Below, one piece after another: positions 1 through 64,000 of a stretch of DNA of 64,000 nt (the stretch's first letter is position 1; every line of letters begins with the position of its first letter). The stretch is from the NCBI GenBank assembly GCA_003155695.1, contig PMDZ01000008.1, forward strand, positions 39,362 through 103,361. Reading direction: 5' to 3'. The notes under the pieces were generated by a model. It worked only from the letters and a program-made list of their open reading frames with translations. It was not told the origin of the DNA and did no database searches. Origin of the DNA: Candidatus Nomurabacteria bacterium (lineage in GTDB: Bacteria; Patescibacteriota; Minisyncoccia; Phycocordibacterales; UBA9973). Both the position numbers and the translations under genes were made by a program.

Positions 1-690
1 AGAAAAAAAGAAAATGCCAACGATTACCGTTATTTTCCCGACCCGGATTTGCCGAAATTATTCTTGAGTAAAGTTTTTGATATTGAAAAGATAAAGAGCG
101 AACTTCCAGAGTTGCCAGAAGCCAAAAGAAATCGCTATCGAAATGATTATGGAATTAAAGATGAAGATATTGAAAGTTATATTATTGACCAGAACCTAGG
201 AAACTGGTTCGAACAAGTTGCGAATAAATTTTTTCAAGGTATTTCCTCGCGTAGTGAAGCGGAGAGAGGTGATTCCTTAGAAAAAATTCGTATTGCTTCG
301 AACTATATCACTTCCGATTATTTGGGACTATTAAAAACAAATCCTGAAATTAAATTGCCAAGTTCTAATAGTTTTATTGAACTGATAGAGTTGATAACTG
401 ATGGTAAAATTTCTTCGCGTGGTGCCAAAGATATACTAGCGATGATTGTCATGAAAGATGAATCACCGATGAAAATTGCCGAAGAAAAAGGCTTAATACA
501 GAACCATGACGAAGAAGCCCTGAAAGAAATTGTCCAGAAAGTTATTGATGCCAATCCGACTGTTGTTGCTATTTATAAAGGCGGCAAGGAAAATGCTTTA
601 ATGTCATTGGTCGGCCAAATAATGAAAGAAACAAAAGGTAGTGCCAACCCAAGTCTTGTTCAGAAAATTTTAAAAGATATATTGTCATAA
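1..690 (+). CDS. gatB: Asp/Glu-tRNA(Asn/Gln) amidotransferase subunit B, 3' portion (5' end outside window)
   Basis: Frame is open from nt 1 (..DYRYFPDPDLPKLF..). It carries the GatB/YqeY-type C-terminal tail (NWFEQV.., GKENALMSLVGQIMKETKG) and ends with TAA at 688-690. Confidence 0.8.
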   Translation, partial: RKKENANDYRYFPDPDLPKLFLSKVFDIEKIKSELPELPEAKRNRYRNDYGIKDEDIESYIIDQNLGNWFEQVANKFFQGISSRSEAERGDSLEKIRIASNYITSDYLGLLKTNPEIKLPSSNSFIELIELITDGKISSRGAKDILAMIVMKDESPMKIAEEKGLIQNHDEEALKEIVQKVIDANPTVVAIYKGGKENALMSLVGQIMKETKGSANPSLVQKILKDILS

Positions 691-692
691 TT

Positions 693-917
693 ATGGAAAA
701 AGTAAAACCAGGAAAATATAAGCACCACAAAGGTCACATTTGTAGTGTTATAGGTATTGCGAAACATAGTGAAGACCCAAAAGTGTTATTTGTAATATAC
801 AAACATCCGGATGAAAACGGTGCAGACCAAATTTGGGCAAGGCCTATTGAAATATTTTTGGAAAATGTCGAGACAAATAATTATAAGGGACCTAGATTTG
901 AATATCTGGGCGAATAA
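693..917 (+). CDS. DUF1653-family small protein
   Basis: 74 aa with the GKYKHHKG..VIG.A.HSE....LFVIY......G....WARP..F pattern typical of DUF1653. It starts 3 nt after the gatB stop. Confidence 0.55.
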   Translation: MEKVKPGKYKHHKGHICSVIGIAKHSEDPKVLFVIYKHPDENGADQIWARPIEIFLENVETNNYKGPRFEYLGE

Positions 918-936
918 ATGGTAGAATATACTCATT

Positions 937-1986
937 ATGGATACAAAAAAAATTAGGGTTGCAATTAATGGTTTCGGAAGAATTGGGCGGGCATTTTTAA
1001 AAATTTCGTGGGAAAGAGAAGATATCGAGATTGTTGCCATCAATGACCTTGGTTCTATCCAAAGTTTGGCTTATCTTCTTCGACACGATACAGTTTATAA
1101 AAACTGGAATCATCCTGTGCAAGCCGATAGCAATCCGGACGGAACAAATGCAAGTTTAATTATTGACGACAAAAAAATAGCATTTATTTCGGAGAAAGAC
1201 ACGACCAAACTTCCTTGGAAGGATTTGGATATAGATGTTGTTGTTGAATCGACCGGACTTTTCACCTCGTTTGATAAAGCAAAATTCCATATTGATTGCG
1301 GAGCCAAGAAAGTTGTCATCAGTGCACCGTCAAAAGGTGCCGACAGTACTGTTCCCGGAGAAACTATTCTTATGGGCATAAATGAAGAGAAGTTCGGCAT
1401 TTGTGATATTACTTCCAATGCTTCCTGTACGACAAATGCTGCTTCGCCACTTATTGCAATAATTCACGAATCCATTGGTATAGAAAAGGCCATATTAAAT
1501 ACAGTTCACGGCTATACGGCTTCACAAGCCCTTGTTGATGGTCCAAGCAAGAAAGACCTGCGTGAGGGTCGCGCTGCCGCTTGCAACATCGTTCCAAGCT
1601 CAACAGGAGCCGCCATTGCTGTTACTGAAGCCTTTCCGGCATTGCAAGGACTCTTTGATGGCATATCTATTCGTGTTCCAGTTCCAGCAGGTTCGATAGT
1701 AGATATTACTTTCATCGCCAAGCGTCCAACTACAAAAGAAGAAGTGAATGAAATTTTAACAAAAGCTTCTCTTGACCCTAAATGGCAGAAATTATTTACT
1801 GTCACCGAAGATAATCTTGTCTCGTCTGACATCCTCGGAGAAAGCCACGCTTGTATTGCCGACCTGGAAATGACTCGCGTTGTCGGTGGAAATCTGGTCA
1901 AAGTTCTCGGTTGGTATGATAATGAGATGGGGTATACATATACTCTCGTAGATCACGTAGTAAAAACGGGGAATACAATCAAATAA
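937..1986 (+). CDS. gap: glyceraldehyde-3-phosphate dehydrogenase
   Basis: INGFGRIGR NAD-binding motif, the SNASCTTN catalytic Cys motif and a WYDNE C-terminus. 349 aa. Confidence 0.95.
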   Translation: MDTKKIRVAINGFGRIGRAFLKISWEREDIEIVAINDLGSIQSLAYLLRHDTVYKNWNHPVQADSNPDGTNASLIIDDKKIAFISEKDTTKLPWKDLDIDVVVESTGLFTSFDKAKFHIDCGAKKVVISAPSKGADSTVPGETILMGINEEKFGICDITSNASCTTNAASPLIAIIHESIGIEKAILNTVHGYTASQALVDGPSKKDLREGRAAACNIVPSSTGAAIAVTEAFPALQGLFDGISIRVPVPAGSIVDITFIAKRPTTKEEVNEILTKASLDPKWQKLFTVTEDNLVSSDILGESHACIADLEMTRVVGGNLVKVLGWYDNEMGYTYTLVDHVVKTGNTIK

Positions 1987-2008
1987 TTATTAGTTAAAAA
2001 AGTGAAAA

Positions 2009-2050
2009 GCCCTGTACTGCATTGTGACAGGGCTTTTGTTTTGTTTTTTC
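2009..2050 (+). terminator. rho-independent terminator after gap
   Basis: GCCCTGT-N11-ACAGGGC hairpin followed by a T-run. Confidence 0.6.
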
Positions 2051-2297
2051 ATATAGACCTATATATCTATCATGAAGGAAAAATTATTTGATTCCTGAGT
2101 TAAATAAACTAAATAAACCCAGAATGCTTTGAATGCGCTTGAGTCATTCGCTACATATTAAAGAACAAATAAAACCTGTCATTGTTGGGATTTATTTATC
2201 CGGACGAGGACTCCTACACTTGTCGTTTGAGCTTCACTTCGCCTCTCAACAATCTATTAAATAGCATTATATACTATAACAATAAAATTGTCAAGTA

Positions 2298-3104
2298 TTA
2301 TTTTATTTCTCCTTTAAATACAAAAGTTGCCGGACCACGGAGAATAATTTCTCCTTCGGGATTTTCCGATAAGAATAATTTTCCGCCAGGGAATTCCAGG
2401 GTAATTTCTTTCAGATTTTTGTTTTTCTTTTTCAGGATTGCATAGACAGCGCAAGCGCCGGTGCCACAAGCAAGAGTAAGGCCACAACCACGCTCCCAGA
2501 CTTTCACTTTGCAATAATCATCTTTGACTTTTTCAACGAACTCAACGTTTATTTTATTTGGAAAGTGATAATCTTTTTCTACCTCTGGCCCAACCGAAGG
2601 TACATCATAATCATCCAAGCTATCAACCATAACTACGGCATGCGGATTACCCATAGAGACACATTCAAAAGTCAAACCTTCTATACTAAGTTCTCCGCTC
2701 GGAAAGTCAGGGTGAGTAAAGACCGGAGCTCCCATATTAACGCTATAGGTGTCATCTTTGTTTATTTTTACATTTTTTATTCCGGCCCTAGTATCGATAT
2801 TTAATTCTTTCGGATGAGATTCCTGTCTGCTGGTAGGCGATGTTGTTTGCTCAAGGTAGAATTTAGCCGTGCAACGTACACCATTTCCACACATTTCAGC
2901 ATCGGTTCCATCGGAATTATAATAATTCATAAAACAATCTCCTTTTTTTGAAGACTCAAGTAATATAATTCCATCAGCACCGATGCCAAAATGCCTATCG
3001 CAAATGGATTTTATATACTCTCCCTTGAGTTTTATATCTCCCTTTAGGTTATTTATCATTATAAAGTCATTCCCATCGCCTTCATATTTTTCGAATTTAA
3101 TCAT
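2298..3104 (-). CDS. dapF: diaminopimelate epimerase
   Basis: 268 aa starting MIKFEKYEGDGNDFIMINN, with two conserved Cys regions (CGNG.. / ACGTGACA). It converges on gap. Confidence 0.85.
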   Translation of the reverse strand: MIKFEKYEGDGNDFIMINNLKGDIKLKGEYIKSICDRHFGIGADGIILLESSKKGDCFMNYYNSDGTDAEMCGNGVRCTAKFYLEQTTSPTSRQESHPKELNIDTRAGIKNVKINKDDTYSVNMGAPVFTHPDFPSGELSIEGLTFECVSMGNPHAVVMVDSLDDYDVPSVGPEVEKDYHFPNKINVEFVEKVKDDYCKVKVWERGCGLTLACGTGACAVYAILKKKNKNLKEITLEFPGGKLFLSENPEGEIILRGPATFVFKGEIK

Positions 3105-3137
3105 GTGTTTATTATAACCTATATTATAATTATATAA

Positions 3138-3250
3138 AAATTTGAAATAATCTTCTCAAAGAGCACGGATATTTTTCTGCTGAAAAATTCCTCGTGTTCG
3201 CTCCGTCGAGCCTCACAAGTCTCTTTGATAAGGCTATTTCAAATTTTTGA
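3138..3250. repeat. copy A of a ~110-bp palindromic intergenic element (reverse orientation relative to copy B at 11310-11420)
   Basis: The 33-nt core cacggatatttttctgctgaaaaattcctcgtg is identical to the reverse complement of 11361-11393. The flanks are ~85% identical. Its outer arms aaaaatttgaaata / tatttcaaattttt pair with each other. Confidence 0.6.
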
Positions 3251-3272
3251 TTTATTGCTATAATGTAAACAT

Positions 3273-3749
3273 ATGAAAATTTATATAGGAAGTGACCATG
3301 CAGGTTATGAATTAAAACAAAAACTCAAGGTTTTTATACAAGAACTTGGATATGAAGTGGACGATAAGGGTGCTTTTGCTTTAAATAATGACGATGATTT
3401 TACCGACTTCATAAAGCCGGTGGCCAAAGCAGTGGCGAGCAATGAAGGTAGTGTGGGTGTAATCCTAGGTGGTTCGGGAGAAGGTGAAGCAATATGCGCA
3501 AATAGATTTAAAGGAATTAGAGCAGTTGTTTATTATGGCGGAAAAGAATTTCAAAAAGATATTCTTGGAAATAAAATGGGAATAGTTGAAGGCGCACGCC
3601 TACACAACAACGCAAACATTATTTCTTTGGGTGCCCGTTTCCTAACTCTTAAAAAAGCAGAACAAGCGGTTAAACTTTTCTTGCAAACACCATTTTCAAA
3701 TGATGAACGTCACATTAGAAGAATTAATAAGCTAGAACTTGAAGCCTAG
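3273..3749 (+). CDS. rpiB: ribose-5-phosphate isomerase B
   Basis: MKIYIGSDHAGYELKQKL N-terminus and the RpiB/LacAB fold signature (GGSGEGEAICANR). 158 aa. Confidence 0.85.
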   Translation: MKIYIGSDHAGYELKQKLKVFIQELGYEVDDKGAFALNNDDDFTDFIKPVAKAVASNEGSVGVILGGSGEGEAICANRFKGIRAVVYYGGKEFQKDILGNKMGIVEGARLHNNANIISLGARFLTLKKAEQAVKLFLQTPFSNDERHIRRINKLELEA

Positions 3750-3761
3750 TACCAAATTATT

Positions 3762-4448
3762 ATGACCGAAGTAACCCCGGCAGTTCTTGTCAAAGATTTT
3801 GACGAGTTAAAAGAAAAATTATCAAAATTTGTAAATATTACCAAGATGGTGCAAATTGATATTTGCGATGGAAAATTTGTGCCGTCAATCTCTTGGCCAA
3901 TGGGAAAAAATGACGGTGACAGTGTGGAGTCAATATTAAACGAGGAGGAAGGACTGCCATTTTGGGAACATTTGGATTTTGAGTTTGACCTTATGGTATT
4001 GAATGCTCACAAAAAGTTCGACTTTTTTGCACGTCTTGGCGCCAAAAAAATTATTTTTCATATTGAAGCAGAAACAGAAAAGGACTTTAAAGAATTCTTG
4101 GAATCTCTTGACCCATATTTCAAGGATAATGTCGAAATAGGACTTGCTATCAACACGACGACCGACATAAACAAACTTGAACCATTTATTAATTGCGTGG
4201 ACTTCATTCAATGTATGGGCATAGAAAAAATAGGCTTTCAGGGTGAACCATTTGATGAGAGAGTCTTAAATCAGATTAAAAATTTAAAATTAAAGTATCC
4301 GGAAATTAAAATAAATGTAGATGGCAGTGTAAATGAAAACACTGCACCATTACTCATAAAAGCTGGCGCCGACAGGCTCGTTATTGGTTCTTTATTACTT
4401 CAAAGCTATGATATAAAAGAAACAATTAAGGAGTTTGAGAGATTATAA
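3762..4448 (+). CDS. rpe: ribulose-phosphate 3-epimerase
   Basis: ICDGKFVP motif and a TIM-barrel epimerase pattern. 228 aa. Confidence 0.8.
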   Translation: MTEVTPAVLVKDFDELKEKLSKFVNITKMVQIDICDGKFVPSISWPMGKNDGDSVESILNEEEGLPFWEHLDFEFDLMVLNAHKKFDFFARLGAKKIIFHIEAETEKDFKEFLESLDPYFKDNVEIGLAINTTTDINKLEPFINCVDFIQCMGIEKIGFQGEPFDERVLNQIKNLKLKYPEIKINVDGSVNENTAPLLIKAGADRLVIGSLLLQSYDIKETIKEFERL

Positions 4449-4462
4449 AAAAAGATTATATT

Positions 4463-5320
4463 TTGGTAGAATATATATTAATGGAAACCTTAACTGATGC
4501 AAAAATTAAAGAATTGAAAGTTATAGCGAACAATATTCGCAAAAGTATTGTGGAAATGCTTTGCGAGGCTGGTTCTGGTCATACCGCAGGACCACTTGGA
4601 ATGGCGGATATTTTCACCTTACTATATTTTCATATATTAAAACATGACCCGAAAAATCCTCTCTGGGTAAATCGCGACAGATTAGTTCTCTCAAATGGTC
4701 ATATCTGCCCAGTTTTATATGCAGCAATGGCCGAATCAGGATATTTCGGAAAAGAAGAATTAAAAACTTTACGCAAATTTGGTTCGCGCCTTCAAGGTCA
4801 TCCACATCGCGAATTCATGCCTTGGGTTGAGACTTCATCCGGCCCACTTGGTTCCGGTCTTTCGCAGGCTGTTGGAATGGCCATCGTAGAAAAAATATAT
4901 GGTGGACACAGAACTATTTATGCAATTTTATCCGATGGTGAACATGACGAAGGTAATACTTGGGAAGCGATAATGCTTGCCGGCAAAGAAAAACTTTCCA
5001 ATCTTATTGTTATCGTTGATAGGAATAAAATCCAAATAGAAGGGAACACCGAGAGAGTTATGCCGCTTGGGAATTTGAAGGAAAAATATGAATCTTTCGG
5101 CTGGAATGCTGAGGATGTGGATGGACATAATTTCTTTGAGATTAACAGTGCAATATACAAAGCAAAAATTAATAAAGGAACTCCCTCTGTTATTATTGCT
5201 CACACGATACCCGGGAAAGGAGTGAAAGAATGGGAAAATGATTATCGTTGGCACGGTATTGCTCCCAATAAAGAACAGGCCCAAATGGCCTTGGAAGAAT
5301 TGGACAAAGAACTTAAATAA
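4463..5320 (+). CDS. transketolase, N-terminal (TPP-binding) subunit of a split enzyme
   Basis: GSGHTAGPLGMADIF and a GDG..EG thiamine-PP motif. It stops just before the next ORF. Confidence 0.85.
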   Translation: MVEYILMETLTDAKIKELKVIANNIRKSIVEMLCEAGSGHTAGPLGMADIFTLLYFHILKHDPKNPLWVNRDRLVLSNGHICPVLYAAMAESGYFGKEELKTLRKFGSRLQGHPHREFMPWVETSSGPLGSGLSQAVGMAIVEKIYGGHRTIYAILSDGEHDEGNTWEAIMLAGKEKLSNLIVIVDRNKIQIEGNTERVMPLGNLKEKYESFGWNAEDVDGHNFFEINSAIYKAKINKGTPSVIIAHTIPGKGVKEWENDYRWHGIAPNKEQAQMALEELDKELK

Positions 5321-5324
5321 CTAC

Positions 5325-6323
5325 ATGCTTAATCAAGATTTAAAATTAAATACAAAAGTTTTTAATGACGATGTCGAGAAAATCGCAACTCGCCAAGGAT
5401 TCGGTGAAGGTTTACTGAAAGCTGGGGAAGAAAATGAAAATATTGTCGCTTTATCCGCCGACTTGACGGAATCCACCAAAGCGAATCTCTTCGCCGACAG
5501 ATTCCCCGAAAGATTTATTCAGGTTGGAGTCGCAGAACAAAATTTAGTTAGTGTCGCAAGTGGCATGGCTTTAATGGGCAAAATTCCCTTTGCGACTTCG
5601 TATGCCATATTCAATCCAGGTCGCAACTGGGAGCAAATCAGAACTACTATTTGTTATAACAATCAACCTGTAAAAATTATCGGGTCGCATGGAGGACTTT
5701 CTGTCGGTCCTGATGGTGGGAGTCATCAGATGCTTGAGGACATAGCCCTGACTCGTGTTATTCCAAATCTAGTCGTCATCTCGCCATGTGATGCTATTGA
5801 AGCCAAGAAAGCGACAGTAGAATGTGCAAAAACCCAAGATCCGACGTATATCCGACTTGCCCGTAACAACACGCCAATAATTACGACAGACGAAACTCAA
5901 TTTGAAATTGGAAAAGCCCAAATAGTTTTTGTTCCAGAAGTTGGGCTTGCTCATGTGGGAATAATTGCTACCGGTCCAATTTTATATAAAGCATTAATCG
6001 CCGCTCATGAATTGGAAAAAATGGGGACAAAGGTCAAGGTTATGAATCTATCGACGATTAAGCCACTCGACACTGAAGCAGTTATTACTCTGGCTAAAGA
6101 GACAAAAGCCATAGTTACAGTTGAAGACCACCAAATAGCTGGTGGAATGGGAAGTGCTGTGGCAGAGTGTTTAGCTTCTAATTATATAGTTCCGATAGAA
6201 TTTGTCGGAGTAGACAACAAATTCGGCCAGTCGGGCACACCAAGCGAACTCGAAAAATATTACAAAATAGATACTCCGGATATTATCGAAAAAGCTCAAA
6301 AGGTTTTAAAAAGGAAATTTTAA
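5325..6323 (+). CDS. transketolase, C-terminal (pyrimidine-binding plus C-terminal domain) subunit
   Basis: The start is taken as the ATG 5 nt after the upstream stop. The protein is transketolase-like (FIQVGVAEQN..). The ORF-track start at 5238 overlaps the upstream gene and is unlikely. Confidence 0.8.
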   Translation: MLNQDLKLNTKVFNDDVEKIATRQGFGEGLLKAGEENENIVALSADLTESTKANLFADRFPERFIQVGVAEQNLVSVASGMALMGKIPFATSYAIFNPGRNWEQIRTTICYNNQPVKIIGSHGGLSVGPDGGSHQMLEDIALTRVIPNLVVISPCDAIEAKKATVECAKTQDPTYIRLARNNTPIITTDETQFEIGKAQIVFVPEVGLAHVGIIATGPILYKALIAAHELEKMGTKVKVMNLSTIKPLDTEAVITLAKETKAIVTVEDHQIAGGMGSAVAECLASNYIVPIEFVGVDNKFGQSGTPSELEKYYKIDTPDIIEKAQKVLKRKF

Positions 6324-7333
6324 TTTATTTTAGTCGGTTTATAATCCGCCTGCATTTTTTTGATGTATTCTTCCATTTGCACCATTGTCAAAAGTCCTTT
6401 GTGAGGGCCAACATACAATACTACTGATGCCGCATTTGCTGCTCCCCACATAAGTGCTTCGGATATATCTTTCCCTAACGTCAAAGCTGAAATAAAAGCT
6501 CCGGAGAATGCATCTCCTGCTCCGGTACTTTCAACAGTATCTTGATAATATGCCTTCATAAATAGTACTTCGGTACCATCGTAAGAATAGGAACCATTAA
6601 TACCATCCGTGATTACGACAATTTTTGGGCCGAGGTCGTGCATCATTTTTACCAATTTAGGCAAATCTCTTTCGTCTATCCCCAAAATCTTTTGTGCTTC
6701 TTCGTGATTACAAAAGAAAACATCTGTTCTTTTGTAAATATCACTAAGTGCATCTTTCCCAAGTTTAATCTGTAAAGTTCCAGGCTCAAACGCTAGCTTT
6801 ACATTTGTATGTTTTTTTAAATAATCCATTATTTCGTTATGGAAAGAAATAGAGTTTTCACCCAAAGAACTTAGATATACCCAAGTCGGAGTTACATATT
6901 CTTTTGATTCTTCTCGATTATTCCATTCATAATGATATTTTTCATGTTTAACCAAAATAGTCCGCTCTTTACCATACCAAAGCACGTAATGATAATTTGT
7001 CGGCAATCCATTCTCTCTTTTTATGAATGTTGTATCAACATTTTCCTTTTTTAGTACATCGAGACATGTGATTCCATTTTGGTCATCCCCGATATTTGTC
7101 ATTAAGGCAGATTTAAGTCCAAGACGGCTGGTAGCTACTGCTATATTTGAACTATTGCCGACCGCATAACAAATTTCCGACGATTCGTAAGGAATTTTTC
7201 CTCCATAATTAACACACAATTTACAATGCTCTCCTTCAAGGTCACACATTGCTTCGGCTTCCACAATTTTAATAAATACATCTATGGCAATGTCGCCAAC
7301 GGCTAAAATATTAATTTGTTTATTTGTATCCAT
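6320..7333 (-). CDS. PfkB/ribokinase-family carbohydrate kinase
   Basis: C-terminal TGAGDAFSGAFI anion-hole motif and an N-terminal GDIAID. A Cys-rich insertion (CDLEGEHCKLC..C) is present. Confidence 0.7.
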   Translation of the reverse strand: MDTNKQINILAVGDIAIDVFIKIVEAEAMCDLEGEHCKLCVNYGGKIPYESSEICYAVGNSSNIAVATSRLGLKSALMTNIGDDQNGITCLDVLKKENVDTTFIKRENGLPTNYHYVLWYGKERTILVKHEKYHYEWNNREESKEYVTPTWVYLSSLGENSISFHNEIMDYLKKHTNVKLAFEPGTLQIKLGKDALSDIYKRTDVFFCNHEEAQKILGIDERDLPKLVKMMHDLGPKIVVITDGINGSYSYDGTEVLFMKAYYQDTVESTGAGDAFSGAFISALTLGKDISEALMWGAANAASVVLYVGPHKGLLTMVQMEEYIKKMQADYKPTKIN

Positions 7334-7369
7334 ATATCTATTATATCATAATATGTTATAATTATTAAT

Positions 7370-8239
7370 ATGAAAACTTTAAGAGAATATATTAGTGAAG
7401 CAGAAGTAAAAAAAGTAGCCATAGGGCATTTTAATGTCTCAAATATCGAGGCTTTGCATGGTATTTACAATGCAGCGAAAAAGTTAAATGTCCCGGTTAT
7501 TATCGGAGTCTCGGAAGGCGAGGAAGACTTTATCGGCAGAGACGAAGTTGCGGTTTTAGTTAAAATGATTAGAGAAAGAGATAATTATCCAATTTTTCTG
7601 AATGCCGACCATCATTACACCTTTGAATCCGTTAAATCGGCGCTTGATACCGGATATGATGCGGCAATTATCGATGCGGTAAAACTACCACTTGCCGAAA
7701 ATATTATTTTGACAAAAAAGTGTGTGGATTATGCGAAAATTTTAAGTCAAAAAGAGGGAAGAGATATTTTAGTAGAGGCTGAGCTTGGATTTATCGGACA
7801 ATCATCAAAACTTCTTGATTCTGTTCCTGAAGGTGTATCCGAAGCGACAATGACAAAGCCCGAAGATGCAAAGACATTTGTTGAACAAACAGGAATAAAT
7901 TTACTTGCACCATCGGTTGGTAATGTACATGGTGTGGTCAAAGGAGGAAATCCAAGGTTGGATATAGAAAGAATTAAAGAAATAAAAAATGTGTGCGGTG
8001 TACCGCTGGTGCTCCATGGAGGTTCAGGAATTGCCGATGTTGATTTTACCAACGCGATTAAAGCCGGTATTTCCATCATTCACATCAATACCGAAATTCG
8101 TGTCGCCTATAAAGAAGCATTGGAAAAATATCTGAAAGAAAATCCGAACGAAATTGCTCCATATAAGTTTTTGAAACCTGCTGTAGATGCAATAGAACAA
8201 GTTGTCTATAATCGTTTAAAACTTTTCAATAATTTATAA
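7370..8239 (+). CDS. fba: class II fructose-bisphosphate aldolase
   Basis: IGHFNVSN, LHGGSG, and HINTE family motifs. 289 aa. Confidence 0.85.
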   Translation: MKTLREYISEAEVKKVAIGHFNVSNIEALHGIYNAAKKLNVPVIIGVSEGEEDFIGRDEVAVLVKMIRERDNYPIFLNADHHYTFESVKSALDTGYDAAIIDAVKLPLAENIILTKKCVDYAKILSQKEGRDILVEAELGFIGQSSKLLDSVPEGVSEATMTKPEDAKTFVEQTGINLLAPSVGNVHGVVKGGNPRLDIERIKEIKNVCGVPLVLHGGSGIADVDFTNAIKAGISIIHINTEIRVAYKEALEKYLKENPNEIAPYKFLKPAVDAIEQVVYNRLKLFNNL

Positions 8240-8297
8240 AAAAACAGCCCGGTCAAAATTTGATCGAGCTGCAAATATTTGCAAATTGGTAGTTTGA

Positions 8298-8717
8298 TTA
8301 GATTGATGGTTCGTTCATTCTTATCTGGTAAATTTTATTTTGCCATTTGGAAATTTGCCTGTCTAATCTTAAAACTTTCCAAATCCAATCCACTACTTTT
8401 CGACGCCTTTCATTTCTCTTTTCGGCTTTTTCTAATTTTGAAATCACGTTTTCTTTTGTGAATTCCCAAATACTATTTTTTATTTCCATAATCTTTGACT
8501 TATAACGCAAAGAAAAATAGAAAATAAAAGAAACTACAGTAAGTGTGACAAAAGAAATAGCAATTAGCGTTATGTTTTTTGATTTCGACATTGCCACACT
8601 CAAAAAAGTTATCAATGCGCCAAGTACAATTGACCAAAAGCTACACCATGCATACTCTCTGAAAATGAGTGTCCTGCGAGAATTTGAAATTAATTGAAGT
8701 TCTTTCTGATTCTTCAT
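8298..8717 (-). CDS. hypothetical membrane protein (2 predicted TM helices)
   Basis: 139 aa ORF with two long hydrophobic segments. No recognisable family. Confidence 0.4.
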   Translation of the reverse strand: MKNQKELQLISNSRRTLIFREYAWCSFWSIVLGALITFLSVAMSKSKNITLIAISFVTLTVVSFIFYFSLRYKSKIMEIKNSIWEFTKENVISKLEKAEKRNERRRKVVDWIWKVLRLDRQISKWQNKIYQIRMNEPSI

Positions 8718-8879
8718 CTTGTTAATTTTTAGAGTTATTACTTATGAATACTATAATTTACCAATTTATCGCAACAATAGCACAAAATAGCTCTTTTGTA
8801 TAGCTCAATAATTTTTTAATACATCAGATATGCAATTGTACGCTTGCAAACAGCAGATTATAATGTTATTATCGCACCT

Positions 8880-9617
8880 ATGAATATATTAACCGCTACA
8901 AAGCGAAGTAAGAACGACAATCTTGGCGTTATACGAAATAACGGTATGATTCCCGGAGTCGTCTATGGCGTTCGTGTGGAAAACACTATGGTTTCCGTCT
9001 CGAGCATCGACTTCGAAAAAATATTAAAAATCGCCGGTGAATCGAGCACAATAGTTTTGGAAATAAAAGAGGAAGCAACAAAAGATAAGACCAAGGACCT
9101 GTCCACGAAGGCGGAAACATCTCAAAAAGTAGATGTTCTCATTCATGATATCCAAGTAGACCCAGTTAAGGGAAATTCTCGCCATATAGATTTTCTTGCT
9201 ATTGATATGAACAAAGCAATTATCGTTAAAGTTCCTATTGAATTTATCGGATTGGCTCCGGCCGAGAAAGATGGCCTTGGTGTTTTGGTAAAAGTTCTCC
9301 ATGAATTGGAAATTGAAGCTTTGCCAAAAGATTTACCTCACAATGTAACTGTTGATGTCTCTGTTCTTCTTGCTCTTTCCGACCAAATTCACGTTAAAGA
9401 TATAGTTGTTTCAAAGACAGTGACTGTAAAAACACACGCGGATGAAGTGGTTGCCCTTATTGGAGCAATTAAAGAAGAGCCGGTAGAAGAAGTTCCTGTA
9501 GACTTGTCGGCAATTGAAGTTGAAAAGAAAGGTAAACAGGAAGAAGAAGGCGCTGAGCCAACAGCCGAAACACCTGAGAGGACAGAGAAAACTGAAAAAG
9601 TAGAAAAAACTAAATAA
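8880..9617 (+). CDS. rplY: ribosomal protein L25/general stress protein Ctc with an acidic K/E-rich C-terminal extension
   Basis: MNILTATKRSKNDNLGVIRNNGMIPGVVYG matches the L25 N-terminus. The ATG at 8880 is preferred over the TTG at 8844 used by the ORF track. Confidence 0.75.
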   Translation: MNILTATKRSKNDNLGVIRNNGMIPGVVYGVRVENTMVSVSSIDFEKILKIAGESSTIVLEIKEEATKDKTKDLSTKAETSQKVDVLIHDIQVDPVKGNSRHIDFLAIDMNKAIIVKVPIEFIGLAPAEKDGLGVLVKVLHELEIEALPKDLPHNVTVDVSVLLALSDQIHVKDIVVSKTVTVKTHADEVVALIGAIKEEPVEEVPVDLSAIEVEKKGKQEEEGAEPTAETPERTEKTEKVEKTK

Positions 9618-9632
9618 TTAAATATTTATAAA

Positions 9633-9668
9633 AACCTTCTTTAATTTATTTAAAGAGGGTTTTTATGA
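9633..9668 (+). terminator. terminator after rplY
   Basis: AACCTTCTTTAA..TTAAAGAGGGTT hairpin followed by T-run. Confidence 0.5.
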
Positions 9669-9680
9669 TACAATATATAA

Positions 9681-11057
9681 ATGAGTTTTTATTTTAAAAA
9701 GCGTTTTTCTTTTGTACTCATTCTTGTACTTGTTTTAGGCGCTTTTGCCTACCATCCACCCCTTATTAAGGCAGATGTAATACTACAGAATGCCCAAGCA
9801 GACAAAGCCAAACTTGAGGCTGAACTGGCCGACCTAGAGCAACAAATTGCCGAAAAACAAAAAGAACTAAACAATCAAAAAGGTCAATCTGTCTCTATTT
9901 CTCGTGATATTTCTATACTTACCTCTCAAATTGCCAAGTCAAAACTAGATATAAAAGCCAAAACTTTAATAATTCAAAAATTAGGCGGCGAAATCACGGC
10001 CAAAAGTAAAACAATAGAAGCCTTATCCGCGAAGATAGAAAGTGAAAAAGAATCATTGGCCCAACTAATAAGGAATGAAAGACAAATAGACGACATATCT
10101 ATCGTATCTTTAATCCTATCTCAAAATAGTATTTCCGGTATTTATGGAGATATAGACACTTTTGCTTCAATAAAAAGAAGCATTCAGGCATCCGTGGATG
10201 AGATTAACGGAGTTAAAACTTTAACCGAATCGGAAAAAAAGAATTTGGAGGATAAGAAGAATCAAGAGACAGATACAAAGTACGCATTGGAAACCGCTAA
10301 AGCCAAAGTAGAATTAAGTGAAGCACAAAAAAAACAGCTTCTCTCTATTAGTAAAAATAAAGAAGCAGAGTACCAAAAAGTTCTGAATGAAAAAGCAAAA
10401 AGACGAACAGAGATCCTTAGTGCCATATTTAATCTTGTCGGCGGGTCAACAAAAATAAATTTTGAAACTGCTCTTGCATACGCAAATGACGCACAAGCAA
10501 AACTGAATATCGATCCGGCATTCTTGCTGGCTATATTAACGCAGGAGAGTAACCTTGGAGCTAATGTCGGGCAATGCTATCTAACAAATATATTAACTGG
10601 GGCGGGAGTTGGTGCTAGGTCCGGTACAGTTTTTCCAAATGTAATGAAACCTATGGGACAAGCAGGAAGAAAAGGTGACATCGACGATTTTATTTCTATT
10701 ACGACATCTCTTGGCCGGGACCCATATAAAACCCTGGTTTCTTGTCCAATTGCCGGAGTTGGTGGATATGGTGGAGCTATGGGACCTGCTCAATTCATTC
10801 CTTCAACATGGTCAGGCTATGAAAGTCGTTTGAAAAATATTTTAGGACATGATGCAGATCCGTGGAATCCAAGAGATGCATTTATTGCCTCAGCTATGAT
10901 GTTGACAGATAAAGGTGCAGTAGGAAATGTTCCAAGTGCGCAAATTCAGGCTGCATGCCTTTACTATGGCACTGGAGGGTCATCGTGTTCGTATGGTAAT
11001 AGTGTAATGAAATTGAAAATTGGAATACAAGCAAATATTGACTTGTTGCAAGAATAA
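9681..11057 (+). CDS. secreted/membrane-anchored coiled-coil protein with C-terminal lytic transglycosylase (SLT-like) domain
   Basis: An N-terminal hydrophobic segment is followed by ~230 aa of heptad-like K/E-rich sequence. The C-terminal domain has the LTQESNLG catalytic E-S motif and GPAQFIPSTW, which resemble SLT family 1. Confidence 0.6.
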   Translation: MSFYFKKRFSFVLILVLVLGAFAYHPPLIKADVILQNAQADKAKLEAELADLEQQIAEKQKELNNQKGQSVSISRDISILTSQIAKSKLDIKAKTLIIQKLGGEITAKSKTIEALSAKIESEKESLAQLIRNERQIDDISIVSLILSQNSISGIYGDIDTFASIKRSIQASVDEINGVKTLTESEKKNLEDKKNQETDTKYALETAKAKVELSEAQKKQLLSISKNKEAEYQKVLNEKAKRRTEILSAIFNLVGGSTKINFETALAYANDAQAKLNIDPAFLLAILTQESNLGANVGQCYLTNILTGAGVGARSGTVFPNVMKPMGQAGRKGDIDDFISITTSLGRDPYKTLVSCPIAGVGGYGGAMGPAQFIPSTWSGYESRLKNILGHDADPWNPRDAFIASAMMLTDKGAVGNVPSAQIQAACLYYGTGGSSCSYGNSVMKLKIGIQANIDLLQE

Positions 11058-11084
11058 TAGAACCATGATAATATAGCGGAACAT

Positions 11085-11303
11085 ATGAAAAAAGATATAC
11101 ATCCAAAATATAATTCAAAGTCTGAAGTTACCTGCGCTTGCGGGGCAACTTTTACTGTTGGCTCAACCATGGATAAAATTAATGTTGAAATCTGTAGTCA
11201 ATGCCACCCTTTCTATACCGGAAATGAAAAAGTTTTGGATACTGCCGGACGCGTAGACCGCTTCAAGAAGCGCGCACTTGCATCGAAAAAAGCAAAGAAA
11301 TAG
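11085..11303 (+). CDS. rpmE: ribosomal protein L31
   Basis: MKKDIHPKY.. and C..C....C zinc-ribbon motifs. 72 aa. Confidence 0.9.
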
Positions 11304-11309
11304 TGTACA

Positions 11310-11420
11310 AAAAGCATAAATAGTCTTATCAGAGGGACTTGGGAGCGCGACGGCGCGAGCACGAGGAATTTTTCAGCAGAAAAATATCCGTGCCCTCTGG
11401 GAAGAGCTATTTATGCTTTT
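11310..11420. repeat. copy B of the ~110-bp palindromic intergenic element
   Basis: Outer arms aaaagcataaatag / ctatttatgctttt pair with each other. The internal cagaggga..ccctctgg and the central tttttcagcagaaaaa palindrome also pair. It is ~85% identical to the reverse complement of 3138-3250. Confidence 0.6.
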
Positions 11421-11454
11421 TGTTTTGGCCAAATATCTTCGTAAACTTTATCAA

Positions 11455-11502
11455 TAAAAAAGTCCTCGGATGAGGGAGGACGAGGAGCCAGACATTTTTT
11501 CT
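11455..11502 (+). repeat. hairpin motif copy 1 (core GTCCTCGGATGAGGGAGGACGAGGAGCCAGAC flanked by A6/T6 outer stem)
   Basis: One of four near-identical cores in the window. Located ~45 nt upstream of the prfA ATG. Confidence 0.7.
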
Positions 11503-11542
11503 TGAAAAAGTTTATTACGATATATATGTTATAATTTATTAT

Positions 11543-12514
11543 ATGACTTTTGATTTAGAACAATTAAAGAAAGACCACAAAACCAGTTACTTCGCTCTTG
11601 AATACGAAAGGCTTTTGGGTGAGGAAAAAAAGGTCAATGACATGGTTAGCGAGGATGAAAGTTTGAGAGAATTGGCCGATGAAGAACTGCAAAATATCAT
11701 TTCTCAAAAAGAAGCCATTGAAAGACAACTTGAAGAAATGATAAAGAAGGAAGATGAGGAAGAAGAATTCCCGAACGAAATAATCTTGGAAGTTCGCGCA
11801 GGAGCCGGAGGTGATGAAGCTTCTCTTTTCGCTTGGGAACTGGCCCACATGTACGAAAGATATGCCGAGAAGCAAAAGTGGAATTGGAAAGTCATCGATG
11901 ATTCGTCAAATGATGTTGGTGGTTACAAAGAAGCGACATTCGAAATAAAAGGCAAGGATTGTTATAAAGCTCTCCGCTATGAGACAGGAGTTCATCGTGT
12001 CCAGCGTGTCCCGTCAACCGAAAAGAACGGTCGTATCCATACCTCAACTGCATCGGTTGCCATTCTGCCACTTCGCAAAAAGACCAAAATTGTCATCAAT
12101 CCGGCCGACCTGGAAATCGAGTATTCACGTTCAGGCGGAGCCGGCGGGCAAAATGTCAACAAAGTTGAAACTGCTGTTCGGCTGATTCACAAACCGACAG
12201 GAATTGATGTTCGCTGTACAACAGAAAGAAAACAACTGGCCAACCGTGAAAAAGCCATGATGATTCTTGTTGCCAAATTGCAGTTATTGCAAGACGAAGA
12301 AGAAGCCAGTAAATATTCCGCCAATCGCAAAAATCAAATTGGGACAGGAGACAGAAGTGAGAAAATTCGTACCTACAATTTCCCACAAGACCGCATTACC
12401 GACCACCGCATCAAACAATCCTGGTCAAACATTCCGGTCATCATGGACGGCAATATAGATAAAATAATCGACGCTCTATCTTCCGGTGTTGTTGGAAATG
12501 CTGAAGAAGAATAA
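11543..12514 (+). CDS. prfA: peptide chain release factor 1
   Basis: GGQ motif ([11 protein letters not shown]). The RF1-type tripeptide region [17 protein letters not shown] has PST in the position of P(A/V)T. Linked to rpmE as in many bacteria. Confidence 0.85.
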
Positions 12515-12719
12515 AAGACAAATCTTGGACTTGCTTTATTTTCATGTGTATGTTATAGTTGACGAAGTAGTTAGCTTATGTTTTGGTAGTAGTTTCATTC
12601 TTCGTGTGTTAAACATTGAGGCATGTAAATGAAAATCGAGCTATGCGATTACATTTATTATTTAGTTTTCTTCGATTAGATGATATGAAAGTATCACTAT
12701 GAGAAGCACATTGTCATAT

Positions 12720-13004
12720 ATGGCAAAAAAGTTATATGTTGGTGGTCTTCCTTACAAGACTACAAACGATGAGCTTAAAGCTCATTTCAGTGCTGCAGGA
12801 GCGGTCGCTTCAGCAACAATTATCATGGATAAAATGACTGGCCGTTCTAAAGGCTTTGGTTTCGTAGAAATGGAAAACGATGCCGACGCAGCAACAGCTA
12901 TCTCAATGTTTGATGGTAAGGATTACGAAGGTCGTAATCTCACAGTAAACGAAGCTCGTCCTATGGAAGAGCGCCCACAAGGCGGTTTCCGAGGAAATAG
13001 ATAA
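12720..13004 (+). CDS. RRM-type RNA-binding protein
   Basis: RNP2 (LYVGGL) and RNP1 (KGFGFVEM) motifs with a Gly/Arg tail. The ATG at 12720 is preferred over 12699. Confidence 0.75.
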   Translation: MAKKLYVGGLPYKTTNDELKAHFSAAGAVASATIIMDKMTGRSKGFGFVEMENDADAATAISMFDGKDYEGRNLTVNEARPMEERPQGGFRGNR

Positions 13005-13020
13005 TTCAATTACTTTAACA

Positions 13021-13052
13021 AAAAATCCCCACTCGAAAGAGGGGGATTTTTT
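13021..13052 (+). terminator. terminator after RRM protein gene
   Basis: AAAAATCCCC-loop-GGGGGATTTTTT. Confidence 0.7.
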
Positions 13053-13108
13053 GTGTTGACATATACATATTTATGTTATAACATCATATTAAATTAAAAA
13101 TTATTGCC

Positions 13109-13465
13109 ATGAACGAAAAAATTGTTGAAGCTATCATTGCGTATATTCGCGAAGATATCGCAAACGTATCTAAGGATTATAAAATTATTATCGACGGAAA
13201 ACTATTTTATTTCGTAGAAGATGATTTCGATGATGATTTTATTTCTTTGGGTGAATTTATAAAAAAACACAACAAGCACCATCCTGGAAATAAAATTGAA
13301 GAAAATCCTAAAACTAAAGGAATATACTATGTTTTAACGAACTATTCTTCAGTTCGCATTCTTGATTCCAATCTTGTTTTAAATGGATTTGATAGTTTTT
13401 TCTTTGCAAAAAAATTTGTAACGGTTGGAGGAACCTATGAGATAAAGTTTAAGGAGACAAGCTAA
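13109..13465 (+). CDS. hypothetical protein
   Basis: 118 aa ORF with no recognised motif. A hairpin plus T-run terminator follows at ~13489-13523. Confidence 0.4.
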   Translation: MNEKIVEAIIAYIREDIANVSKDYKIIIDGKLFYFVEDDFDDDFISLGEFIKKHNKHHPGNKIEENPKTKGIYYVLTNYSSVRILDSNLVLNGFDSFFFAKKFVTVGGTYEIKFKETS

Positions 13466-13594
13466 AATTGTCTTCCAAATGTTGACATTAACCCTGGATG
13501 AAATATTCCAGGGTTTATTATTGATATATTAACAATAAGGAATATAATAAGGGGGAGGTTAGTCTATTAGTATAAACACAATTATTCTTTTAAT

Positions 13595-13774
13595 ATGAAA
13601 AGGAGAACGAAACAACTGTTAATTTTTGCTCCTCTCGTTGCAATTTCTTTAGTTACCATTGGCGTAATTAATCTATATAATAAGAGAGTAAAAAGAAAAA
13701 AGGTAGAATCTGATCCATCCATTCCTCCTTTAGAAAAAACTTTAGATGATTTAGGAAATTTAACTAAATCGTAG
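13595..13774 (+). CDS. possible small membrane protein (59 aa)
   Basis: ATG..TAG ORF below the ORF-track cutoff. It encodes MKRRTKQLLIFAPLVAISLVTIGVINLY.., with a single TM helix after a basic N-terminus. Confidence 0.2.
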   Translation: MKRRTKQLLIFAPLVAISLVTIGVINLYNKRVKRKKVESDPSIPPLEKTLDDLGNLTKS

Positions 13775-13973
13775 CTGCATAGACCCGCGCATTATACATT
13801 TTTGCACGGGCTTATTATTTATTTGTTTGCTAAAGCACATTATTTTTGGTATAGTTTGGAGGTAGTTTTGAGAAAAATGAATATTTTGTTATTATAATGC
13901 TTGTGTAGTTGTTGGTCTAAATGTTCAAATCCCGGACACATAAGCATAATTGTTAAATAATTGTTTAGATTAT

Positions 13974-14045
13974 GCGTGTGTAGTTCAGTGGTAGAACGCT
14001 GTCCTGATAAGACAGAGGCCCTTGGTCCGATTCCAAGCACACGCA
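13974..14045 (+). tRNA. tRNA-Ile (anticodon GAU)
   Basis: Hand-folded cloverleaf: acceptor stem GCGTGTG/CACACGC; D-arm GTTC AGTGGTA GAAC; anticodon arm CTGTC CTGATAA GACAG (anticodon GAT); T-arm CTTGG TCCGATT CCAAG; discriminator A. No encoded CCA. A terminator hairpin follows at 14072-14095. Confidence 0.8.
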
Positions 14046-14093
14046 CAGCGTCGCGGTTCAAGCACGCACACAAGGCTTTAAAGCCTTTTATTT

Positions 14094-14363
14094 ATGGAAA
14101 ATAATAATATAAAAGTTCCTTGGTGGAGAGATGGACTTATTAATTTTGCAAAAGTTAGCGCATATATTGCCATACCAATAATAATTGCTCTTTACTTGGG
14201 CAAATATTTGGATAAAAGATTTAATACCAGTCCGTGGATTTTCTTAATTTTAACTTTTGCATCATTCATTATTTCTCTTTTTTTGATTTATACAAATATG
14301 GTAAAATATATTAAAGATTTGGAAGAAAAGGAAAAATCCACCAAAAATGAAATAAAGAAATAA
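14094..14363 (+). CDS. AtpZ/AtpI-like small membrane protein preceding the F0 genes
   Basis: 89 aa with two TM helices, located immediately upstream of atpB. This position is typical of AtpI/AtpZ. Confidence 0.5.
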   Translation: MENNNIKVPWWRDGLINFAKVSAYIAIPIIIALYLGKYLDKRFNTSPWIFLILTFASFIISLFLIYTNMVKYIKDLEEKEKSTKNEIKK

Positions 14364-14366
14364 TTT

Positions 14367-15230
14367 ATGAATACAGAACAAGCGACAACCGAATCCACAT
14401 TATACGCCGAATCAATAGGGCACATTGGGTCATTTACCATAACCAATGCGCTTCTGACAAGCTGGGTAGTTGTTTTCATTATAATAATAATCGCTATTGT
14501 TGTTAAAACTAAACTTAAAAAAATCCCGAAGGGCATCCAAAATATATTTGAAATATTAATCGAAGGAGCCGAAGGTTTATGCGACCAAGTTACCGGCAAT
14601 CGTGCCATTACCAACAAAGCTTTTCCAATCGTTTTTGCTATTTTTGTCTTTGTCCTTTTGAACAATTGGATAGGAATTCTTCCGATTGGAGGGTTTGGGC
14701 TGATACAAATGAGCGAACACGGCAAAATGTTCATACCGTTGTTTAGGAGTGGCACTGCAGATATCAATGGCACACTTCCGCTTGCTATTATGTCGGTTAT
14801 TGGAGCAAATGTATTCGGAATTATCTCAATCGGGGTCTGGAAAACAATCAATAAATATGTTAATCTGAAAGCGCTTGGTAGTATTTTTACCAAGATTAAG
14901 AAGGACCCGGGAATTTTAATGACAGCTCCTATAATGTTTGCTGTCGGAATACTCGAGCTAGTCGGAGAATTTGCGAAAATTGCTTCGTTGTCGTTTCGTC
15001 TCTTTGGAAACGTCTTTGCCGGAGAAGTGCTGCTCGTTTCAATGGGGGCGATTATGGCATACGTTTTACCGACACCATTTTTACTTCTGGAAGTATTCGT
15101 CGGTTTGATACAGGCATTTATTTTTGCCATTTTAACTCTTGTTTACTATACGATTTCAAGTATGGATCATGAGGAGGAACATGACGAAAAAGAAGAACAT
15201 AGTAAAGGAGAGTTAAAGGAAGCACATTAA
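14367..15230 (+). CDS. atpB: F0F1 ATP synthase subunit a
   Basis: LSFRLFGNVFAGEVLL motif containing the conserved Arg. Polytopic membrane protein. Confidence 0.9.
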   Translation: MNTEQATTESTLYAESIGHIGSFTITNALLTSWVVVFIIIIIAIVVKTKLKKIPKGIQNIFEILIEGAEGLCDQVTGNRAITNKAFPIVFAIFVFVLLNNWIGILPIGGFGLIQMSEHGKMFIPLFRSGTADINGTLPLAIMSVIGANVFGIISIGVWKTINKYVNLKALGSIFTKIKKDPGILMTAPIMFAVGILELVGEFAKIASLSFRLFGNVFAGEVLLVSMGAIMAYVLPTPFLLLEVFVGLIQAFIFAILTLVYYTISSMDHEEEHDEKEEHSKGELKEAH

Positions 15231-15252
15231 TTTAAAGGTCAGACATTATTAG

Positions 15253-15492
<240 letters not shown>

Positions 15493-15595
15493 TATTCTGA
15501 AGTTCGGTGTTTCGACTACAATCGGAACATCGCGTTCTGAATATTATTCAGAGAAAATTCTTAATTCGTAATTATTAATTGTTAATTTTTTTAAA

Positions 15596-16087
15596 ATGGA
15601 TTCATTTATATCAACATTTCATATAGATTGGAAAATAATAATCGCTCAGAGCATTAACTTCGTCATTGTTCTTGCAGTTCTATACTTTCTTTTAGTCAAA
15701 CCGCTTAAGAAGTTAATGAGCGAGAGAACGGGTACTATCGAAGGCGGATTGAATGATGCTAAAGCAAACGCCGAACTCTTAGCCAACACCAAAAAAGAAT
15801 ACGACCAAGTTATATCAAATGCTCGCAACGAGGCGCATAACATTTTCCAGGAAGGAAAAAAAGATGCCGAAGCGAAAAAAGCCGAAATGATGGAAAAGGC
15901 CAAGAAAGAAGTCGACAACATGATTATAAATGGTAAAAAGGTCTTGGAATCCGAAAAAACCAAAATAATTGATGAAGCCAAGCAGGAAATCGTCTCTTTA
16001 GTGGTTCTTGCCACGGAAAAATTATTGGAAACACATCCGGACAAGGAGTTTGAAGACAAATCGGTTAATAAGCTGAAGAAAATATAA
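15596..16087 (+). CDS. atpF: F0F1 ATP synthase subunit b
   Basis: N-terminal TM helix followed by a long charged helix. Position in the operon fits subunit b. Confidence 0.8.
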   Translation: MDSFISTFHIDWKIIIAQSINFVIVLAVLYFLLVKPLKKLMSERTGTIEGGLNDAKANAELLANTKKEYDQVISNARNEAHNIFQEGKKDAEAKKAEMMEKAKKEVDNMIINGKKVLESEKTKIIDEAKQEIVSLVVLATEKLLETHPDKEFEDKSVNKLKKI

Positions 16088-16089
16088 GT

Positions 16090-16497
16090 ATGGCCACCAT
16101 TTCAATCAACAATCTAGCCCGTGCAATATACGAATCATCCGAGAAAAAGGATGGGATGGAGCTTGATATTGTTATGAAAAAGGCAGTCAGTCTGATTTCT
16201 AAGAAGCACCTGATGAGTAAATCGAAAGAAATCCTAACACAACTCGAAAAAATTATTGATAAGGATGAGGAAGTAGTCCGGGCAAAGATAAGTTCAAGAA
16301 TCAAGATTGATAAAAAAGTTACGGATGAAATCGATGATTTTATCAGGAAAAGATATAAAGCAAAACATACGGTTCTGGAGTTTGTGGTTGACGAAAAATT
16401 ACTGGGAGGAATCAAAATAGAAGTCGGTGATGAGATAATAGATATGACACTGAAGAATAAAATTAAAAAATTACAAGATTATCTCATAACACAATAA
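16090..16497 (+). CDS. atpH: F0F1 ATP synthase subunit delta (short form, 135 aa)
   Basis: C-terminal LLGGIKIEVGDEIIDMTLKNKI matches the OSCP C-terminus. Position in the operon fits delta. Confidence 0.7.
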   Translation: MATISINNLARAIYESSEKKDGMELDIVMKKAVSLISKKHLMSKSKEILTQLEKIIDKDEEVVRAKISSRIKIDKKVTDEIDDFIRKRYKAKHTVLEFVVDEKLLGGIKIEVGDEIIDMTLKNKIKKLQDYLITQ

Positions 16498-16517
16498 TAA
16501 ATTAATTAGCAAATTAT

Positions 16518-18020
16518 ATGTCAAAAAATTACATTGTAGAAAATTTAAAAAAGCAGATAGGGAGTTTCAAGAGTGATGCCCAAGCCGAGAAAGTCGGACA
16601 TGTTATCGAAGTTTTCGACGGTATAGCCAAGATTTCCGGACTTTCCGATATCAAAGCTTCAGAAATGGTTTCTTTCCCGAATGGCGAAATCGGTGTGACA
16701 CTCAACCTCGAAGAAGATTCAATCGGAGTTATTATTTTGGGCGATTTTTCTAAAATCCACGAAGGCGATGAGGTCAAGGCCATAGGTACTATTCTTTCTG
16801 TTCCGGTATCGGACTTGCAGATAGGACGTGTTTTGAATGCTCTCGGCGAGCCAATCGACGGTAAAGGCGCCATTAAAGCCGTCAAATCTAACCCAATAGA
16901 GAAGGTAGCACCTGGAGTTATTACACGTCTTTCAGTTTCGCAAGCCGTTCAGACAGGTATCAAAGCCATCGATGCTCTTATTCCAATTGGCCGTGGTCAG
17001 CGTGAGCTTATCATTGGCGACCGTCAAACAGGTAAAACTGCCATTGTTATCGACACAATTTTGAACCAAAAAGGACAAGACATGATTTGTATCTACGTTT
17101 CCATTGGTCAGAAGGATTCGAAACTTCGCAAATTGCAAACTCGACTTGAAGAAGGTGGAGCTATGGATTACACCATTATTGTTTCGGCTGGCTCCTCGGA
17201 GAGTGCCGCTTTGTCATACATCGCTCCTTATACCGGAGTTTCGATTGCTGAATATTTTATGGACCAAGGAAAAGATGTTTTGATAATTTATGATGACCTT
17301 TCCAAACACGCTGTCGCTTACCGTGAAATATCACTTTTACTTCGCCGTCCACCGGGTCGTGAAGCTTTCCCTGGAGACGTTTTCTATTTGCACTCCCGTT
17401 TGCTCGAACGCGCTTGCCGAAGAAATAAAGAGTATGGCGGCGGTTCGATTACGGCGTTGCCAATCGTTGAAACTCAATCGGGTGACGTCACGGCTTATAT
17501 TCCGACAAACGTTATTTCAATTACCGACGGACAAATATTCCTTGAAACCGATTTATTCTACAAAGGAATCCGTCCTGCTGTTAATGTCGGACTCTCAGTC
17601 TCGCGTGTCGGTTCGAATGCTCAAATTAAAGCCATGAAGAAAGTTTCCGGAACTCTGAAACTTGACCTTGCTCAATTCCGCGAGCTTGAAGCTTTCGCTC
17701 AATTCGGTTCTGACCTTGATGAAGGAACAAAGAGCCAGCTTGAACGCGGAAAACGCGCCGTCGAAGTCCTCAAGCAACCTCAATACGCTCCGGTTGCGAC
17801 CGAAGACCAAGTTGTCACACTTTATGCTCTGACTAAGGGCTTTATGGATGACGTAGCAATCGATAAAATCAAATCTTTTGAAGAAGGACTGACCGAATAC
17901 GCCCGGAAGAATGCCAAAACATTTTACAAGGAAGTTATTGAGGCAAAAATGTGGACAGACGCAGGAGAACAAGAATTAGTAAAAGTAATAGGCGAGTATA
18001 AGAGCAGTTTCGTTAAGTAA
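16518..18020 (+). CDS. atpA: F0F1 ATP synthase subunit alpha
   Basis: Walker A GDRQTGKT; alpha-type conserved blocks. 500 aa. Confidence 0.95.
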
Positions 18021-18033
18021 GTTACATCAAAAC

Positions 18034-18095
18034 ATTCTTTTCTTCGGGTCCTCGGATGAGGGAGGACGAGTAGCCAGACCAGCTCAGAAAAGAAC
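18034..18095 (+). repeat. hairpin motif copy 2 (core GTCCTCGGATGAGGGAGGACGAGTAGCCAGAC; outer stem ttcttttcttcgg / cagctcagaaaagaa)
   Basis: Lies between atpA and atpG, ~40 nt upstream of the atpG ATG. Confidence 0.7.
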
Positions 18096-18120
18096 ATTTT
18101 GATTCCGCTAAACATAATAT

Positions 18121-19065
18121 ATGGCGAGCACAAAAGAAATTAAAAGAAGAATAAAGAGTACTAAAAGTACAAAGAAAATCACCAAAGCAATGGAGCTTGT
18201 GGCTGCTTCGAAGATGAAGAAAGCTATTTCACAAACGTTGGCTTCGCGTCTTTATTCGACCTATTCTTGGGATATCCTGACATCGCTTTCCGAAAGACTG
18301 GAAAATATTACTCATAAATTTTTTACCGAAAATACAAATACAAACAAGCATTTGATAGTCCTTATTACTTCCAACCGTGGTCTATGCGGAGGTTACAACT
18401 CCCAAATTATAAAAAAGGCTATTGCAATGATTAAAGAAGAATCAAAATCGGCCGAACCTATTTCAATTGATATTGTTACTGTCGGAAAAAAAGGTGACGG
18501 AGCCATGCGCCGAACCGGTCAGAATATTGTCGCCAGTTTCCTTGAGATGCCGGAAAATGTGAGCTTGCAAGATGTCATTCCGATTTCAAATTATTTTGCC
18601 GATGAGTTTAAAAAAGAAAATTACAACAGAATTTATATCGCTTATACCGATTTCGTTTCGGCTTTGAGTCAGAAGCCGGTAATCAGAAAACTTCTGCCGA
18701 TATCGAAAGTAGAATTGAAGGAAGTCGTTGAACTGAACATAAAGGAAAAGGCTCCCGACAGCCGCGCTTCAATGGACGGTGCGCGGCATGATTTCGCTAA
18801 ATCCGAAACGCCATACTTATTGGAAGGAGAAACGGAAAAATTGCTGGACACATTGGCGGAGAAACTGGTCAGAATGCAAATATATCAGATGTTCCTCGAA
18901 TCAAGCGCATCCGAACAATCATCCAGAATGGTCGCCATGAAAAACGCCAACGAGGCCGCCGAAGAAATGATAAATGACCTGACTCTCGTCTTTAATAAAG
19001 CCAGACAGTCGAACATCACAAAGGAAATCAGTGAAATAAGTGCGGGAATGGCGTCGGTTAGTTAA
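18121..19065 (+). CDS. atpG: F0F1 ATP synthase subunit gamma
   Basis: N-terminal MASTKEIKRRIKSTKSTKKITKAMELVAASKM and a C-terminal gamma helix. 314 aa. Confidence 0.9.
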   Translation: MASTKEIKRRIKSTKSTKKITKAMELVAASKMKKAISQTLASRLYSTYSWDILTSLSERLENITHKFFTENTNTNKHLIVLITSNRGLCGGYNSQIIKKAIAMIKEESKSAEPISIDIVTVGKKGDGAMRRTGQNIVASFLEMPENVSLQDVIPISNYFADEFKKENYNRIYIAYTDFVSALSQKPVIRKLLPISKVELKEVVELNIKEKAPDSRASMDGARHDFAKSETPYLLEGETEKLLDTLAEKLVRMQIYQMFLESSASEQSSRMVAMKNANEAAEEMINDLTLVFNKARQSNITKEISEISAGMASVS

Positions 19066-19110
19066 TTAAAATTATTATCAATATTATAAACAGCTTCACA
19101 AATTATATTC

Positions 19111-20543
<1,433 letters not shown>

Positions 20544-20787
20544 AAAAATACCTGCCCGAAAGCAAGTATTTGATTAAAGTTTATAATCCGTTTAGTTAAT
20601 CTCTTGGCATATACTTAATAAAATTTAAGGATATAACGAGAAGTGAACCGTAGAAAAGAAAGCACAATGAGGCATCAAATATCTGAACACCTATTGTCTG
20701 TGGACTGAAATTCAAAAGAGCATTGTAGTCAAACATATCGCTAGATTTTAGTTAACTCGCTTAGTATAATAATTGGAATAAACATTA

Positions 20788-21234
20788 ATGTCAACAAAAC
20801 AATTACAACTGAAAATTGTCACCCCGGAAAAACTGATTCTTGAAGAATTAGTTGACCAGGTCACGGTTCCGACAACAGAAGGGGAAATCACAATTCTTCC
20901 CGACCATATTCCGCTTATAGCTTCGCTTGCTTCCGGCGATATTGTCGCTTTCAAGGATGGCGAGCATATTCCAATGGAAGTTGTTGGTGGATTTGTCGAA
21001 ACAAAAAAAGAAAACGACATGACTTCTGTCATAATCTTGGCGGACTTTGCCGAGCATGTGGCCAACATTTCCGAAGCCGAGATTGCTAAAGCCAAGGCCA
21101 AAGCCGAGGAGTTACGAAAGCAAGCCGAGAACAACGAAATCGTCGACTTTGAACACTTCGAATCCGAGCTTGAACGTTCACTCAATCGCATAAAGATAGC
21201 AGACAAATGGAGGACAAGAAAATATAGAAAATAA
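20788..21234 (+). CDS. atpC: F0F1 ATP synthase subunit epsilon
   Basis: A 148-aa beta-sandwich plus helical hairpin pattern (LKIVTPE..). A 244-bp spacer with a TATAAT-like box separates it from atpD. Confidence 0.85.
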   Translation: MSTKQLQLKIVTPEKLILEELVDQVTVPTTEGEITILPDHIPLIASLASGDIVAFKDGEHIPMEVVGGFVETKKENDMTSVIILADFAEHVANISEAEIAKAKAKAEELRKQAENNEIVDFEHFESELERSLNRIKIADKWRTRKYRK

Positions 21235-21345
21235 AAAAAAATAAGCCCGGCTTTATAATGCCGAGTTTTTGCTTTATTATAATGCTATACTTTTGAGACT
21301 TTTGTCAATAATTCATTATATTTTAATGATATTAAACAAAAATCC

Positions 21346-21373
21346 TTGACTTTTTTTATTTTTTATGTATACT
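21346..21373 (+). promoter_or_regulatory. sigma70-like promoter (TTGACT-16-TATACT)
   Basis: Consensus-like boxes ~35 nt upstream of the 21409 ATG. Confidence 0.4.
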
Positions 21374-21408
21374 TAAGAAAAAAATTTATTTATAATAAAT
21401 TATGTACT

Positions 21409-21708
21409 ATGAAAAATACAGTAAAGACAAAAGAAAAACCTGTTAAAAGTCTACAGAAACAATCGGACATAATAAAAAGATCTAATGCAATTATTGCCGA
21501 GTTGTCCGGTGTAGACAAAGAAAAAATCAATCCTGATTCCAATTTTTTTAAAGAGAAAGAATCTGGTGGTCTAGGTATGAGTACAACTAATTTCGCTAAA
21601 TTAATACAAAGATTTCAGAATGAGTTTAGTATTAATATCGAGGCTGGTTATGTTTTGGGAATATCCCAAGTAATGAATCTAACTGGGTACTTGATTCAAA
21701 ACACATAA
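21409..21708 (+). CDS. small carrier-protein-like (ACP-fold-like) protein
   Basis: IIAELSGVDKEKINPDSNFFKE..LGMSTTNFAKLIQRFQNEFSINI aligns by eye to ACP helix I-III, with a Ser in the DSL position. The start is taken at the internal ATG. Confidence 0.3.
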   Translation: MKNTVKTKEKPVKSLQKQSDIIKRSNAIIAELSGVDKEKINPDSNFFKEKESGGLGMSTTNFAKLIQRFQNEFSINIEAGYVLGISQVMNLTGYLIQNT

Positions 21709-21728
21709 AAGATAAAACTTTAAAGTAA

Positions 21729-21759
21729 GTCACACATCACAAATGTGTGACTTTTTTTG
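21729..21759 (+). terminator. terminator
   Basis: GTCACACAT-loop-ATGTGTGAC followed by a T7 run. Confidence 0.7.
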
Positions 21760-21772
21760 TTATACTGTATAC

Positions 21773-22483
21773 ATGAATAATCTGAATTCATTATTGAAAG
21801 AAATTAAGTCTCATAAAAATTCTATAAAAGCCAAGCTACTATCACGGTTTTTTAAGACAGGTAGTGGAGAATACGGAGAAGGGGATTTATTCCTGGGAAT
21901 CACTGTTCCTGAATCGCGAAAAATCGCTGTGAAGTATAATGGGCTTTCTCTCTCAGACATTGCCAAACTTATCAAAAATAAATATCATGAGGCCAGGCTT
22001 ATAGCTCTTCTAATATTGGTTCACAAATATATAACTTGCGGAAGGCAAGGCCTTCCGCAAAAAAAGATTTTTGACTTTTATTTGAAAAATATCAAGTATA
22101 TAAATAATTGGGATTTAGTTGACTTGTCGGCCGGATATATAGTAGGGAATTACTTATACGACAAGGATAAAAAAATCTTGGAAAAACTTGCCAAATCAAA
22201 AAATATTTGGGAGCGTCGAATTGCCGTTATTTCTACTTTCGCTTTTATATATAAAGGGGAATCGAAGTGGACATTTCGCATTGTCAAAATGCTTTTGAAA
22301 GATTCTCATGACCTCATCCATAAAGCTTGTGGCTGGATGCTTCGCGAGGTCGGCAAACGTGTCTCCGAGCACGATTTGATTTCATTCCTGGACACATATA
22401 ACCACCAAATGCCTCGCACTATGCTCCGCTATGCTATTGAGCGACTACCCGAAAATAAAAGGATATATTACTTAAACAAATAA
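21773..22483 (+). CDS. DNA alkylation repair protein (AlkD/AlkC-like HEAT-repeat glycosylase)
   Basis: Helical repeat protein with W..R and LREVGKR-type blocks typical of the DNA_alkylation family. Contains the 23-bp perfect palindrome at 22037-22059 in frame. Confidence 0.6.
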   Translation: MNNLNSLLKEIKSHKNSIKAKLLSRFFKTGSGEYGEGDLFLGITVPESRKIAVKYNGLSLSDIAKLIKNKYHEARLIALLILVHKYITCGRQGLPQKKIFDFYLKNIKYINNWDLVDLSAGYIVGNYLYDKDKKILEKLAKSKNIWERRIAVISTFAFIYKGESKWTFRIVKMLLKDSHDLIHKACGWMLREVGKRVSEHDLISFLDTYNHQMPRTMLRYAIERLPENKRIYYLNK

Positions 22484-22510
22484 AGTTTTGCTTTAACATT
22501 TGTATCCCCC

Positions 22511-22539
22511 TTGACAAATCTACAAAAATAGTTAATATA
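22511..22539 (+). promoter_or_regulatory. sigma70-like promoter preceded by a C-run (CCCCCTTGACA-17-AATATA)
   Basis: Near-consensus -35 and an A/T-rich -10. It would give a ~260-nt leader for the 22797 gene. The inverted repeat TTAGATAACAG..TGTCTATCTAA lies just downstream. Confidence 0.4.
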
Positions 22540-22796
22540 GGGTTAGATAACAGTATAGAGTTTGTCTATCTAACGTTCTTTTTATGATTTTAGATAATCA
22601 TAGGCCAGTCGCTGAATTGGTCGTTTTTAGAGAAACACCGTTCTTTATATTTATTGCTTTAAACAAAAGTTGGCGATAAATGACATTTTATGTTCTCTAG
22701 TTTCTCGAATGTTTTGTTTTTCGGTTTATGTTTGTAAATCAAATCTTAAAGAAAGTGGTCGATCTTTGAAAATTAAAACTAATTATAAAAAAATTT

Positions 22797-24482
22797 ATGA
22801 AGAAATATTTTATTTTCTTGATAATCGGTCTTGTGTTTTTAGTAGCAGGATCAAAGCTTGTTTCCGCATGTGAAGATAATACATGCAATAAAACTGATAC
22901 ACGAACTCTCGGTTGTGATACGGGTTATACCGGCTCAATAACAGAGACACGCTACGAGTCAAAAGATCGTTTCGAATGTAAATGGGGTGATTGGAAAGAA
23001 ACTTCAAATACTTGTACAATAATTCCAGTTAAAGTTGATGGAGGCTGGAGTGATTGGAGTGAAAAAGATAACTCATGTGGATATTCTGGAACACAGACTC
23101 GCACATGTACAAATCCAAGTCTTTCAAATGGAGGCGCAGATTGTGTAGGAGATTCTTCTAAAACCTATACAAACGAAAGTTGCTCTACTCCTGTCGCGAC
23201 TATTTCAGCAACAAAGATTGTTTGTCCAACTGAAGACTTACTTCCAAATTGGGGAGCAGGTGGACCAAACATAACTTCTGGAACTGCAAGTGCTTTCTTA
23301 ACAGCAAATCCTACTTGCCATTCAGTCCCTTGGACTTTCGAATGGGCACCAAAGGATACCTTAAATCCTGGAGATCAAGTTGGCGTAGCAGGCGGAGCTT
23401 GGACTTCTTTCACTGGAACTACTACAGTTCCATCAGGAAATACTGTCTGGGTTCGTGAACAATTTGACAATAACTACATTCCATTTACAGGTGTAACAAC
23501 TACTCTAAATGTTTCAGCAGAACTTTACTGTAATATAGACGTTCTAAACTTTGATAACTACGATAGAGTAGATTCAATAGTTAAAGATAACAATTACTAC
23601 TGTATCGGATTCAATGTATTAAAATCAATTCCAGTTGTCTCTTATACTGTCACTGCAAGTGCAGGTGATAATGGAACTATAACTCCAGCTTCACAAGAAG
23701 CAACTTCAGGTACAACCGTCAACTTTACTGTCACTCCAAATTCTGGATATACAGCAACAGTTGGTGGTACTTGCACAGCAGGAACACTTGTCGGAACAAC
23801 TTACACAACTGGAAATATCACAGCTGATTGTACGGTAGAAGCAACGTTTACCAAAATCCCAGCTAATTCTTTCATCCTTACGGTTGAAACACTGGGAACT
23901 GGTACTGGAGTATTTACAGGCGCCGGAACTTATACTTCCGGAACCGTAGTTACTTTAACTGCAACTCCTTCAGATAATTCAACGTTTGATGGTTGGAGTG
24001 AAAATTGTCCAGGAGGTATTGTAACCTTAACAAGTAATATAACTTGTACAGCTACATTTACTTTGAAGACAGTTACTCATCATAGCAGTGGGCATGTTAT
24101 ATCCAGTGGTTCAATTCCAACGACTGGTCAAGTTCTCGGCGCAGAAACCACTTGTGGAATTTATATCGATAAATACATGAGAATGGGACTTAAGGGTAAT
24201 GACCCGATAGCTGTGAAAAAAGTTCAGATATTCTTGAATAGTTACATGGATTCAGGACTTCTCGTTGATGGAGTATTCGGTCCTAAAACCGATACTGCAG
24301 TTAGAGCTTTCCAAACTAAACAGTTTGACAAAGTGCTAGCTCCTTGGGAACTTACTGGCTCAACTGGCATATTTTATTTGACTACTCAAACAGAAGTCAA
24401 TAATATAATGTGTCCATCGTTGAACTTACCGATTCCAGCGTTAATTCCGATAAATCAGAACCCCGCATTCCCTCAATATTAA
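22797..24482 (+). CDS. secreted multidomain surface protein: signal peptide, TSP1-like repeat, two InlB-B-repeat-like domains, C-terminal PG-binding module
   Basis: The TSP1-like block is GGWSDWSEKDNSCGYSGTQTRTCTNPSLSNGGADC. Two ..GY.ATVGG.C..G / ..STFDGWSENCPGG blocks fit the bacterial Ig-like B-repeat pattern. The C-terminus (DGVFGPKTDTAVRAFQ..) fits PG_binding_1. It is followed by the family-specific tail TGIFYLTTQTEVNNIMCP. Confidence 0.6.
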   Translation: MKKYFIFLIIGLVFLVAGSKLVSACEDNTCNKTDTRTLGCDTGYTGSITETRYESKDRFECKWGDWKETSNTCTIIPVKVDGGWSDWSEKDNSCGYSGTQTRTCTNPSLSNGGADCVGDSSKTYTNESCSTPVATISATKIVCPTEDLLPNWGAGGPNITSGTASAFLTANPTCHSVPWTFEWAPKDTLNPGDQVGVAGGAWTSFTGTTTVPSGNTVWVREQFDNNYIPFTGVTTTLNVSAELYCNIDVLNFDNYDRVDSIVKDNNYYCIGFNVLKSIPVVSYTVTASAGDNGTITPASQEATSGTTVNFTVTPNSGYTATVGGTCTAGTLVGTTYTTGNITADCTVEATFTKIPANSFILTVETLGTGTGVFTGAGTYTSGTVVTLTATPSDNSTFDGWSENCPGGIVTLTSNITCTATFTLKTVTHHSSGHVISSGSIPTTGQVLGAETTCGIYIDKYMRMGLKGNDPIAVKKVQIFLNSYMDSGLLVDGVFGPKTDTAVRAFQTKQFDKVLAPWELTGSTGIFYLTTQTEVNNIMCPSLNLPIPALIPINQNPAFPQY

Positions 24483-24500
24483 TTTGAGTGTAATGATAAA

Positions 24501-24532
24501 AACAATCCCACGAAAGTGGGGTTGTTTTTATT
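24501..24532 (+). terminator. terminator
   Basis: CAATCCCAC-GAAA-GTGGGGTTG followed by a T-run. Confidence 0.6.
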
Positions 24533-24623
24533 TGGGCTTGCTAAATTACACAAGGGTAGTATAGTGCTATCCAGAAGTCTATTTGAAAATTCTTATATTT
24601 TTACTTTATTAATATTCAAAACC

Positions 24624-24773
24624 ATGGAAACGTTTAAAAAAATTTTACGTGGTTTAGGTTGGGCTATTTTGATTCTTGGTACTGTGGCTGTGTTTGTATT
24701 TTGTTTTAGCCAAAAAAGAAACCCGGGACAAACTCAGCTGACTAACAAGCCTGACACTACTATCACTAAGTAA
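24624..24773 (+). CDS. possible small membrane protein (49 aa)
   Basis: METFKKILRGLGWAILILGTVAVFVFCF.. contains one TM helix. A strong terminator at 24801-24843 follows. Confidence 0.2.
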   Translation: METFKKILRGLGWAILILGTVAVFVFCFSQKRNPGQTQLTNKPDTTITK

Positions 24774-24911
24774 AGGAAACCTTTACTGAGACAATCATTT
24801 AACCCCTCTAATCTAAAATAAGATTATAAGAGGGGTTTTTTTATATTAAAAACTCGAAAAAATAAGCATATTGGGGGACTTGACATTATCCACATGTGTT
24901 AACCTTTCCCC

Positions 24912-24940
24912 TTGACTTACCATAATAACAGATGTAATAT
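24912..24940 (+). promoter_or_regulatory. sigma70-like promoter preceded by a C-run (CCCCTTGACT-17-TAATAT)
   Basis: Lies upstream of the 25084 gene. A second TTGACA (GGGGGACTTGACA) sits ~35 nt further upstream. Confidence 0.4.
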
Positions 24941-25083
24941 GACAACCAAATTGGGCGAGAATTTAAACAAGGAAAAGTAAGGGTTTTGTCGATTATCCAT
25001 ACTGATTCTTTTAGAAATTACAAATTATTATTAATTATTAAGGGTTAAACGCTATAATATAATGTTTAACAAAAAAGTTTTTT

Positions 25084-26751
25084 ATGAAAAAAAATAAATT
25101 AATGTCGAAAGTTTCGTCTTTTGTTTCAATGCTTACAATGGTTTTATCGGTTCTAGGTTTTAACGCTTTGACAGCTCAAGCAGCTGTAGCTACAGCACCA
25201 AATCCAACCTTAGGTCAATCTTGCGGAATAAAAGTCGTTTTAATTTTGGATAGCTCAGACAGTATGAGTGACGCCGATATTACAACAGTTAAAAATGATG
25301 CGAATGCATTGGTTGGTTCATTGATGCCTGCAAATCCTATAGGTGTTATTGACTTTGATACACAAGTTGTAAATTCTTTACCTCCTGCAACTGATATCAC
25401 AACCGTAACAAATGCTATCAATTCGATAGGACATACAAATGCTACCGAATCTACAAACTGGGATGCAGCTTTAAATAAAGCTTCCACAATGGTAGGAAGT
25501 GGTGATTTGGTTGTAATTATAACCGATGGTAACCCAACTACTCACGATGGCTCTGGAAATGATATTGATAATGCCGTAACTAGAGCAAATACAATCAAAA
25601 ACATGGGAGCTAGGGTTTTAGCTATTGGAATTAATAGTTCAGGGACTCAAGGTGGTCTTAATCTAGGCAACCTTGAATTAATCTCCGGAACTCAAGTTGC
25701 TAATGGAACATTTACAAATATAAACACAGCTGATGTTTATCTTGGAGATATTTCAACACTTGGTTCCGTATTGGCAAATTTAACTACAGCTTTATGTGGT
25801 GGTCAGCTTACCGTAAGTAAACAGCTATATATGGGAGAAGGAGTGGCTACTATTCCTGGCGGTGCTGGTTGGCAATTTGTTGTCAATGGGAATACTTATC
25901 CAACAGATAATAACAGTAGTATTTCGGTTCCATTTAACAAAGATACAAATGGTATTACAGTTTCCGAAGTAACTCAGACAAATTTTCCGTTTAGATCAGT
26001 TTCTTGTGCTAATGGCACACAAACTGGTGACCAACCAGAAGTCACAGGCATTTCGATCACCAAGAAAACAACAGTTAACTGTACTTTCGTAAATACCCAA
26101 CCCGATATGTGTCCGGGTGATTTGGATCCGGGAGTACAAACAAGTTCTGCTAACTGTACAGTTCCTCCAACATTATGTACAGATCCTACAGCAAATAATG
26201 TAGGATATCCGATACCTTGTACGTTCACAAAGTGTGCATACAATCCGGACATACTAGCAAGTAGTTCAGCTTGTGTTGCTCCAACTTCTAAATTATGCAC
26301 AGATAAAAAAGCAAATAACATGGGTAGTTCATTGCCATGTACTTATAACAGGGGTAGTGGCAGTCATGTATCCAGTGGTTCAATTCTAAAACCTGGTCAA
26401 GTTCTCGGCGCCGTAACTTCTTGTGGAATTTATGTAGATAAATTCTTGAAGAAAGGTTTGAAGGGGAATGACCCGGCTGCTGTCGGGAAAATTCAATCTT
26501 TCTTGAATGATTACACGAGTTCAGGATTGAATGTTGATGGCAAATTTGGCCCTATGACCGATGCTGCTCTCAAGGCTTTCCAGCTTGCTCATGCCGATAA
26601 GATTTTGACTCCATGGGGACTTACAAAGCCAACCGGCATATTCTATTTAACCACTCAAACAGCGGTTAACAATATAATGTGTCCAACACTTGATTTGCCT
26701 ATCCCAGTACTCACTCCGATGGCTCAAAACCCTTTGTTTCCTAAGTTCTAA
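25084..26751 (+). CDS. secreted VWA-domain protein with Cys-rich linker and C-terminal PG-binding module
   Basis: Signal peptide. The MIDAS motif DSSDSMS is followed by a ..ITDGNPT.. VWA pattern. The C-terminal 130 aa are paralogous to the ends of the 22797 and 50366 proteins. Confidence 0.65.
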   Translation: MKKNKLMSKVSSFVSMLTMVLSVLGFNALTAQAAVATAPNPTLGQSCGIKVVLILDSSDSMSDADITTVKNDANALVGSLMPANPIGVIDFDTQVVNSLPPATDITTVTNAINSIGHTNATESTNWDAALNKASTMVGSGDLVVIITDGNPTTHDGSGNDIDNAVTRANTIKNMGARVLAIGINSSGTQGGLNLGNLELISGTQVANGTFTNINTADVYLGDISTLGSVLANLTTALCGGQLTVSKQLYMGEGVATIPGGAGWQFVVNGNTYPTDNNSSISVPFNKDTNGITVSEVTQTNFPFRSVSCANGTQTGDQPEVTGISITKKTTVNCTFVNTQPDMCPGDLDPGVQTSSANCTVPPTLCTDPTANNVGYPIPCTFTKCAYNPDILASSSACVAPTSKLCTDKKANNMGSSLPCTYNRGSGSHVSSGSILKPGQVLGAVTSCGIYVDKFLKKGLKGNDPAAVGKIQSFLNDYTSSGLNVDGKFGPMTDAALKAFQLAHADKILTPWGLTKPTGIFYLTTQTAVNNIMCPTLDLPIPVLTPMAQNPLFPKF

Positions 26752-26770
26752 TTAAGATTATTGGAGTAAA

Positions 26771-26805
26771 AGCAATCCTGCCTTCGGTGGGGTTGTTTTT
26801 ATTTT
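26771..26805 (+). terminator. terminator
   Basis: GCAATCCTGCC-TTCG-GTGGGGTTG followed by a T-run. Similar to the 24501 terminator. Confidence 0.5.
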
Positions 26806-26830
26806 GATTATGTGTTATAATTGACATACA

Positions 26831-27925
26831 ATGAAAAGTGTAGTAAAAATATTCAAGCATATATTTATTCCTCACATTCACAATAACTACAAGCCACACT
26901 TCTTCCGCGAGGTATCCGTGACTGCTATTTTAATTGTTGTTATTGTTTTATTCTCCGTTTCTTTCTGTTCAAAATTATATATTACGAATAAAAATATGAC
27001 GGCCGAAGTTCTGCCGGCAGTTCTTGTTGACCTCGCCAATAAAGATCGTTCCGCCAGTGGTGAACCGGCGCTCACGCGAAATACTCTTCTTGACACTGCC
27101 GCACAATTGAAAGCACAAGATATGGCAAACTCACAATATTTTGCACATACCAGTCCAGCAGGAATTACTCCGTGGCATTGGTTTAATCAAGTTGGATATT
27201 ATTTCACCTACGCTGGGGAAAACTTGGCTATTGATTTTAATGAATCTATGGATGTGGAAAATGCCTGGCTTAACTCCCCAAAACATCGAGAGAATATTAT
27301 GAGTAATAATTTTACCGAAATCGGTATCGCCACTGCGGAGGGCTATTATAATGGTTCACCGACTACTTACGTCGTTCAAATGTTTGGCACTCCGGCTTTT
27401 ATTCCAAAGGCTGAAGCTGCTACGCCAACAATTAGAGCGACATCTGCCCCAGTCGTCACCCCGAAACCTAAAACAGTTGCAAAGAAACCCGTTCCAACTA
27501 CGACAGAAGTAGTCACCAACCAAGAGGTTAAAGGGGAGTCGGTAGTAGCCACTACTCCGGTTACAAATGAAAAACCAGTGGTAGAAGAACAGCAACTGCA
27601 AACCGTTACCGAAACACCCAATTTTATTTTTGTAAAAAATAATGCTCTTAATGACGAAGTTACTTTACAGGTACCAACAACAGTGGCTACAAGCCCAAAA
27701 TATTCTACTTGGCTAGAACGTTTTGTTTTCTTGATTCCTAATTATACCGACCATATATATAAAATATTTGTTTGGGTAGTTATTATTGCGCTTATGCTAA
27801 TGACTATCGTTGAAATAAGACGCCAACAACCGAAAAATATTACTTACGGAATTCTTTTGATTGTCATAATCTTCTGCTTCATTTATATAAACCAATCAAT
27901 ATTTATAACCAGTCTTCTGGTATAA
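26831..27925 (+). CDS. CAP (SCP/PR1-like, YkwD-like) domain membrane protein with Pro/Thr/Val-rich linker and C-terminal TM helices
   Basis: FAHTSPAG..W..N..Y...GENLA...W..SP.HRENIM...FTEIGIA shows the CAP domain signature. The N-terminal TM helix and hydrophobic C-terminus were read by hand. Confidence 0.55.
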   Translation: MKSVVKIFKHIFIPHIHNNYKPHFFREVSVTAILIVVIVLFSVSFCSKLYITNKNMTAEVLPAVLVDLANKDRSASGEPALTRNTLLDTAAQLKAQDMANSQYFAHTSPAGITPWHWFNQVGYYFTYAGENLAIDFNESMDVENAWLNSPKHRENIMSNNFTEIGIATAEGYYNGSPTTYVVQMFGTPAFIPKAEAATPTIRATSAPVVTPKPKTVAKKPVPTTTEVVTNQEVKGESVVATTPVTNEKPVVEEQQLQTVTETPNFIFVKNNALNDEVTLQVPTTVATSPKYSTWLERFVFLIPNYTDHIYKIFVWVVIIALMLMTIVEIRRQQPKNITYGILLIVIIFCFIYINQSIFITSLLV

Positions 27926-27958
27926 AAAAATCCCCTAGTAGAAGGGATTTTTTATTTT
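27926..27958. terminator. bidirectional terminator between convergent genes
   Basis: AAAAAAATCCCCT-loop-AGGGATTTTTTATTTT. Confidence 0.6.
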
Positions 27959-29118
27959 GAAGTTTTTATCGGCAACTTAACGGAGAAGATGCTGCCTCGT
28001 TCTTTTTTATTCTTGACACTAGTTACACTGACTTCACCACCATGAACTTCGGCAACCCATTTGACGATGGCAAGCCCCAAGCCAATACTGTTTCCACCAT
28101 ATTTTTGATACTTGTCGGCACGATAGAATCTTTCGAAAACGTGAGGTAAATCCTCCTCTTTTATGCCAATTCCATCATCTGTTACGTTTATTGTTATAAA
28201 ACCCTTGGATTGTTTCGCATCAATAACTGTGTGGCCATTTTTACAACCGTAGACTATTGAATTCTTAACGAGATTAATTAACATTTTTTCCAAATACCTT
28301 TTATCCCCCAATATCTCGACATCCGGGATTTTTTTGGAAGTTATTGAAATATTTTTTTCGTATGAAAGAGCTTTGCATCTTGAAACAATTGTCCTGACAA
28401 GAGATTTCAATTTTACTTTCTCATAGAATAATCTATTTTTTAGCTCCCAGGCCTTGGAAGTTATCAGGGAAAGGTCTGCGAGAATGCCCGATAGGTGTTT
28501 TATTTCGTAATTTATTGCTTTGAGTGCTTTCTCGGGAGATTTTAAATATTTTCCCTTTCCATTTTTCATCGCCAAGTCCACATTACCTTTGATTATGGCA
28601 ATCGGTGTACGGAGTTCATGTGTTGCGTCAGCAATTGATTCTACCTTCAATTTTTCTTCTTCAAGTAGTCTTTTTGATTCATTTATTTGCTCTATTCTTT
28701 TGCGCACGGTAATATCCCTTATATTACACTGAATTACAAGGGTACCGCCGGCCAAATACGAATTACTGACAAACTCAACAGCAACGGATTCGCCATTTTT
28801 TGTTTCAAGAGGTAAATCTTCATATCGTACATATCCATCTTTTTGTAAAATTCTAAAGACATCCTTGGCTGCCTTCATATTTCTAAATGCACCAACTTCC
28901 CATAATTTTTTGTTTAAAAATTCAGCCTTTGAATAACCCAATAATTTTATCAAAAAAGGGTTGACGTCGGTAATCTGACCGGTTTCAGAATCAAGAATAA
29001 GTATCCCGTCGTGTGCCGACTCGAAAAGGCGGCGATATCTGACTTCGGATTCTTTCAATTTCGATTCCATTTTAATTTTGTCTTTTTTTTCCATTGATTT
29101 TTTAATTATTTTTCTCAA
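27952..29118 (-). CDS. cytoplasmic PAS-domain sensor histidine kinase
   Basis: PAS-like N-terminus, an H-box (HELRTPIAIIKGNVDLA) and N/G boxes (NLVKNSIVYG; DDGIGI; GLGLAIVK). No TM segment. Confidence 0.8.
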   Translation of the reverse strand: MRKIIKKSMEKKDKIKMESKLKESEVRYRRLFESAHDGILILDSETGQITDVNPFLIKLLGYSKAEFLNKKLWEVGAFRNMKAAKDVFRILQKDGYVRYEDLPLETKNGESVAVEFVSNSYLAGGTLVIQCNIRDITVRKRIEQINESKRLLEEEKLKVESIADATHELRTPIAIIKGNVDLAMKNGKGKYLKSPEKALKAINYEIKHLSGILADLSLITSKAWELKNRLFYEKVKLKSLVRTIVSRCKALSYEKNISITSKKIPDVEILGDKRYLEKMLINLVKNSIVYGCKNGHTVIDAKQSKGFITINVTDDGIGIKEEDLPHVFERFYRADKYQKYGGNSIGLGLAIVKWVAEVHGGEVSVTSVKNKKERGSIFSVKLPIKTSK

Positions 29119-29143
29119 TTATTCATTGAGTTCGACCTTTTTA

Positions 29144-29806
29144 TCACTCTTTCAAAATAAAACCAACATCACGGATTGTATGTATCAGAGGTTTATTTCC
29201 GTCAATCTTCTTGCGTAGATATCGTATGTGGACATTCAATTCGTTGTTCTTTTCCTTAAAATCCGGCCCCCAAGCGTGTTCAATAAGTCTCTGCCTGCTT
29301 ATCGCTTCTCCGTGATTGGAAAGAAGCATATCCAGAAGTTTGTATTCTTTCGGGGCAAGGGGAGTGGTAATGCCGGCTCGAGTTACTTCATGTTTCTTTT
29401 TATCCATGACCAAATCGGCATATTTTACGATATTTTCATCGGTCGTTTTTCGACGACGCAAAATTGCCCTTATTCGAGCCAATAGTTCTTTGATACCGAA
29501 AGGTTTGACCAGATAATCGTCGGCACCCAAATCGAGACCCATTATTCTGTCTCCTTCGCTGCCACGGGCGGTAAGGATGATAATAGGCGTATGAATTTGG
29601 TGTTCTCGAAGTTCTTTGCAGACAGTAAAACCATTTTTTTTGGGAAGCATTATATCCAAAATGATTAAGGAATAATTATTCTTCATCGCTTTATCCAAAC
29701 CAACTTTCCCATCATAAGCTTCATCAACCGAATAACGTTCGCCCTTTAATGCAATTTTTATTATATCCACTAACTTTTTTTCATCTTCAATTATTAGTAT
29801 AGACAT
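29144..29806 (-). CDS. OmpR/PhoB-family response regulator
   Basis: Receiver domain (acidic pocket D..D and phospho-acceptor Asp in ILDIMLP) plus a winged-helix C-terminus. Ends with TGA, the only TGA stop checked in the window. Confidence 0.85.
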   Translation of the reverse strand: MSILIIEDEKKLVDIIKIALKGERYSVDEAYDGKVGLDKAMKNNYSLIILDIMLPKKNGFTVCKELREHQIHTPIIILTARGSEGDRIMGLDLGADDYLVKPFGIKELLARIRAILRRRKTTDENIVKYADLVMDKKKHEVTRAGITTPLAPKEYKLLDMLLSNHGEAISRQRLIEHAWGPDFKEKNNELNVHIRYLRKKIDGNKPLIHTIRDVGFILKE

Positions 29807-30169
29807 GGAGTATTTATATCACTTACAGGTTAAATAAGCAATACAATTATTAAATTTATATTAAATACGAAACATCGTCAAGTGTGTACTTTCAGCAAAC
29901 ATCTGTTGAAATCTAATATTATTATTAAATTAATGTTAAATATTTGTTATAGAACATGATTGAGAAATAAATATAGATATTGCAAAAAATATTTTTTGTG
30001 TCATAAATTCATCATAAATTATACATATTTTAACTAAATCCCCATATACGTACTGGCAGTTTGGATAATATTAATCTAACATTAAATTTACATTAAGTTA
30101 TGCACTTAATGCACAGGTTTATTGGCTTAATTTGCATTGACTCTTAAATAACAAAGAATACTATGTTAA

Positions 30170-30742
30170 GTGTACGTTAAGTTTATGAGTACACAATTTA
30201 AAACAATTGCAAAAATATCATCGGCAATCATTTTTTCTTTGATAATGTTTTCCAGTGCTTTTGCATCCGTAGAAAACAACGCGGTTGATGAGAATGGCAG
30301 TATGTACAAATATAACGCTGTTGAAAACACAAATTCTTTTCCGAATTTTCCAAGTAATGCAAATATTTCCGATTCTCAATTATCTGTCAATGCCGACATT
30401 CCTCAAGTCAGTTTTAATGAAAAACTGCAAAAGATTATCGACGAATATAATTTTTCAAAATCACAGATAGATAAAGATATGATTGAAATAAATAAAAAGG
30501 GAGGAATGGCAACTTTTCTTGTCGGTAATAATTTAGGGGTGATTAAATTTCAAATAGTTCAAATAAATGACCAAATTTCAAGTCTAAATGCACTTGGGAT
30601 TGAAACGGATTTCGTTGCGGAAAAAGACAAAATAGGCCAGCAATTGAAACTCATATCAGAAGAGAAGAAAAAAGTCGATGATTTTATTTTCTTCAACGAA
30701 AATAAATTTAGTTTGTTTGGTTGGTTAGTAGAATCATTTTAA
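30170..30742 (+). CDS. hypothetical secreted protein
   Basis: Signal-peptide-like AIIFSLIMFSSAFA. No known family. 190 aa. Confidence 0.4.
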   Translation: MYVKFMSTQFKTIAKISSAIIFSLIMFSSAFASVENNAVDENGSMYKYNAVENTNSFPNFPSNANISDSQLSVNADIPQVSFNEKLQKIIDEYNFSKSQIDKDMIEINKKGGMATFLVGNNLGVIKFQIVQINDQISSLNALGIETDFVAEKDKIGQQLKLISEEKKKVDDFIFFNENKFSLFGWLVESF

Positions 30743-30778
30743 TATTAAATTTAACACAAAAAAATAACATAAATAAAT

Positions 30779-30910
30779 ATGGAAAAAGAAATTAATAAAA
30801 ATTTAATGAAAACTCTTAAACCACCTATTGATAATAATTTAAAAGAAAAGTCTGAAATAGTTGTCAAAGGATTAGCGAAAAAGATTAAAGAGCTTAGAAA
30901 AAAATCGTAA
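30779..30910 (+). CDS. possible small Lys-rich protein (43 aa)
   Basis: Short ORF in the gap before the GlsB gene. Weak evidence only. Confidence 0.15.
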   Translation: MEKEINKNLMKTLKPPIDNNLKEKSEIVVKGLAKKIKELRKKS

Positions 30911-30917
30911 ATATTAT

Positions 30918-31199
30918 ATGGGATTATTGCTTTCAATAATTATTGGTGGAATAGTTGGCTGGATAGCTTCAGTTGCAATAAAAACAGATTCACAACAAAG
31001 CATTGTATTTTATATTTTAGTTGGAATTGTCGGCTCGGTTGTCTTGGGCTGGATTATGAGCATTATTGGTAAAAGTAGTTGGGCTGGTTTCAACTTTTAC
31101 AATTTTGTGATTGCTCTTATCGGAGCTATCGTACTCATCACTATCGCCAAGCGTCGTGGCGGGTATGATAACTTTAAAACGAAGTTTAAATTTAAATAG
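30918..31199 (+). CDS. GlsB/YeaQ/YmgE-family (transglycosylase-associated) small membrane protein
   Basis: GGIVGWIAS..G..G...LG.I.S.IG repeat pattern with 3 TM helices. 93 aa. Confidence 0.7.
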   Translation: MGLLLSIIIGGIVGWIASVAIKTDSQQSIVFYILVGIVGSVVLGWIMSIIGKSSWAGFNFYNFVIALIGAIVLITIAKRRGGYDNFKTKFKFK

Positions 31200-31305
31200 T
31201 AGGTCGACATTATTAGATTATTGATAAAATCAAATCATCCAGAGTGAGGAATGGATTGTTTGTGATTAAAAATTTAAAACCTCACGAATTAATAATAAAA
31301 AAAAT

Positions 31306-32070
31306 ATGAAAAAAATATTTAAAAGTTCAATAGTCTGGAAAGCAATGATAGCTATTGTTCTTGCATTCGGTCTCATCGGACCGCTCACCATATTTGCCGC
31401 CGGTCCGCCGGCAGTCGGTCTGGGAACAGCCGGCAACTTTGTCATTCTCTCGAAAGCGGGAATCTCAACTACCGGGGCCACCAGAATTACCGGAAATATC
31501 GGGGTCAGTCCGATAGCTTCGACAGCCATAACGGGATTCGGGCTGATAAAAGACAGGTCAGGCACATTTTCAAGGTCAGTTCGTGTAATCGGGAAGGTAT
31601 ATGCTGCAAATTATACAGCGCCAACTCCCAGCATACTGACCACAGCAGTAAATAATATGCAAACCGCATATACCGATGCTGCCGGAAGAGCACCGACCTC
31701 GGCTGCAACCACGAACTTGGGAGCAGGAAGTATTGGAGGATTAACACTTAAACCTGGTGTTTATAAATGGACAACAGGTGTGACCATACCGACTGATGTA
31801 ACCCTTTCGGGCAGTTCCAGAGATACTTGGATATTCCAAATAGCCGGAACACTAAATATCAGTTCTGGTAAGCACATAATTCTAAAGGGTGGGGCACTAG
31901 CCAAAAATATTTTCTGGCAAGTTGCCGGAGCAACAACGCTCGGAACTTATTCCACCTTCAACGGAACTATCTTGGATAAAACAAATATTGCAATCCAAAC
32001 AGGCGCAGTATTGAATGGTAAAGCCTTAGCACAGACCGCTGTAACATTACAGGCAAATGCTATTAAATAA
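31306..32070 (+). CDS. secreted DUF3494 (ice-binding-like beta-helix) family protein
   Basis: LGTAGNFVILSKAGISTTGATRITGNIGVSP..ITGF, ..LTLKPGVYKW.., and NIFWQVAGATTLGTYSTFNGTIL match the IBP/DUF3494 family consensus along the full length. Confidence 0.7.
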   Translation: MKKIFKSSIVWKAMIAIVLAFGLIGPLTIFAAGPPAVGLGTAGNFVILSKAGISTTGATRITGNIGVSPIASTAITGFGLIKDRSGTFSRSVRVIGKVYAANYTAPTPSILTTAVNNMQTAYTDAAGRAPTSAATTNLGAGSIGGLTLKPGVYKWTTGVTIPTDVTLSGSSRDTWIFQIAGTLNISSGKHIILKGGALAKNIFWQVAGATTLGTYSTFNGTILDKTNIAIQTGAVLNGKALAQTAVTLQANAIK

Positions 32071-32176
32071 ATAGCTATAACTTAATAACCGACCAAACAC
32101 AAACCCCCTATGCTCGCCAAAAAATTTAATTACTAAATTGTGGTACAGAGCAGGGGATTTTTGTTTGTCTCCAGAC

Positions 32177-32199
32177 TGCGGAAGGCAAGGCCTTCCGCA
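32177..32199. repeat. 23-bp perfect palindrome TGCGGAAGGCAAGGCCTTCCGCA (identical copy at 22037-22059)
   Basis: Exact match at two loci. This copy is intergenic, next to the 42-bp terminator palindrome. Confidence 0.7.
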
Positions 32200-32240
32200 T
32201 TGAAACAAAAAATCCCCTGAAGGGGATTTTTTGTTTCAAT
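32199..32240. terminator. bidirectional terminator, perfect 42-bp palindrome ATTGAAACAAAAAATCCCC-TGAA-GGGGATTTTTTGTTTCAAT
   Basis: Lies between the convergent DUF3494 gene and the pilin gene. Confidence 0.7.
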
Positions 32241-32254
32241 AACTAAAATTTTAT

Positions 32255-32806
32255 TTATCGAGTGACACAGATTTTTGCTGCACCTGGAACAGCTGTTTCA
32301 TCAGCTGCTTTATTTGCACACACTGTAATCCTTCCTGTTGGATCGACACCAACATCATAACCAATGTATGGCGCATCTGCAGGAAGAATAGCTGGGTCTA
32401 TTGGTAATGTTGCAACATATGTTGGAACTAAACATCCAAGGTCACCTGATTCTGCTGTTGTAACTGAAGTACGAGCAGTAGAGTTTATCTTTTCGGTTGC
32501 TACACCAACAGCTGCTGAAGGAAGTGGATTGCAGAAATAATCAGTTCCTCCAACTCCTGCAACTGCACCTATATTATACTTACCAGCAAATATTCCTTTA
32601 TTATCTGCAATACGTTGACCGATAGCATTTAAGATCGTATTAACAGCAGCCTGACGCTGTGTATTTCGAGCTTGAGCGAATTGCTTAGCAGGATTGATTG
32701 CAATGATAACGATGGCTGCTAAAATGGCAATAATACCGATAACGACCAAGATTTCAATAAGAGTAAAACCCTTATTTTGCAAACTTTTTAAACTTAATTT
32801 CTTCAT
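32255..32806 (-). CDS. pilA: type IV major pilin (PilA-like)
   Basis: Prepilin class III signal: KGFTLIEILVVIGIIAILAAIV.. with the G|FTLIE cleavage/methylation motif. 183 aa, last gene of the pilus operon. Confidence 0.8.
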   Translation of the reverse strand: MKKLSLKSLQNKGFTLIEILVVIGIIAILAAIVIIAINPAKQFAQARNTQRQAAVNTILNAIGQRIADNKGIFAGKYNIGAVAGVGGTDYFCNPLPSAAVGVATEKINSTARTSVTTAESGDLGCLVPTYVATLPIDPAILPADAPYIGYDVGVDPTGRITVCANKAADETAVPGAAKICVTR

Positions 32807-32877
32807 AAAAAATTCTTTTTAATCTAATAATAATATCGACCATACTATAACTTATTCCGTATCTGTCAAGTGGAAAA

Positions 32878-35800
32878 CTAATTTGCCGTTGGCACCTCAT
32901 GCCAGGAATTCGGGTCAAAATTGAGGTCAGGTGGCGGAGGTGGCGGAGGAATATCGTCGTTGTTTAAAATGCAAACACGTGTTTCTCCTGCTACAATATT
33001 GCCCAGCGAACCAGAAGATGAACAAGTTGCCCCAGGGGTAAATATATAACCGCTCATGCTGTTTTCAGTGACATTATATGCTCCTGGGTCTACGGTAACA
33101 GAAGTACCTGCGCTACTTCCGGCAAATGAAGTTTGCGACGGACTATCTCCGGTTACTTTTACGGTGAAATTTGATTCTGTTTTACTGCCTCCATTATTGT
33201 TATTGACTTTCGTCATTATCATGAGTGTCCCTTTTGTAGGTGGGTCAGGTGGTGTGACAATTTGATTCGAAGGACAAACTCTTTTACCAATATCGGTAAA
33301 AATACCAGCCATATCTGCCGAGGTAGGTGAGATATAGAAATTGTCTCCGTCGGTATTTTCCGTTGCAGTGTCAATAGTTGTTGTAGAATAATAAACTCTG
33401 GCTTGTAACCAATCCAAATTAGTGACAGCATTGCTGTTACATCCAATACCCGGATCAATATCTTGCACACGAACGCGGAAGTTGCTGTTGGAAAAATCTC
33501 CTGGGGCCCAAGTTCGATACCAATTATCAGTCGAACCACCGAAACTAGGTAATTGAGTAAGTGTACTAGTTAAAGTTTGAGTTTTCTGTGGGCTTACCCA
33601 ATGACTACCGCCATCGTAAGATAAGTCCACGCCTAACTGGCAGGTAGTGCTCAGTGTTGTCGGAGTACTGTAACTTACCGTCAAATACATTTGCGTCACT
33701 CTCGGAACAGATGTGCCGTTGCTGGTTTTTTGGACGCCAAACTTGGTCGTCCAGTTGTTGACTTCGGAAACAGTCCAAGCCGAACCAGTCAAAGGATTGA
33801 TAGTCATAGGGCCGTTGTTGTATTGATAGGTAGCGTAACTGGTAGATAAACTATGGCCATTGTCATTGGTCTGATTGCTGCCATTTTCCGTTATTAACTG
33901 CATGGTGGCACTGCTGCCGTTATAACTTTTGGCTACGACGTTCAAAGTCACGGAGTTGACAGTGGCATTAGATGGAACGCCCGCTCCGGCAAAAGCAAAA
34001 GTTTGTTTGTCGGCTTCATCTATGTAGGTAGTATCTCCGTCATTGCCGTTGACCGCATTAACTGCACTGCCGGTATTGGCTAGCCAGTAATTGTATGAGC
34101 CGGGGGCAGTGGGAGTGAGGTTGGAAGGGACTCCAGGAATTGCATAAAAAACATTAACCGGTATCCAATCAAGGGAAATAGTGCGAGAGCTGGATGATGA
34201 ATTAGCAGTAATCCTAACTCTGAAATTAGTGCTGCTTATATCAGAGATTGACCAGGTATGTCCCCAGTTATCAGTAGAACCACCAAGTGTTTTATTATTG
34301 GTATCGTTGGTACTTTCTGTCGACTCATTTTTTTTCGAAGTCCAAGTTGTACCACCATTCCATGAAAGTTCTACATCCACACTATTTGTCCCAGATGTAC
34401 TATCAAGCCACCAATCGGGTCGCACCTGGATTCCTGTTATAGACGCACCTGCAGGAAGCGATGGCATAGTGTATGTAAAACGATTACGATAATTATTTTT
34501 CGCAGTCGCAGCAGAAGAACCACCATCTGAATAAGCATTAGTTGGATTATTAAAACCAGTACCGTCTGCTGATTGTCCAGAAGGCGAAATATAACCAGTG
34601 CTGCCTGATGTGCTATAACTCACAACCAACCACATTTGCGTCACTCGAGGAATCGAAGCGCCATTGTTGGTCTTTTGAACACCAAATTTAGTCGTCCAAT
34701 TGTTGACTTCCGAAACAGTCCATGCCGAACCGGTTATAGGATTTGTGTTCATTGTCCAGCTATAGGGACTGTAGCTTGCAGTCAAACTATGACCGCTATC
34801 ATTAACCGGTGTGCCACCGTTTTCCGCAATTAATCTCATGGTGGCAGTGGTTCCATTAAAACTTTCTGCCACCGCATTAAGAGTCACAGAGTTGATAGTA
34901 ACACCAGCAGGTACGTTTGCTCCCTGAAAAGCAAAAGTTTGATTGTCTGCTTCATCTATATAGGTAGTATCATTATCACTGCTGCTGATTGCATTAACTG
35001 CACTACCGGTATTGGCTGACCAATAATTGTAAGAGCCGAGGGCAGCCGGGGCGAGATTGGGAGTGTTTGTAACAAGAGGACTATCGGTCACCGAAGCCAC
35101 TGCTTTAGCTTCTATTCCATTTATAATAGACCCGGAAGGAATTGTCGGGATATTAAAATTATAATATCTTTGCATGTGGTTTCCCGTATCTGTAGCTGAA
35201 CTACCGCCACTTCCGTAGGCACTTGTCGGAGAAGACCAACCGGTACCACTATCAACACTATTACTTGAGGGTGATAAAAATCCAGTATCATTAGGAGTTG
35301 TAATATAATTTACAGCGGAATTGGTTGCAAGCGACGCAAGAAAAGTCAGCCCGGAAGTATCACCAAAATGAATGGTGTAGATTTGCGTCGGAATGTTATC
35401 CGGTGCCTTGCCCGCACCAGTAGCAGATTTTGCGGCAGTCGCAGCGCTAGTAGCGGCATCAAGAGCGGTTTGATTTACAGCATAACCATCAGCTAATTTT
35501 CCTCCCGGTTCATTTGCTCCTCCATCCGAAACCAGAATCAATACCTTAGCTTTTCCGGCTATATGGTATGAGGTATTATTTAACTCCGCGTCGGCTTTCG
35601 AAATTACTGCACTGAGATTTGTAAATGCGTACTGTATGGGTATACCCAAAAAGAAAGTAGTGACATTTTGTAAAGCATTTCCAATAGTTGTCGGTAAATT
35701 ATTGTAGTTGCTACTCAAATGGGAAACAATTTCCGCACTCGTATTATTGGCATCTGACTGCGTTAACCATAGCTTGGCCACATCGGCAAAATGTCCAACA

Positions 35801-36906
35801 CTGATTTGTGGATGAGGAGTAAGAACACTGTAAAGTGTAACTAGTGAATTTGCAGCTGCTGCTTCATCATTGATCCAATCTGTTCTATACGTGGATTGAT
35901 TCATTGGATCAGTGTAAAACATACTACTGGTGCGGTCCAGCATCATCACAGTATCGGCACAGGTTGGTGCCGGAGGAACCAGATCATCAAAATTTATGAT
36001 ACAAGTTTTATTTTGCCCGAGAGTCATGGTAATATTTCCACTGGAATTACAGTCATAACCCCATGATGATGCACCGTAACCTGAAAGAGTTGTCGCCGAA
36101 ACCGTGTGGCCTCCGGCAGTGACAGTTTTTGGTTGGCCGAGTGTTACTGAAACTCCGTCAATAAAAAGAGGAAAATCGCTTGGAAGTTTATTCCCGCTAT
36201 CATTATTTGTTACATTGGCTAAGACGGTAAGAGTCGTAGTTATATCATCATAAGTAATCGTGCAAAATTTAATTTCGCCGGCAATAACATTCCCCGAACA
36301 ATTACTGCCGATATTCATTGAGTAATTCGAGAGCGTACTGCCATTAACGCTGAATGGGCCGGGTTGAACCGATACAATCACTCCGGATTCTGAACCATCG
36401 AAAGGATCAACCGGATTGACAGCGCTGACGTTCATCGTAAATTCATTCGCTTGTTTTGTTCCACTACTATCATTTATCACATGTGTCGTCACAAAAAGAG
36501 TACCGGTTGTTGGCGCTGTCGGTATAGAAGTTAAATGAAGGTCATGTATCGCCATTGCCATATCAAGATTGGCATAGGAATTTCGAACGACTGCTTGTGT
36601 TTTAACAGTCACAAGTCCTGGAGGGAAATTGACCAGAATCGGGAATATATGACATGAACCTTCATCTTTTGTTATTGTTACATCACCAACATAAGTCGGG
36701 TCAGTGAGCAGGGTAGCCAGTGCTTGTTCGGCGCACCCTTCAGCCAAGTCATTTGCTTGTTCTTTGGCTTCGGTTCCAAGGACATTAAAACGTGAGGACC
36801 AACCGGAAGAACTGGCTTTTACCGCCATAACCAAAAGGATTAGCGAAATTATAATGGTTGCCATCAAAGCTATATATCCTCCTTGTTTTTTATTATTGTG
36901 GTTCAT
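32878..36906 (-). CDS. giant (1342 aa) pilus-associated adhesin: PilX-N-like membrane anchor, VWA domain, repeated beta-rich modules, poly-Pro C-terminus
   Basis: The N-terminus MNHNNKKQGGYIALMATIIISLILLVMAVKASSSGWSSRF fits the PilX_N pattern. The VWA MIDAS motif is MLDRTSSMF.. with VSDGGANEPG. Two ~150-aa internal repeats are present (..GSYNYW.ANTGSAVNA.. TGSAWTVSEVNNWTTKFGVQKT..). Ends with PPPPPPP. Confidence 0.65.
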   Translation of the reverse strand: MNHNNKKQGGYIALMATIIISLILLVMAVKASSSGWSSRFNVLGTEAKEQANDLAEGCAEQALATLLTDPTYVGDVTITKDEGSCHIFPILVNFPPGLVTVKTQAVVRNSYANLDMAMAIHDLHLTSIPTAPTTGTLFVTTHVINDSSGTKQANEFTMNVSAVNPVDPFDGSESGVIVSVQPGPFSVNGSTLSNYSMNIGSNCSGNVIAGEIKFCTITYDDITTTLTVLANVTNNDSGNKLPSDFPLFIDGVSVTLGQPKTVTAGGHTVSATTLSGYGASSWGYDCNSSGNITMTLGQNKTCIINFDDLVPPAPTCADTVMMLDRTSSMFYTDPMNQSTYRTDWINDEAAAANSLVTLYSVLTPHPQISVGHFADVAKLWLTQSDANNTSAEIVSHLSSNYNNLPTTIGNALQNVTTFFLGIPIQYAFTNLSAVISKADAELNNTSYHIAGKAKVLILVSDGGANEPGGKLADGYAVNQTALDAATSAATAAKSATGAGKAPDNIPTQIYTIHFGDTSGLTFLASLATNSAVNYITTPNDTGFLSPSSNSVDSGTGWSSPTSAYGSGGSSATDTGNHMQRYYNFNIPTIPSGSIINGIEAKAVASVTDSPLVTNTPNLAPAALGSYNYWSANTGSAVNAISSSDNDTTYIDEADNQTFAFQGANVPAGVTINSVTLNAVAESFNGTTATMRLIAENGGTPVNDSGHSLTASYSPYSWTMNTNPITGSAWTVSEVNNWTTKFGVQKTNNGASIPRVTQMWLVVSYSTSGSTGYISPSGQSADGTGFNNPTNAYSDGGSSAATAKNNYRNRFTYTMPSLPAGASITGIQVRPDWWLDSTSGTNSVDVELSWNGGTTWTSKKNESTESTNDTNNKTLGGSTDNWGHTWSISDISSTNFRVRITANSSSSSRTISLDWIPVNVFYAIPGVPSNLTPTAPGSYNYWLANTGSAVNAVNGNDGDTTYIDEADKQTFAFAGAGVPSNATVNSVTLNVVAKSYNGSSATMQLITENGSNQTNDNGHSLSTSYATYQYNNGPMTINPLTGSAWTVSEVNNWTTKFGVQKTSNGTSVPRVTQMYLTVSYSTPTTLSTTCQLGVDLSYDGGSHWVSPQKTQTLTSTLTQLPSFGGSTDNWYRTWAPGDFSNSNFRVRVQDIDPGIGCNSNAVTNLDWLQARVYYSTTTIDTATENTDGDNFYISPTSADMAGIFTDIGKRVCPSNQIVTPPDPPTKGTLMIMTKVNNNNGGSKTESNFTVKVTGDSPSQTSFAGSSAGTSVTVDPGAYNVTENSMSGYIFTPGATCSSSGSLGNIVAGETRVCILNNDDIPPPPPPPDLNFDPNSWHEVPTAN

Positions 36907-36907
36907 A

Positions 36908-37384
36908 TTATTCTCTTAAATAAGTTCTAAAATTAAATGGCTTATCTCCGATAAGAAAATTTACCGAAACAGATGGGGGCCTACCGTTTGCACTGGCTGT
37001 ATATGAAAATTTAACATTCGAAACTGGATATCTGTCACTATTTAACTGTATCGGTACACCAACGCCACGAGCAATAGTCATAATAGTGCCATTGCCACTT
37101 ATGACAAGGGGACTCTGTGCACCTAAGTCCGTTCTGGTTATGGTAACCGTATCACCACTTGCGGAGACGGTCGCATCGGATGCGCCGGTAAGAGCCCAGT
37201 TGATTTTACGATTAAGGAAAATTCCTTCTTCTTGTATTCCGGCGGCTGCAACATTATGATTACTTCCTTCAACAAGATTATATGTTCCAACTACAGCTCC
37301 GGTCATAAGTAAGCCGAAAAGAGCAATGTATATCATCGTTTCCATCAATGTAAATCCTTGTTGATTTTTTATCTTTTTTATCAT
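36908..37384 (-). CDS. minor pilin / pseudopilin
   Basis: QGFTLMETMIYIALFGLL prepilin N-terminus. 158 aa. Confidence 0.6.
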   Translation of the reverse strand: MIKKIKNQQGFTLMETMIYIALFGLLMTGAVVGTYNLVEGSNHNVAAAGIQEEGIFLNRKINWALTGASDATVSASGDTVTITRTDLGAQSPLVISGNGTIMTIARGVGVPIQLNSDRYPVSNVKFSYTASANGRPPSVSVNFLIGDKPFNFRTYLRE

Positions 37385-38946
37385 GGTGTGTATATTACTC
37401 CCAACTTATCGGTTGTTAAGTCTTGGCTAATGGCATAAATCCAATCTCCATCTATATCAAATCCAAGAGGGGCTAAGTGGGGAAAACTATAACTTGTAAA
37501 ACGACCGACATTCAATGTTCCTGTCCAAGTAGAATAATCGGAATCCCAAACTTGAAATTCTTGTCCACTTTTGCTTGTTTCTATATATGCATATTTACCT
37601 GATACCTCAATATTTGTTATGCTGGCTCCGACTTCACCTTGTTCGGATTCAGGGGTTAAAGAACTTTCCGGGTTAGTAACATCAAATACATAAAGTTCTG
37701 GACCTCCGGTATTTGATTGACGCCCGAAATATAAATTATTACCCAAAAGAGAAAGACTAAGACCATCTTGACTACCAGGAAGGTCAACTGAATTAAGTTC
37801 CGTTATTGTATCTCCGGTCACATCTAAAATGCCGAGTTCTTTTAAGTCGGAATCAGCAGCAAGAAAAACTAATCTATGGGTAACACCGGAAATTTTTTGG
37901 TCGCGGACAATTATATCATTTACCGTACGGTCAAGTTTAAAACCATTTCCTATTTCGGTTGGAATGGTCGGCGTAGAAATATTGAAAATATGAAATTCGT
38001 TTCCCGAAGTATAGCGAGTTGTCATATATAAACGACCTCCATAAACAAACAAATGCCATCCTTGCGGAGATGAACCCAGAGGGTCAACATTTTGGAGGTC
38101 ACGTTGCGCAACAAGTGTTGGAGTACTTGGGTCTGTCACATCAATAACGGCAAGTTGTTTGGTTGTCGCATTTACGGCCACGAAAGCATAAGTTCTTCCG
38201 GTAGCCAAGTCTTCCTCAACGTCAACAGCATTTAATTTTACCGGAACCCCGAGAACTTTTACAATATCTGTCGGTGAACTAACCAGAACAGGATTTTGAC
38301 CTACCGCTTCCGGGATATCATATATGGAAAAATATGGACTTATATTACTTGTTGTATAAATCTTTTTATGAAGCACATCAATACCAGTAAATTGCTTCCC
38401 TGGAGCAAATGGTAATGACCCTATACTTTCCGGTGTATTATTCTCCCAATCGCCACTCGGTTGATTTAAAACACAATCACCCCCGCGGGCAATAATTTCC
38501 GGGGTATTCGTGAGGTAAGTGAAAAGTTTTGTTGTCGTTGTTGGATAACTGGCTACTTGCCATTCTACTTTGGCTTCCACATATTTTGAGCAAGAAGATA
38601 AATCAGTAATATTTTTTTGAACATAATAGCACAATCCGCCGGCTATACATGAAGCGTCAGCTGAGTCGGAAGGATCTTTTGACACAGTCAAAGGCGAAGA
38701 TACCGCTTGATAAAAATCTTGTTTTATAAGAGAACGTAAATCTTCAAGCGTAGTCTTTGCTTTATAAAGCGCTTCGTTGGCAGTTTGCGAGGTTATTCCC
38801 CAATATTGGGCCGAAAAATTCGCATTTACCGCTCCAACAAGAACAATACAAATAAGAGCAAAAGCAATCATCAGTTCAATTGTTGAAAATCCCGATGTTT
38901 GATAATTGTAAATTTTTTTATTTTTACCAACTAATTTTTCCTTCAT
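37381..38946 (-). CDS. large prepilin-like protein with LVIVD-repeat beta-propeller
   Basis: SGFSTIELMIAFAL prepilin signal. Repeated ..LAVIDVTDPS.., ..LYVFDVTNPES.., and ..LGILDVTGD.. segments are typical of LVIVD repeats. Confidence 0.55.
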   Translation of the reverse strand: MKEKLVGKNKKIYNYQTSGFSTIELMIAFALICIVLVGAVNANFSAQYWGITSQTANEALYKAKTTLEDLRSLIKQDFYQAVSSPLTVSKDPSDSADASCIAGGLCYYVQKNITDLSSCSKYVEAKVEWQVASYPTTTTKLFTYLTNTPEIIARGGDCVLNQPSGDWENNTPESIGSLPFAPGKQFTGIDVLHKKIYTTSNISPYFSIYDIPEAVGQNPVLVSSPTDIVKVLGVPVKLNAVDVEEDLATGRTYAFVAVNATTKQLAVIDVTDPSTPTLVAQRDLQNVDPLGSSPQGWHLFVYGGRLYMTTRYTSGNEFHIFNISTPTIPTEIGNGFKLDRTVNDIIVRDQKISGVTHRLVFLAADSDLKELGILDVTGDTITELNSVDLPGSQDGLSLSLLGNNLYFGRQSNTGGPELYVFDVTNPESSLTPESEQGEVGASITNIEVSGKYAYIETSKSGQEFQVWDSDYSTWTGTLNVGRFTSYSFPHLAPLGFDIDGDWIYAISQDLTTDKLGVIYTP

Positions 38947-39385
38947 GATTTATTGATATTACTGCTGTAATATTACGATTTGGGTCTATCATGGTTATAT
39001 CCGTATCCTCAGCATCGCCGCTTAATTGCTCGAAAGTAATTTCCGTCGGTGATGTTGGACTGAATGTCACTTCGTAGGAAGATTTCGTATCTTCATCTTT
39101 TGAGCTATCTCTCTCATCGTAAGAATTACCTTCAAAAATAACATATCCCTCATATCCCGCCGGATTGATAGCGACACCGTGTTGCTCTTGGTCTATATTA
39201 TTAAGAGCATCGGCTCGGGCAGTTTGGAGAGCAAGACCAAGATTATTTACTTCGGAACGGAAAGCATCTCCTCGGAAACTATTTATATCTATAAATAACG
39301 ACATCGTTGCGATTACACCGACAAGCCCGATGACAACCAGCATTTCCATTAACGTGAACCCTTTTTCTAATTCAACTTTTTTCAT
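38924..39385 (-). CDS. minor pilin / pseudopilin
   Basis: KGFTLMEMLVVIGLVGVIA prepilin N-terminus. The start is taken at the MKKVELEKGFTL ATG rather than the extended ORF. Confidence 0.6.
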   Translation of the reverse strand: MKKVELEKGFTLMEMLVVIGLVGVIATMSLFIDINSFRGDAFRSEVNNLGLALQTARADALNNIDQEQHGVAINPAGYEGYVIFEGNSYDERDSSKDEDTKSSYEVTFSPTSPTEITFEQLSGDAEDTDITMIDPNRNITAVISINHEGKISW

Positions 39386-39389
39386 CTTT

Positions 39390-40637
39390 TTATCCGTGTA
39401 AATTTTGAGTAATACTATAAATCGGTGTGATAATTGAAATAGCGATAAAGCCGACAAGGACACCCATGAAAATCATCAGCGCAGGTTCGATAAGATTCGA
39501 AATATTTTTTGTAAATTCTTCCACTTCGCTTTCGTAAAGTTCGGAAAGATAAATGAAAGAATTTGATAAGTTTCCGGAGCGTTCTCCGACTGAAATTATC
39601 TGAGTTAGGACTTCCGGGAAAAGGTTTCTATTTTTTGCAAGATAAACTGATATTCGTTCTCCTCGATTGACAGCTTCGGACATAGCTTCAAATTCTCTTT
39701 TGTATACTAGATTTCCTGATACTCTTGTTGTTATTTCTAGCGTTTCGCCGAAAGTCACACCACTTTTCAAAAGTAATCCAATCGTACGAGTAGTATTTGC
39801 CAAATTGTAATGTTTTATAACCTCTCCGATCATCGGAATTTTCATCAATAATTTATCGAAATAGAAGCGGAATATTTTAACTTTTTTTAATGTAAAAATA
39901 AAAACAAGAATGAAAATTACAATGCCGAGAACTAGTTCAAGTCCGTGATGAATCAAGAAATCACTGAAAGCCATAATTATCCTTGTTGAAAGGGGAAGAG
40001 TCATGTGCAAACTGGAAAAGACCGGTAAAATTTTTGGGAAAAGATAAACCATCAGGAATCCGGTAATTCCAAGAGTAGCAAAGGTGACAACAGCCGGATA
40101 AACAAAAGCACCTTTAACTTTTTTCTGTAAAGCGTTTTTCTTTTTTAATTCTTCGGCAAGATAGGTGAGATTATCGCTTAAAATTCCTGCAGATTCTCCG
40201 AAGGAAATAATATTTATTGAGAAATCACCAAATATTTTGTGAAATTTTCCAAGACTAGTGGACAGATTGTGCCCACTTGAAACATCATTAATAACCGTAT
40301 CCAAAATGGTAATGAGACCTTTCTGCCTGGTTTGTTCCCGAATCATCGTTAGACTTTCAAGTATTGGTATACCTGCTTTCAAGAGGAATGATAACCTTTT
40401 TATGAAAAAAGTCTGTTCTTTCAATGTCATTTTGAAGAAAGAGGAACTCTTAAAATTACTAAACATTTTCGAAAAAGATGAAGTGCTTTTTTTGGGAGAT
40501 TTTATATTTGATAATTCTTTATTTTTTTCAAATCTGTTTGTTGTATTATTGAAAAACAAAGTAGTGGATACTCCTCCTTTTTGAACGGAACTTTTCAAAG
40601 CGGAACTATTATTCTTTATGTATTTTTTTATTTCCAT
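39390..40637 (-). CDS. pilC: type IV pilus inner-membrane platform protein (GspF/PilC family)
   Basis: Two T2SSF-type repeats with 3-4 TM helices. 415 aa. Confidence 0.8.
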   Translation of the reverse strand: MEIKKYIKNNSSALKSSVQKGGVSTTLFFNNTTNRFEKNKELSNIKSPKKSTSSFSKMFSNFKSSSFFKMTLKEQTFFIKRLSFLLKAGIPILESLTMIREQTRQKGLITILDTVINDVSSGHNLSTSLGKFHKIFGDFSINIISFGESAGILSDNLTYLAEELKKKNALQKKVKGAFVYPAVVTFATLGITGFLMVYLFPKILPVFSSLHMTLPLSTRIIMAFSDFLIHHGLELVLGIVIFILVFIFTLKKVKIFRFYFDKLLMKIPMIGEVIKHYNLANTTRTIGLLLKSGVTFGETLEITTRVSGNLVYKREFEAMSEAVNRGERISVYLAKNRNLFPEVLTQIISVGERSGNLSNSFIYLSELYESEVEEFTKNISNLIEPALMIFMGVLVGFIAISIITPIYSITQNLHG

Positions 40638-40651
40638 ATTATTAAATATTA

Positions 40652-41875
40652 TTATTCGTGGATTACACGTAGAATTTCTTCTATTGTAGTGATACCTTCT
40701 TCGACTTTTTTAAAGCCATCTTCGAACATGGTAGTCATGCCCCGACTGACGGCTAAATTTTTAATTTCGCTTGCTGAAGCTTTCCTCAATATCGCTTCTC
40801 GGATAACTTCGTCAGCGACCAAAACTTCATTTATACATACTCGACCCGAGTATCCGGTATTGTTGCATTTGTCACAACCTTTACCTTTAAAATATACTTG
40901 GCCGTCATACATCAACTTTCCAATTAATGTATCTTGTAAACTTTCCTTAAGGGCTGGGGTCATCTTATGTTTTTCTTTACAATGTGAACAGATTTTTCGT
41001 ACCAAGCGTTGGCCAATAGCGATTGAGACTGTTGAAGCAACTAGATATTCCTCGACACCCATATCGAGCAAGCGTGGCAAGGTTGTAGCTGCATCGCTTG
41101 TATGCAGAGTTGAAAGGAGCAAATGCCCAGTAAGTGCTGTATTTACGGCAATATTTGCCGTTTCGGCATCACGAATTTCCCCGACCATAACAATGTTCGG
41201 GTCCTGCCTCAATATTGAACGTAGCCCATTAGCGAAAGTAAGCCCAGAATGGGAATTAACTTGTATTTGCTCAATATCGCCAATTGAATATTCTATCGGG
41301 TCTTCAATCGTAATTATCGAAACATCGGGATGATTCAACATTTTGATAAGAGTATAAAGAGTCGTAGTTTTCCCGGAACCGGTCGGCCCAGTAGCGAGAA
41401 TCATTCCGCTTGATTTTTTCATTGCAGCGATTATTTTTTTTGTATCACTATCACTAAAGCCTAAATTCTCCAAACTGAAATTTTCCGCTTTATCGGAAAG
41501 CAATCGCAAAACGGCATTCTCGCCGTGATATGTCGGAACAATAGAAACACGAAGGTCAATGAATTCATTCGTCACCGGAAAGATATATCGAAAGCGCCCG
41601 TCTTGCGTAGCTTGATGTTCATCGGTACGAAGTCTGGAGAGAATTTTTATTCTTGAAATTATTTCTCCATGGATATTTTTGGGGAGGGGATGAGAATCTT
41701 CAAGAACACCATCAATACGAAAACGCAAACGAACAGCTTTCTCTTGTGGGTCTAAGTGAATATCAGACGCATTTATTATAGACGCATGTTTTATAATCTC
41801 ATCAATTAAGTTAATAATTGAAAGATTTACTCCGTGAGCCAATTCTTTTTCTATAATCGCGTTAAATTCGTTCAT
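40652..41875 (-). CDS. pilB: type IV pilus assembly ATPase (GspE/PilB family, short form lacking N-terminal domains)
   Basis: Walker A GPTGSGKTT, Asp box, His box and the C-terminal tetracysteine C..C...C..C. Confidence 0.85.
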   Translation of the reverse strand: MNEFNAIIEKELAHGVNLSIINLIDEIIKHASIINASDIHLDPQEKAVRLRFRIDGVLEDSHPLPKNIHGEIISRIKILSRLRTDEHQATQDGRFRYIFPVTNEFIDLRVSIVPTYHGENAVLRLLSDKAENFSLENLGFSDSDTKKIIAAMKKSSGMILATGPTGSGKTTTLYTLIKMLNHPDVSIITIEDPIEYSIGDIEQIQVNSHSGLTFANGLRSILRQDPNIVMVGEIRDAETANIAVNTALTGHLLLSTLHTSDAATTLPRLLDMGVEEYLVASTVSIAIGQRLVRKICSHCKEKHKMTPALKESLQDTLIGKLMYDGQVYFKGKGCDKCNNTGYSGRVCINEVLVADEVIREAILRKASASEIKNLAVSRGMTTMFEDGFKKVEEGITTIEEILRVIHE

Positions 41876-42142
41876 ATAAATATAGGCTTTTTATCGATTT
41901 TTTCCCCTGAATAATAATCGTTTACATTAGCACATGCCTTTATTATTGTAAAGAGGCGTTTATTCACATAAGGGTATTTTGGATTTTAATGTTATACACA
42001 CAATATCCACCTTTTCCGTTGACTATATTAAAATTTGGTTTAAAATTTAAGGTATATAATAAATTCTTGTATTTTTTGGTTTTCTTTATTAATTATTATT
42101 AACACAGAAAATAAATTTTATTTATTTTCTACTCCAATTTTT

Positions 42143-44010
42143 ATGACGAAAAAATATATTATTACAATTTTGTTTTCTTTTATTTTTCTTTTAGGATTTT
42201 CTCATTTTATTTTTGCTAATACTCTACAGCATGGAAGTGATACAATTTATACAACACAAGCAGAAAATACTTTACCTAATGTTAATTCACCCGGAAATTT
42301 AGTTTTAAGCAATAATTATACCGACTGTGCTATTTTAGGAGATTGGTTACCAACTTGGTATGTTTGTGTTGCTAATGGTTTAACAGAATCAAATACTACT
42401 CAACCCGCAGGATTATTTTATGCTAGTCAAAGTGGAACTGAAATCATACAGGCAGAAATGGGACAATGGATGAATTTAAAATTTGTATATGCACCTACGC
42501 CAACCTGTGCAGATGGTATTCTATCAGGAAATCAGTGTATTACTCTGGTACAAACAGTTTGTGCTAACAATGAATCTATTCTTGATGGAAGCGGTATGTG
42601 CAATCTTGATGACAATCAGACCCCATCGGTTTGCCCAACTGATGATTATCCTCTATTAGATCTATTAGAATATAGTCAAACTCAGTGTGAAATAGTTTAT
42701 ACGCCGCCTACTTGTCCGAGTGGTTATACTTTAGATGGTAGTCAATGTTTAGTTGTAGATACAACTCCTCCATCAACTGATACCGATGGCGATGGTGTAT
42801 TAGATACAGTCGATAATTGTCCTGCTGTTGCTAACCCAGAGCAAACAGATACCGACGGTGACGGAATTGGTGATGCCTGTGAAGCACCTGATACAACTCC
42901 ACCCGTAATCACAGGTACATTTCGTCGACAAGATCCTTCCCCCTATGACTTTGCCAAAGTTGGTGACAGAGTTCGTGTTGACTTTGAATCAAACGAGCGT
43001 GTTTACCCACAAAGTTGGGAAATTGCCGGACACAGTATTCCTAGCTATACGCCCCAGAATGCGGAGGGTACACGTTTCTATATCTATTACGACATGCAAG
43101 CAAGCGATACTGAAGGTCCACTTACTTATTCAATGACTGCTCAAGATGATGCAGGAAAGTCAACAACGGTTACCGGCGGTGGCGTTACTTTTGATAAAAC
43201 TGCGCCGGCTGTTACAGTTCCTGATGATATAGTAGAAGCCACAAGTGGTTCTGGAGCCATACTTAATTATGTTGCTAGTGCAACAGATGTAAATCCTGCA
43301 ACCCCAGAAGTGACTTGTGTTCCTCCTTCAGGTTCAACTTTCCCATTAGGAACTACAGTTGTGACCTGTTCAGCTACAGATTCTGCTGGAAATACAGGAA
43401 CAGATACTTTCAATATTACAGTTAATGAATCAGTGGATACTATACCAACCGTAGAAGATACAACTAATCCAGTTATAACTCTACTTGGAGATAATCCTGT
43501 GACCGTGACTATTGGATATACCTATCTGGATGCTGGAGCTACAGCAACAGATGATGTTGACGATGATATAACTCTAAATATTGAAGTAGGTGGCTCGGTA
43601 GATACTACAACTGTCGGTACTTATACAATTACTTACGATGTAATTGATGCTGCCGGTAATAAAGCTAACCAAGTAACTAGAACAGTGAATGTAATTCAAG
43701 CTCATAAACATAGTAGTGGTTCTTCAGGTGGTAGTATTCCTAGAATTTCTAGTAGCGGAACTGTTATAACCGGCGGGCAAGTTCTCGGTGCTGAACATTT
43801 TAACTTCACACTATTACTCAAGATGGGTTCAATGGCAATGAAGTTATGGAACTTCAAAAGTTCCTAAACAATGCAGGATATGGAATTTTAGCAGTTGATG
43901 GAATCTTTGGGCCAAAAACCAAAGCCGCAGTTATCAAATTCCAAATTGCCAGTGGACTAGCAGGGGATGGAATAGTTGGACCTCTGACACGGGCAGTTTT
44001 AAATAAATAG
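42143..44010 (+). pseudogene. secreted TSP3-repeat / HYR / DUF5011 (Ig-like) protein with C-terminal PG-binding repeats, interrupted by a frameshift near 43820
   Basis: Signal peptide. TSP type-3 Ca-binding repeats DTDGDGVLDTVDNCPAVANPEQTDTDGDGIGDAC. An HYR-like block (..VTCVPPSGSTFPLGTTVVTCSATDSAGN..). A DUF5011-like block (..LDAGATATDDVDDDITL..GTYTITYDVIDAAGN..). The ORF-track frame stops at 43867, and a PG_binding_1 pair (GYGILAVDGIFGPKTKAAVIKFQ..GDGIVGPLTRAVL) continues in the adjacent frame to 44010. A hairpin plus T-run terminator lies at ~44024-44056. Confidence 0.5.
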
Positions 44011-44256
44011 AAATTTTAAAAAGAAAAATTCTGAGTAGTACTCAGAATTTTTCTTTGCACAGGTAGTTTTTTATTATCTATTATTTAAATATAATAAAAA
44101 ATAAACACCCGAATCTCAGGTGTTTAATTTGCAGCAATTGCTACGTTTATTGCAGTTCCTCTGTTTCAATATATTATTAGGGGTTCGTATTCAATATTAC
44201 AATAACCTTATTAATCAATTAAGTCAAGCTTAATAAAATCTGTTATACTATAGCGT

Positions 44257-45939
44257 ATGACCCAAGAACAAGCGTTTCAAATTATGAAAACCGGAGTGAA
44301 TATTTATCTGACTGGCAGTGCCGGAAGCGGTAAAACTTATCTCCTCAATAAATATATTTCGTATCTACAAAGTCACGACATTCCCGTGGCAGTCACGGCT
44401 TCGACCGGTATTGCCGCCACCCATATGAACGGCATGACCATACACTCTTGGAGTGGAATCGGAATTAAAAATTTTCTTGGTGAAAAAGAATTGGAACAGC
44501 TGGAGGATAAGAAATATCTTTGGAAGAGGTTTGAAAAAGCTCGCGTTTTAATTATTGATGAAGTTTCAATGCTCCACGGCAGCCAGCTTGAAATGGTGGA
44601 GAAAGTCTGCCGGAGATTCAAAAGAAACGATAAGTCATTTGGTGGATTGCAAGTTATTCTATCCGGTGATTTTTTCCAATTGCCACCGATAAGCAAAATT
44701 AATGAGGAGAATGAAAGTGGAATGGTTTTCGCCAGCAAGTCATGGCAAATATTGAATCCGGCAATTTGCTATATCGAGGAACAGCATCGCCAAGAAGACG
44801 ACACGCTTTTGGAAATCCTAAACACAATCCGCTCGGGTGAAATGCAAGAGAAACATTATGAACTTCTAAGAAGTCGTATCGGTGCCAAGCTGAAGAGCGA
44901 CGCAAAAGCAACCAAACTTTACACTCACAATATAAATGTCGACGATATAAATAATATTGAACTTTCTCTTATCAATAATGAAGAAAGAATTTCCATTATG
45001 ACTTCGACTGGTCCGGAACCACTTGTGGAGATATTGAAAAAGAGTTGCCTGGCTCATGAAAAATTAAAACTGAAAGTCGGTGCCGAAATAATGTGTATTA
45101 AGAATAATTTTGAAAATGGCTATGTGAATGGCTCTCGAGGTAAGATTATCGGGTTTGAAAAGGAAGGTGGAAACCCGATTATAGAGCTTTATAATGGCCG
45201 TAAAATAAGCCTAAAACCGGAAATATGGGCTATTGAAGAGGATGGGAAAGTTAAGGCCTCGGTTTCGCAAATACCGCTTCGCCTGGCTTGGGCAATCACC
45301 ATTCACAAAAGCCAAGGAATGTCGCTTGATAATGCCGAGATAGACCTGACAAAAAGTTTTTCTTATGGCATGGGTTATGTCGCTCTTTCAAGAGTCAGAA
45401 CTTTGGAAGGGATAAGCTTAGTTGGATTTAATGCTGAGGCACTTCGAGTTGACCCGAAAGTTTTGGAATTCGACCAAGATTTGAAGAATCAAAGTTTTCA
45501 GAATGAACTATTATTTAAGAAATTAAAAAATGATGAACAGAAAAAACTGGAGGAAGATTTTATTTTGAAGCTGGGAGGAACAATAATATCGGGAAATAAA
45601 AAAATTAAGAACAAGAGAATTGTAGAAACGAAAGTCCCGACAATTTTAATTACCAAAGAATTGCTCGATAAAGGTTATTCGGTAAAGGAAATCGCCAAAG
45701 AAAGGAATCTGACACAAGGGACGATAACTCACCACATAGAAGAAATCGTTTCGCAATATCCGGAGACAAATATCGTGCATATTCGTCCACAGCAAAAGCA
45801 TATCGACTTGGTCAAAACGATAAATAAAAAACTGAAAGGAGATGAAATAGGCAGATTAAACCCAATCAAATTAATACTTGAAAAAGAAGGATATAAAATG
45901 AGTTTCGAAGAAATTCGAATCGCAAAATTATTTATCTAA
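44257..45939 (+). CDS. Pif1/RecD-like AAA ATPase DNA helicase with C-terminal HTH
   Basis: Walker A GSAGSGKTY and Walker B LIIDEVSM, followed by Pif1-like motifs. 560 aa. Confidence 0.7.
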   Translation: MTQEQAFQIMKTGVNIYLTGSAGSGKTYLLNKYISYLQSHDIPVAVTASTGIAATHMNGMTIHSWSGIGIKNFLGEKELEQLEDKKYLWKRFEKARVLIIDEVSMLHGSQLEMVEKVCRRFKRNDKSFGGLQVILSGDFFQLPPISKINEENESGMVFASKSWQILNPAICYIEEQHRQEDDTLLEILNTIRSGEMQEKHYELLRSRIGAKLKSDAKATKLYTHNINVDDINNIELSLINNEERISIMTSTGPEPLVEILKKSCLAHEKLKLKVGAEIMCIKNNFENGYVNGSRGKIIGFEKEGGNPIIELYNGRKISLKPEIWAIEEDGKVKASVSQIPLRLAWAITIHKSQGMSLDNAEIDLTKSFSYGMGYVALSRVRTLEGISLVGFNAEALRVDPKVLEFDQDLKNQSFQNELLFKKLKNDEQKKLEEDFILKLGGTIISGNKKIKNKRIVETKVPTILITKELLDKGYSVKEIAKERNLTQGTITHHIEEIVSQYPETNIVHIRPQQKHIDLVKTINKKLKGDEIGRLNPIKLILEKEGYKMSFEEIRIAKLFI

Positions 45940-45974
45940 ACATTATTTTCCATTAAGTGATATAATTAGAGTAT

Positions 45975-46745
45975 ATGAGTAAAACAAAAAAAGTTATAAT
46001 TATAATCCTCATATTTATACTCATTGCTGTTGAGGGAGTAGTTTTAAGTGCAAAACTAAATATAGAAAAGCTACCGGTAATCGAAAATGATAATACTAAT
46101 AAAATTGAAAAAATTTCGCGTAAAAAACCCATCGAGATGTGCTATTACGATTCAACCAAAACAACAAGTGGATTATATGATGTCGCCTGGCTTAAGCTGG
46201 AAATATTTGGGAATTTAGTTTCTGGTGAGTTTGATAATCTCCCCGCCGAGAAAGATTCCAAGGTTGGAACTTTTGCCGGAACTGTCGGCCCTCTTGACCA
46301 GCAGATTATGGCGCGTCATGCAGACGTCTGGTGGAATTCACTTGCCGAAGGTATGAAAGTCAAAGAAGAATTGGCGATAGAATTCGGGGACGGAAGCGCG
46401 ACGGTTGGATTCGGAGAAATGGTAAACAGGGGGGATGGTGTATATGTTTATAAAGATAAAACAAAACTTTCTTATCTTGACCAAATGAGTCAAATCGATT
46501 GTGAATTCTTGGATGAGAAATTAATTGTTGAAAAATATATCCGAGATAATATCAAAACTATTACTATCGACAAACCAGTCCTTGGTGGTTCTTGGTATGT
46601 CGTATCTATAAATGTCGTACCGGAAACGCGTACTGGGGAAGTGACATATGAAGATGGACATATACAAAGCAAAGCAACATTCACATACATATACAACGAA
46701 AAACCGCAAAGTATTGAGGTTACAAAATGGGAAGTTGGAAAATAA
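45975..46745 (+). CDS. hypothetical membrane-anchored protein
   Basis: An N-terminal TM helix followed by a soluble domain. No family recognised. 256 aa. Confidence 0.45.
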   Translation: MSKTKKVIIIILIFILIAVEGVVLSAKLNIEKLPVIENDNTNKIEKISRKKPIEMCYYDSTKTTSGLYDVAWLKLEIFGNLVSGEFDNLPAEKDSKVGTFAGTVGPLDQQIMARHADVWWNSLAEGMKVKEELAIEFGDGSATVGFGEMVNRGDGVYVYKDKTKLSYLDQMSQIDCEFLDEKLIVEKYIRDNIKTITIDKPVLGGSWYVVSINVVPETRTGEVTYEDGHIQSKATFTYIYNEKPQSIEVTKWEVGK

Positions 46746-46748
46746 AAT

Positions 46749-46916
46749 TTACCTGTGTTTCTCGCGCCAGTCGTAATCTTCTTCTTCGTCGTCTTTCTTG
46801 TCAACAATAGGAGTTCCGCAAGCTTGGCAAACTTCATCATAGGAACGCAGACCACAACGGGGGCAGACCGGCTCTTTTGTTTTTTTTTCTTCTTTTTTAT
46901 CATCTTCGTCGCTCAT
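46749..46916 (-). CDS. small acidic zinc-ribbon protein (55 aa)
   Basis: Hand-translated: MSDEDDKKEEKKTKEPVCPRCGLRSYDEVCQACGTPIVDKKDDEEEDYDWREKHR, with a CPxCG...CxxCG ribbon. Not in the ORF track (under 60 aa). Confidence 0.35.
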   Translation of the reverse strand: MSDEDDKKEEKKTKEPVCPRCGLRSYDEVCQACGTPIVDKKDDEEEDYDWREKHR

Positions 46917-47010
46917 ATACACAGTATAAATTATTTTCCGGGTTTTGGAAATAGTTAGAAGGTGATATAATATATTTATTATTAAAATAACCGGCTACAT
47001 TAAAATATTA

Positions 47011-47064
47011 TTTTCTTCAGGTCCTCGGATGAGGAAGGACAAGGAGCCAGACCATGAAGAAAAC
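47011..47064 (+). repeat. hairpin motif copy 4 (core GTCCTCGGATGAGGAAGGACAAGGAGCCAGAC; outer stem ttttcttcagg / ccatgaagaaaa)
   Basis: Orphan copy. A 19-codon basic ORF (47094-47153, MAKGMTHKKEVKKPKKNKK) and a strong terminator at 47161-47199 follow. Confidence 0.65.
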
Positions 47065-47290
47065 AAAATTTTAATTTCGCCTCAAAATAACATATGGCAA
47101 AAGGAATGACTCACAAGAAGGAGGTTAAGAAGCCAAAGAAAAACAAAAAATAAATTTTCTAAAAATACTTCCCGACTTCGGTTAGGGAAGTATTTTTAGA
47201 ATAATTCGACCGATTATGAATAATGTAATCTTTTTGATTTATTATTAATTTCCTTGCATAATATAATAATTTTTTATATACTCCGAACAT

Positions 47291-48589
47291 ATGAAAAAAT
47301 ATAGCCTAGTTGTTGTATTATCTATATGTCTTCTCGTTATTGCCACTCTATATATTTATATGTCCGGAATACAAAAAAGGGATATTACGAATATAAATCA
47401 GGATTTGCAAGCTTCTTCCCGTAATTTCATTAATAGCAGTCCCGGAACTTTTTCCATAAAAAGTATATCCGCCAAATGTGTTGCCAATCTCCCTCAAGTC
47501 AGTCTTACATGGTCACAATCAATCAAAGCAAGTTCATATCTTGTAGAACGAATGTATCCGGGAGCAAAAAGCTGGGAAATTACCGGTGAGACATCGAACT
47601 TATTTTTCACCGACACGACGTATGAACCGGGCTACGATCTCGGTTATTTTACTTACCGAGTCCAAGCCTATAATGCAAACGGTTTAAGTTATTCAAAATC
47701 ACAAAAAATAAATATATTCAAATGTCCATCCGTAGTACCGGCAATAACTGCAACGGGGAATACAAACTCTATTCCTCCTGTTGTGACAACCTCAAAAAAT
47801 ACGTTGCAATGGGGAGCGTATGTCGGTGATGAAACAAATGATCTTGCTAATTTTGAATCATTAGTAGGAAAAAAAGTTAATCTATATGCCGATTTTGAAG
47901 GATGGAATGATACTTTTCCTTCCTCTTTATCGACAAAGGTTGGAGCCCAAGGTAAAACATTGGTAATATTCTGGGAGCCGGATTTTGGCTATGATACTAT
48001 AAATAATGGTAGTAAAGATACATATATAAAACAGTTCGCAACCGGCGCAAAATCTTATGGCTATCCGATAATCCTGGCACCTTTCGATGAGATGAATCTA
48101 AACGAGGAAGCATGGGGTTATGAGGTGAACAATAATACGGCTCTCAAATTTAGAACAGCCTGGCAACATATACACGATCTTTTTGTTTCAGTGTCAACAA
48201 CAAATGTAAAATTTGCTATCACCTACAATAATGTATCGATTCCAGACGTTGCGGGAAATGAAATGAGCGATTATTATCCCGGAGATACATATGTCGATTA
48301 TGTCGGCATAGACGGTTTCAATTTTGCCGATCCATGGCAAACATTTGCTCAAATTTTTGATACGACAATCGCTCAAGTTTCAAAATTCAATAAACCGATA
48401 TATATTCTCTCGATGGCATCGGAAGCCGGAGCACAAAAAGCAAGTTGGATTACCGACGGACTTGGGGGAACGATAAAAAATTATACGAATGTTCTTGGAT
48501 GGATTTGGTTTAACGAAGGTGGTCAACCAAATTGGATTGTGAACTCGGATAGCGCGTCTCTTTCCGCTTTTAAATCAATAATTCCGTAA
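47291..48589 (+). CDS. secreted FN3-domain glycoside hydrolase (GH26-like, clan GH-A)
   Basis: Signal peptide. FN3-like block (..LTWSQS..SYLVER..). The catalytic-region look-alikes are ILAPFDEMNLNEEAWGY (GH26 HEMN-type acid/base) and KPIYILSMASEAG (nucleophile region). Confidence 0.55.
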   Translation: MKKYSLVVVLSICLLVIATLYIYMSGIQKRDITNINQDLQASSRNFINSSPGTFSIKSISAKCVANLPQVSLTWSQSIKASSYLVERMYPGAKSWEITGETSNLFFTDTTYEPGYDLGYFTYRVQAYNANGLSYSKSQKINIFKCPSVVPAITATGNTNSIPPVVTTSKNTLQWGAYVGDETNDLANFESLVGKKVNLYADFEGWNDTFPSSLSTKVGAQGKTLVIFWEPDFGYDTINNGSKDTYIKQFATGAKSYGYPIILAPFDEMNLNEEAWGYEVNNNTALKFRTAWQHIHDLFVSVSTTNVKFAITYNNVSIPDVAGNEMSDYYPGDTYVDYVGIDGFNFADPWQTFAQIFDTTIAQVSKFNKPIYILSMASEAGAQKASWITDGLGGTIKNYTNVLGWIWFNEGGQPNWIVNSDSASLSAFKSIIP

Positions 48590-48725
48590 AAATATAGATA
48601 AATACTATAAAATAGTTTCTAAAATGCCTATTTAAGTAGGGGGTATTTCTATTTGACAAAAGGTTTAGAATATGCATAATTGAGGGACCAATACAAAAAA
48701 TTTATCAATTAATTACCAATATACC

Positions 48726-49754
48726 GTGAAGATATCACTTCTAGTCCCATGCTATAACGAAGAAAAATCCCTCGAGGCATCGATAAAATCATGCCTTAAT
48801 CAAACTCGCAAGTTTGATGAGTTGGTGTTTATTGACGATTCTTCAACAGATAAGACTCCGCAAATCCTCGCAAGTTTTGGGGATAAAATTATTACACATC
48901 GTGTACCAAAGAATACCGGTAATAAATCGAGAGCTCAAGAATTCGGATTTCAGTTCGTCACCGGCGATTTTGTAGTTACCACCGATGCCGATACGCTTCT
49001 CAAACCGAACTTTGTCGAAGAAATAGAAAAGAGTTTTCAAGACCCGAAAGTCGTTGCTGTCGCCGGTGTCGTGAAAAGTTTGCCGTATAATTGGCTCACA
49101 CTTTGCCGAGCATTCGATTATGTTGTCGGACAATATATTCACAAACTCGCCCAAAGCCACATGAATTTTATTTTCGTCATGCCCGGAGCGGCAAGCGCAT
49201 TTCGTGTCGAAACATTCCGTAAATACATTACCTTTGACCACGATACGATTACCGAGGACTTGGATTTCACCTACAAGATTCACCGCAATCAATTCAAGAT
49301 TGTTTACAATCAACAGGCAATTTCTTATACACAAGACCCGACAAACCTGAAAAATTATATCAACCAATTACGACGTTGGTTTGGTGGCGGTTGGCAAAAT
49401 GTAATTAAACATTACTCAATCATCGTAACAAAACCGATTCGTGCATTTGAGCTTTCGGTTATTTACGCCGAAGGACTGATTTTTTCCGTTCTTATATTTA
49501 TAATACCGTTTCTTAATCTTTGGTTTGCTTTTTGGTTTGTCTTCGGTTATTTTACGATAGCTTTTGTTTTTGCTGTTTGGGCAGCATGGAAAGAGAAGAG
49601 ATGGGCTCTCATTTTAGTGCCGTTCCCATATATTTTTATCATGTTTGTCAATGCCTATGTTTATCTTGAACAGTTTGTAAAAGAAGTCATTTTCAGAAAG
49701 AAAAATCTTGTGTGGTTCAAACCGGATCGAGTTACAATTACCAAAACATCATAA
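48726..49754 (+). CDS. processive family-2 glycosyltransferase (PgaC/IcaA/cellulose-synthase-like polysaccharide synthase)
   Basis: GTG start. Motifs: LLVPCYNEE, the D,D,D triad (FIDDSSTD; DADT) and Q-L-R-R-W. C-terminal TM helices are present. Confidence 0.75.
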   Translation: MKISLLVPCYNEEKSLEASIKSCLNQTRKFDELVFIDDSSTDKTPQILASFGDKIITHRVPKNTGNKSRAQEFGFQFVTGDFVVTTDADTLLKPNFVEEIEKSFQDPKVVAVAGVVKSLPYNWLTLCRAFDYVVGQYIHKLAQSHMNFIFVMPGAASAFRVETFRKYITFDHDTITEDLDFTYKIHRNQFKIVYNQQAISYTQDPTNLKNYINQLRRWFGGGWQNVIKHYSIIVTKPIRAFELSVIYAEGLIFSVLIFIIPFLNLWFAFWFVFGYFTIAFVFAVWAAWKEKRWALILVPFPYIFIMFVNAYVYLEQFVKEVIFRKKNLVWFKPDRVTITKTS

Positions 49755-49761
49755 TAATATT

Positions 49762-50229
49762 ATGCCTTTCACCCCATTTATTGGTATATCGGTAATAGTT
49801 CACATTTGTGTTATCTTCGGATGTTGGCTTTTCTCCTGGATACCGACAAAGGAAAAAATAGCTCAGGGCACAACATATGTCGGTTATGCCGTAAACTCCG
49901 GTATTATTGTTGCCGTCTTTATGCTAATTTTTATTCAAGCAGGTTTTCTTGTACACGCAAGCATCGTCGACAAACACTCTTCCGTAAAATTCTTCGCCAG
50001 CTCCATAACGCAAATTAAAAAAATTAAAATTCCGGAATTATTGAATATAGTTATTGCATCAACAAATGTTTCAAGCGGGACACAATTGTCCGATAATCCT
50101 ATGGCTGATTTATTGATAAAAAATCGAACAGACAATCCTTTTATATATCAAGTCGAACCCGTTAATAATTTTAATGATTATACATATATACAGTCGAAAT
50201 TGAATGATATATCAAAAACTTTTCAATAA
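49762..50229 (+). CDS. hypothetical membrane protein
   Basis: Two TM helices. The start is taken at the MPFTPFIG ATG, just after the GT2 stop. Confidence 0.4.
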   Translation: MPFTPFIGISVIVHICVIFGCWLFSWIPTKEKIAQGTTYVGYAVNSGIIVAVFMLIFIQAGFLVHASIVDKHSSVKFFASSITQIKKIKIPELLNIVIASTNVSSGTQLSDNPMADLLIKNRTDNPFIYQVEPVNNFNDYTYIQSKLNDISKTFQ

Positions 50230-50365
50230 ATTGGATGGGGATAACATAAATATACACCCCTTGCAAAAAATATAGATATGTGTTTATATAGGCGTAATAT
50301 ACATCTGAAGTCAGTATTAATAATAAGGTTAAAGTCGATTATAAGTTATAAATAAAAGATAAAAT

Positions 50366-52753
50366 ATGAAAAATTATACAAAACCGGTGTTTGTGAAAGT
50401 AGGAATGTTTATTGTTGTTATGTCACTTTTTATTGGTTCATCAGCTGTATCGGCTGCTGTCAATGTCGTTCCGAATGCTAATCTTGAGACCCAATCAAGT
50501 GGTAACCAAAATATTCCTGACCAATGGGAAAAGGGAACCAGCGACTTAGGTGACGTTGTTACTTACACATACCCAGTAACTAGTGCTCCAGTATCCGATA
50601 TTTCAAGTGGTAATGCCGCAAAAATTGAAGCTACTTCTTTTACTTCAGATAAGGGCGCAAAATGGTATTTCACTCCGGTTCCTGTAACTCCTGGTGAGCG
50701 ATATTCTTTCAGCGATTCATATATTGCTACATCCAATACTGATTTAGTTGGAGTTTTCTGTACAGATATTTATCAAAATAATTGTACTTATGATACAACT
50801 CATTCTGTATCTGCAACACCAACTGATACATGGGAACAAGCAACCGCTTCTTTTACGGTACCGATAGGTAAAACATATATGACGGTGTTTCATCGTATTC
50901 AAGTAGCTGGTTCACTAACTATTGATAATTATAATTTAACACTCATACCTCCACCATCTCCATTTGCATCCGGATTCGTAACACTTACTTTTGATGACGG
51001 ACTATTGTCACAATTTAATAATGCTCTATCTGTACTAAATGCCGGAAATGCAAAAGCAACTTTCTTCATTCCAACCCATTTTATTTCTGGTTTTTCTATT
51101 GTTAATCCTTCGTTTGAAAATGCGCCTGGAGGTAATCCAATTGATTGGACTCAATCGGGGGGAACATCTTCTTCAACATTTACTCTTTCTTCTGATTCTC
51201 ATAATGGTGGTGCTTGGGCAGGACAAGTCAGTGATACTGTGACTACTTTAAGTAATGCTGCTTGGTCTTTCACTCCGGTAACTGTTATTCCTGATACTAT
51301 TTATTCTTTTAAAGAATATTATAAGAGTACAGCAAATTCAGAACTCGTTGCGAAAGTAACTTTAGACGATAACTCTACTACAATAACTGCTGACGTTGTG
51401 GATAGTGGTGGCGCAACTTTAGGTATTAGCGTACCGCTTCCTGCATCTGCTGATTACACTCAAACTCAAGCATATTTCTATATGCCTACTAATGCTAAAT
51501 CAGTCACAATATTAAATAAATTAACTAGCGCTGGAACTCTTACTATCGACGATGTGTCACTTGGCAGAGAAGGATATATGACGAGTGACCAAGTGCTATC
51601 ACTTCAATCAGCAGGAAATGAAATCGGTGGCCATACACAAACACACCCAGACCTCACAACAGTTACACCAACAGATCTGACAAATGAAATTAGTGGTGGT
51701 CGCCAGGACCTTATTAGTAATGGCATAACTGCTCCAGTATCGTTTGCGTATCCATTTGGCGCATACAATACAACAATTCAAGACGCTCTCACAAGTGCAG
51801 GTTACACATCTGGTCGTACCGTTTTGCCATCTGGATTTAATGATTTATCTACTCCAAAACTGTCTCTCTTCTCTCAATCAATAGATGCAAATACTACACT
51901 AGATCAAGTAGCTAACTGGATTGCTGAAGCCAAAGCAAATAAGAGCTGGTTGATTTTAACATTCCATGATATACAAAATGATATTACAGGAACTCCATAT
52001 GGAACGACACCACAAATCCTTGCTGGAATTATTTCAGACGTAACATCAGAAGGTCTTCCTATAAAAACTGTTAGCGAGGGAGTTGAATTAATGGGTAATG
52101 TAACTCCACCAACTGACCCAGTTTGTACGCTTCCTCAAGTATTAGAGAATCATGTATGTGTTACTCCAGTAGTTACTGACCCAGTTTGTACACTTCCTCA
52201 AGTATTAGAGAATCATGTATGTATCACGCCGACAAGATGCGCATACAATTCGGACCTGTTAGCAAGCGACCCACTCTGTGTTGCTCCGGCAATGTGTCAA
52301 TACAATTCTAACTTGTTAGCGAGCGATAAAGATTGTGTAGCTCCGAAAACACCAACGCATCATATATCGTCAGGTTCTATTCCGATGTCTACCCAAGGTA
52401 GTGTTCTCGGCGCCAAGACTTCTTGTGGAATTTATATAGATAAGTTTTTAGGAATGGGACTTAAGGATAATGATGTGGAAGCTGTTGAAAAAATTCAAAC
52501 TTTCTTAAATGACAATATGTCTGCAGGACTTGTTGTTGATGGATTTTTTGGTGCTATGACCAATGATGCACTTAAAGCCTTCCAGCTTGCGCATGCAGAC
52601 AAAGTCTTGGAACCTTGGGGTCTGACTGCTCCAACCGGCATATTCTACTTAACCACTCAAACGGCAGTGAATAATATAATGTGTCCGGCCTTAGATTTGC
52701 CAATCCCAGTACTCACTCCGATAGCTCTAAATCCATTGTTTCCCAAAAAATAG
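50366..52753 (+). CDS. secreted CE4 (NodB) polysaccharide deacetylase with N-terminal CBM-like domain, a second CBM-like domain inserted into the catalytic domain, and a C-terminal PG-binding module
   Basis: NodB motifs are TFDDG; H-T-Q-T-H; AYPFG; L-T-F-H-D. About 215 aa separate motif 1 from motif 2. The C-terminal 130 aa are paralogous to the ends of the 22797 and 25084 proteins. Confidence 0.7.
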   Translation: MKNYTKPVFVKVGMFIVVMSLFIGSSAVSAAVNVVPNANLETQSSGNQNIPDQWEKGTSDLGDVVTYTYPVTSAPVSDISSGNAAKIEATSFTSDKGAKWYFTPVPVTPGERYSFSDSYIATSNTDLVGVFCTDIYQNNCTYDTTHSVSATPTDTWEQATASFTVPIGKTYMTVFHRIQVAGSLTIDNYNLTLIPPPSPFASGFVTLTFDDGLLSQFNNALSVLNAGNAKATFFIPTHFISGFSIVNPSFENAPGGNPIDWTQSGGTSSSTFTLSSDSHNGGAWAGQVSDTVTTLSNAAWSFTPVTVIPDTIYSFKEYYKSTANSELVAKVTLDDNSTTITADVVDSGGATLGISVPLPASADYTQTQAYFYMPTNAKSVTILNKLTSAGTLTIDDVSLGREGYMTSDQVLSLQSAGNEIGGHTQTHPDLTTVTPTDLTNEISGGRQDLISNGITAPVSFAYPFGAYNTTIQDALTSAGYTSGRTVLPSGFNDLSTPKLSLFSQSIDANTTLDQVANWIAEAKANKSWLILTFHDIQNDITGTPYGTTPQILAGIISDVTSEGLPIKTVSEGVELMGNVTPPTDPVCTLPQVLENHVCVTPVVTDPVCTLPQVLENHVCITPTRCAYNSDLLASDPLCVAPAMCQYNSNLLASDKDCVAPKTPTHHISSGSIPMSTQGSVLGAKTSCGIYIDKFLGMGLKDNDVEAVEKIQTFLNDNMSAGLVVDGFFGAMTNDALKAFQLAHADKVLEPWGLTAPTGIFYLTTQTAVNNIMCPALDLPIPVLTPIALNPLFPKK

Positions 52754-52802
52754 TATTAATTAATTTCAGTAATAAAAATACAGTTGTAATATATTATAAA
52801 AC

Positions 52803-55133
52803 ATGAAAAATCATATGAAATTGATTCCAATAAAACTAGGAATGTTGGTTGCTTTAATGGCGTTTTTGGTCGGCCCATCAAAAATATTCGCTTTAAGTTC
52901 CAGCAACCTTGTTCCAAACCCTCTTCTTGAAACTCCGTCGTCGGGTGATCCAAATATTCCCGACCAATGGGCAAAGGGGTATATTGACGCTAGCGATGTT
53001 GTTACTTACACATATCCAGTAACTAGTGCTCCCACATCCGATATATCTAGTGGTAATGCCGCAAAGATTGTCGCCACTACCGTTGTCTCCGGTACCGATG
53101 CCAAATGGTATTTTACTCCGGTTCCCGTAACTCCAGGCCAGCGATATGTTTTCAGTGATTCATATATATCCACAGTTGGTACGGATTTGGTTGCGTCATT
53201 CTGTACCGATATATTTCAAAATGGTTGCAGCTATGATACTTCTCAATCCATACCGGCAACACCAACCGATGTGTGGAAACAATCTTCGGCTTCATTTACG
53301 GTACCGATAGGCAAAACATATATGACGGTATTTCACCGCATACAAACAGCTGGTTCACTAACTATTGATAATTCTAGTTTGATACTCGTTCCACCACCAT
53401 CTCCATTTTCATTTGGATTTGTAACACTTACCTTTGATGACGGACTATTATCACAATTTACCAATGCCTTACCTGTCTTAGTTGCCGGAAGCGCAAAAGG
53501 AACTTTCTTTATTCCGACTCACTTTATTTCCGGTTTTTCTATTATTAATCCATCGTTTGAAAATGCAAATGGTATTAATCCAACCAACTGGTCTCATTCC
53601 GGTTCTTTAACTGCGACATACACATATTCTTCGGACGCCCATAACGGCACAAAGAGCGGACAAGTTGCTTCAACAACAGCTCTTAGTAATGCAGCCTGGT
53701 CTTTCGCACCGGTAACTATTATTCCCGATACTATTTATTCTTTCCAGGAATACTACAAGAGTACGGCAAGTTCGGAACTTGTTGCGAAAATGACTTTGAA
53801 TGACGGTACAACAATAAATGCCGATGTTGTGGATAGTGTGGGCAATACATTAGATAATAAAGTAACACTGCCTGCTGCCTCAAGCTATACTTCAACTCAA
53901 GCATATTTTTATATGCCACTTAACGCAAAATCAGTGACAATATTAAATCAGTTGACCGGTATCGGTACTTTAACTATTGACGATGTAACTCTGGGCAGAG
54001 AAGGGTATATGACCAGTAATCAAGTATCAACACTTCAAACCAAAGGAAATGAAATTGGCGGTCATACACAAACTCATCCAGATCTTACAACACTTACAAG
54101 TACCGATATGACGAATGAAATAAATGGTGGACGCCAGGATCTTCAGAGCAATGGTATAACTCCGGTTCTTTCATTCGCATATCCATTCGGTGCATATAAT
54201 ACAGCTATTCAGCAAGCACTCACAAATGCAGGTTATTCATCTGGTCGTACCGTTTTGCCATCCGGATTTAATGATTTATCTACTCCAAAATTATCCCTTT
54301 TCTCTCAAACAATAGATGCCAATACAACACTCGGTCAAGCGGAAAATTGGGTTGCTGAGGCAAAAGCAAACAAGAGTTGGTTGATTTTGACTTTCCATGA
54401 TATACAGAGCGACCTCACCAATCTTCCGTATGGAACAACACCAAAAAATCTTACGGATATTATTTCCTATATAAATACCGAGGGTATGCCGATAAAGACT
54501 ATCAGTGAGGGTGTTGCGTTGATGGGGGGGACACCGACTCCAACAGATGTCTGCCCGAACGTAACTGGTATGCAAACAACAGGTCCTTGCGCCGATACAC
54601 TCTGTGTGGCACCAAAAACCTGGAGTATATTAACTCAAACTTGTGTTGCTCCAGCTCCAGTTGATGTCTGCCCGAACGTAACCGGAGTTCAAACAACAGG
54701 TCCTTGCGCTGACACTCTTTGTGTGGCACCAAAAACTTGGAATATGACAACTCAAACTTGTGTTGCTCCAGCTCCAGTTGATGTCTGTCCGAATGTAACA
54801 GGAGTTCAAACAAAAAGTCCTTGCGCTGACACTCTTTGTGTATCACCAAAAACTTGGAATATAACAACTCAAACTTGTGTTGCTCCGGTTGATGTCTGTC
54901 CGAATGTAAGAGGAATACAGACAAAAGGTCCTTGCGCTGACACTCTTTGTGTGGCACCAAAAACTTGGAGAATATTAACTCAAACTTGTATTGCACCGGC
55001 TTCGGCGGATATTTGTCCCAAGGTAAAAGGAGTTCAAACAACAGGTCCTTGTGCCGATACTCTTTGTGTGGCACCAAAAACTTGGAGTATATTAACTCAA
55101 ACCTGTATCAAGTGGATATTTAGCTCAAAGTAA
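52803..55133 (+). CDS. paralogous CBM/CE4 deacetylase with C-terminal 5x tandem 39-aa Cys repeats (no PG-binding module)
   Basis: The N-terminal ~560 aa are collinear with the 50366 product, with the same NodB motifs. The C-terminus is DVCPNVTGVQTTGPCADTLCVAPKTW..TQTCVAPAPV repeated five times. Confidence 0.7.
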   Translation: MKNHMKLIPIKLGMLVALMAFLVGPSKIFALSSSNLVPNPLLETPSSGDPNIPDQWAKGYIDASDVVTYTYPVTSAPTSDISSGNAAKIVATTVVSGTDAKWYFTPVPVTPGQRYVFSDSYISTVGTDLVASFCTDIFQNGCSYDTSQSIPATPTDVWKQSSASFTVPIGKTYMTVFHRIQTAGSLTIDNSSLILVPPPSPFSFGFVTLTFDDGLLSQFTNALPVLVAGSAKGTFFIPTHFISGFSIINPSFENANGINPTNWSHSGSLTATYTYSSDAHNGTKSGQVASTTALSNAAWSFAPVTIIPDTIYSFQEYYKSTASSELVAKMTLNDGTTINADVVDSVGNTLDNKVTLPAASSYTSTQAYFYMPLNAKSVTILNQLTGIGTLTIDDVTLGREGYMTSNQVSTLQTKGNEIGGHTQTHPDLTTLTSTDMTNEINGGRQDLQSNGITPVLSFAYPFGAYNTAIQQALTNAGYSSGRTVLPSGFNDLSTPKLSLFSQTIDANTTLGQAENWVAEAKANKSWLILTFHDIQSDLTNLPYGTTPKNLTDIISYINTEGMPIKTISEGVALMGGTPTPTDVCPNVTGMQTTGPCADTLCVAPKTWSILTQTCVAPAPVDVCPNVTGVQTTGPCADTLCVAPKTWNMTTQTCVAPAPVDVCPNVTGVQTKSPCADTLCVSPKTWNITTQTCVAPVDVCPNVRGIQTKGPCADTLCVAPKTWRILTQTCIAPASADICPKVKGVQTTGPCADTLCVAPKTWSILTQTCIKWIFSSK

Positions 55134-55172
55134 GAGGAATACAAACAACAGGTCCTTCATGTGTTTTTTTCT
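54546..55172 (+). repeat. tandem DNA repeat, period 117 bp (one 111-bp unit), about 5.3 copies; last copy degenerate and extends past the stop codon
   Basis: Unit starts at ~54546, 54663, 54780, 54891 and 55008. A decayed partial unit (..gtaagaggaatacaaacaacaggtcct..) follows the TAA at 55133. Confidence 0.8.
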
Positions 55173-55217
55173 TTGCCTGTTGGGTAATTATAATTTTTGT
55201 TATATAATATATCGAGC

Positions 55218-56447
55218 ATGGCAGATAAAAAAATAACAGATATAAAAGCGGAACAAATACTAGATTCAAGGAAAAATCCGACTCTCAAAGTATCGGTTTA
55301 CGTTGGCGATATAATTGGAAGCTTTGAAGTTCCATCTGGCGCCAGTACCGGTAAATATGAAGCTTGCGAACTTCGTGATGGAGAAGGCGGGAAAAGTGGT
55401 GTTTTAAATGCAATTAATAAAATAAACACCATAATAAAACCTATTTTACTTGGAATAGAAGTAGACCAACAGAAGCAAATTGACGAGATAATGATAAAAC
55501 TCGACGGCACATCTCAAAAAACAAATTTGGGTGGCAACAGTATGATTGGCGTAAGTATTGCTTGTGCGAAGACTGCCGCTAAAGTCTCGGGAATGGAAGT
55601 TTATGAATATTTAAAGACTCTTGCTTCAATAACTTCATCTCGTAAAGAACCATTTTTATATTTTAACCTTATAAACGGGGGCAAACATGCCGCCACACGA
55701 TTGGCTTTTCAAGAATTCCATATTGTCCCCCAAACAGGAACATCAAGTGAAAGTGTCAGAATCAGTCAAGACATTCAAAAAAAATTAGATGAAATTATTC
55801 TAAAAGAGCTCGGTGGACCAATAAAAAAAGGAGACGAAGGAGGAGTAGCACTCGATGTGGAAGATATATTTGTGCCGCTTAAACTTTTACAAAAAGCCGT
55901 CACTGAGCTTGTATATACGGATAAAATAAAATATGCCCTAGACGTTGCGGCTAGTTCTTTCTATGACCACGATGCCGGTATCTACAAATTCATGAAAAAA
56001 GATTGGACAAAAGACGATATGATAAATCTTTACGAAAAAATTTGTCACGATTTCCCGATGATTTCCATAGAAGACCCATTTGATGAGGAAGATTTTGAAA
56101 GTTTTTCTAAATTGCAGGAAAAAATAAGCGATATAAAATTAATTGGCGATGATTTGACTGTGACCAATACAGTAAGGCTCCAAAAAGCCATAAATGAAAA
56201 AAGTATAAAAGGAATAATAATTAAACCAAATCAAATCGGAACTTTGACCGAGACACTCGAAACGATGAAGCTTGCCCGAAATAATAATATTGATTGTATT
56301 ATCAGCCACCGAAGCGGAGAAACAATGGATGATTTCATTGCTGACCTTGCCTGTGCCTTTGGTTGTTTCGGTATTAAAGCCGGAGCATTGGGACCACAAG
56401 AGCGAAACGTGAAATATGAGAGAATTATTAAAATAACAGAAAAATAA
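55218..56447 (+). CDS. eno: enolase
   Basis: [23 protein letters not shown], and IKPNQIGT blocks. The ATG at 55218 is preferred over 55197. Confidence 0.85.
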
Positions 56448-56448
56448 T

Positions 56449-57237
56449 ATGCCATCAAAAACATATATAATCGCAACAATTGGGCCTTCGTGCGACAAAA
56501 AAGAAGTTATCACCGGCATGATAAAGCATCGTATGGACATGGCCCGTCTCAATTTTTCATGGGGAACCTACGAGTGGCATACTAGTGTCATAAAAAACAT
56601 TCGAGATGTCGCTAAAGAAAATAATCTTTCCATTCCCATTATTCAAGATTTGTCTGGGCCTCGAGTTCAAACCGGTGGTGAACATCATTTTGGCGGAGAC
56701 AAAGAGATAATTACAGAAAAAGATAGAGAGAATTTAATCTTTGGGATAGAACAAGGTTTAGAATATGTTGCATTATCTTTTGTCGGCCAAGCTTCCGATA
56801 TTATTGAATTAAAACAATTAATAAAAGAAAAAGGCGGCAACCAAAAGATTATCGCCAAGATAGAACGCAAGCTTGCTTATGAAAACTTAAGTGAAATTAT
56901 AAAAGAATCGGACGGCATTATGGTTGCTCGCGGAGATTTAGGAAATGAATTTCCTCTTGAAGAAATTCCTTTTGTCCAACATCATATTATAGAGGAATGT
57001 AAAAAAAACGGTAAAATGGTCATTGTTGCGACTCAGATGCTTTTATCAATGGTTCATAGTCCTACACCGACACGCGCCGAAGTTTCGGATGTGGCATATG
57101 CAATATTGGACGGTGCCGATGGAGTTATGCTTTCGGAGGAATCGGCTAAAGGGAATTACCCGGTGGAAGCAGTCGAAATGATGGAAAAGATTGCTTTGGT
57201 CGCCGAGAAACATATTAATAAAGATAAAATAGGATAA
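56449..57237 (+). CDS. pyk: pyruvate kinase-like protein, A (TIM-barrel) domain only; lacks B and C domains
   Basis: [15 protein letters not shown]...GPRVQTGG and [15 protein letters not shown]...[31 protein letters not shown] match pyruvate kinase core motifs. Total length is only 262 aa. Confidence 0.6.
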
Positions 57238-57243
57238 AATATA

Positions 57244-58212
57244 ATGTCAAAACAAATTTATATTACAAGAAACATTCCGGAGACAGGTCTAAAATTATTA
57301 AGAGAGAAGGGGATTGCTTTTGATATCGGTAAATCAAAACTCTCTCCTACAAAAAAGGAAATTATCAAAGCTCTAAAGAAAAAGCCTTATGATGGTGTCA
57401 TTTCTTTTTTGACGGATAAGATTGATAAAGAAGTTTTTGAAGCTTGCCCGACAGCCAAAGTGTATGCCAACTTTTCTGTCGGTTTTGATAATGTGGATAT
57501 TGATGAAGCCAAAAAAAGAAATATCTGTGTTTCAAATACGCCAGGCACAGCTTCTAATGCCGTAGCTGAGTTTACCATCTCTCTTATCCTTACATTGACT
57601 ACTAGAATTGATGAAGGAGATAGATTTATGCGTAAAGGCAAATATAAGGGCTGGGACCCGAATTTACTTATTGGGACAGATTTGAAAGGTAAAACCGTCG
57701 GATTGATAGGCGTCGGTCAAATAGGAACCGAAGTCGCGAAAATTTTACACTTTGGTTTTGGTTCAAACGTCATATACAGCGATATTGCTCCAAATCCAGT
57801 ACTGGAACAAATCACAGGTCCGACGAGAAAAGAAACTGCCGAAGTCCTTCGTGAAGCCGATATTGTTTCTCTTCATGTACCATTACTCCCAAGTACTCAC
57901 CATCTGATAAACAAAGAAGCTCTTGCGTCTATGAAAAAAAATGCATTTTTGATTAATACTTCAAGAGGCGCTGTGATTGACGAAAAAGCTTTGGTTTATG
58001 CCCTTCGAAATAATGTCATTCGCGCAGCGGCGATTGATGTCTATGAATTTGAACCAAAACTAACCAAAGGTTTGACCAAATTATCTAATATCGTCCTTAC
58101 TCCTCATATCGCCTCGGCTCGCCAATCGGTTCGTGACCTTATGTCCGAAGTCGCTGCCAAAAATATTATTTCCGTTTTAGAAACCGGAAAAGTAATTAAC
58201 AGCGTTTTTTAA
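57244..58212 (+). CDS. D-isomer-specific 2-hydroxyacid dehydrogenase (GhrA/SerA-like)
   Basis: Rossmann GLIGVGQIGTEVAK, with the catalytic R..E..H arrangement (..TSRG...D; ..TPHIAS). Confidence 0.8.
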   Translation: MSKQIYITRNIPETGLKLLREKGIAFDIGKSKLSPTKKEIIKALKKKPYDGVISFLTDKIDKEVFEACPTAKVYANFSVGFDNVDIDEAKKRNICVSNTPGTASNAVAEFTISLILTLTTRIDEGDRFMRKGKYKGWDPNLLIGTDLKGKTVGLIGVGQIGTEVAKILHFGFGSNVIYSDIAPNPVLEQITGPTRKETAEVLREADIVSLHVPLLPSTHHLINKEALASMKKNAFLINTSRGAVIDEKALVYALRNNVIRAAAIDVYEFEPKLTKGLTKLSNIVLTPHIASARQSVRDLMSEVAAKNIISVLETGKVINSVF

Positions 58213-58292
58213 TAATTGGAAAAAACCCTTACAAAATATACTTATAGTAAGGATTTTTTGTGTTTACTTTAAATCTAAAATGGTTTACAATT

Positions 58293-59180
58293 ATGCATAT
58301 GAAAGTCATAAAATATAGAGTGCCGTTAGCCATTATAATATTATCATTAATGTTTGGTTACGTAGTTTATGCCGAAGATAATGCTGCGACCGCAAGCCAG
58401 CCTCCTGTCGCATGTTCTATGATCGCAAAAGCTTGCCCAGATGGTTCGTTTGTCAGTCGCACGGGTCCAAACTGTGAATTTGCGAAGTGCCCGGGTGTAA
58501 AAGACAATACAGCCGGGGAAAAAGTTAAGAGCAAACTCCAAGATATAAAAAACCGATTGGAATCAAGAAGTGAAGGTCGTCAGGCTCGAATGCAAGTATT
58601 AATTGATACGATGAAAGCAAAACGAGCAGAATTAAAAGCAAATTTCGAAGCTAACAAAGAACAATTCAAATTGAAACTAGACGCAGCAAAAGTTAAATTC
58701 AGAGATAGCCTTTCAAAAATTAAAGACGAAAATAAAAAGCTGTCCGCTGAAAAAATTGTTAATTTAATAAATGAAATAAATGCCAAAACGACAACTAACT
58801 TTTCAGATAAGGTAGATAGAATTGAAAATGTACTTTTGGGTATAGAATCCCGCATTGATAAAGCTGAAAGTCGAGGACTGGATGTGACCGAAGTTAATAC
58901 GGAAGTCACAAAGGCTAAAGACGCCATCGCTTCAGCTAGAGATGCCATATCAACAGAGGCTAGTAAAGTTTATGCAACAGACACTACAGTCTCAGATGAA
59001 GCAAGCCTCAAGGCTGAGATGAAAACGCTTCGTGATACTTTTAAGACAGATATCAAAACCGTCCAAGAAAAAGTTAAGGGAGCACGTGACGCGGTGAAAA
59101 CTGTTGCCGTAACCTTGGCCAAGATTCCTAAAATAGATGACGATACTACAGCGGTCGAAGACAATAATACAAATAACTAA
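58293..59180 (+). CDS. hypothetical secreted coiled-coil protein
   Basis: Signal-peptide-like LAIIILSLMFGYVVYA and the Cys motif C..C..C, followed by a long K/E/A-rich helical sequence. The start is ambiguous (GTG 58260, ATG 58293, ATG 58299). Confidence 0.4.
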   Translation: MHMKVIKYRVPLAIIILSLMFGYVVYAEDNAATASQPPVACSMIAKACPDGSFVSRTGPNCEFAKCPGVKDNTAGEKVKSKLQDIKNRLESRSEGRQARMQVLIDTMKAKRAELKANFEANKEQFKLKLDAAKVKFRDSLSKIKDENKKLSAEKIVNLINEINAKTTTNFSDKVDRIENVLLGIESRIDKAESRGLDVTEVNTEVTKAKDAIASARDAISTEASKVYATDTTVSDEASLKAEMKTLRDTFKTDIKTVQEKVKGARDAVKTVAVTLAKIPKIDDDTTAVEDNNTNN

Positions 59181-59191
59181 TATAATATTTT

Positions 59192-59458
59192 ATGGAAAAT
59201 AAAAAAAAGAATTTAACTATTGTCGTCGTCGCTCTCATAGTCCTAGTAGTAATAATTATTGTTGTTTTGAAAAGTGGCAATCGTAATATTGAAGTCAACC
59301 CTGAACAACAACCTCTAAGTCAAACAGATAACACTCTTAATCAAGCTGCTGCATCCGACACGACAACTGATATAAATAACAACTTAAACAATATAAATGT
59401 GGATGACACTAGCGATGCGGATTTAGGTGAAGTCGATCAGGAACTAAATAAATTTTAA
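59192..59458 (+). CDS. small membrane protein
   Basis: One TM helix (LTIVVVALIVLVVIIIVVL) and a polar tail. A terminator follows at ~59472-59508. Confidence 0.4.
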   Translation: MENKKKNLTIVVVALIVLVVIIIVVLKSGNRNIEVNPEQQPLSQTDNTLNQAAASDTTTDINNNLNNINVDDTSDADLGEVDQELNKF

Positions 59459-59531
59459 TTCTAGAAACAATAAAAATCCCTTCGAATAGAGGGGATTTTT
59501 ATTTTAAATTTTTTAAAGCTATAATACCCAT

Positions 59532-60692
59532 ATGGAACCATTAGCTTCAAAAATTAGACCTAAAAGCTTGACTGAATTCGTTGGCCAAGAACATCTTGTC
59601 GGTCCAAATAAACCCCTTTCTATTGCAATAGCACAAAAGCATATATTTTCTTTTATTCTCTGGGGACCGCCTGGAGTAGGCAAGACTACCTTAGCCAAAA
59701 TCTATGCCAAAGCACTGAACGCCGATTATCACGAGCTCTCTGCCGTCTCGGCCGGAAAAGACGACATCAGGCAAATTGTCGACTCATCACCGAAAGGCAG
59801 TGGCACACTTTTGGGCCCAAAAATTCTTTTTCTTGACGAGATACATCGCTTTAATAAAGCTCAACAAGATTTTTTATTGCCTTATGTAGAGACGGGTAAA
59901 CTTGTCCTTATCGGCGCCACAACCGAAAATCCGAGTTTTGAAGTTATACCCGCGCTTCTTTCTCGTTGTCGAATTTTCGTCTTGGAAGAATTATCGGATG
60001 ATGCGATGAAAAAAATTATCAAACGAACCGGCCACAAGATAAATAAAGAAGCAACCGATTGGCTTGTCGGAATGGCGAAAGGGGATGCCAGACAAGCGAT
60101 AGCTATGATAGAAAATACTCTTTCTCTTTACAAAGAAATAAATGTTGAGAATTTCAAAAATACTCTTCAATCAAAATTCCTCCGTTATGATAAGAAAGGG
60201 GAAGAGCATTACAATACCATCAGCGCTTTTATAAAAAGTATGCGGGCAAGTCAACCGGACGCCGCACTTTATTATATGTGCCGAATGTTGGAAGCCGGAG
60301 AAGACCCGAAGTTCATAGCCAGGAGAATGGTTATATTTGCTTCGGAAGATATTGGATTGGCCTTGCCAACAGCCCTTGTCGTCGCCAATGCCGTCTTTCG
60401 GGCAGTAGAAGTTATAGGCATGCCTGAATGCGCCGAAAACCTGGCTCACGGCGTCGTTTACCTGGCTCAGGCCCCAAAGGACCGTCGGGCCTATAATGCC
60501 TATCTGCTGGCCAAAGCCGATGTTATAAAGCACGGAAACTTACCGATACCACTTGTTATACGAAATGCACCAACAAAGCTGATGGAAGACTTGGGTTATG
60601 GTGAAGGATACGAAAAATACACAAAAGAAAGTTTACTGCCCGAGAAATTAAAAAATAAAAAATATTTGCGTAAAAAAATTCAGCCGAAATAG
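59532..60692 (+). CDS. rarA: replication-associated recombination protein A (RarA/MgsA AAA ATPase)
   Basis: ..[13 protein letters not shown].. Walker A, Walker [13 protein letters not shown], arginine finger region. 386 aa. A terminator follows at ~60710-60741. Confidence 0.85.
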
Positions 60693-60796
60693 GGAAGTGG
60701 ACAAAAGAAAAGGCCGCATGTTTTGAGTGCGGCCTGTTTTATTAAGCAGTAATGAGATTCTCTCACCTGCTTTAAAGATCAAATTTAGAAAAAACT

Positions 60797-62023
60797 TTAA
60801 CGATCATTACATTCTCCAAGTTTACGATCGTGTGAATGATCATTATTATCATTACCTCCGCACCATGAGAAAGTATTTTTGTGATCTTTTTTCTCACATC
60901 TAACATGACCACCATGTTCTACTTCCGCTCTCGGAATTTCAACTGTCGCAGTTTTTGTTTCTCCATTAATTGTTAGAGAAAAAACTATTTCGACATTACC
61001 TGAAGACGTAGTAGATGTAAGTCCGATATTCCATTCAACTATAGGAGTCTCTCCTGCAGGTCCTCGTGGGCCTGTATCACCAGTTGCTCCTGTAGCGCCG
61101 GTTAATCCATTGAGGATATCATAGCCAGAATATAAAGGTTGGTCCCCGGACGAATATCCAGGAATTCCGTCTATATCAAGATACTTATCGAAATGGTTAC
61201 CCACTACAGTCGTGCCATCCATAATCGGAGTCACTTTGGTAACCTCAGTGTAACCGCGGTCACCACGAGTCCCATTCTTTACTGGAAGAGTAAACAGAAG
61301 TGAGTCACCCATATTGACAGTTCTAGAACCGTCTAGATCCGCGAATCCTTTTAAGAGATTCATGGTTGTATCTCCCTTCATATCAGTAAATGGAGTTACC
61401 GAGTACACTGTTTGATAAGGAATATCAGCTGAAGCTGTTTTTGTTCCTTCGATCGTGGTGACCGAATAAACAATTTTGTTTCCTATTTTTTCGATATTCA
61501 CCTGGAACAAGGGAGTATCTCCCTTGTCACCTTTTTCCGGCTTAGGAATTATAAGGGTGTACTTTAAAGAATCATCTGGTGTTAACATCCCAAACCCTGG
61601 ACCTTTTGTATCCCAGAAGAAATCCAGAAATTGGCTTCCATCAGGTTGTGGTCTGCTGCCTAACACAAATTCATGGGCATCATGGCCGTTGGTTCCATTA
61701 GTGCCATTTGTAACAGGGTAAGCAGTCGTATCCGTGCCGACAATTTTCAGAATATTGTATCCTCCCGTTGGATTGTTAGCAATTGTTAATCCAGATTGGG
61801 TTTCAACTTTATACACCTTGTCACCCGCAGAGAATACTAAATTTGTATCTTTATCCTGAAACCACACCTTAGTATTCGCCTGAAGATCAACATAAAAGAG
61901 TAGAGCGTCACCTTTGTCACCTTTGGGACCCTTTTCACCAACAGTGGCAAAATCATCAATTTTCTTGCAATCTACAGCAAAAATAATGATGATGCTTAAT
62001 AAAAAATAAAATAATTTCTTCAT
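60797..62023 (-). CDS. secreted protein with short collagen-like G-X-Y runs and His/Cys-rich C-terminus
   Basis: Signal peptide. Collagen-like runs are GEKGPKGDKGD, PEKGDKGDT and GATGATGDTGPRGPAGE. Ends ..HGGHVRCEKKDHKNTFSWCGGNDNNDHSHDRKLGECNDR. Confidence 0.5.
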   Translation of the reverse strand: MKKLFYFLLSIIIIFAVDCKKIDDFATVGEKGPKGDKGDALLFYVDLQANTKVWFQDKDTNLVFSAGDKVYKVETQSGLTIANNPTGGYNILKIVGTDTTAYPVTNGTNGTNGHDAHEFVLGSRPQPDGSQFLDFFWDTKGPGFGMLTPDDSLKYTLIIPKPEKGDKGDTPLFQVNIEKIGNKIVYSVTTIEGTKTASADIPYQTVYSVTPFTDMKGDTTMNLLKGFADLDGSRTVNMGDSLLFTLPVKNGTRGDRGYTEVTKVTPIMDGTTVVGNHFDKYLDIDGIPGYSSGDQPLYSGYDILNGLTGATGATGDTGPRGPAGETPIVEWNIGLTSTTSSGNVEIVFSLTINGETKTATVEIPRAEVEHGGHVRCEKKDHKNTFSWCGGNDNNDHSHDRKLGECNDR

Positions 62024-62065
62024 AACTTTAAATTTTAATTTTTTCTGATTTTTACTTTAATTTTT

Positions 62066-63043
62066 TTACTTTTTACCCCAGTTAAGGTTTATTGTATAGG
62101 TTACCTGCTCCGATGAGTAGGCATTTCCCATATCTTTTCTTGAGCTAATTCCGAAGGCTTCACCGCCTCCATACAAACACCATGCCCCTACTTCACCCCA
62201 AGCTTTTAACTTGGCGTTCTTGAGGTCCGCTTTATTACCGGCATACCGCTGATTGTTTAGATCGTATGGCGCGACACCGTTCGTGGTGACAGCCAAGTCA
62301 GCTTTTGAATGCCTCAGTGCTGTTTCTAAAATCATTCCCGCCAATCTCATTCCAGTGCCAACTATATTCTTTACCTTTGAACTCCTAAGGAGGTCATTGT
62401 CCACTTTGTAGGTAGACACAGTAAAAAAATATGGCGCTGGATCTTTCTGAATGCAGGACTTTATAATCTCCGGATCATTTCCAATCGGAAATGATCTATA
62501 TCCCTGAAAATTTTTAAGAACATTCGAAACGTCCTTGATTTTTTCAGTGATAGTTAATTCGTACGGATCAGTCAGACAGTAACTTTCAAATTTTTCGCAT
62601 GGTTTTTGTTTCTTAAAAAATAATTCCGATAAACCATCAACATTTTTAGAAACTATTTTGGCTTTTACCAACTGTCCATCTGTCGATTCTGTAGTATCAA
62701 GAATTGCTTTACGATTGTTCAATTCATAAATTTTGTTTTTTAAATTTGTATTCACGTTCATCAGAGAATCACATCTCTTTGCCAATAAATTATTTTTATT
62801 GACTTGTAAATTCAGCTTATTTGCTAACGAGTCATATTTGTTTTTTGCTCGTATGCTGTCGTTAGTTGAAATCATTTCTTTTAATTCCCATGCATTTATT
62901 TCTGCTTCTTGCTTTTTGCCTGAGCATAATTGCATTAGAAGTAGAATCACGATTGCCACTAAAGACAATGCGTGAACGGTCCAGTGGCCGATTTTTCCTT
63001 TTTTAGAAACCTCACTGGGTTTCATTTTGTTTTCGTTTTCCAT
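62066..63043 (-). CDS. hypothetical membrane-anchored protein with coiled-coil region
   Basis: An N-terminal TM helix (WTVHALSLVAIVILLLMQLC) and a heptad-rich segment. No family recognised. Confidence 0.45.
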   Translation of the reverse strand: MENENKMKPSEVSKKGKIGHWTVHALSLVAIVILLLMQLCSGKKQEAEINAWELKEMISTNDSIRAKNKYDSLANKLNLQVNKNNLLAKRCDSLMNVNTNLKNKIYELNNRKAILDTTESTDGQLVKAKIVSKNVDGLSELFFKKQKPCEKFESYCLTDPYELTITEKIKDVSNVLKNFQGYRSFPIGNDPEIIKSCIQKDPAPYFFTVSTYKVDNDLLRSSKVKNIVGTGMRLAGMILETALRHSKADLAVTTNGVAPYDLNNQRYAGNKADLKNAKLKAWGEVGAWCLYGGGEAFGISSRKDMGNAYSSEQVTYTINLNWGKK

Positions 63044-63365
63044 ACCTATTTAATTATCAAGGTTAATACTCTAATTAAAAATATTTTAAATATAATTTTG
63101 CTTATATATAGAAATGAACAGGGGATAATCCTTTAGAGATTTCTCCTAATCCATTGAAATTTTATTAATCAAGTTTGGAATGAGTCTAGCACATTTGAAT
63201 AGTAATGTCAAGGGTTTTATTGACAATATATATAAATATGATGGTTATCCAATTAGCCCTGAAATATGATTAAAATTTAAGCTATAAATGACAAATTGAC
63301 ATTTTATGAGAAAAATATTAATATTCGGATAAAATATAATTCTAAATAAACTAAACTATACGGTT

Positions 63366-63581
63366 ATGGGAACAAAAAGACCTAAAGGCGGAACAAAATT
63401 TGGCGTTAGACCTTGTACAAAAGTCAAAATCAAAGAGAAGAAACAAAAAAGGGGTGGAAAAAGGAATGAGCGTGCTAATGGTGATTACAAGGCTAACGGT
63501 ACTGTAATAATTAACCCTAAGGAAATAATAAGGGTTAAAGACTCAAATCCTTTTAAAAAAGTCCCGAAAAAATTTAGTTGA
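63366..63581 (+). CDS. possible small basic protein
   Basis: 71 aa, Lys/Arg-rich. Followed by the perfect 22-bp palindrome GGCTGATTGCATGCAATCAGCC plus a T-run (terminator at ~63601-63634). Confidence 0.25.
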   Translation: MGTKRPKGGTKFGVRPCTKVKIKEKKQKRGGKRNERANGDYKANGTVIINPKEIIRVKDSNPFKKVPKKFS

Positions 63582-63676
63582 CTTATAATAAGGGAAAGGG
63601 GGCTGATTGCATGCAATCAGCCTATTATTTTTTGTACAGTCATAACAAAAGAAGAAACGAAATCTAACGTCACAAA

Positions 63677-63752
63677 ACGAGATTGTGCGACATTTTTTAA
63701 ATGTACGCACAATCTCGTTATCTTTTCCGACATGTTAATGTCGGAAAAGATA
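63677..63752. promoter_or_regulatory. two abutting perfect inverted repeats (13-bp arms with 16-nt palindromic loop; 15-bp arms with 4-nt loop), followed by a direct repeat of ATTGTGCGACA
   Basis: ACGAGATTGTGCG-acattttttaaatgta-CGCACAATCTCGT, immediately followed by TATCTTTTCCGACAT-gtta-ATGTCGGAAAAGATA. Confidence 0.5.
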
Positions 63753-64000
63753 TATTGTGCGACACTATACTATATTCCAAATAAAGCATTAAATACGCCC
63801 AAAGTCCTACCCTATTGACAAAGACAGGCAAAAATTATTGTTGATGATTCTTAAGACAGAGATTAAATGCGTGAACTTGATTATTATAATTATCTATTTG
63901 TTTTTTTACGTCCGTAATTAAATTATTATAAGGAATTATTAAATTGTTATATTCCGTCACTTGCTCGGAATAAGTACTCCCCTCGTATACAACCCCTTTA

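What the first reader, a model, noticed from the sequence alone, without database searches (positions are those of the whole stretch)
3138..3250. Two copies of a ~110-bp imperfect palindromic element (REP/MITE-like or structured RNA) in opposite orientation, with arm covariation
3138-3250 and the reverse complement of 11310-11420 share an identical 33-nt centre (cacggatatttttctgctgaaaaattcctcgtg, itself centred on the palindrome TTTTTCTGCTGAAAAA). Their flanks are ~85% identical.

In each copy the outermost arms are mutually complementary but differ between copies. Copy A uses aaaaatttgaaata / tatttcaaattttt. Copy B uses aaaagcataaatag / ctatttatgctttt. The long hairpin is therefore maintained by compensatory change.

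Both are intergenic, in the dapF/rpiB divergent region and between rpmE and prfA. Copy B lies right next to hairpin-motif copy 1.
Basis: seen in the sequence. Interest (0 to 1): 0.65.

Follow-up and report, generated by a model that had tools for sequence, protein, structure and literature searches.

The report
Y-shaped palindromic insertion element of Patescibacteria
The two hairpins are copies of a previously unlisted small palindromic repeat found across many Patescibacteria genomes, which sits between genes and also in frame inside essential genes, much like the selfish palindromic elements of Rickettsia.

Summary
Copies at 3136-3248 (+) and 11307-11423 (-) share an identical 34-nt centre and fold into long hairpins.

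They belong to a large family. One strict pattern scan hit more than 119 loci, almost all Patescibacteria (Minisyncoccota/Paceibacteria). The anatomy is a long copy-specific stem P1 closing a three-way junction with two conserved hairpins, P2 (loop UGCU, bulged U) and P3 (loop CGUC). All stems covary. No Rfam family, phage, plasmid or paper matched.

It does not behave like a cis-regulatory RNA:
- Orientation relative to genes looks random and flips between sister genomes at the orthologous rpmE-prfA site.
- G-U pairs are not enriched.
- About 17% of copies lie inside genes (pheT, tsaD, dus, nifS-like, argS, uvrD, PGM, comEC) and are read through in one frame.

It is not a classical MITE either: the ends are the least conserved part, there are no target-site duplications, and no transposase lies nearby.

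Arm complementarity is at least partly mechanical. Recent duplicates share only the core plus about 10 bp of stem. In one tsaD copy an arm is an inverted copy of native host codons.

Best reading: a selfish, non-autonomous, Rickettsia-palindromic-element-like insertion element whose arms grow by fold-back copying. A functional RNA or DNA role for the core is not excluded.

The parts
3136..3248 (+). Copy A, whole element (long hairpin with three-way junction)
   Evidence: Sequence; inverted repeat I11, 3136-3163 / 3221-3248; covariance model R1, 98.5 bits; folds.
3136..3164 (+). Copy A, P1 5' arm. The outer 9 nt AAAAATTTG are copy-specific; the inner part AAATAATCTTCTCAAAGAGC belongs to the 'AATAG' subfamily stem.
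3165..3165 (+). Copy A, near-invariant junction A between P1 and P2
   Evidence: Alignment A2, column 24.
3166..3194 (+). Copy A, P2 hairpin CGGATATTTTTC-TGCT-GAAAAATTCCTCG (bulged T, loop TGCT)
   Evidence: Covariation of this stem is seen in divergent family members.
3195..3217 (+). Copy A, P3: TGT/ACA base, TC/TC internal loop, GCTC-CGTC-GAGC hairpin
3219..3248 (+). Copy A, P1 3' arm (A3218 is the second junction A)
11307..11423 (-). Copy B, whole element, in the opposite orientation to copy A
   Evidence: Sequence; R1, 101.8 bits; folds.
11392..11423 (-). Copy B, P1 5' arm (ACAAAAAGCAT outer, AAATAGCTCTTCCCAGAGGGC inner)
11362..11390 (-). Copy B, P2 hairpin, identical to copy A
11340..11361 (-). 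Copy B, P3 (TGC..(C)CA base, GCGC-CGTC-GCGC hairpin)
11307..11338 (-). Copy B, P1 3' arm, ending in ATGCTTTTTGT. On the + strand it starts 4 nt after the rpmE stop codon.
2298..3104 (-). dapF (context of copy A)
   Evidence: ORF; PF01678 on the same gene in strain and relative contigs.
3273..3749 (+). rpiB (context of copy A). TGCTATAAT lies between the element and the ATG.
   Evidence: ORF; PF02502; sequence.
11085..11303 (+). rpmE (context of copy B)
   Evidence: PF01197.
11543..12514 (+). prfA (context of copy B)
   Evidence: PF03462 and PF00472.

Best explanation
Both window copies belong to a multi-copy family of small (about 100-160 bp), non-autonomous palindromic insertion elements found across many Patescibacteria (Minisyncoccota) lineages.

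**The conserved module.** It is about 57 nt plus a short closing stem. As a single strand it folds into a Y or T shape. P2 is an A/T-rich hairpin with loop UGCU and a bulged U. P3 has a 3-bp base, a UC/UC loop and a 4-bp GC hairpin with loop CGUC. The two hairpins are joined to the stem by single A residues.

**How it behaves.**
- Shown: the module is duplicated within genomes, gained or lost between close relatives, and inverted in place.
- Shown: insertions inside genes persist only where they keep the reading frame. The core has no stop codon in 5 of 6 frames.
- Shown in one case, supported in others: the long outer stem P1 is not a conserved terminal repeat. At least part of it is built from local host sequence by inverted duplication.
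- Inferred: that duplication arises by fold-back or template switching during replication. The same process, acting on long inverted repeats around a short spacer, would explain the orientation flips and the near-perfect Watson-Crick arms.
- Inferred: the module is recognised as folded single-stranded DNA by an enzyme encoded elsewhere in the genome, so it spreads as selfish DNA. This is the behaviour of Rickettsia palindromic elements.

**In this window.** The two copies are intergenic passengers. Copy B sits on the A5...T5 terminator-like hairpin after rpmE. Copy A sits on a similar A/T-flanked palindrome in the dapF/rpiB divergent region.
For: **Family and anatomy**
- More than 119 strict-pattern loci, nearly all Patescibacteria, with several genomes carrying 2-3 hits.
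- Further divergent copies raise the density to about 1 per 30-40 kb in the DNA in hand.
- Structure: 92.9% of cells paired, 29 of 31 pairs with double changes, 0 of 500 shuffles as high, and slid controls at 38-55% paired. RNAalifold independently finds P1, P2 and P3b.

**Not orientation-bound**
- Flanking-gene configurations are 35/24/21/21.
- At the orthologous rpmE-prfA site the element is - in the window, L134 and L132. It is + in L130, L133 and L124, and absent in L131 and L145, which carry a plain terminator hairpin.
- Sister genomes L133 and L134 differ in orientation. L145, sister of the window genome, lacks the element (tree).

**Gain and duplication**
- Copy A is absent at dapF-rpiB in all five relatives examined but is fixed and invariant in every strain contig that spans it.
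- Its core is identical to that of copy B, while the orthologues of copy B have diverged cores.
- Within-genome near-identical pairs exist: L064/L068, L036 x2 and L036/L037.

**Inside genes**
- 17 of 19 gene-spanning cases are read through in one frame.
- There are at least 9 independent sites in both orientations, in PheT, TsaD, Dus x2, class-V aminotransferase, ArgS, UvrD, PGM and ComEC.
- Homologues without the insert exist.
- Only about 17% of copies are genic.

**Arms**
- No G-U excess: 3074 Watson-Crick pairs, 122 A.C and 60 G.U.
- In 15 'AATAG' subfamily copies, the 10 nt outside the shared boundary are complementary at 8.7 of 10 positions, against 3.5 in controls. They are unrelated between copies and there are no direct repeats.
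- L064 and L068 share 74 identical nt but have unrelated self-complementary outer arms.
- In L051 tsaD one arm contains the native FPLPRPMLKS codons. The other arm is their imperfect inverted copy. It forms a net insertion of 17-18 residues on one side only, compared with L117 and L107.

**Precedent.** In-frame palindromic elements in Rickettsia are reviewed in PMC10969869, which cites Ogata 2000 and 2002.
Against: - No transposase, integrase or other recurrent non-housekeeping gene lies near the copies in about 0.8 Mb of flanks. None lies in the annotated parts of the window (about 8-13 kb and 15-56 kb). The proposed trans-acting enzyme is hypothetical.
- Transposition is not observed directly. 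It is inferred from presence/absence and from near-identical copies.
- The core shows the classic signature of a functional folded single strand: covarying stems with conserved loop and bulge nucleotides.
- The canonical core is kept at the same sites in pheT (7 genomes) and tsaD (5 genomes) although the host proteins are only 55-64% identical. This is unusual for neutral junk. The strict search pattern biases the sample towards canonical cores.
- Inverted duplication of host sequence is demonstrated clearly in one copy (L051) and suggestively in another (L113). It is not shown for the window copies themselves.
- L131 and L145 share a plain hairpin at the empty rpmE-prfA site. This equally fits insertion into pre-existing hairpin loops.
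Confidence: 0.6

Rival explanations
1. The element is a functional structured RNA module. It would be a protein-binding or processing signal, or a small RNA, whose three-way junction is the active part and whose P1 merely closes it. Copies would act on whatever transcript contains them.
For: - Covariation in all three helices, with conserved loops UGCU and CGUC, a bulged U and junction A residues.
- Pair 23-80 is C-G in 88 copies and U.G in 27, never another combination.
- The core is conserved across many Patescibacteria lineages.
- The canonical core is retained at orthologous sites inside essential genes.
- RNA folds are very stable.
Against: - No Rfam family matches, even at E<=10.
- Orientation relative to neighbouring or host genes looks random and flips between sister genomes at one site. 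Many copies would therefore be transcribed as the antisense.
- G.U is not enriched on the modelled strand: 60 against 122 A.C in P1.
- P1 averages about 30 nearly perfect base pairs. That is far more than a closing helix needs, and by general knowledge such a duplex is an RNase III-type substrate.
- Orthologous copies in close relatives have diverged or swapped cores.
- Outer arms are made from host sequence.
Confidence: 0.17
2. The element is a host-serving DNA-level site. It would be a cruciform or hairpin recognised by a Patescibacteria-specific protein, for instance for lagging-strand priming, nucleoid organisation, recombination or DNA uptake. Such a site works in either orientation.
For: - Orientation independence.
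- Strict Watson-Crick pairing on both strands.
- Stable single-stranded DNA folds.
- Conservation of the core across the sampled lineages.
- Moderate and fairly even density, about 1 per 30-40 kb.
Against: - Close relatives lack the element at orthologous sites without any visible replacement.
- Copies cluster side by side in some loci.
- Copies occur inside essential genes, where a host site would be costly.
- Orthologous copies decay.
- No candidate partner gene was identified.
Confidence: 0.1
3. The module is a mobile element that specifically integrates into the apical loop of pre-existing hairpins such as terminators. Known IS elements target REP loops in this way. On this view the outer arms are simply the old hairpin stems rather than new inverted duplications.
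For: - The empty rpmE-prfA sites of L131 and L145 carry the plain hairpin AAAAAGCTC-loop-GAGCTTTTT. Relatives carry A4-5 N4-5 [element] N4-5 T4-5 at that position.
- L130 has a core-less 27-bp palindrome at the dapF-rpiB site.
- The outer flanks of 15 subfamily copies are complementary.
- L064 and L068.
Against: - Genic copies have arms as long as intergenic ones, mean about 30 nt. Hairpins of that length pre-existing inside conserved coding regions are implausible.
- In L051 the extra arm is a net insertion copied from native codons.
- The stems of filled sites (GCAT, TCGC, TCCAC, CCACC) differ from the conserved empty-site stem GCTC.
- Only about 20% of copies have A/T runs at the stem base.
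Confidence: 0.1
4. The element is a classical MITE, derived from a DDE-transposase insertion sequence, with conserved terminal inverted repeats and target-site duplications. Alternatively, the two copies are a chance local duplication.
For: The element is small, non-coding, palindromic and multi-copy.
Against: - The termini are the most variable part.
- No direct repeats flank the copies.
- No related insertion sequence was found.
- Chance is excluded by the size of the family.
Confidence: 0.03

Closest known systems
Rickettsia palindromic elements (RPE); Ogata et al. 2000 and 2002, as summarised in PMC10969869
   Same: - Palindromic repeats of about 100-150 bp without their own genes.
- Scattered between genes and inserted in frame into unrelated housekeeping genes, where they add a peptide segment.
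- Host is a reduced-genome bacterium.
- Mobilisation mechanism unknown.
   Different: - The host is a different phylum, and no sequence relation was tested.
- Here the conserved part is the centre, a three-way junction with two defined hairpins, and the ends are copy-specific.
- At least four different reading frames and both orientations are used, so no conserved peptide results.
- Orientation flips at an orthologous site, and the arms are built from host sequence.
REP / REPIN elements mobilised by RAYT (Y1 HUH) transposases, and IS200/IS605-derived palindrome-associated elements (PMC3116915, PMC3733652; otherwise own knowledge)
   Same: - Recognition would be of a folded single strand rather than of terminal inverted repeats.
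- No target-site duplication.
- Hairpin stems covary while loop and bulge bases stay fixed.
- The P3 loop is CGTC, the tetranucleotide that tags one REP superfamily.
   Different: - REPs are GC-rich hairpins of 20-40 bp whose own sequence is the conserved repeat. A REPIN is two such REPs.
- Here the long arms are not conserved at all.
- No RAYT or TnpA gene was seen in any DNA in hand.
- No conserved target tetranucleotide lies next to the element.
Terminator-like and intergenic bacterial MITEs (SPRITE, ERIC, Correia, Coxiella QMITE2; PMC10969869, PMC5896051)
   Same: Small structured repeats that often sit in 3' regions on or as terminator hairpins. Both window copies are flanked by A5 and T5 runs.
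   Different: Those elements have conserved ends and usually direct repeats. This family has neither, and only about 20% of its copies have T runs at the stem base. The simple terminator scan does not call the window copies.
Parvovirus/AAV inverted terminal repeat, a T-shaped hairpin with flip and flop forms (own knowledge; analogy of form, not membership)
   Same: A long stem capped by two small internal hairpins in a three-way junction of about 100-145 nt. The asymmetric tip exists in two orientations relative to the flanks, because hairpin-primed or fold-back DNA synthesis inverts it.
   Different: The AAV repeat is a genome terminus of a linear single-stranded DNA virus, processed by Rep. 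This element is internal to bacterial chromosomes, multi-copy, and has no associated Rep gene and no viral contig hits.
Quasipalindrome correction and inverted-repeat-mediated template switching during replication (own knowledge; a process, not an element family)
   Same: It explains three features without selection. Arms stay almost perfectly Watson-Crick. A palindrome can extend by copying the opposite flank. The spacer between close inverted repeats can invert.
   Different: It explains the arms and the flipping only. It does not explain the conserved core or its spread to new sites.
Integron attC sites (own knowledge)
   Same: Imperfect palindromes of 57-141 bp recognised as folded single-stranded DNA, with structure conserved more than sequence. 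Some have branched tips.
   Different: In attC the conserved boxes (RYYYAAC / GTTRRRY) lie at the base of the stem and the tip is variable, which is the reverse of this element. Those boxes are absent here, and so are cassettes and an integrase.

Membership tests
Classical MITE (IS-derived, DDE type) | Terminal inverted repeats whose sequence is conserved among copies | tested here: not met
   The arms are unrelated between copies and the centre is the conserved part.
Classical MITE (IS-derived, DDE type) | Direct target-site duplications flanking each copy | tested here: not met
   In 15 subfamily copies the flanks are inverted complements, not direct repeats. Recent paralogous pairs show none.
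Classical MITE (IS-derived, DDE type) | A related autonomous IS with matching ends in the same genomes | tested here: inconclusive
   None was found in about 0.8 Mb of flanks or in the annotated parts of the window. Whole genomes were not available.
Rickettsia-palindromic-element-like 'protein-coding palindromes' (functional class) | Palindromic repeat of about 100-150 bp, multi-copy, without its own gene | tested here: met
Rickettsia-palindromic-element-like 'protein-coding palindromes' (functional class) | Copies inserted in frame in unrelated housekeeping genes, with insert-free homologues | tested here: met
   17 of 19 cases are read through. The hosts were identified by Pfam. Insert-free homologues exist. 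The two window copies themselves are intergenic.
Rickettsia-palindromic-element-like 'protein-coding palindromes' (functional class) | Sequence homology to the RPE-1 to RPE-10 families of Rickettsia | not tested
   No RPE sequences were available in the tools. The host phylum differs, so common descent is not claimed.
REP / REPIN with RAYT | Short GC-rich REP hairpin as the conserved unit, occurring singly or as an inverted pair | tested here: not met
   The conserved unit is a 57-nt three-way junction and the inverted arms are copy-specific.
REP / REPIN with RAYT | RAYT (Y1 transposase) gene in the genome, often flanked by REPs | tested here: inconclusive
   None was seen in the DNA in hand. 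Complete genomes were not searched.
Any Rfam RNA family | Match to a curated covariance model | tested here: not met
   Only a tRNA passes the gathering score in the window. At E<=10 only weak plant-miRNA and snoRNA-type chance matches overlap copy A.
Cis-acting or independent structured ncRNA (generic) | Covariation supporting a specific fold | tested here: met
   The same signal is expected for a folded-DNA element. For P1 it is partly mechanical.
Cis-acting or independent structured ncRNA (generic) | Strand specificity: G-U tolerated but A-C not, and a constant orientation relative to transcription | tested here: not met
   P1 has 60 G.U against 122 A.C. Orientation looks random and flips at an orthologous site.
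Cis-acting or independent structured ncRNA (generic) | A transcript with defined ends | not testable with these tools
   No expression data are available.
Intrinsic (rho-independent) terminator | GC-rich stem immediately followed by a U run, located downstream of genes | tested here: inconclusive
   The window copies have A5/T5 at the stem base, and copy B starts 4 nt after the rpmE stop codon. The stem base is A/T-rich and the consensus scan calls neither copy. Across the family only about 20% of copies have T runs and 21 of 101 lie in divergent regions.
Integron attC | Conserved R''/R' core sites at the base of the hairpin, with cassette and integrase context | tested here: not met
   The base of the stem is variable and lacks GTTRRRY/RYYYAAC. 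No integrase or cassette context is present.

The most novel reading that the evidence does not exclude
The conserved Y-shaped core may be the recognition module of an undescribed kind of mobile DNA specific to Patescibacteria. It would be recognised as a folded three-way junction. It would spread without terminal repeats or target duplications, build its own long arms from host sequence by fold-back synthesis, and flip in place. Alternatively, the same core may be a host-used single-strand motif, RNA or DNA, bound by a lineage-specific protein. Either way a new enzyme-substrate pair in this little-understood group would be implied.
Probability: 0.25. Interest if true: 0.85.

Novelty: new variant of a known kind. 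Interest (0 to 1): 0.68.

Why it matters
[quoted passage not shown] Finding the same behaviour in Patescibacteria would show it arose independently in another reduced-genome lineage. Here it affects core translation and tRNA-modification genes (pheT, tsaD, dus, argS).
- **Annotation.** Gene callers place small 'hypothetical proteins' on intergenic copies. Some contigs end inside the element. Inserts of 30-55 residues in essential proteins could be mistaken for lineage-specific domains.
- **Method.** Arm 'covariation' in a palindromic repeat is not by itself evidence for a selected RNA structure, because arms can be generated by inverted duplication of host DNA.
- **Tools and next questions.** The covariance model R1, built here from alignment A2, can be rebuilt from that alignment and used as a marker for comparative and population studies. 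The conserved core poses a testable question: which protein recognises it.

Tried and rejected
**Searches that found nothing**
- Rfam at gathering score on the whole window and at E<=10 on copy A gave nothing relevant.
- The viral contig scan and BLAST against phage and plasmid collections gave no matches.
- Six literature searches found no report of the element. Two promising papers did not mention it.

**Ideas tested and rejected**
- Intron or other RNA-level removal of genic copies. Rejected because 17 of 19 gene-spanning cases keep one open frame.
- A conserved functional peptide. Rejected because at least four frames in two orientations are used.
- An associated gene. All-against-all clustering of 810 neighbouring ORFs gave only housekeeping families explained by synteny.
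- Terminator function as a family property. Only about 20% of copies have A/T runs at the stem base.

**Attempts that did not work**
- A census of host proteins using the in-frame peptide profile.
- An exact empty allele of copy A. All strain contigs with an identical RpiB carry the element unchanged, and the nearest other RpiB is only 78% identical.
- The closest PrfA relative (96% identical) has a 130-nt rpmE-prfA spacer, but its DNA could not be fetched.

**Suggestive only**
- A stop-free core in 5 of 6 frames occurs in 6% of shuffles.
- The excess of A.C over G.U in P1 (p about 5e-6) is not corrected for relatedness of the copies. I did not use it to assign a strand.
Full report
**1. Observation**

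The two elements exist as described, with small corrections. Copy A spans 3136-3248 on the + strand and copy B spans 11307-11423 on the - strand.

They share an identical 34-nt centre, GCACGGATATTTTTCTGCTGAAAAATTCCTCGTG. Overall identity is 91 of 115 aligned positions.

Seven base pairs differ between the copies by changes on both sides. Four are consecutive in the outer stem, two are in the inner stem and one is in a small GC hairpin (read).

Each copy folds far better than shuffled sequence on either strand, as RNA (z -6.9 to -9.0) and as DNA (z -6.6 to -9.4). A full-model scan of the window finds no third copy.

Copy A lies in the divergent dapF/rpiB spacer. Copy B lies 4 nt after the rpmE stop codon, upstream of prfA.

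**2. Source and family**

The window is part of a 161-kb metagenomic scaffold, ENA ERZ28653468 scaffold_66. Relatives of its proteins are labelled Candidatus Paceibacterota, which NCBI now names Minisyncoccota.

I scanned the species-representative genome collection with CGGANNTTTTTCNNNNGAAAAANTCCNCG. All but one chance hit in a Flavobacterium gene were Patescibacteria MAGs. They include Paceibacteria, Nomura-, Taylor-, Yonath-, Vogel-, Wildermuth-, Lloyd-, Nealson- and Zambryskibacteria, Minisyncoccia, and bins auto-labelled Saccharibacteria. Several genomes contributed two or three loci.

A covariance model was built from 88 of the copies (R1). It found about 20 further divergent copies in the same loci, sometimes two to four within 8 kb. 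The density in the DNA in hand is roughly one copy per 30-40 kb.

Nothing matched in Rfam, viral contigs, phage or plasmid records or the searchable literature.

**3. Anatomy**

In the orientation of copy A the parts are as follows.
- P1 is a long stem. Arms average about 30 nt and range from 9 to more than 45. About 88% of positions are Watson-Crick, and the sequence is unrelated between copies.
- A single near-invariant A follows.
- P2 is CGGAUAUUUUUC-UGCU-GAAAAAUUCCUCG, with a bulged U.
- P3 has a three-pair base (UGC:GCA, AGC:GCU, UGU:ACA, AGU:ACU), a UC/UC internal loop and a four-pair GC hairpin with loop CGUC.
- A second single A leads back into P1.

On 121 copies, 92.9% of cells are paired and 29 of 31 pairs show double changes. 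No shuffle of 500 reaches these values, and sliding the partners drops pairing to 38-55%.

P2 is invariant in the pattern-selected copies by construction. It covaries in the others, for example UUUUUC/GAAAAA becomes CCGCC/GGCGG or AAAUCU/AGAUUU, while the loop UGCU and the AUA/UU bulge region stay fixed. RNAalifold independently recovers P1, P2 and the P3 hairpin.

A second junction variant, GGUCA-CGGA...UCCGCG-ACC..., occurs in 17 loci.

**4. Behaviour that argues against a cis-acting RNA**

Orientation relative to flanking genes shows no preference. The counts are 35 and 24 tandem, 21 convergent and 21 divergent.

About 17% of copies lie inside protein genes. In 19 cases, open frames of at least 90 codons reach the core from both sides. 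In 17 of these a single frame runs through the element.

The hosts were confirmed by Pfam:
- PheT: seven genomes share one site in the linker before the FDX-ACB domain.
- TsaD: five genomes share one site.
- Dus: two different sites.
- A class-V aminotransferase: two genomes.
- ArgS, UvrD, a phosphoglucomutase and ComEC.

Homologues without the insert are present among the loci. Both orientations and at least four reading frames are used, so no peptide is conserved. The core lacks stop codons in five of six frames, which 6% of shuffles also achieve.

In P1, G.U is not favoured: 60 G.U against 122 A.C and 3074 Watson-Crick pairs.

**5. Turnover at the window's own sites**

I fetched syntenic loci from relatives whose PrfA is 87-94% identical. 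A tree from five proteins gives (L131,(L130,((L133,L134),(window,L145)))).

| Genome | State at the rpmE-prfA site |
|---|---|
| window, L134, L132 | element in - orientation |
| L130, L133, L124 (more distant) | element in + orientation |
| L131, L145 | no element; plain hairpin AAAAAGCTC-loop-GAGCTTTTT |

Sister genomes therefore differ in orientation and in presence.

The inner P1 of these copies is homologous, but their P2 and P3 sequences are different family variants. This points to replacement, conversion or re-insertion.

At the dapF-rpiB site only the window genome has the element. L131, L133, L134 and L145 have none, and L130 has a core-less perfect 27-bp palindrome.

Copy A is fixed and invariant in every strain contig that spans it. 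Its core is identical to that of copy B, although the orthologues of copy B have diverged. This indicates recent duplication or homogenisation within this lineage.

**6. What the arms are**

In 15 copies of the 'AATAG...CTATT' subfamility stem type, to which both window copies belong, I examined the 10 nt just outside the shared boundary. They are complementary to each other at 8.7 of 10 positions, against 3.5 in mismatched controls. They are unrelated between copies and there are no direct repeats.

Two copies 2.8 kb apart in one contig (L064, L068) are identical over 74 nt, that is, the core plus about 10 bp of stem. They nevertheless carry unrelated 15-20 bp outer arms that are complementary within each copy. 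Slow compensatory evolution cannot explain this.

Other within-genome pairs share about 20-nt or the whole roughly 41-nt arms and show no target duplication.

The clearest case is the tsaD copy of L051.
- The arm on the C-terminal side runs into the native, universally conserved FPLPRPMLKS codons.
- The opposite arm is an imperfect inverted copy of those codons.
- That opposite arm forms a 17-18-residue insertion on one side only, compared with L117 and L107.

A similar overlap with native SFP codons is seen in the aminotransferase copy L113. Genic arms are as long as intergenic ones. Arms can therefore be created by inverted duplication of adjacent host DNA.

I infer fold-back or template-switch synthesis at the hairpin. 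The same process would keep arms nearly perfect and would invert a short spacer between long inverted repeats. The plain hairpins at empty sites also allow insertion into pre-existing hairpin loops, so both routes may operate.

**7. Interpretation**

The best-supported account is a selfish, non-autonomous palindromic insertion element that behaves like the Rickettsia palindromic elements, with an unusual architecture. The centre is the conserved three-way junction, and the ends are copy-specific and partly host-derived.

It fails the defining tests of a classical MITE and of REP/REPIN, attC and Rfam families (see the membership table).

Four points remain unexplained:
- how the module reaches new sites;
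- which enzyme, if any, recognises it, since no candidate lies in about 0.8 Mb of flanks or in the annotated parts of the window;
- why the core loops and bulges are so well conserved;
- why canonical cores persist at the same sites of pheT and tsaD in genomes whose host proteins are only 55-64% identical.

These points keep a functional single-strand role, RNA or DNA, alive as a minority view.

**8. Verdict for the window copies**

Both are real members of this family. Neither shows evidence of regulating its neighbours.

Copy B sits on the A5/T5 hairpin that serves as the rpmE terminator position in relatives. Copy A sits just upstream of the rpiB TGCTATAAT box.

The 'structured RNA maintained by compensatory change' reading is not favoured.

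Noticed in passing
It has a conserved asymmetric 32-nt core, GTCCTCGGATGAGGGAGGACGAGGAGCCAGAC, and each copy sits at the tip of a copy-specific long hairpin. This is the same architecture as the element studied here. Two copies lie between ATP synthase genes (alpha/gamma and gamma/beta). All four have the same orientation as the surrounding genes, unlike the main element.
   Followed up: partly
L004 (JGI 3300029984 contig), downstream of the copy of window 11431-11524: In one strain contig the sequence is identical to the window through copy B and the second motif. It then switches to a different downstream gene (165 aa instead of prfA). The synteny break falls exactly at the end of the second motif.
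   Followed up: no
L130 120-180 (dapF-rpiB spacer of a relative): A perfect 27-bp palindrome with a 4-nt loop, ACAAGAAAGATTATATTAAAAATTTAT-ACTC-ATAAATTTTTAATATAATCTTTCTTGT. It has no conserved core and lies at the site where the window has copy A. Its left arm resembles the window's left flank. It may be a core-deleted remnant or a de novo inverted duplication.
   Followed up: partly
L018, L035, L042, L043, L055, L061, L065, L085, L094, L096, L098, L099, L103-L105, L127: A second junction class of the element. P2 is extended by GGUC/GACC, with CCGCG instead of CCUCG, and P3 has a GCC/GGC base...GGTCACGGATATTTTTCTGCTGAAAAATTCCGCGACCCCGCCTCGCGCCGTCGCGCTCCGGC... It scores only 35-49 bits with model R1.
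   Followed up: partly
L030, L032, L071, L106 (P3 region of their copies): Some copies carry an extra hairpin of 15-30 nt inserted inside P3, for example TGCGGGGGTCTGCTGGAAAGCAGACGACGCGCTCC. The small GC hairpin is evidently a tolerated or targeted site for nested insertions.
   Followed up: no
L040 1214-1472; L059 1523-1741; L034 6672-6899; L033 5991-6219; L119 6797-7032; L120 6439-6829: Copies often occur as close neighbours, 20-200 nt apart, either head to head or in tandem. This suggests local hopping or a preference for sites next to existing copies.
   Followed up: no
window 3255-3275 and 11525-11545: rpiB and prfA start only 8 and 10 nt after extended -10-like boxes (TGCTATAAT, TGTTATAAT), with no visible Shine-Dalgarno sequence. 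The mRNAs may be leaderless or nearly so. The same layout appears in the relatives.
   Followed up: no
Proteins P0121-P0148 (public databases): Gene callers have annotated 34-72-residue 'hypothetical proteins' that are simply translations of intergenic copies of the element. One example is a Taylorbacteria entry, A3H57_04075.
   Followed up: no
L003, L141, L143 (contig ends): A few short metagenomic contigs of the same population stop inside copy A or copy B. This is consistent with assemblies breaking at this repeat.
   Followed up: no
window 54537-55157: About six tandem copies of a unit of about 117 nt (74-100% identical) lie inside a large ORF (52803-55133). A paralogous large ORF lies just upstream (50366-52753), with repeat pairs D3, D5 and D8 about 2.4 kb apart. 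This is probably a repeat-domain surface protein pair.
   Followed up: no
L145 9884-9897 and 9987-10000: In the sister genome of the window, the 14-nt sequence AAGTTTAGGCGGAT occurs twice as a direct repeat about 100 nt apart, upstream of rpiB. The first copy forms a GC hairpin with its inverted copy. This is a different small insertion at the same spacer.
   Followed up: no

Follow-up and report, generated by a model that had tools for sequence, protein, structure and literature searches.

Four structured hairpins in a 64,000-nt stretch of Candidatus Nomurabacteria DNA (the window, i.e., the whole stretch analysed) probably (at a probability of about 0.6) belong to a palindromic mini-element that is dispersed through Paceibacteria/Nomurabacteria and is mobile or was so until recently; it is comparable to Rickettsia palindromic elements (RPEs) and MITEs. 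This ~90-nt palindromic repeat of CPR bacteria is apparently undescribed so far. Genomes and metagenomes of Paceibacteria/Nomurabacteria yielded at least ~170 copies. Of the three roles listed in a preliminary description of the window, that of a small mobile palindromic unit is the one supported, namely by empty sites, by this number of copies, by in-frame inserts, and by decayed and nested copies.

The pattern GTCCTCGGATGAGGRAGGAC was found in the 64-kb window at positions 11462, 18048, 19119 and 47021, in all cases on the plus strand and with no mismatches, and in none of 100 dinucleotide-preserving shuffles of the window, which confirms the four core sites described initially. The 32-nt core is GTCCTCGGATGAGGrAGGACrAGkAGCCAGAC in all four copies. 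The covariance model, the check proposed earlier, was run on the window with filters off and recovered exactly these four copies, with scores of 80.7–95.4 bits, and no fifth; other weak matches were represented by the reverse strands of the four copies and by ordinary hairpins without the core. Minimum free energy folds of the four copies are −15 to −26 kcal/mol, with z-scores of −1.4 to −3.3. The distances from core end to ATG in copies 1–4 are 49, 41, 37 and 41 nt (release factor, atpG, atpD and 19-aa mini-ORF, respectively), and the spacing of 38–50 nt given previously for prfA, atpG, atpD and the mini-ORF is correct; the gene 3' of copy 1 encodes a class-I release factor with PCRF and RF-1 domains. 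The location of two copies within the ATP synthase operon, in the atpA-atpG and atpG-atpD spacers, was also borne out. The features are as follows.

11434–11522, plus strand: copy 1, between rpmE (L31, 11085–11303) and the release-factor gene (ATG 11543); 90.1 bits
11434–11437 / 11519–11522, plus strand: basal helix of copy 1
11438–11440 / 11516–11518, plus strand: loop of copy 1, UUC / UAC
11441–11461 / 11495–11515, plus strand: arms of copy 1
11462–11493, plus strand: core of copy 1
11494, plus strand: bulged A of copy 1
11528–11536: TGtTATAAT box between copy 1 and ATG 11543, six bases before the ATG
18020–18109, plus strand: copy 2, atpA-atpG spacer (atpG ATG 18121), its first base being the final base of the atpA stop codon (TAA 18018–18020); 80.9 bits; fold z-score −3.26
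18023–18025 / 18104–18106, plus strand: loop of copy 2, UAC / UCC
18026–18047 / 18080–18103, plus strand: arms of copy 2
18048–18079, plus strand: core of copy 2
19092–19178, plus strand: copy 3 (subfamily A arms), atpG-atpD spacer (atpD ATG 19188); 95.4 bits
19092–19094 / 19176–19178, plus strand: basal helix of copy 3, AGC / GCU
19095–19097 / 19173–19175, plus strand: loop of copy 3, UUC / UCC
19098–19118 / 19152–19172, plus strand: arms of copy 3
19119–19150, plus strand: core of copy 3
19151, plus strand: bulged A of copy 3
46993–47081, plus strand: copy 4, with A at core position 15; 80.7 bits; fold z-score −3.22
46993–46995 / 47079–47081, plus strand: basal helix of copy 4, GGC / GCC
46996–46998 / 47076–47078, plus strand: loop of copy 4, UAC / UUC
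46999–47020 / 47053–47075, plus strand: arms of copy 4
47021–47052, plus strand: core of copy 4
47094–47153, plus strand: mini-ORF MAKGMTHKKEVKKPKKNKK (19 aa, lysine-rich, then a stop), 3' of copy 4 and followed by a plain hairpin at 47147–47212

The same tiny ORF (MAKG...) was found behind the element in L054, L075 and L173; being kept there in several genomes, it is probably a genuine small gene.

The unit comprises, from the outside in, a basal helix, a 3x3 pyrimidine loop, an arm and the core at the apex. The basal helix, of 2–5 bp, is covarying (GGC/GCC, AGC/GCU, AUC/GAU and GAGAC/GUCUC), and the conserved 3x3 internal loop contains 5'-U(A/U/C)C opposite 5'-U(U/C/A)C. The arm is ~21 bp long, near constant in length and variable in sequence yet paired; it contains a fixed mid-stem mismatch ~12–13 bp away from the core, which is A-C or, in the commonest subfamily, A-A plus C-U, and a bulged A is located immediately 3' of the GAC closing the asymmetric 32-nt core. 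These helix irregularities are common to subfamilies with differing arm sequences, and the basal helix together with the 3x3 loop was recovered in at least 72 of 143 distinct copies by unconstrained folding. The complementary but divergent outer stems noted at first are thus genuine and longer than claimed (~21 bp plus a basal helix of 2–5 bp), while the supposedly separate conserved block before the ATG, TTCCGCT, is part of the element, being the 3' strand of its internal loop and basal helix. Extra GC-rich hairpins are tolerated at two fixed points of the core, after GUCCUCG and after GCCA; some copies retain the core termini alone (GUCCUCGG...CCAGAC), and the cores in L059 and L007 are degenerate. 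Blocks CTWCRC and YTHCGY flank the element, one per side. As a target-site duplication or a prior target they were rejected, not being identical within a copy and being missing from empty sites.

Double compensatory changes were found in 16 of 22 predicted pairs (RNAalifold, 59-copy alignment), with one-sided changes nearly nil. The covariation reported in the preliminary description is accordingly real; as proof of a selected RNA it does not hold, because an inverted DNA repeat yields an equal signal and wobble intermediates are nearly absent. The raw count of 27 A-C versus 4 G-U would point to folding of the complementary strand, but most A-C cases are the one conserved mid-stem mismatch or 3x3-loop positions; elsewhere ~8 A-C and ~6 G-U were counted in ~1,100 pairs, so that wobble pairs do not tell which strand folds.

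Copies at the same site in different species, chosen for intact cores, differ by compensatory changes altering both encoded peptides. In the Tgt arms, CCCGC/GCGGG corresponds to TCTGC/GCAGA and CCTGC/GCAGG, and in the LeuRS arms CCAAAAAG/CTTTTTGG corresponds to CTGGAAAG/CTTTCCAG. These changes look like selection in place; they could result from selection for folding or from the correction of quasi-palindromes by template switching, which is a known mutational process. The conserved loop, mismatch and bulge go beyond what correction alone gives, which suggests that some factor recognises one particular fold.

An exact-pattern scan of one genome per species matched 58 stretches, nearly all from Paceibacterota, Nomurabacteria or similarly labelled CPR MAGs; a single MAG contains 11 exact-match copies on nine contigs. 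In metagenomes at least 106 further distinct copies were found with a pattern that fixes the last two-thirds (3') of the core and leaves the leading GTCCTC unconstrained; among these copies as listed, 95 start with GTCCTC and eight more carry an inner-hairpin variant. The viral contigs searched contained no copies, and the copy in L013 (Acidimicrobiia) was rejected as a chance match, since its core is not conserved in the 3' part. The Rfam search proposed initially gave no family for the motif: at the gathering threshold a tRNA was the sole match, and at E<=10 nothing overlapped the motif on the plus strand of 18000–19200. A literature search for the element sequence and for CPR palindromic or MITE repeats returned nothing relevant.

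Variants are shared between copies within one genome. The element is also located upstream of the same genes in several species, namely, atpD, gap, the MAKG mini-ORF and a gene starting MSEY/FR. Several results count against a mobile element: no long version with the core termini and no transposase were found in the 64 loci searched; subfamily A arms are 87% identical across species with AtpG only ~70% identical; the order among intergenic copies is well above that of simple junk; copies at shared sites show the compensatory changes given above; and neither a target-site duplication nor a presence/absence difference between near-identical strains was seen. Close pairs of copies on one contig were observed in L019 (6211 and 6446), L133 (733 and 1475) and L116 (2835 and 5450), 235 nt to 2.6 kb apart; in L019 the two tandem copies, with different arms, are upstream of one gene.

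The atp locus was compared in six relatives with AtpG 65–73% identical. The atpA-atpG spacer is element-free and 6–9 nt long in L061, L063 and L064 and filled in the window, L059, L060 and L062. Among the three filled relatives, one copy has a standard core on other arms, one has five substitutions confined to the inner loop, and one has a truncated core. The atpG-atpD copy is missing from all six relatives. The presence of atpG and atpD without the element indicates that it is dispensable there. At the atp spacer and the Tgt hotspot described below, no target-site duplication can be seen, although the alleles compared there belong to different species and have A/T-rich flanks. Presence/absence polymorphism between near-identical strains was not seen, so recent movement is inferred and not observed. 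Another lineage-specific insertion, a 131-aa 23S_rRNA_IVP gene (PF05635), is located between atpG and atpD in L060 (3432–3827).

In both scans ~60% of the listed copies are intergenic and ~40% are within ORFs. Of the in-ORF copies listed, 39 are sense and 11 antisense; they belong to at least 15 protein families and leave the host frame open. The hosts are Tgt, RNase HII, TrmD, TruB, TsaD, LeuRS, UvrA, UvrB, UvrC, Pol I, MurB, aminopeptidase N (PepN), cysteine desulfurase, RsmA and others. Inserts of ~27–35 aa, always whole codons, are placed in surface loops of these housekeeping proteins; relative to solved structures, Tgt has gained a net ~33 aa and TrmD 27 aa. Three reading modes of the core occur, giving an 11-letter peptide in each of two sense frames and a 10-letter peptide from the reverse strand, and the conservation of the core is therefore not a protein constraint; the sense frame with TGA is never used among in-ORF copies. 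Subfamily A, the commonest, has stops in all three sense frames (consensus read by eye) and was seen between genes only, which indicates that in-ORF copies are filtered for open frames. The uvrC gene of L023 contains two inserts, at ~aa 132 and ~aa 230, one of them a standard antisense copy and the other a sense copy with the termini GTCCTCGG...CCAGAC around a different GC hairpin.

Removal or skipping at the RNA level, by a mini-intron, a self-cleaving ribozyme or translational bypass, would suit a compact, stable hairpin with conserved ends, similar blocks (CTWCRC and YTHCGY) on each side and, as in many ribozymes, variable extra hairpins at fixed points of the core. It is very improbable: open frames would be needless in an excised or bypassed insert, yet all in-gene copies keep the frame open, avoid the TGA frame and add whole codons, stop-bearing arm families are kept out of genes, and no ribozyme or intron of Rfam was matched. 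The open frames and the exclusion of stop-bearing arms argue that the in-ORF inserts are translated rather than excised.

The Tgt hotspot was studied in 120 homologues (P0121–P0240; 71–100% identity), which were gathered by protein similarity, whether or not an intact core was present. Between WAKRS and ALFG, the loop has 11–16 aa in empty alleles and up to 85 aa in filled ones. It contains the element in frame 2, in frame 3 or antisense, in decayed, lengthened and nested forms, as well as unrelated insert families with the peptides NSSRFTLKGSDATQNS, ENRRCGRAGARNERRGISDF, NPSRPPLIRGG..KSPPDKGD, LSHDSHSSL..VAHV.ES, PPLLTKEGNEGRFLINSPLPDPLL and LEVQPLAGFxGCTS. At the DNA level, the empty allele of L183 and the filled alleles of L185–L187 share the same A-rich stretch, and each filled allele forms a long, almost perfect palindrome (−39 to −53 kcal/mol). 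Around this stretch the empty site of L183 is bracketed by a short inverted repeat, GAGGAA ... TTCCTC, which could be a target feature or the footprint of an earlier element. Opposite orientations at one position were found in different species for Tgt, PepN, TruB and TsaD; flipping the element where it lies would keep the reading frame, as its arms are palindromes. One of the unrelated Tgt-loop families, inspected as DNA, is a further long palindrome with the core TCRCGCTTTACCCTAAAGGGCTCCGACGCGACTC (L184, 970–1003; L020, L140 and L169); this second family is itself dispersed and similarly designed, with variable paired arms, CTTCRC-type basal blocks and a different core.

Among the matches listed, a co-oriented downstream gene start is present for 61–62 intergenic copies versus 2–3 on the other strand. 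The distance from core to ATG has a median of 39 nt (IQR 38–43), with the ATG ~10–11 nt past the helix base; both orientation bias and spacing hold with or without an A-run in the arm. Essentially no copies are located in convergent 3' regions. Where gene strand and local GC skew are in conflict, the orientation of the element tracks the gene, which indicates that transcription outweighs replication direction. An explanation by replication direction (single-strand transposition, lagging-strand template) was rejected, as orientation does not go with GC skew and the antisense in-ORF copies oppose both.

This order would fit a cis-acting RNA useful to the host, whose rigid hairpin, with its base ~10–11 nt before the AUG of an operon-internal gene, would hold the start region single-stranded, draw the preceding stop and the next start together for termination–reinitiation, or provide a processing or stability site (e.g., an RNase III substrate), in-ORF copies being by-products of the same mobile family. 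Such a function is the main alternative and a tentative possibility. It agrees with the co-orientation and spacing, whether or not an A-run is present, with orientation tracking the gene against GC skew, with the recurrence of the same downstream genes in several species, with the absence of SD sequences and the -10-like boxes adjoining start codons, and with fixed helix irregularities across subfamilies of differing arms. Against it are the dispensability of the element at atpG and atpD in relatives, the ~40% of listed copies inside ORFs with no start codon after them, the probable position of copy 1 outside the mRNA of its gene, and G-U pairs as rare as A-C pairs, which is atypical for an evolving RNA helix. 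The spacing also fits short ancestral spacers plus a minimum ribosome clearance. The mobile-element explanation and a host-useful RNA are not mutually exclusive, and a role of the element in mRNA is possible.

An A-run is present in 55 of the 89 intergenic copies among the matches listed and in none of the 11 antisense in-ORF copies. Read in reverse, T6-7 comes directly after the inner GC hairpin, and an independent terminator scan flagged copies 1 and 3 as terminator-like on the reverse strand. A terminator filter accounts for only part of the orientation bias: the bias is just as strong in copies lacking the A-run, and terminator avoidance as the complete cause was rejected for this reason. 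An opposite-strand or DNA-level role, i.e., one-way termination of antisense transcription or a cruciform or hairpin bound by a chromosomal protein, is also improbable. The A-runs and the terminator-like reverse strands agree with the former, and a constraint on both strands would leave hardly any wobble pairs, as observed; however, a third of the intergenic and nearly all in-ORF copies lack the A-run, binding to duplex DNA leaves the 3x3 loop, mismatch and bulge unexplained, and orientation tracks the gene rather than local GC skew.

A promoter in the 3' arm was likewise considered and rejected: the TTTAAA/TATAAA-like hexamer after CGC is only 3–7 nt from the ATG, and its key A2 and T6 are usually missing. 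Genuine TGnTATAAT boxes stand 6–9 nt from other ATGs, as observed in the window, e.g., for the ATGs 937, 3273, 4481, 7370, 11543, 26831, 44257, 45975 and 59532, where the extended -10 ends at this distance. A -10-like hexamer directly precedes the ATG in 18 of 53 window genes versus a 4% background, and these boxes abutting ATGs point to leaderless first genes and to leaderless mRNAs being widespread. Operon-internal genes of the window start a few bases after the previous stop. Copy 1 is upstream of the TGtTATAAT box that would start a leaderless transcript, and it is probably not part of the release-factor mRNA.

An SD-like tetramer at −20 to −4 was found in three of 53 window genes, which is under the 10% background. 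Since the organism uses no SD sequences, the sequestration of an SD by an anti-SD proposed in the preliminary description fails. An attenuator or riboswitch-like control of prfA, atpG and atpD on this basis is extremely unlikely. It would agree with the strong conservation of the core and with the inner 6-bp hairpin, which is predicted in three of the four window copies and persists in the L062 variant with its mutated loop. However, the SD-like GGGAGGA of the core is 50–62 nt before the ATG, at the tip of a 21-bp helix, and the gene's own RBS is not in the pairing; the core is also found within ORFs, in three reading modes including antisense; and the downstream genes are functionally unrelated, so the element is not confined to leaders of related genes, and gene-specific control of prfA and the atp genes was not upheld. 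The sense strand contains no alternative terminator/antiterminator pairing, and with 12 nt between the inner hairpin and the U-run it was not flagged by the terminator scan and does not form an intrinsic terminator. No Rfam family was matched at E<=10.

RPEs are palindromes of ~100–150 nt located between genes and in frame in unrelated genes, each encoding a conserved peptide (PMC10969869). Compared by description only, the two systems share small reduced genomes and in-frame housekeeping inserts that add a peptide while the protein is kept; here, too, an in-frame palindrome in unrelated genes leaves the ORF open. They differ in host, Alphaproteobacteria for RPEs and Patescibacteria/CPR for the element, and in what is conserved, a peptide in RPEs and here a constant core read in three modes within variable compensating arms. 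Fixed helix defects, start-codon placement, opposite orientations at one site and shared hotspots are not listed for RPEs in PMC10969869.

MITEs, whose roles are reviewed in the same paper (PMC10969869), would be similar as short non-autonomous inverted repeats co-transcribed with their neighbours. The element is dispersed, differs in presence or absence at atpA-atpG and Tgt, and has arms of ~21 bp and a basal helix complementary in every copy; unlike in typical MITEs, the arm sequence differs between copies, terminal repeats are not conserved in sequence and in-gene copies are common. Neither a duplication at the atp and Tgt sites nor a related IS or transposase in the 64 loci was found.

Hairpins of Correia elements (Neisseria) and of enterobacterial ERIC/IRU can alter mRNA processing and stability in an orientation-dependent manner. 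The conservation of structure with varying sequence, and with fixed unpaired bases, bulges and an internal loop as likely recognition features of a folded single strand, would also be reminiscent of integron attC sites, IS200/IS605 ends and REP/RAYT. The end blocks, however, depart from the attC consensus RYYYAAC/GTTRRRY, and the context is housekeeping operons and ORFs instead of a cassette array with an integrase. REP/BIME sequences are extragenic, 20–40 nt long, carry a 5' GTAG and go with a RAYT gene, whereas the element is ~90 nt long, often in genes and lacks GTAG. No Y1/HUH transposase was seen near the element.

For the mobile mini-element, the irregular hairpin would be recognised, as a folded single strand, by a putative mobilising enzyme. 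Selection for folding, template-switch correction of quasi-palindromes, or both together would maintain arm complementarity, and opposite orientations at one site would arise through flipping in place. Host tolerance would shape where intergenic copies persist: as the hairpin folds aside, the upstream stop and the downstream start would remain close, the helix base would come no closer than ~10 nt to the ATG, and reversed A-run subfamilies would form an intrinsic terminator within operons. An unlikely extension, based on at least two families sharing the basal design, would be a superfamily of structure-defined palindromes with interchangeable cores, which move as folded single strands without obvious duplication and flip in place, and whose intergenic copies have been co-opted as a spacer, with the helix ~10 nt before the AUG, for translating operon-internal genes without SD.

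In-frame palindromes are known from Rickettsia (PMC10969869), and their rich counterpart in CPR bacteria, defined by structure and showing hotspots, modular cores and ordered placement before start codons, appears to be new; it would be the second case of the phenomenon, independent of the first and in a different reduced-genome lineage. CPR/Patescibacteria have some of the smallest and most streamlined genomes known; nevertheless, a prolific repeat is tolerated there, and perhaps used, even within essential enzymes (Tgt, UvrB, Pol I and LeuRS). The element would account for puzzling 27–35 aa insertions and length variation in CPR proteins, affects gene calling, phylogeny alignments and structure prediction, and may serve as a strain-level marker. 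The constant core, covarying arms and fixed defects point to a putative structure-reading enzyme, and the ordered placement before start codons offers a handle on the translation of operon-internal genes without SD.

Two further observations concern other parts of the window. At 36908–39385, on the minus strand, two small ORFs starting MIKKIKNQQGFT... and MKKVELEKGFTL..., which resemble prepilin-type N-terminal signals, are located beside a 1342-aa ORF and, judging by sequence, may belong to a type IV pilus or competence-like cluster. A PIF1-like helicase whose C-terminal part is an HTH_40 domain is encoded at 44257–45939, on the plus strand and ~1 kb upstream of copy 4.

Follow-up and report, generated by a model that had tools for sequence, protein, structure and literature searches.

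Three genes in the window, the whole stretch of 64,000 nucleotides that was analysed, encode proteins with wholly different N-terminal passengers and one shared C-terminus of about 130 residues. Its module, a domain of about 105 residues, is a lineage-specific divergent variant of the PG_binding_1 three-helix bundle. It is probable, in our view, that the three proteins (p1, p2 and p3) form a set that a Patescibacteria (Nomurabacteria/Paceibacteria-like) cell exports through Sec and displays on its surface, anchored non-covalently to the wall. Patescibacteria rely on contact with other cells, and how their surface proteins stay on the envelope is almost unknown. The genes and their parts are as follows:

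22797-24482, + strand: p1, a secreted-type protein of 561 aa (ORF, Pfam) with a signal-peptide-like N-terminus, a Cys-rich region holding one thrombospondin type-1 repeat (TSR), an unknown domain (aa ~130-280), two InlB-B-type repeats, linker and module
23028-23192, + strand: TSR of p1, aa 78-132 (TSP_1 Pfam, homology, AF2/Foldseek)
23637-24089, + strand: two divergent InlB B-repeat (Flg_new_2) domains of p1 (Pfam PF18998, 3.3e-14, two stretches)
24090-24479, + strand: linker (HHSSGHVISSGSIPTTGQVLGA) and PG_binding_1-variant module of p1 (alignment, module HMM, BLASTP), with VLGA at 24129-24143, Cys1 at 24153 and helix 3 plus Cys2 at 24363-24416
25084-26751, + strand: p2, a secreted-type protein of 555 aa (ORF, Pfam) with a signal peptide, VWA domain (25231-25695), middle beta-rich region, Cys-loop stalk, linker and module
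26347-26748, + strand: linker and module of p2 (aa 422-555, the modelled sequence), with VLGA at 26398-26412
50366-52753, + strand: p3, a secreted-type protein of 795 aa (Pfam) with a CE4 domain interrupted by a CBM_4_9-like insert, Cys-loop stalk repeats, linker and module
52355-52750, + strand: linker (THHISSGSIPMSTQGSVLGA) and module of p3 (alignment, module HMM)
52803-55133, + strand: paralogue of p3, its passenger 67% identical to that of p3 over about 660 aa (BLASTP)

The ORF coordinates of p1-p3 are exactly those of a first-pass annotation of this DNA, which had proposed a common C-terminus behind completely different passengers. Both parts of the proposal hold: in pairwise BLASTP the proteins are alike only in their last 118-175 residues, with 67% identity over 118 aa for p1/p2 (E 1e-52), 61% over 152 aa for p1/p3 and 66% over 175 aa for p2/p3 (E 3e-68). 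Because their DNA identity is 68-72%, the modules are old paralogues and not a recent duplication; a module HMM matched p1-p3 and the remnant of a fourth gene, p4, and nothing else in the window. The first-pass annotation had itself considered that the common C-terminus might be generic low-complexity sequence without fold conservation. This reading, like those of a coincidental similarity or of a misassembly (for example a collapsed repeat), has practically no probability left. The sole support is the Gly/Ser-rich linker upstream of the module, and all three readings are refuted by E-values from 1e-52 to 1e-68 for copies so diverged in DNA, by a confident globular model, by homologues in the hundreds and by recovery of the same genes from independent assemblies. 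The p1 product is also found on a 161-kb ENA scaffold.

The PG_binding_1-like core that had been described in the module is borne out by Pfam, where PG_binding_1 (PF01471) scores 28.5, 28.5 and 25.4 bits in p1, p2 and p3 against a gathering cutoff of 23, the match spanning only profile positions 3-41 of 57; a PDB sequence search with the module returned PG_binding_1 domains only. The "tail" behind this core, previously judged unrecognisable, is PG_binding_1 helix 3 followed by an extension predicted to be ordered. The AlphaFold model that had been called for (AF2; p2 linker and module, aa 422-555; pLDDT 87.6, pTM 0.74) has helices at aa 464-478, 490-502 and 522-532 and a disordered linker, and forms a PGBD-type three-helix bundle that, as modelled, superposes on solved PGBDs; its structural neighbours are endolysins, SleB/SleC, DD-peptidase and L,D-transpeptidases. 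Identity to solved PG_binding_1 structures is 24-36% in structural alignments, and the helix-1 and helix-2 motifs (…VKKLQ.FLN… and VDG.FG..T..AVK.FQ) are canonical and common to the SleB N-terminal domain (6tci), phage phiKZ gp144/KZ144 (3bkh), the Burkholderia phage AP3 endolysin (5nm7) and the Streptomyces Zn DD-peptidase (1lbu).

Unlike the PG_binding_1 of such wall enzymes, the module has an insert of about 9 residues with an invariant PW between helices 2 and 3, which displaces the second repeat, a conserved Cys pair, a Pro-rich C-terminal extension of about 22 residues that is predicted to be ordered, and a GxVLGA motif in front. Two DG(Pho)2G..T repeats, heading helices 2 and 3, are characteristic of PG_binding_1 and known from the KZ144 literature. 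The first is kept in the module (VDGKFGPMT), and the second, at the start of helix 3 (TGIFYLTTQT.VNNIM), is recognisable but changed (PTGIFYLTT; D→T, G→Y). With PTGIFY.TT in place of this second repeat, the module may differ in ligand specificity from canonical PG_binding_1. One of the two Cys immediately precedes helix 1 and the other immediately follows helix 3; both are present in 224 of 232 instances and would be expected to form a disulfide.

Beyond the window, a profile search found the module in 335 clusters (50% identity) at E≤1e-30. Hundreds of clusters thus carry it on varied passengers, which reinforces the modular repertoire that had been proposed. It ends at most 15 aa from the C-terminus in 115 of 128 representatives, usually follows a Gly/Ser linker and GxVLGA, and is preceded by VLG in 115 of the 128. 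N-termini are signal-peptide-like in about 90/128, judged by eye and by a crude hydrophobicity rule; those of p1-p3, judged in the same way, agree with the earlier reading as secreted proteins and suggest Sec secretion. Among 68 members, 67 have a Pfam PG_binding_1 match, and passengers comprise PKD, Ig-like, cadherin-like, SpaA, InlB-B, DUF642 and CE4 domains and, in one member, a Sortase domain. At 26 genome loci every specific taxon label is Patescibacteria except on one short contig (L014, Gammaproteobacteria), some being labelled just "bacterium"; the source had correctly been taken for an episymbiont-type bacterium. Around these genes the window holds a type IV pilus cluster and further genes for secreted proteins. 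Where p3 has the module, its adjoining paralogue has five Cys repeats of about 33 aa, an apparent natural module swap showing, at the level of sequence, that the C-terminus can be exchanged as a cassette.

Pfam confirmed most of the passenger domains that had been named (VWA, TSP_3, HYR, Ig-like, CE4 and InlB-B), whereas CBM_4_9 stayed below cutoff and TSP_1 was borderline. In p2, VWA_2 (47.6 bits, 3e-12) and VWA (40.9 bits, 3e-10) agree with the reported VWA domain with intact MIDAS, whose metal-site residues (DxSxS…T…D) were found by inspection (DSSDS at aa 56-60 and TDG at aa 147-149, the Thr position not being placed on a structure). Of the CBM-CE4 deacetylase assigned to p3, the CE4 part stands, with Polysacc_deac_1 at 74.8 bits (7e-21) and the motifs TFDDG at aa 208 and HTQTH (H-x-x-x-H) at aa 423 split by the insert, but CBM_4_9 reaches only 21.5 against a cutoff of 25.9; in NCBIfam an HfsH/PdaB-like match lies below cutoff and no equivalog reaches it. 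The InlB-B-like repeats of p1 are matched by Flg_new_2, and its supposedly near-canonical TSR is borderline but supported. The motifs WSDWS, CG.SGTQTRTC and NGGADC are present, resembling the WSxWS, CG.G.QTR.C and NPxPxNGGxxC of TSP_1 (PF00090) in animals, apicomplexans and rarer bacterial copies (Halobacteriovorax sp. JY17). Its identity to the TSRs found in proteins that carry Pfam TSP_1 is 50-59%, and relatives with precomputed PF00090/PF19028 have E 1e-17 to 1e-24. TSP_1 scores 17.8 bits over the full-length protein, short of the cutoff of 21.6, and 23.8 bits for the 55-aa segment alone; the AF2 model has pLDDT 82.5, and 25 of 26 Foldseek matches are TSR proteins, all at E>0.6. C1 and C5 of a TSR are disulfide partners. 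Both are missing from p1 (as in its relative P0239), which keeps four of six canonical Cys, two Trp (in WSDWS, the third missing) and one Arg (in TQTRT) in a single copy, and so departs from the pattern of six Cys, three disulfides and a Trp/Arg ladder. To call the passengers eukaryote-like was an overstatement: bacterial surface proteins commonly contain VWA, TSP_3, HYR and Ig-like domains, and among the close relatives of the TSR are a Halobacteriovorax protein and others that are likely bacterial.

The fourth gene had been described as one protein (42143-44010) with a variant module. It is instead a frameshifted gene, and its PG_binding_1 is canonical:

42143-43867, + strand: p4, a 574-aa ORF with signal peptide (Pfam)
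42752-42892, + strand: TSP type-3 repeats (TSP_3, 3e-10, Pfam)
43193-43423, + strand: HYR (1e-6, Pfam)
43475-43693, + strand: Ig-like/DUF5011, now Bact_surface_Ig-like (1e-21, Pfam)
43700-43798, + strand: linker AHKHSSGSSGGSIP...GGQVLGA, the frame being lost about 14 codons after VLGA
43819-44010, + strand: out-of-frame remainder, a complete canonical PG_binding_1 (…NGNEVMELQKFLNN…VDGIFGPKT…GDGIVGPLTRAVLNK*; module HMM, hhalign)

The TSP3, HYR and DUF5011 assignments of the first-pass annotation stand. The ORF stops at 43867, a 1-nt frameshift separates it from the PG_binding_1 running to 44010, and one extra A at TCAATGGC, about 43829, would restore the frame. Gene callers list the remainder (43846-44010) as a separate 54-aa ORF, and the truncated product is called on at least eight contigs from at least two samples. 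In hhalign the module profile matched the frame-repaired PG_binding_1 of p4 at 98.2%, the alignment beginning at VLGA. Frameshifts or stops decouple passenger and module at or near the linker in three genes (p4, L011 and L007).

In the arrangement that we favour, each protein consists of a putative signal peptide, a variable passenger, a flexible Cys-loop or Gly/Ser-rich linker, GxVLGA and the C-terminal domain, which would hold non-covalently to the peptidoglycan of the producing cell itself, the linker allowing the putatively adhesive N-terminal passenger to extend outward; in p3 the module may instead direct the deacetylase to its polysaccharide substrate. A target in the wall of a host or prey bacterium, with the proteins acting as released or pilus-proximal attack or attachment factors and the PGBD as their adhesive end, seems to us unlikely, although several observations suit it. 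Endolysins and secreted cell-wall hydrolases offer an analogy, PG_binding_1 accompanies wall-modifying enzymes in most characterised proteins and likewise in the structural neighbours, p3 is a CE4 deacetylase, the genome is of episymbiont type, and Kuroda et al. (PMC10936435) suggest that PGBD proteins join in host attachment. Most passengers, however, are adhesin-type arrays of beta-sandwich domains and not enzymes, and a long flexible linker separates them from the module at the very C-terminus, the geometry that self-anchored adhesins have; the Sortase passenger of one member is an enzyme acting on the producer's own surface. Methanogenic archaea are without murein, which also counts against a host wall as target. 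PMC10936435 documents methanogenic archaea as the hosts of Paceibacteria.

Quite unlikely is a role of the module or of GxVLGA as a sorting or processing signal, not or not only as a wall binder, in which a dedicated protease or transpeptidase might cut at VLGA, releasing or covalently linking the passenger, or the PGBD-like domain might be a removable pro-domain or secretion chaperone, by analogy with the same fold in MMP zymogens. Strict conservation had been claimed for HHSSGS..GQVLGA, but HHSSGS occurs in 15 of 163 members, and in the window in the loose form H-x0-2-SSGSI only; the family feature is GxVLGA, which is 85-88% conserved, precedes Cys1 at a constant distance of 3 residues in 112/163 members, is tandemly duplicated now and then, and falls in a segment predicted to be disordered (pLDDT <50, AF2, p2 module). 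The six frames of the window hold exactly four copies, each preceding a PG_binding-type domain, including the canonical one of p4. This conservation is unexplained by a pure anchor model and, with the three decoupled genes, speaks for a signal, as does the fact that one universal C-terminal domain on diverse passengers is also what marks sorting domains like the T9SS CTD. A C-terminal element with a short motif (VLGA, cf. LPXTG) on many surface proteins is likewise a trait of sortase and exosortase substrates. Unlike in LPXTG, PEP-CTERM and GlyGly-CTERM signals, however, the motif is followed by no hydrophobic transmembrane helix or charged, basic tail but by a folded, soluble helical domain of about 110 residues ending …NPLFPKF; no conserved candidate processing enzyme lies beside the genes within the window, and the fixed spacing fits equally an N-terminal cap that the model left unplaced. 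It is very improbable that GxVLGA and the variant PGBD make up a Patescibacteria-specific surface-sorting cassette, in which a dedicated enzyme cleaves or attaches covalently, or a switch between anchored and released states; if they did, the lesions in p4, L011 and L007 would be a population-level on/off switch for anchoring, and the cassette a new cell-surface display system in CPR.

As a putative own-wall anchor, the module would parallel in its usage the LysM, SLH, CWB2 and GW anchors of monoderm bacteria. With these and WxL it has in common that a reusable terminal cassette stands on unrelated passengers behind a flexible spacer, with several paralogues per genome. Its fold, by contrast, is unrelated, none of the five families had a Pfam match in the window proteins scanned, and their ligands (SCWP, LTA, PG glycan) are established by experiment whereas that of the module is inferred. 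From the PG_binding_1 of wall enzymes, which sits on hydrolases, it differs in its mainly adhesin-type passengers and nearly always C-terminal position. What the module defines is a neatly modular family of surface proteins; it adds no new kind of system or mechanism, and its fold is already known. In Paceibacteria, extracellular proteins containing PGBD, Ig-like and PKD domains are highly expressed and have been proposed to act in attachment (Kuroda et al, 2024, mBio; PMC10936435). These resemble our proteins in bacterial class, domain kinds and proposed role, a likeness by description and not by sequence comparison; the PGBD was identified there at InterPro level only, without the variant features or a family-wide C-terminal cassette.

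One recognisable C-terminal cassette marks hundreds of secreted adhesin-like proteins and enzymes. It is a handle for listing candidate surface proteins in any Paceibacteria-type genome, helps to pick targets for localisation and host-range studies, and provides one small domain to test for its ligand. Genes of the family are already auto-annotated as peptidoglycan-binding proteins.

The table-11 ORF listing reproduced exactly the coordinates that the first-pass annotation had assigned to three secreted proteins, here called p1, p2 and p3:

22797-24482, + strand, p1, 561 aa
25084-26751, + strand, p2, 555 aa
50366-52753, + strand, p3, 795 aa

As had been claimed, the three have a common C-terminus and different passengers, the N-terminal regions ahead of the linker: BLASTP similarity is confined to the C-terminus, with no match elsewhere (p1/p2, 67% identity over 118 aa, E 1e-52; p1/p3, 61% over 152 aa; p2/p3, 66% over 175 aa, E 3e-68). 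The additional length of the p2/p3 match comprises two short Cys-bounded loops (CAYN.D.LAS…CVAP), a stalk ahead of the linker. Because DNA identity between the module copies is only 68-72%, they are old paralogous cassettes, neither a recent duplication nor an assembly artefact, and recent gene conversion is ruled out on the same grounds. The products of p1 and of p4, the gene at 42143-44010, are also encoded on independent ENA assemblies, one of them a 161,651-bp scaffold.

The region 42143-44010 had been read as a single ORF carrying a variant of the shared C-terminus, and neither part of that description holds. The upstream frame encodes the passenger and the linker (AHKHSSGSSGGSIP…GGQVLGAEHFNFTLLLKMGS) and stops at 43867; the remainder is read in another frame (…NGNEVMELQKFLNNAGYGILAVDGIFGPKTKAAVIKFQIASGLAGDGIVGPLTRAVLNK*, ending at 44010) and is a complete canonical PG_binding_1 domain, not the variant module. 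The frameshift is of 1 nt and lies 14 codons past VLGA; one extra A in TCAATGGC (~43829) would reunite the two frames. At least eight contigs from at least two samples encode the truncated 574-aa product with the 54-aa PG_binding_1 ORF standing separately behind it, which makes the lesion a feature of the population, not a one-off error. An alternative genetic code was ruled out, since all other genes are clean in table 11 and the downstream sequence lies in a different frame, and no slippery heptamer for programmed -1 frameshifting was seen at the site. The passenger is disconnected from the putative wall-binding module, at the linker or close to it, in three of the ~30 genes examined:

p4, window 43800-44010, 1-nt frameshift
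L011 (a related locus), 2960-3000, frameshift within a G6 run of the Gly linker
L007 (a related locus), 1370-1395, in-frame TAA five codons ahead of GQVLGA

Such lesions may reflect pseudogenes or assembly errors at homopolymers; they may also switch the proteins between an anchored and a released form.

The PG_binding_1-like core proposed for the module was confirmed. The Pfam match covers the first 40% of the module and is above cutoff in p1, p2 and p3, and the PDB matches of a 77-sequence module profile are exclusively PG_binding_1 domains, at profile positions 37-85 only. An AlphaFold2 model built from the 77-sequence alignment (mean pLDDT 87.6, pTM 0.74; >90 across residues 30 to 130) shows three main helices (residues 43-57, 69-81 and 101-111), with a single turn at 83-86 after the second. 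The conserved tail that the first-pass annotation could not recognise is indeed conserved, and can now be placed as the third helix (LTTQTAVNNIM in p2 numbering). In hhalign the module profile and the repaired canonical p4 domain aligned with 98.2% probability from VLGA to just past helix 2. On the basis of the Pfam, PDB-profile, AlphaFold2 and hhalign results, we regard the module as a PG_binding_1 domain with four lineage-specific features:

Feature 1, between helices 2 and 3: insert of ~9 residues (H.DKILTPWG…) with invariant P and W
Feature 2: second DG..G..T repeat altered to PTGIFY.TT
Feature 3: two Cys, one three residues past VLGA and one directly after helix 3
Feature 4: Pro-rich extension of ~22 residues (L.LPIP.L.P…NP.FP), modelled with pLDDT ~92

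Both Cys are present in 224 of 232 instances and may form a disulfide. By sequence threshold and predicted fold, p1-p3 are members of the PG_binding_1 superfamily; NCBIfam holds no curated model specific to the module, and Pfam offers just the partial PG_binding_1 match.

The Pfam scan of p1-p4 bore out most of the proposed passengers, namely the InlB-B-like repeats of p1 (two Flg_new_2 stretches, 3e-14), the VWA domain with its MIDAS motif in p2 (VWA_2, 3e-12; VWA, 3e-10; DSSDS…TDG present) and the TSP type-3, HYR and DUF5011 domains of p4 (TSP_3, 3e-10; HYR, 1e-6; Bact_surface_Ig-like, the former DUF5011, 1e-21). Of the CBM-CE4 deacetylase described for p3, the CE4 part stands (Polysacc_deac_1, 7e-21, matched in two parts with a CBM_4_9-like insert between them), whereas CBM_4_9 stays under the cutoff at 21.5 bits. 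The CE4 catalytic domain of p3 is seemingly split (50957-52165), with TFDDG at aa 208, HTQTH at aa 423 and the sub-threshold CBM_4_9-like domain of ~170 aa between them; the same region of the gene at 52803-55133 is arranged likewise.

The thrombospondin type-1 repeat (TSR) of p1 had been called near-canonical. TSP_1 scores 17.8 bits in the whole protein (cutoff 21.6), whereas a 55-aa segment alone reaches 23.8 bits, above cutoff. At E 1e-17 to 1e-24 the N-terminal region matches proteins for which TSP_1/TSP1_spondin domains are precomputed, including one from Halobacteriovorax that carries the name thrombospondin type-1 domain protein at NCBI, and the segment is 50-59% identical to the repeats of these proteins. 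In Foldseek, 25 of 26 matches to its AlphaFold2 model (pLDDT 82.5) were TSR-containing structures, none statistically significant. Both Cys1 and Cys5 are missing, as they are from the likely bacterial relative P0239; we accept the segment as a TSR, albeit a reduced rather than a near-canonical one. A literature search on TSP1 domains in prokaryotes found nothing beyond a review in which TSP1 is presented as an adhesion domain of animal origin. The part of p1 that separates the TSR from the InlB-B repeats, aa ~130-280 (window 23190-23640), has no Pfam assignment bar a weak AF_1763-like_C match (E 0.015); P0233 is its one clear homologue (48% identity, with 55% of the query aligned).

A word-seeded search recovered 13 clusters with one module and ~100 with the alignment, and an exhaustive profile search of 1.84 billion 50%-identity representatives returned 335 at E≤1e-30 and 4,406 at E≤1e-10, the weaker tail merging into ordinary PG_binding_1 proteins. 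Among the 128 top representatives (300-1,900 aa), the module lies ≤15 residues from the C-terminus in 115, VLG stands immediately ahead of it in 115, and a crude rule finds a signal-peptide-like N-terminus in ~90. Pfam on 68 family members gave PG_binding_1 in 67, PKD-type domains in ~16, InlB-B in 9, Big_9 and DUF642 in 8 each, Ig-like/DUF5011 and SpaA-type in 7 each and cadherin-like in 6; singletons include CE4, Ice-binding and Sortase. A motif search did not locate the Sortase-bearing member. In species-representative genomes, a 15-sequence module alignment found 26 related loci, labelled Nomurabacteria, Paceibacteria, 'Patescibacteria group', Saccharibacteria or only 'bacterium', with one short contig assigned to Gammaproteobacteria; a Ca. 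Nomurabacteria MAG matches best (78%), and 24 of the 26 have a long ORF that ends with the module.

The linkers of the four window genes have two elements in common, H-x(0-2)-SSGSI… and G(Q/S)VLGA. The former had been described as strictly conserved (HHSSGS), a description that fails across the family, where H..SSG occurs in 15 of 163 members and the linker is plainly Gly/Ser-rich (G 19%, S 13%). GxVLGA is the element that is really conserved, each position being ~72-88% conserved; its spacing to the first Cys is exactly three residues in 112 of the 163 members, and it is tandemly duplicated in 14. The region is disordered in the AlphaFold2 model (pLDDT <50), and GxVLGA may cap the domain at its N-terminal side, be cut by a protease or serve for recognition. 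Directly ahead of the linker, many family members (P0006, P0015, P0113, L013, L016, L021 etc.) carry tandem CSDG.DND.D.LID..DPGCH.DGN..N..SY.P.D..E repeats, Asp-rich, Cys-bounded and reminiscent of Ca-binding TSP3 or dockerin loops; the window members carry other Cys-loop stalks.

The first-pass annotation was thus largely right in its factual observations, and its interpretation is supported only in part. The best-supported reading, ahead of both rivals, is that these proteins probably form a Sec-secreted display set, in which the putative wall-binding variant domain would attach each protein, by non-covalent binding, to the peptidoglycan of the producing cell itself, leaving the flexible linker to present the passenger; in p3 the module may instead, or also, bring the CE4 enzyme to a wall polysaccharide. 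Such proteins would work like those with the LysM, SLH, CWB2 and GW anchoring cassettes of monoderm bacteria, yet they fall outside those families. That the module binds host peptidoglycan is in line with the usual occurrence of peptidoglycan-binding domains with wall enzymes and with the suggestion of Kuroda et al. 2024 (PMC10936435) for Paceibacteria proteins with such domains; we consider it unlikely here. A sorting or processing role centred on VLGA is more doubtful still: GxVLGA is followed by no sortase- or exosortase-type signal, neither a hydrophobic helix nor a basic tail.

Many family proteins are already labelled 'peptidoglycan-binding protein' in databases. Extracellular proteins bearing such domains were noted in the same class by Kuroda et al. 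2024, the one pertinent paper on Patescibacteria that was found. Literature searches on PG_binding_1 in the CPR, on thrombospondin in Patescibacteria, and on Patescibacterial surface proteins in connection with wall binding and PKD domains found nothing relevant. Neither the variant itself, with its insert, altered helix 3, Cys pair, Pro tail and VLGA, nor its use as a nearly universal tag at the C-terminus of adhesin-like proteins is described in the literature found. The module is useful for annotating Patescibacterial surface proteomes and will not surprise a specialist.

The remaining content of the window (GC 37%) fits a Patescibacterial genome, and includes:

32878-41875, - strand, type IV pilus-like cluster with a T2SSE ATPase (40652-41875), T2SSF (39390-40637), three N-methyl pilin-like proteins, an LVIVD-repeat protein and a 1,342-aa protein
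52803-55133, + strand, tandem paralogue of p3 with a CBM-interrupted CE4 passenger (67% identity to p3 over 660 aa)

The p3 paralogue ends in five Cys-rich repeats of ~33 aa (VDVCPNVTGVQTTGPCADTLCVAPKTW..TQTCVAP) in place of the module; this combination of the p3 passenger with other repeats shows that the C-terminal part acts as a cassette that can be exchanged. The 1,342-aa protein starts like a pilin, resembles VWA in its middle part, and contains internal duplications of ~240 aa and a SpaA_2 domain. Two more secreted or membrane proteins, at 26831-27925 (+) and 31306-32070 (+), have domains that are often regarded as eukaryote-like or unusual. They are a protein with a CAP/SCP (PR-1-like) domain between hydrophobic segments and an Ice-binding-like protein (PF11999, 1.6e-74), whose domain is also the passenger of one module-bearing family member.

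Follow-up and report, generated by a model that had tools for sequence, protein, structure and literature searches.

Judged by published abstracts, little is understood of the way in which ultrasmall CPR bacteria find and grip their partner cells, and one gene in the window (the whole stretch of 64,000 nucleotides analysed here) brings that problem into focus: does it encode a genuine thrombospondin type-1 repeat (TSR), and what might such a module do on the surface of a bacterium? The ORF in question, at 22797-24482 on the + strand (as are all features given below), encodes a modular secreted surface protein of 561 aa, with a stop codon. A near-identical protein with a single mismatch (P279T) is called as a gene on the ENA contig WOOD18-1 scaffold_160 (P0001). 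An ATP synthase operon of the Paceibacterota type flanks the ORF, and the ATP synthase beta of the window is 86-94% identical to proteins from Paceibacterota/Patescibacteria MAGs; we assign the host to the Paceibacterota (Patescibacteria/CPR), as an ultrasmall bacterium.

The protein begins with a signal peptide (aa 1-24, nt 22797-22868), MKKYFIFLIIGLVFLVAGSKLVSA followed by Cys, which we read by eye from its KK n-region, hydrophobic core and VSA at -3 to -1. VSAC also matches a loose lipobox, and C25 may possibly be lipidated, in which case the TSR would lie close to the membrane instead of at a distal tip. Then follow a Cys-rich N-terminal module (N-module; aa 25-73, nt 22869-23015; C..ETRT..C.TGYTGSITETR..C.WGDW.ETSNTC), the TSR (aa 79-131, nt 23031-23189), an uncharacterised mid domain of ~150 aa (aa 132-278, nt 23190-23630; ATKIVC..LPNWG..W.FEW..VRE..YIPF..SAE.YC..DVLNYDN..YYC.GFN), two InlB B-repeat (Flg_new_2) domains (aa ~279-430, nt 23631-24086; Pfam PF18998, E=3.3e-14, two stretches) and a C-terminal anchor module of ~120 aa (nt 24117-24479) that includes a PG_binding_1 domain (PF01471; aa 472-508, nt 24210-24320; 28.5 bits, cut-off 23). 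The mid domain, detected by phmmer in 29 of the 120 hits, has four invariant Cys (alignment A5) and directly adjoins the TSR in five of the six hit-set proteins that have both; it gave no Pfam family above cut-off and no sequence relative in the PDB. A search of NCBIfam returned nothing relevant. The anchor tail is common to 35 of 120 homologs. It also stands on two more genes within the window, one for a VWA-domain surface protein (25084-26751; 67% identity in the anchor) and one for a polysaccharide deacetylase with CBM_4_9 and PG_binding_1 domains (50366-52753; 65% identity). We predict that this tail is a cell-wall anchor common to unrelated passenger domains, and the signal peptide together with PG_binding_1 would place the TSR protein outside the cell.

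The core of the repeat, GGW...C, is the peptide GGWSDWSEKDNSCGYSGTQTRTCTNPSLSNGGADCVGDSSKTYTNESC (nt 23040-23183). When aa 52-141 were compared with 177,635 PDB sequences by phmmer, 28 matches were obtained, every one a TSR-bearing chain, with UNC5B the best (2.1e-11) and TSP-1 (1.1e-7), properdin, C7/C8 and ADAMTS13 among the others. A profile made from 17 bacterial repeats of the same subtype found 30 PDB matches, again all TSR-bearing, the best at 8.3e-17. The first-pass annotation had proposed a TSR in a bacterial surface protein, and these searches bear it out at levels well above chance. The peptide that it quoted is present inside the ORF; of the span that it gave, 23046-23165, the start belongs at the GGW at 23040, and the end omits strand III and the final Cys, whose codon is 23181-23183. 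Its suggested check against Pfam TSP_1 (PF00090, clan CL0692) had a divided outcome: the whole protein scores 17.8 bits, below the gathering cut-off of 21.6, whereas an 80-aa fragment (22.2 bits) and the isolated 55-aa fragment (23.8 bits) lie above it. TSP_1 matched 14 of the 17 same-subtype repeats at E<0.01, and TSP1_spondin scored 13.4 bits on the window protein, with its cut-off at 41. PF00090 is missing from the precomputed annotation of P0001, and no TSP_1 match at 1e-4 was obtained for the L003 protein; because the subtype falls at or below the Pfam threshold in full-length proteins, TSRs of Patescibacteria are probably under-counted.

An AF2 model of the TSR (pLDDT 75.6) has regular strands at SGTQTRTC and DSSKTYT and an irregular, confidently modelled W-strand. 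When this model was compared with the PDB by Foldseek, almost all of the ~23 matches at the head of the list were TSR domains, at E-values that were not significant; they include TSP-1, F-spondin (prob 0.87), TRAP (0.80), BAI1, Sema5A and properdin. Both Cys that mark the C3-C4 class, defined by Xu et al. (bioRxiv 10.1101/779553), stand at the aligned positions, and the best matches are UNC5 and TSP-1. At the level of homology, these comparisons show aa 79-131 to be a genuine TSR of the C3-C4 ('TSP-1/UNC5/properdin/ADAMTS') class.

The repeat is nonetheless a variant: in place of six Cys in three disulfide 'C layers' it has four, C94 (C2), C104 (C3), C116 (C4) and C129 (C6), with K90 in place of C1, Y124 in place of C5 and no change in length. 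C1 and C5 are both replaced in 17 of 17 subtype members (alignment A4), C1 by K, Q, V or L and C5 by Y or I. These two Cys are disulfide partners in TSP-1, and the bottom strand I-III C layers have been described as conserved in all TSP1 domains (bioRxiv 10.1101/779553). Among the 114 TSRs of our set, the Cys before C3 and those after C4 covary, with 34 domains having one and one, 70 having two and at least two, and 7 discordant (Fisher p=1e-20, sequences treated as if unrelated). Since the loss is pairwise and disulfide variants already exist in the family, the four-Cys form defines a subtype and does not exclude homology. By homology, the four Cys that are left would pair as C94-C129 and C104-C116. 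At the aligned positions the C1-C5 disulfide has given way to a Lys90/Tyr124 pair, and we infer the same for the structure. The subtype may thus be a natural experiment in which one bottom disulfide becomes dispensable once Lys/Tyr stands in its place.

The ladder is shortened as well. Strand I reads W84-S-D-W87, invariant in the subtype, and so has two Trp rungs with the third absent; strand II reads T-Q100-T-R102-T-C104, where the single Arg is invariant and the Gln nearly so. In forms with three rungs (WxxWxxW) strand II is two residues longer, the number of rungs and the length of this strand varying together. The loop TCTNP..NGG is invariant in the subtype. The label 'near-canonical' was therefore too generous, since the repeat lacks a Trp/Arg rung and has lost one bottom disulfide out of two, and the Trp ladder and Cys spacing, both said to be retained, come down to the rungs W84 and W87 and four of six Cys. 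Likewise, the motif described as CSxTCG-like is in fact NSCGYSG, with K90 where the first Cys should be, and the supposed QTRTRxC is TQTRTC, with R102 as its only Arg. With four K/R against seven D/E, the domain has a net charge of -3, which removes the best-known class of TSR ligands. Being acidic, it is without the basic patch that has been proposed to bind heparan sulfate; the Lys at C1 destroys the O-fucosylation consensus CxxS/TCxxG, and WxxW is present. We set aside a column-based sorting of 1,567 TSR domains on the subtype HMM and used strict motif counts instead, because three-rung repeats shift the register, so that a Trp falls in the C1 column and the sorting becomes unreliable.

A degenerate half-repeat had also been proposed just upstream, at CKWGDWKETSNTC (aa 61-73). 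We rejected this candidate: in the AF2 model (pLDDT 89.6, four regular strands) the 49-aa N-module is a separate all-beta module, and the segment is its C-terminal hairpin. Alignment of the N-module with the TSR by hhalign gave a probability of 43% over 14 columns only, Foldseek returned no TSR among its top 50 folds, all of them with E of at least 3.8, and the N-module matched none of the PDB sequences. It has four invariant Cys of its own (alignment A3) and occurs with no TSR behind it in six proteins (P0002, P0004, P0007, P0008, P0011 and P0023). A joint MAFFT alignment (A2) placed the C.WGDW.ETSNTC of the N-module onto GGWSDWSEKDNSC of the TSR, and the two modules were therefore modelled separately.

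One of these six proteins, P0004, is the positional ortholog of the window protein; the flanks are 76-80% identical and the gene neighbourhood is shared, including the VWA gene and, next to it, a conserved neighbour for a CAP (cysteine-rich secretory protein) domain protein (26831-27925). P0004 is 76% identical to the window protein over aa 279-561. It lacks the TSR and the mid domain, and B-repeats stand there instead. The alignment of the two proteins thus shows that the TSR and the adjacent mid domain make up one swappable cassette, located where the protein varies, and the window protein would be one of a family whose wall-anchored members can exchange their tips. That one genome has the cassette while a close relative has something else in its place is the pattern expected for a surface in contact with a host.

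What, then, might the TSR do? In the mechanism that we propose, the protein would be exported by Sec and held on the cell wall by its C-terminal PG_binding_1 module. W84 and W87 would face Q100 and R102 in the shortened ladder, and the TSR would act as a short, rigid rod that carries an adhesive surface or contributes to one. It would probably serve for contact with another cell, or with the surface polymers of that cell, which fits the episymbiotic life of the group. Within a variable surface adhesin, its most likely role would then be that of a rigid module that either adheres or acts as a spacer. Given the acidic domain, heparan sulfate or a similar polyanion is an unlikely ligand. The explanation as a whole, that a genuine TSR of a four-Cys variant sits as a swappable cassette on a wall-anchored CPR protein and works as a rigid adhesive rod, is one that we consider probable.

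The data are equally compatible with a purely structural role. The TSR could be a true homolog and yet do no more than extend the stalk, as an inert spacer stapled by disulfides, binding being left to the mid domain or the N-module. The acidic domain with its ladder reduced to two Trp and one Arg would suit such a part, as would its exchange in P0004 for InlB B-repeats, which are also stalk-like, and long tandem arrays, such as the 11 TSRs in L025, look rod-like. Against this, the occurrence of TSRs on pilin-like proteins and the tight conservation of the TCTNP..NGG loop suggest a further role, and we regard a mere spacer as a minority possibility, albeit one of some weight.

The adhesive reading can also be viewed against the distribution of TSRs in bacteria. 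One scan of GTDB species genomes placed TSRs in at least 35 loci from at least five phyla, and 5,985 cluster representatives match the subtype profile, so that the rarity of the repeats outside eukaryotes had been overstated. Besides many independent Patescibacteria assemblies with the four-Cys subtype, TSRs occur in Saccharibacteria, Bdellovibrionota, Myxococcota and others; judged by these matches, they have a fairly wide distribution in bacteria that are episymbiotic or predatory. Canonical six-Cys examples come from Moranbacteria (L012), Bacteriovoracaceae (L021), Bdellovibrio (L024), Magasanikbacteria (L020) and Paceibacterota (P0080). In L008, L021 and P0112, TSRs are fused to type IV pilin-like N-termini with the pilin methylation motif, which suggests display on a fibre for adhesion. 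Our literature searches turned up no paper on bacterial type-1 repeats, and two papers that deal with thrombospondin and CPR concern type-3 repeats. It is conceivable, if doubtful, that TSRs are an established prokaryotic module for cell-to-cell attachment, concentrated in lineages that live or prey on other cells, and that the four-Cys form is the Patescibacteria adaptation of it. If so, the lineages would be Patescibacteria, Bdellovibrionota, Myxococcota and Rickettsiales-like bacteria, the module would be displayed on wall-anchored adhesins and type IV pilin-like proteins, and TSRs would be no occasional eukaryotic import; in the strongest version, the eukaryotic TSR would descend from such bacterial repeats.

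The opposite direction of transfer, a TSR recently acquired from a eukaryote and mimicking extracellular-matrix proteins to bind eukaryotic cells or glycans, a reading that follows the first-pass annotation, could draw on the top similarity to animal TSRs (UNC5B, TSP-1), on a ctenophore protein (P0074) among the full-length matches, and on the HYR and TSP_3 domains that the window encodes besides VWA and CAP, all typical of animal matrix proteins. The GC content of the TSR segment (0.41) lies, however, near the values for the gene (0.39) and for the window (0.38), and that of the bacterial TSR loci (0.32 to 0.67) likewise argues against a recent import. The same subtype recurs across the independent Patescibacteria assemblies, and canonical and reduced TSRs stand side by side in the bacterial proteins P0057 and P0073, which points to diversification inside bacteria. 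The loss of the O-fucosylation consensus and of the basic patch also tells against it, as do the cultivated relatives of the host group, which published abstracts describe as episymbionts of prokaryotes. Mimicry of eukaryotes is thus not supported, and we think a recent import improbable.

Convergence, with a bacterial Trp/Cys repeat that has no relation to TSRs, might be argued from the whole-protein Pfam score and the Foldseek E-values; this notion is effectively refuted by a profile that matches TSR chains exclusively, by a bacterial series that runs unbroken from the four-Cys subtype to canonical six-Cys TSRs (44-70 bits, PF00090), and by covariation that tracks the TSR disulfide and rung geometry, which leaves it a very small chance. 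An assembly chimera or eukaryotic contamination, a worry only because the source is a metagenome assembly, is the least credible of all, given one uninterrupted ORF from bacterial signal peptide to PG-binding anchor, the flanking Paceibacterota operon, uniform composition and recurrence of the junction IPVKVDGGW...STP.ATISATKI in independent assemblies (P0003, P0005).

Among known systems, the window TSR shares with animal TSRs of the C3-C4 class (TSP-1 TSR2/3, UNC5, properdin, ADAMTS13; PF00090) the motif order GGW-S-x-W-S, C-G, TQTR-x-C-x-NP-x-P-x-NGG-x-x-C-x-G and terminal C; its predicted form is an elongated three-stranded unit. The core shows about 45-50% identity with UNC5B TSR1, and C3 and C4 are present. 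In contrast to the animal domains it has four Cys instead of six, with Lys/Tyr where they have the 'bottom C layer' C1-C5; a ladder of two Trp rungs with one Arg, against three rungs with two to three Arg; an acidic instead of a basic character; no O-fucosylation consensus; a bacterial host; and a peptidoglycan anchor. The alpha-TSR of Plasmodium CSP is without the top disulfide, and CCN3 and F-spondin are of the C1-C4 class (bioRxiv 10.1101/779553). These variants show that the fold survives when one disulfide is lost or rewired and when the Trp/Arg ladder is incomplete, although they alter the top C layer, whereas the window TSR keeps C3-C4 and loses one bottom strand I-III disulfide.

The apicomplexan adhesins TRAP and MIC2 likewise have an extracellular TSR on a surface-tethered protein of a cell-attaching organism; TRAP is among the best fold matches, and the gene adjacent to that of the window protein encodes a VWA protein with an anchor of the same kind. 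In TRAP/MIC2, however, VWA and TSR are on one protein, not on separate polypeptides, and the tether is a transmembrane helix coupled to a motor instead of a C-terminal peptidoglycan-binding module; nothing observed here points to a role in motility or invasion. Modular type IV pilins with an adhesive domain, such as Streptococcus sanguinis PilB (PDB 7ba2), resemble L008, L021 and P0112; the window protein has no pilin N-terminus, and this likeness concerns the use of TSRs by bacteria, not the architecture of the window gene. Canonical six-Cys bacterial TSRs have the same core as the window subtype, GTQTRTCTNP.PANGGA.C.G, and the secreted modular proteins that carry them are of the same kinds. 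C1 and C5 are retained in these TSRs, which clear the Pfam cut-off easily, whereas the window subtype is often missed. The third Trp rung is missing from many of these six-Cys TSRs too.

[quoted passage not shown] The first-pass annotation had placed this repeat at 23046-23165, a segment that translates as WSDWSEKDNSCGYSGTQTRTCTNPSLSNGGADCVGDSSKT. The feature is real and lies inside the ORF, but the peptide string quoted for it starts two codons earlier, at 23040 (GGW), and its end was set too early, since the repeat extends to the Cys codon at 23181-23183. The Pfam TSP_1 score was 17.8 bits for the full-length protein and rose to 22.2 with an 80-aa fragment and to 23.8 with a 55-aa segment, against a cut-off of 21.6; 14 of the 17 members of the repeat's subtype matched PF00090 individually. 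When residues 52-141 were compared by phmmer with all PDB sequences, each of the 28 matching chains contained a TSR (UNC5B, 2.1e-11; thrombospondin-1, 1.1e-7; also UNC5D/A, properdin, C7, C8, and ADAMTS13). A profile made solely from the 17 bacterial repeats of the subtype (alignment A1) retrieved 30 PDB chains, again all TSR-bearing (UNC5B, 8.3e-17; TSP-1, 3.9e-13). At the sequence level, these two tests are decisive for TSR identity, independently of the borderline Pfam score, and they bear out the proposal of a TSP1 repeat in a bacterial surface protein. The best matches are members of the C3-C4 disulfide class (TSP-1, UNC5, properdin, ADAMTS) defined by Xu et al. (bioRxiv 10.1101/779553). 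The TSP1_spondin Pfam model scored far under its cut-off on the window protein.

The same repeat had been called near-canonical, a description that our 32-row alignment of four- and six-Cys TSRs (A4) does not sustain: it places the window repeat in a four-Cys form without C1 and C5. The two bacterial forms in A4 have the core GTQTRTCTNP.P.NGGA.C.G in common, the six-Cys form reading WSAWS-a-C-s-x-x-C-GGG ... Q-x-C-NTQ-x-C and the window's form WSDWS-x-K-x-N-x-C-GYSG ... Q-x-Y-TN-x-x-C. Because the forms are equal in length, K90 aligns with C1 and Y124 with C5; both cysteines are absent from 17 of 17 four-Cys sequences. In thrombospondin-1, according to what Tan et al. reportedly described in 2002, C1-C5 and C2-C6 are the two disulfides between strands I and III. 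Xu et al. treat these bottom C layers as a constant of every TSP1 domain. Across 114 TSRs from homologs and labelled bacterial genomes, the Cys counts before C3 and after C4 covary (1+1, n=34; 2 and at least 2, n=70; discordant, n=7; Fisher p=1e-20, kinship among the 114 ignored), and strand II has 10 residues in repeats with a three-rung WxxWxxW ladder versus 8 in two-rung ones. Both covariations, as read from the sequences, agree with what TSR architecture predicts. In the window TSR, the ladder is shortened to W84/W87 opposite Q100/R102. By homology, we infer disulfides C94-C129 and C104-C116, and a putative Lys-Tyr contact in place of the lost cystine is plausible. Other reduced TSRs (loci L017, L022, and L025) retain a Cys at the C5 distance, so pairwise Cys loss occurred more than once. 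L025 (3242-5347; Bacteriovoracaceae MAG JADHTQ010000026.1) encodes 11 tandem TSRs of a different four-Cys type, with one Cys after the Trp strand, one at the C5 distance, and K/R-R-H-GGW linkers.

An AlphaFold2 model of residues 74-140, computed from A4, has a mean pLDDT of 75.6. Its regular strands are SGTQTRTC (aa 97-104) and DSSKTYT (aa 119-125), and the Trp-bearing segment is irregular yet confident (pLDDT 88-92 across aa 84-103), a predicted arrangement that matches the layout expected of a TSR. In a Foldseek search of the PDB, TSR domains filled nearly all of the top ~23 ranks, albeit with non-significant E-values; they included the TSRs of TSP-1, F-spondin TSR4 (probability 0.87), TRAP (0.80), BAI1, C6/C8, Sema5A, MIC2, CSP, and properdin.

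The protein consists, in order, of a putative signal peptide (aa 1-24, read as VSA|C), an N-terminal module, the TSR, a mid domain, two InlB B-repeats (PF18998, 3.3e-14), and an anchor tail. The predicted cleavage site (22860-22871, aa 22-25) satisfies the AXA rule and a loose lipobox, and C25 is one Cys more than in the N-module homologs without it. The protein may be processed as a lipoprotein, in which case its N-terminus would be held at the membrane.

The N-module (22869-23015; 49 aa, aa 25-73; C..ETRT..C.TGYTGSITETR..C.WGDW.ETSNTC, with four invariant Cys) begins at least seven Patescibacteria-type surface proteins, the window's included, and six other proteins carry it without a downstream TSR. 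Its end had been taken for a degenerate half-repeat. Because its final 14 residues resemble the TSR W-strand, MAFFT mis-joined the two, and hhalign paired them at 43% probability across 14 columns. The module profile found no relative among PDB sequences, and its AlphaFold2 model, a confident four-stranded all-beta fold (pLDDT 89.6), resembled no PDB fold, with no TSR within the top 50. We reject the half-repeat on account of the stand-alone occurrence, the match limited to 14 columns, and a fold without TSR match; the segment belongs to the separate module.

The mid domain (23190-23630; ~150 aa, four invariant Cys and many invariant aromatics) exceeded the cut-off of no Pfam family and lacked sequence relatives in the PDB. 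It was present in 29 of 120 matches and directly adjoined the TSR in five of the six proteins having both. The C-terminal tail of ~120 aa (24117-24479) contains PG_binding_1 (28.5 bits; cut-off 23) and recurs in the neighbouring VWA protein (25084-26751; tail 26395-26748, 67% identity) and in a polysaccharide deacetylase with a CBM (50366-52753; tail 52391-52747, 65% identity), so that three window genes bear it behind unrelated passengers. Of the 120 best homologs, 35 finish with this tail too, behind diverse passenger domains. The tail looks like a common wall-anchoring module, and its varied passengers point to a protein family that is fixed to the wall and can exchange its outer parts. Other TSR proteins have recurring short tails (for example ..VTVKKKPAVIER, ..VGKIKPTVKEI, ..IKKPIIIEN, ..KKTTTTTIQ(H); P0057, P0073, P0078, P0081, P0087, P0190, P0201; P0109, P0120, P0185), which are candidate signals for sorting or anchoring at the C-terminus.

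A positional ortholog from a close relative (P0004; JGI 3300075153, 23.3-kb contig) lies in the order ATP synthase operon, DNA-alkylation repair gene, surface protein, small ORF, VWA+anchor, CAP, pilin, a gene order that matches the window's, as does the order within the operon; ATP synthase beta on a contig of equal length and the same source (P0273) is 94% identical. The orthologs have the signal peptide in common and are 80% identical in the N-module and 76% over aa 279-561, and extra InlB B-repeats fill the site of the TSR and mid domain in P0004. The junctions IPVKVDGGW and STP.ATISATKI are seen again in P0003 and P0005. Judged by these comparisons, the TSR-mid domain pair acts as a cassette in a variable part of the gene. 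A nearly identical protein (P0001), on the ENA contig that corresponds to the window's (ERZ28653714, WOOD18-1 scaffold_160), differs solely at codon 279 (23631-23633), Thr replacing Pro.

Proteins named Candidatus Paceibacterota, Pacebacteria, or Patescibacteria group match the ATP synthase beta encoded in the window at 86-94% identity. Seeded with the four-Cys alignment, a search of GTDB species genomes located TSRs in at least 35 loci; those listed (GC 0.32 to 0.67) include Patescibacteria (Saccharibacteria, Paceibacterota, Minisyncoccia, Moran-, Nomura-, Magasanik-, Zambryskii-, and Uhrbacteria), Bdellovibrionota/Bacteriovoracaceae, Myxococcales, Rickettsiales, uncultured Gammaproteobacteria, and one small contig labelled Methanosarcinales. 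An exhaustive profile search gave 5,985 cluster representatives at E<=1e-3 (304 at E<=1e-30), at least 23 with the strict four-Cys motif. Among the matches listed, labelled four-Cys examples were Saccharibacteria or Paceibacterota, plus one Burkholderiales MAG. That label is doubtful because an ATPase beta under it (P0369) is 87% identical to the window's; it and the four-Cys protein (P0184) are Patescibacteria-like and probably mis-binned or mislabelled. Since P0057 and P0073 each combine reduced and canonical repeats, the four-Cys form is most simply of bacterial origin. In an uncultured gammaproteobacterium (L008, 2900-4786), a Bacteriovoracaceae genome (L021, 2972-4399), and a third MAG (P0112), a type IV pilin N-terminal methylation motif precedes the TSRs, an arrangement that suggests display on pilus-like fibres.

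Since databases already flag PF00090 on bacterial proteins, finding a TSR in a bacterium is no novelty. Our literature search, mostly of titles and abstracts, turned up no publication about type-1 repeats of bacteria; the thrombospondin/CPR papers examined concern type-3 repeats. What seems undescribed is the four-Cys subtype without one bottom C layer, its concentration in Patescibacteria, and its frequent escape from Pfam detection, as P0001 and the L003 protein have no TSP_1 call.

The window gene encodes a secreted protein whose tail is peptidoglycan-binding and whose TSR homolog belongs to a cassette that varies among close relatives. We propose that two disulfides and a short Trp/Arg ladder would brace the TSR as a small, rigid rod, and that it would lie in the exposed region of an adhesin that contacts another cell or its surface polymers; as a whole, we rate this role at slightly better than even. 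Because the domain has 4 K/R versus 7 D/E, sulfated polyanions, the classical class of TSR ligands, are unlikely partners. That the repeat is a pure spacer seems rather improbable but deserves some weight. Mimicry of eukaryotes is not favoured, given a GC content that matches the genome (0.41 for the TSR, 0.39 gene, 0.38 window), the spread of the subtype across Patescibacteria, and loss of the O-fucosylation consensus.

Within 20 kb of the TSR gene, extracellular domains of animal matrix or secreted type (VWA, CAP, HYR, thrombospondin type 3), plus an ice-binding-like protein, are unusually concentrated (25084-27925, 31306-32070, 42143-43867). The ORF at 42143-43867 (TSP_3 repeat, HYR, bacterial Ig-like) stops where an anchor-like GGQVLGAE... 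starts, and a PG_binding-like ORF (43846-44010) continues it in another frame; the probable explanation for 42143-44010 is either a frameshift in one gene or a fault of the assembly. A type IV pilus-like cluster on the minus strand (32255-41875) comprises a T2SSE/PilB ATPase (40652-41875), T2SSF/PilC (39390-40637), an LVIVD-repeat protein (37381-38946), two N_methyl pilins (36908-37384 and 32255-32806), and a 1,342-aa protein with SpaA_2 domains (32878-36906).
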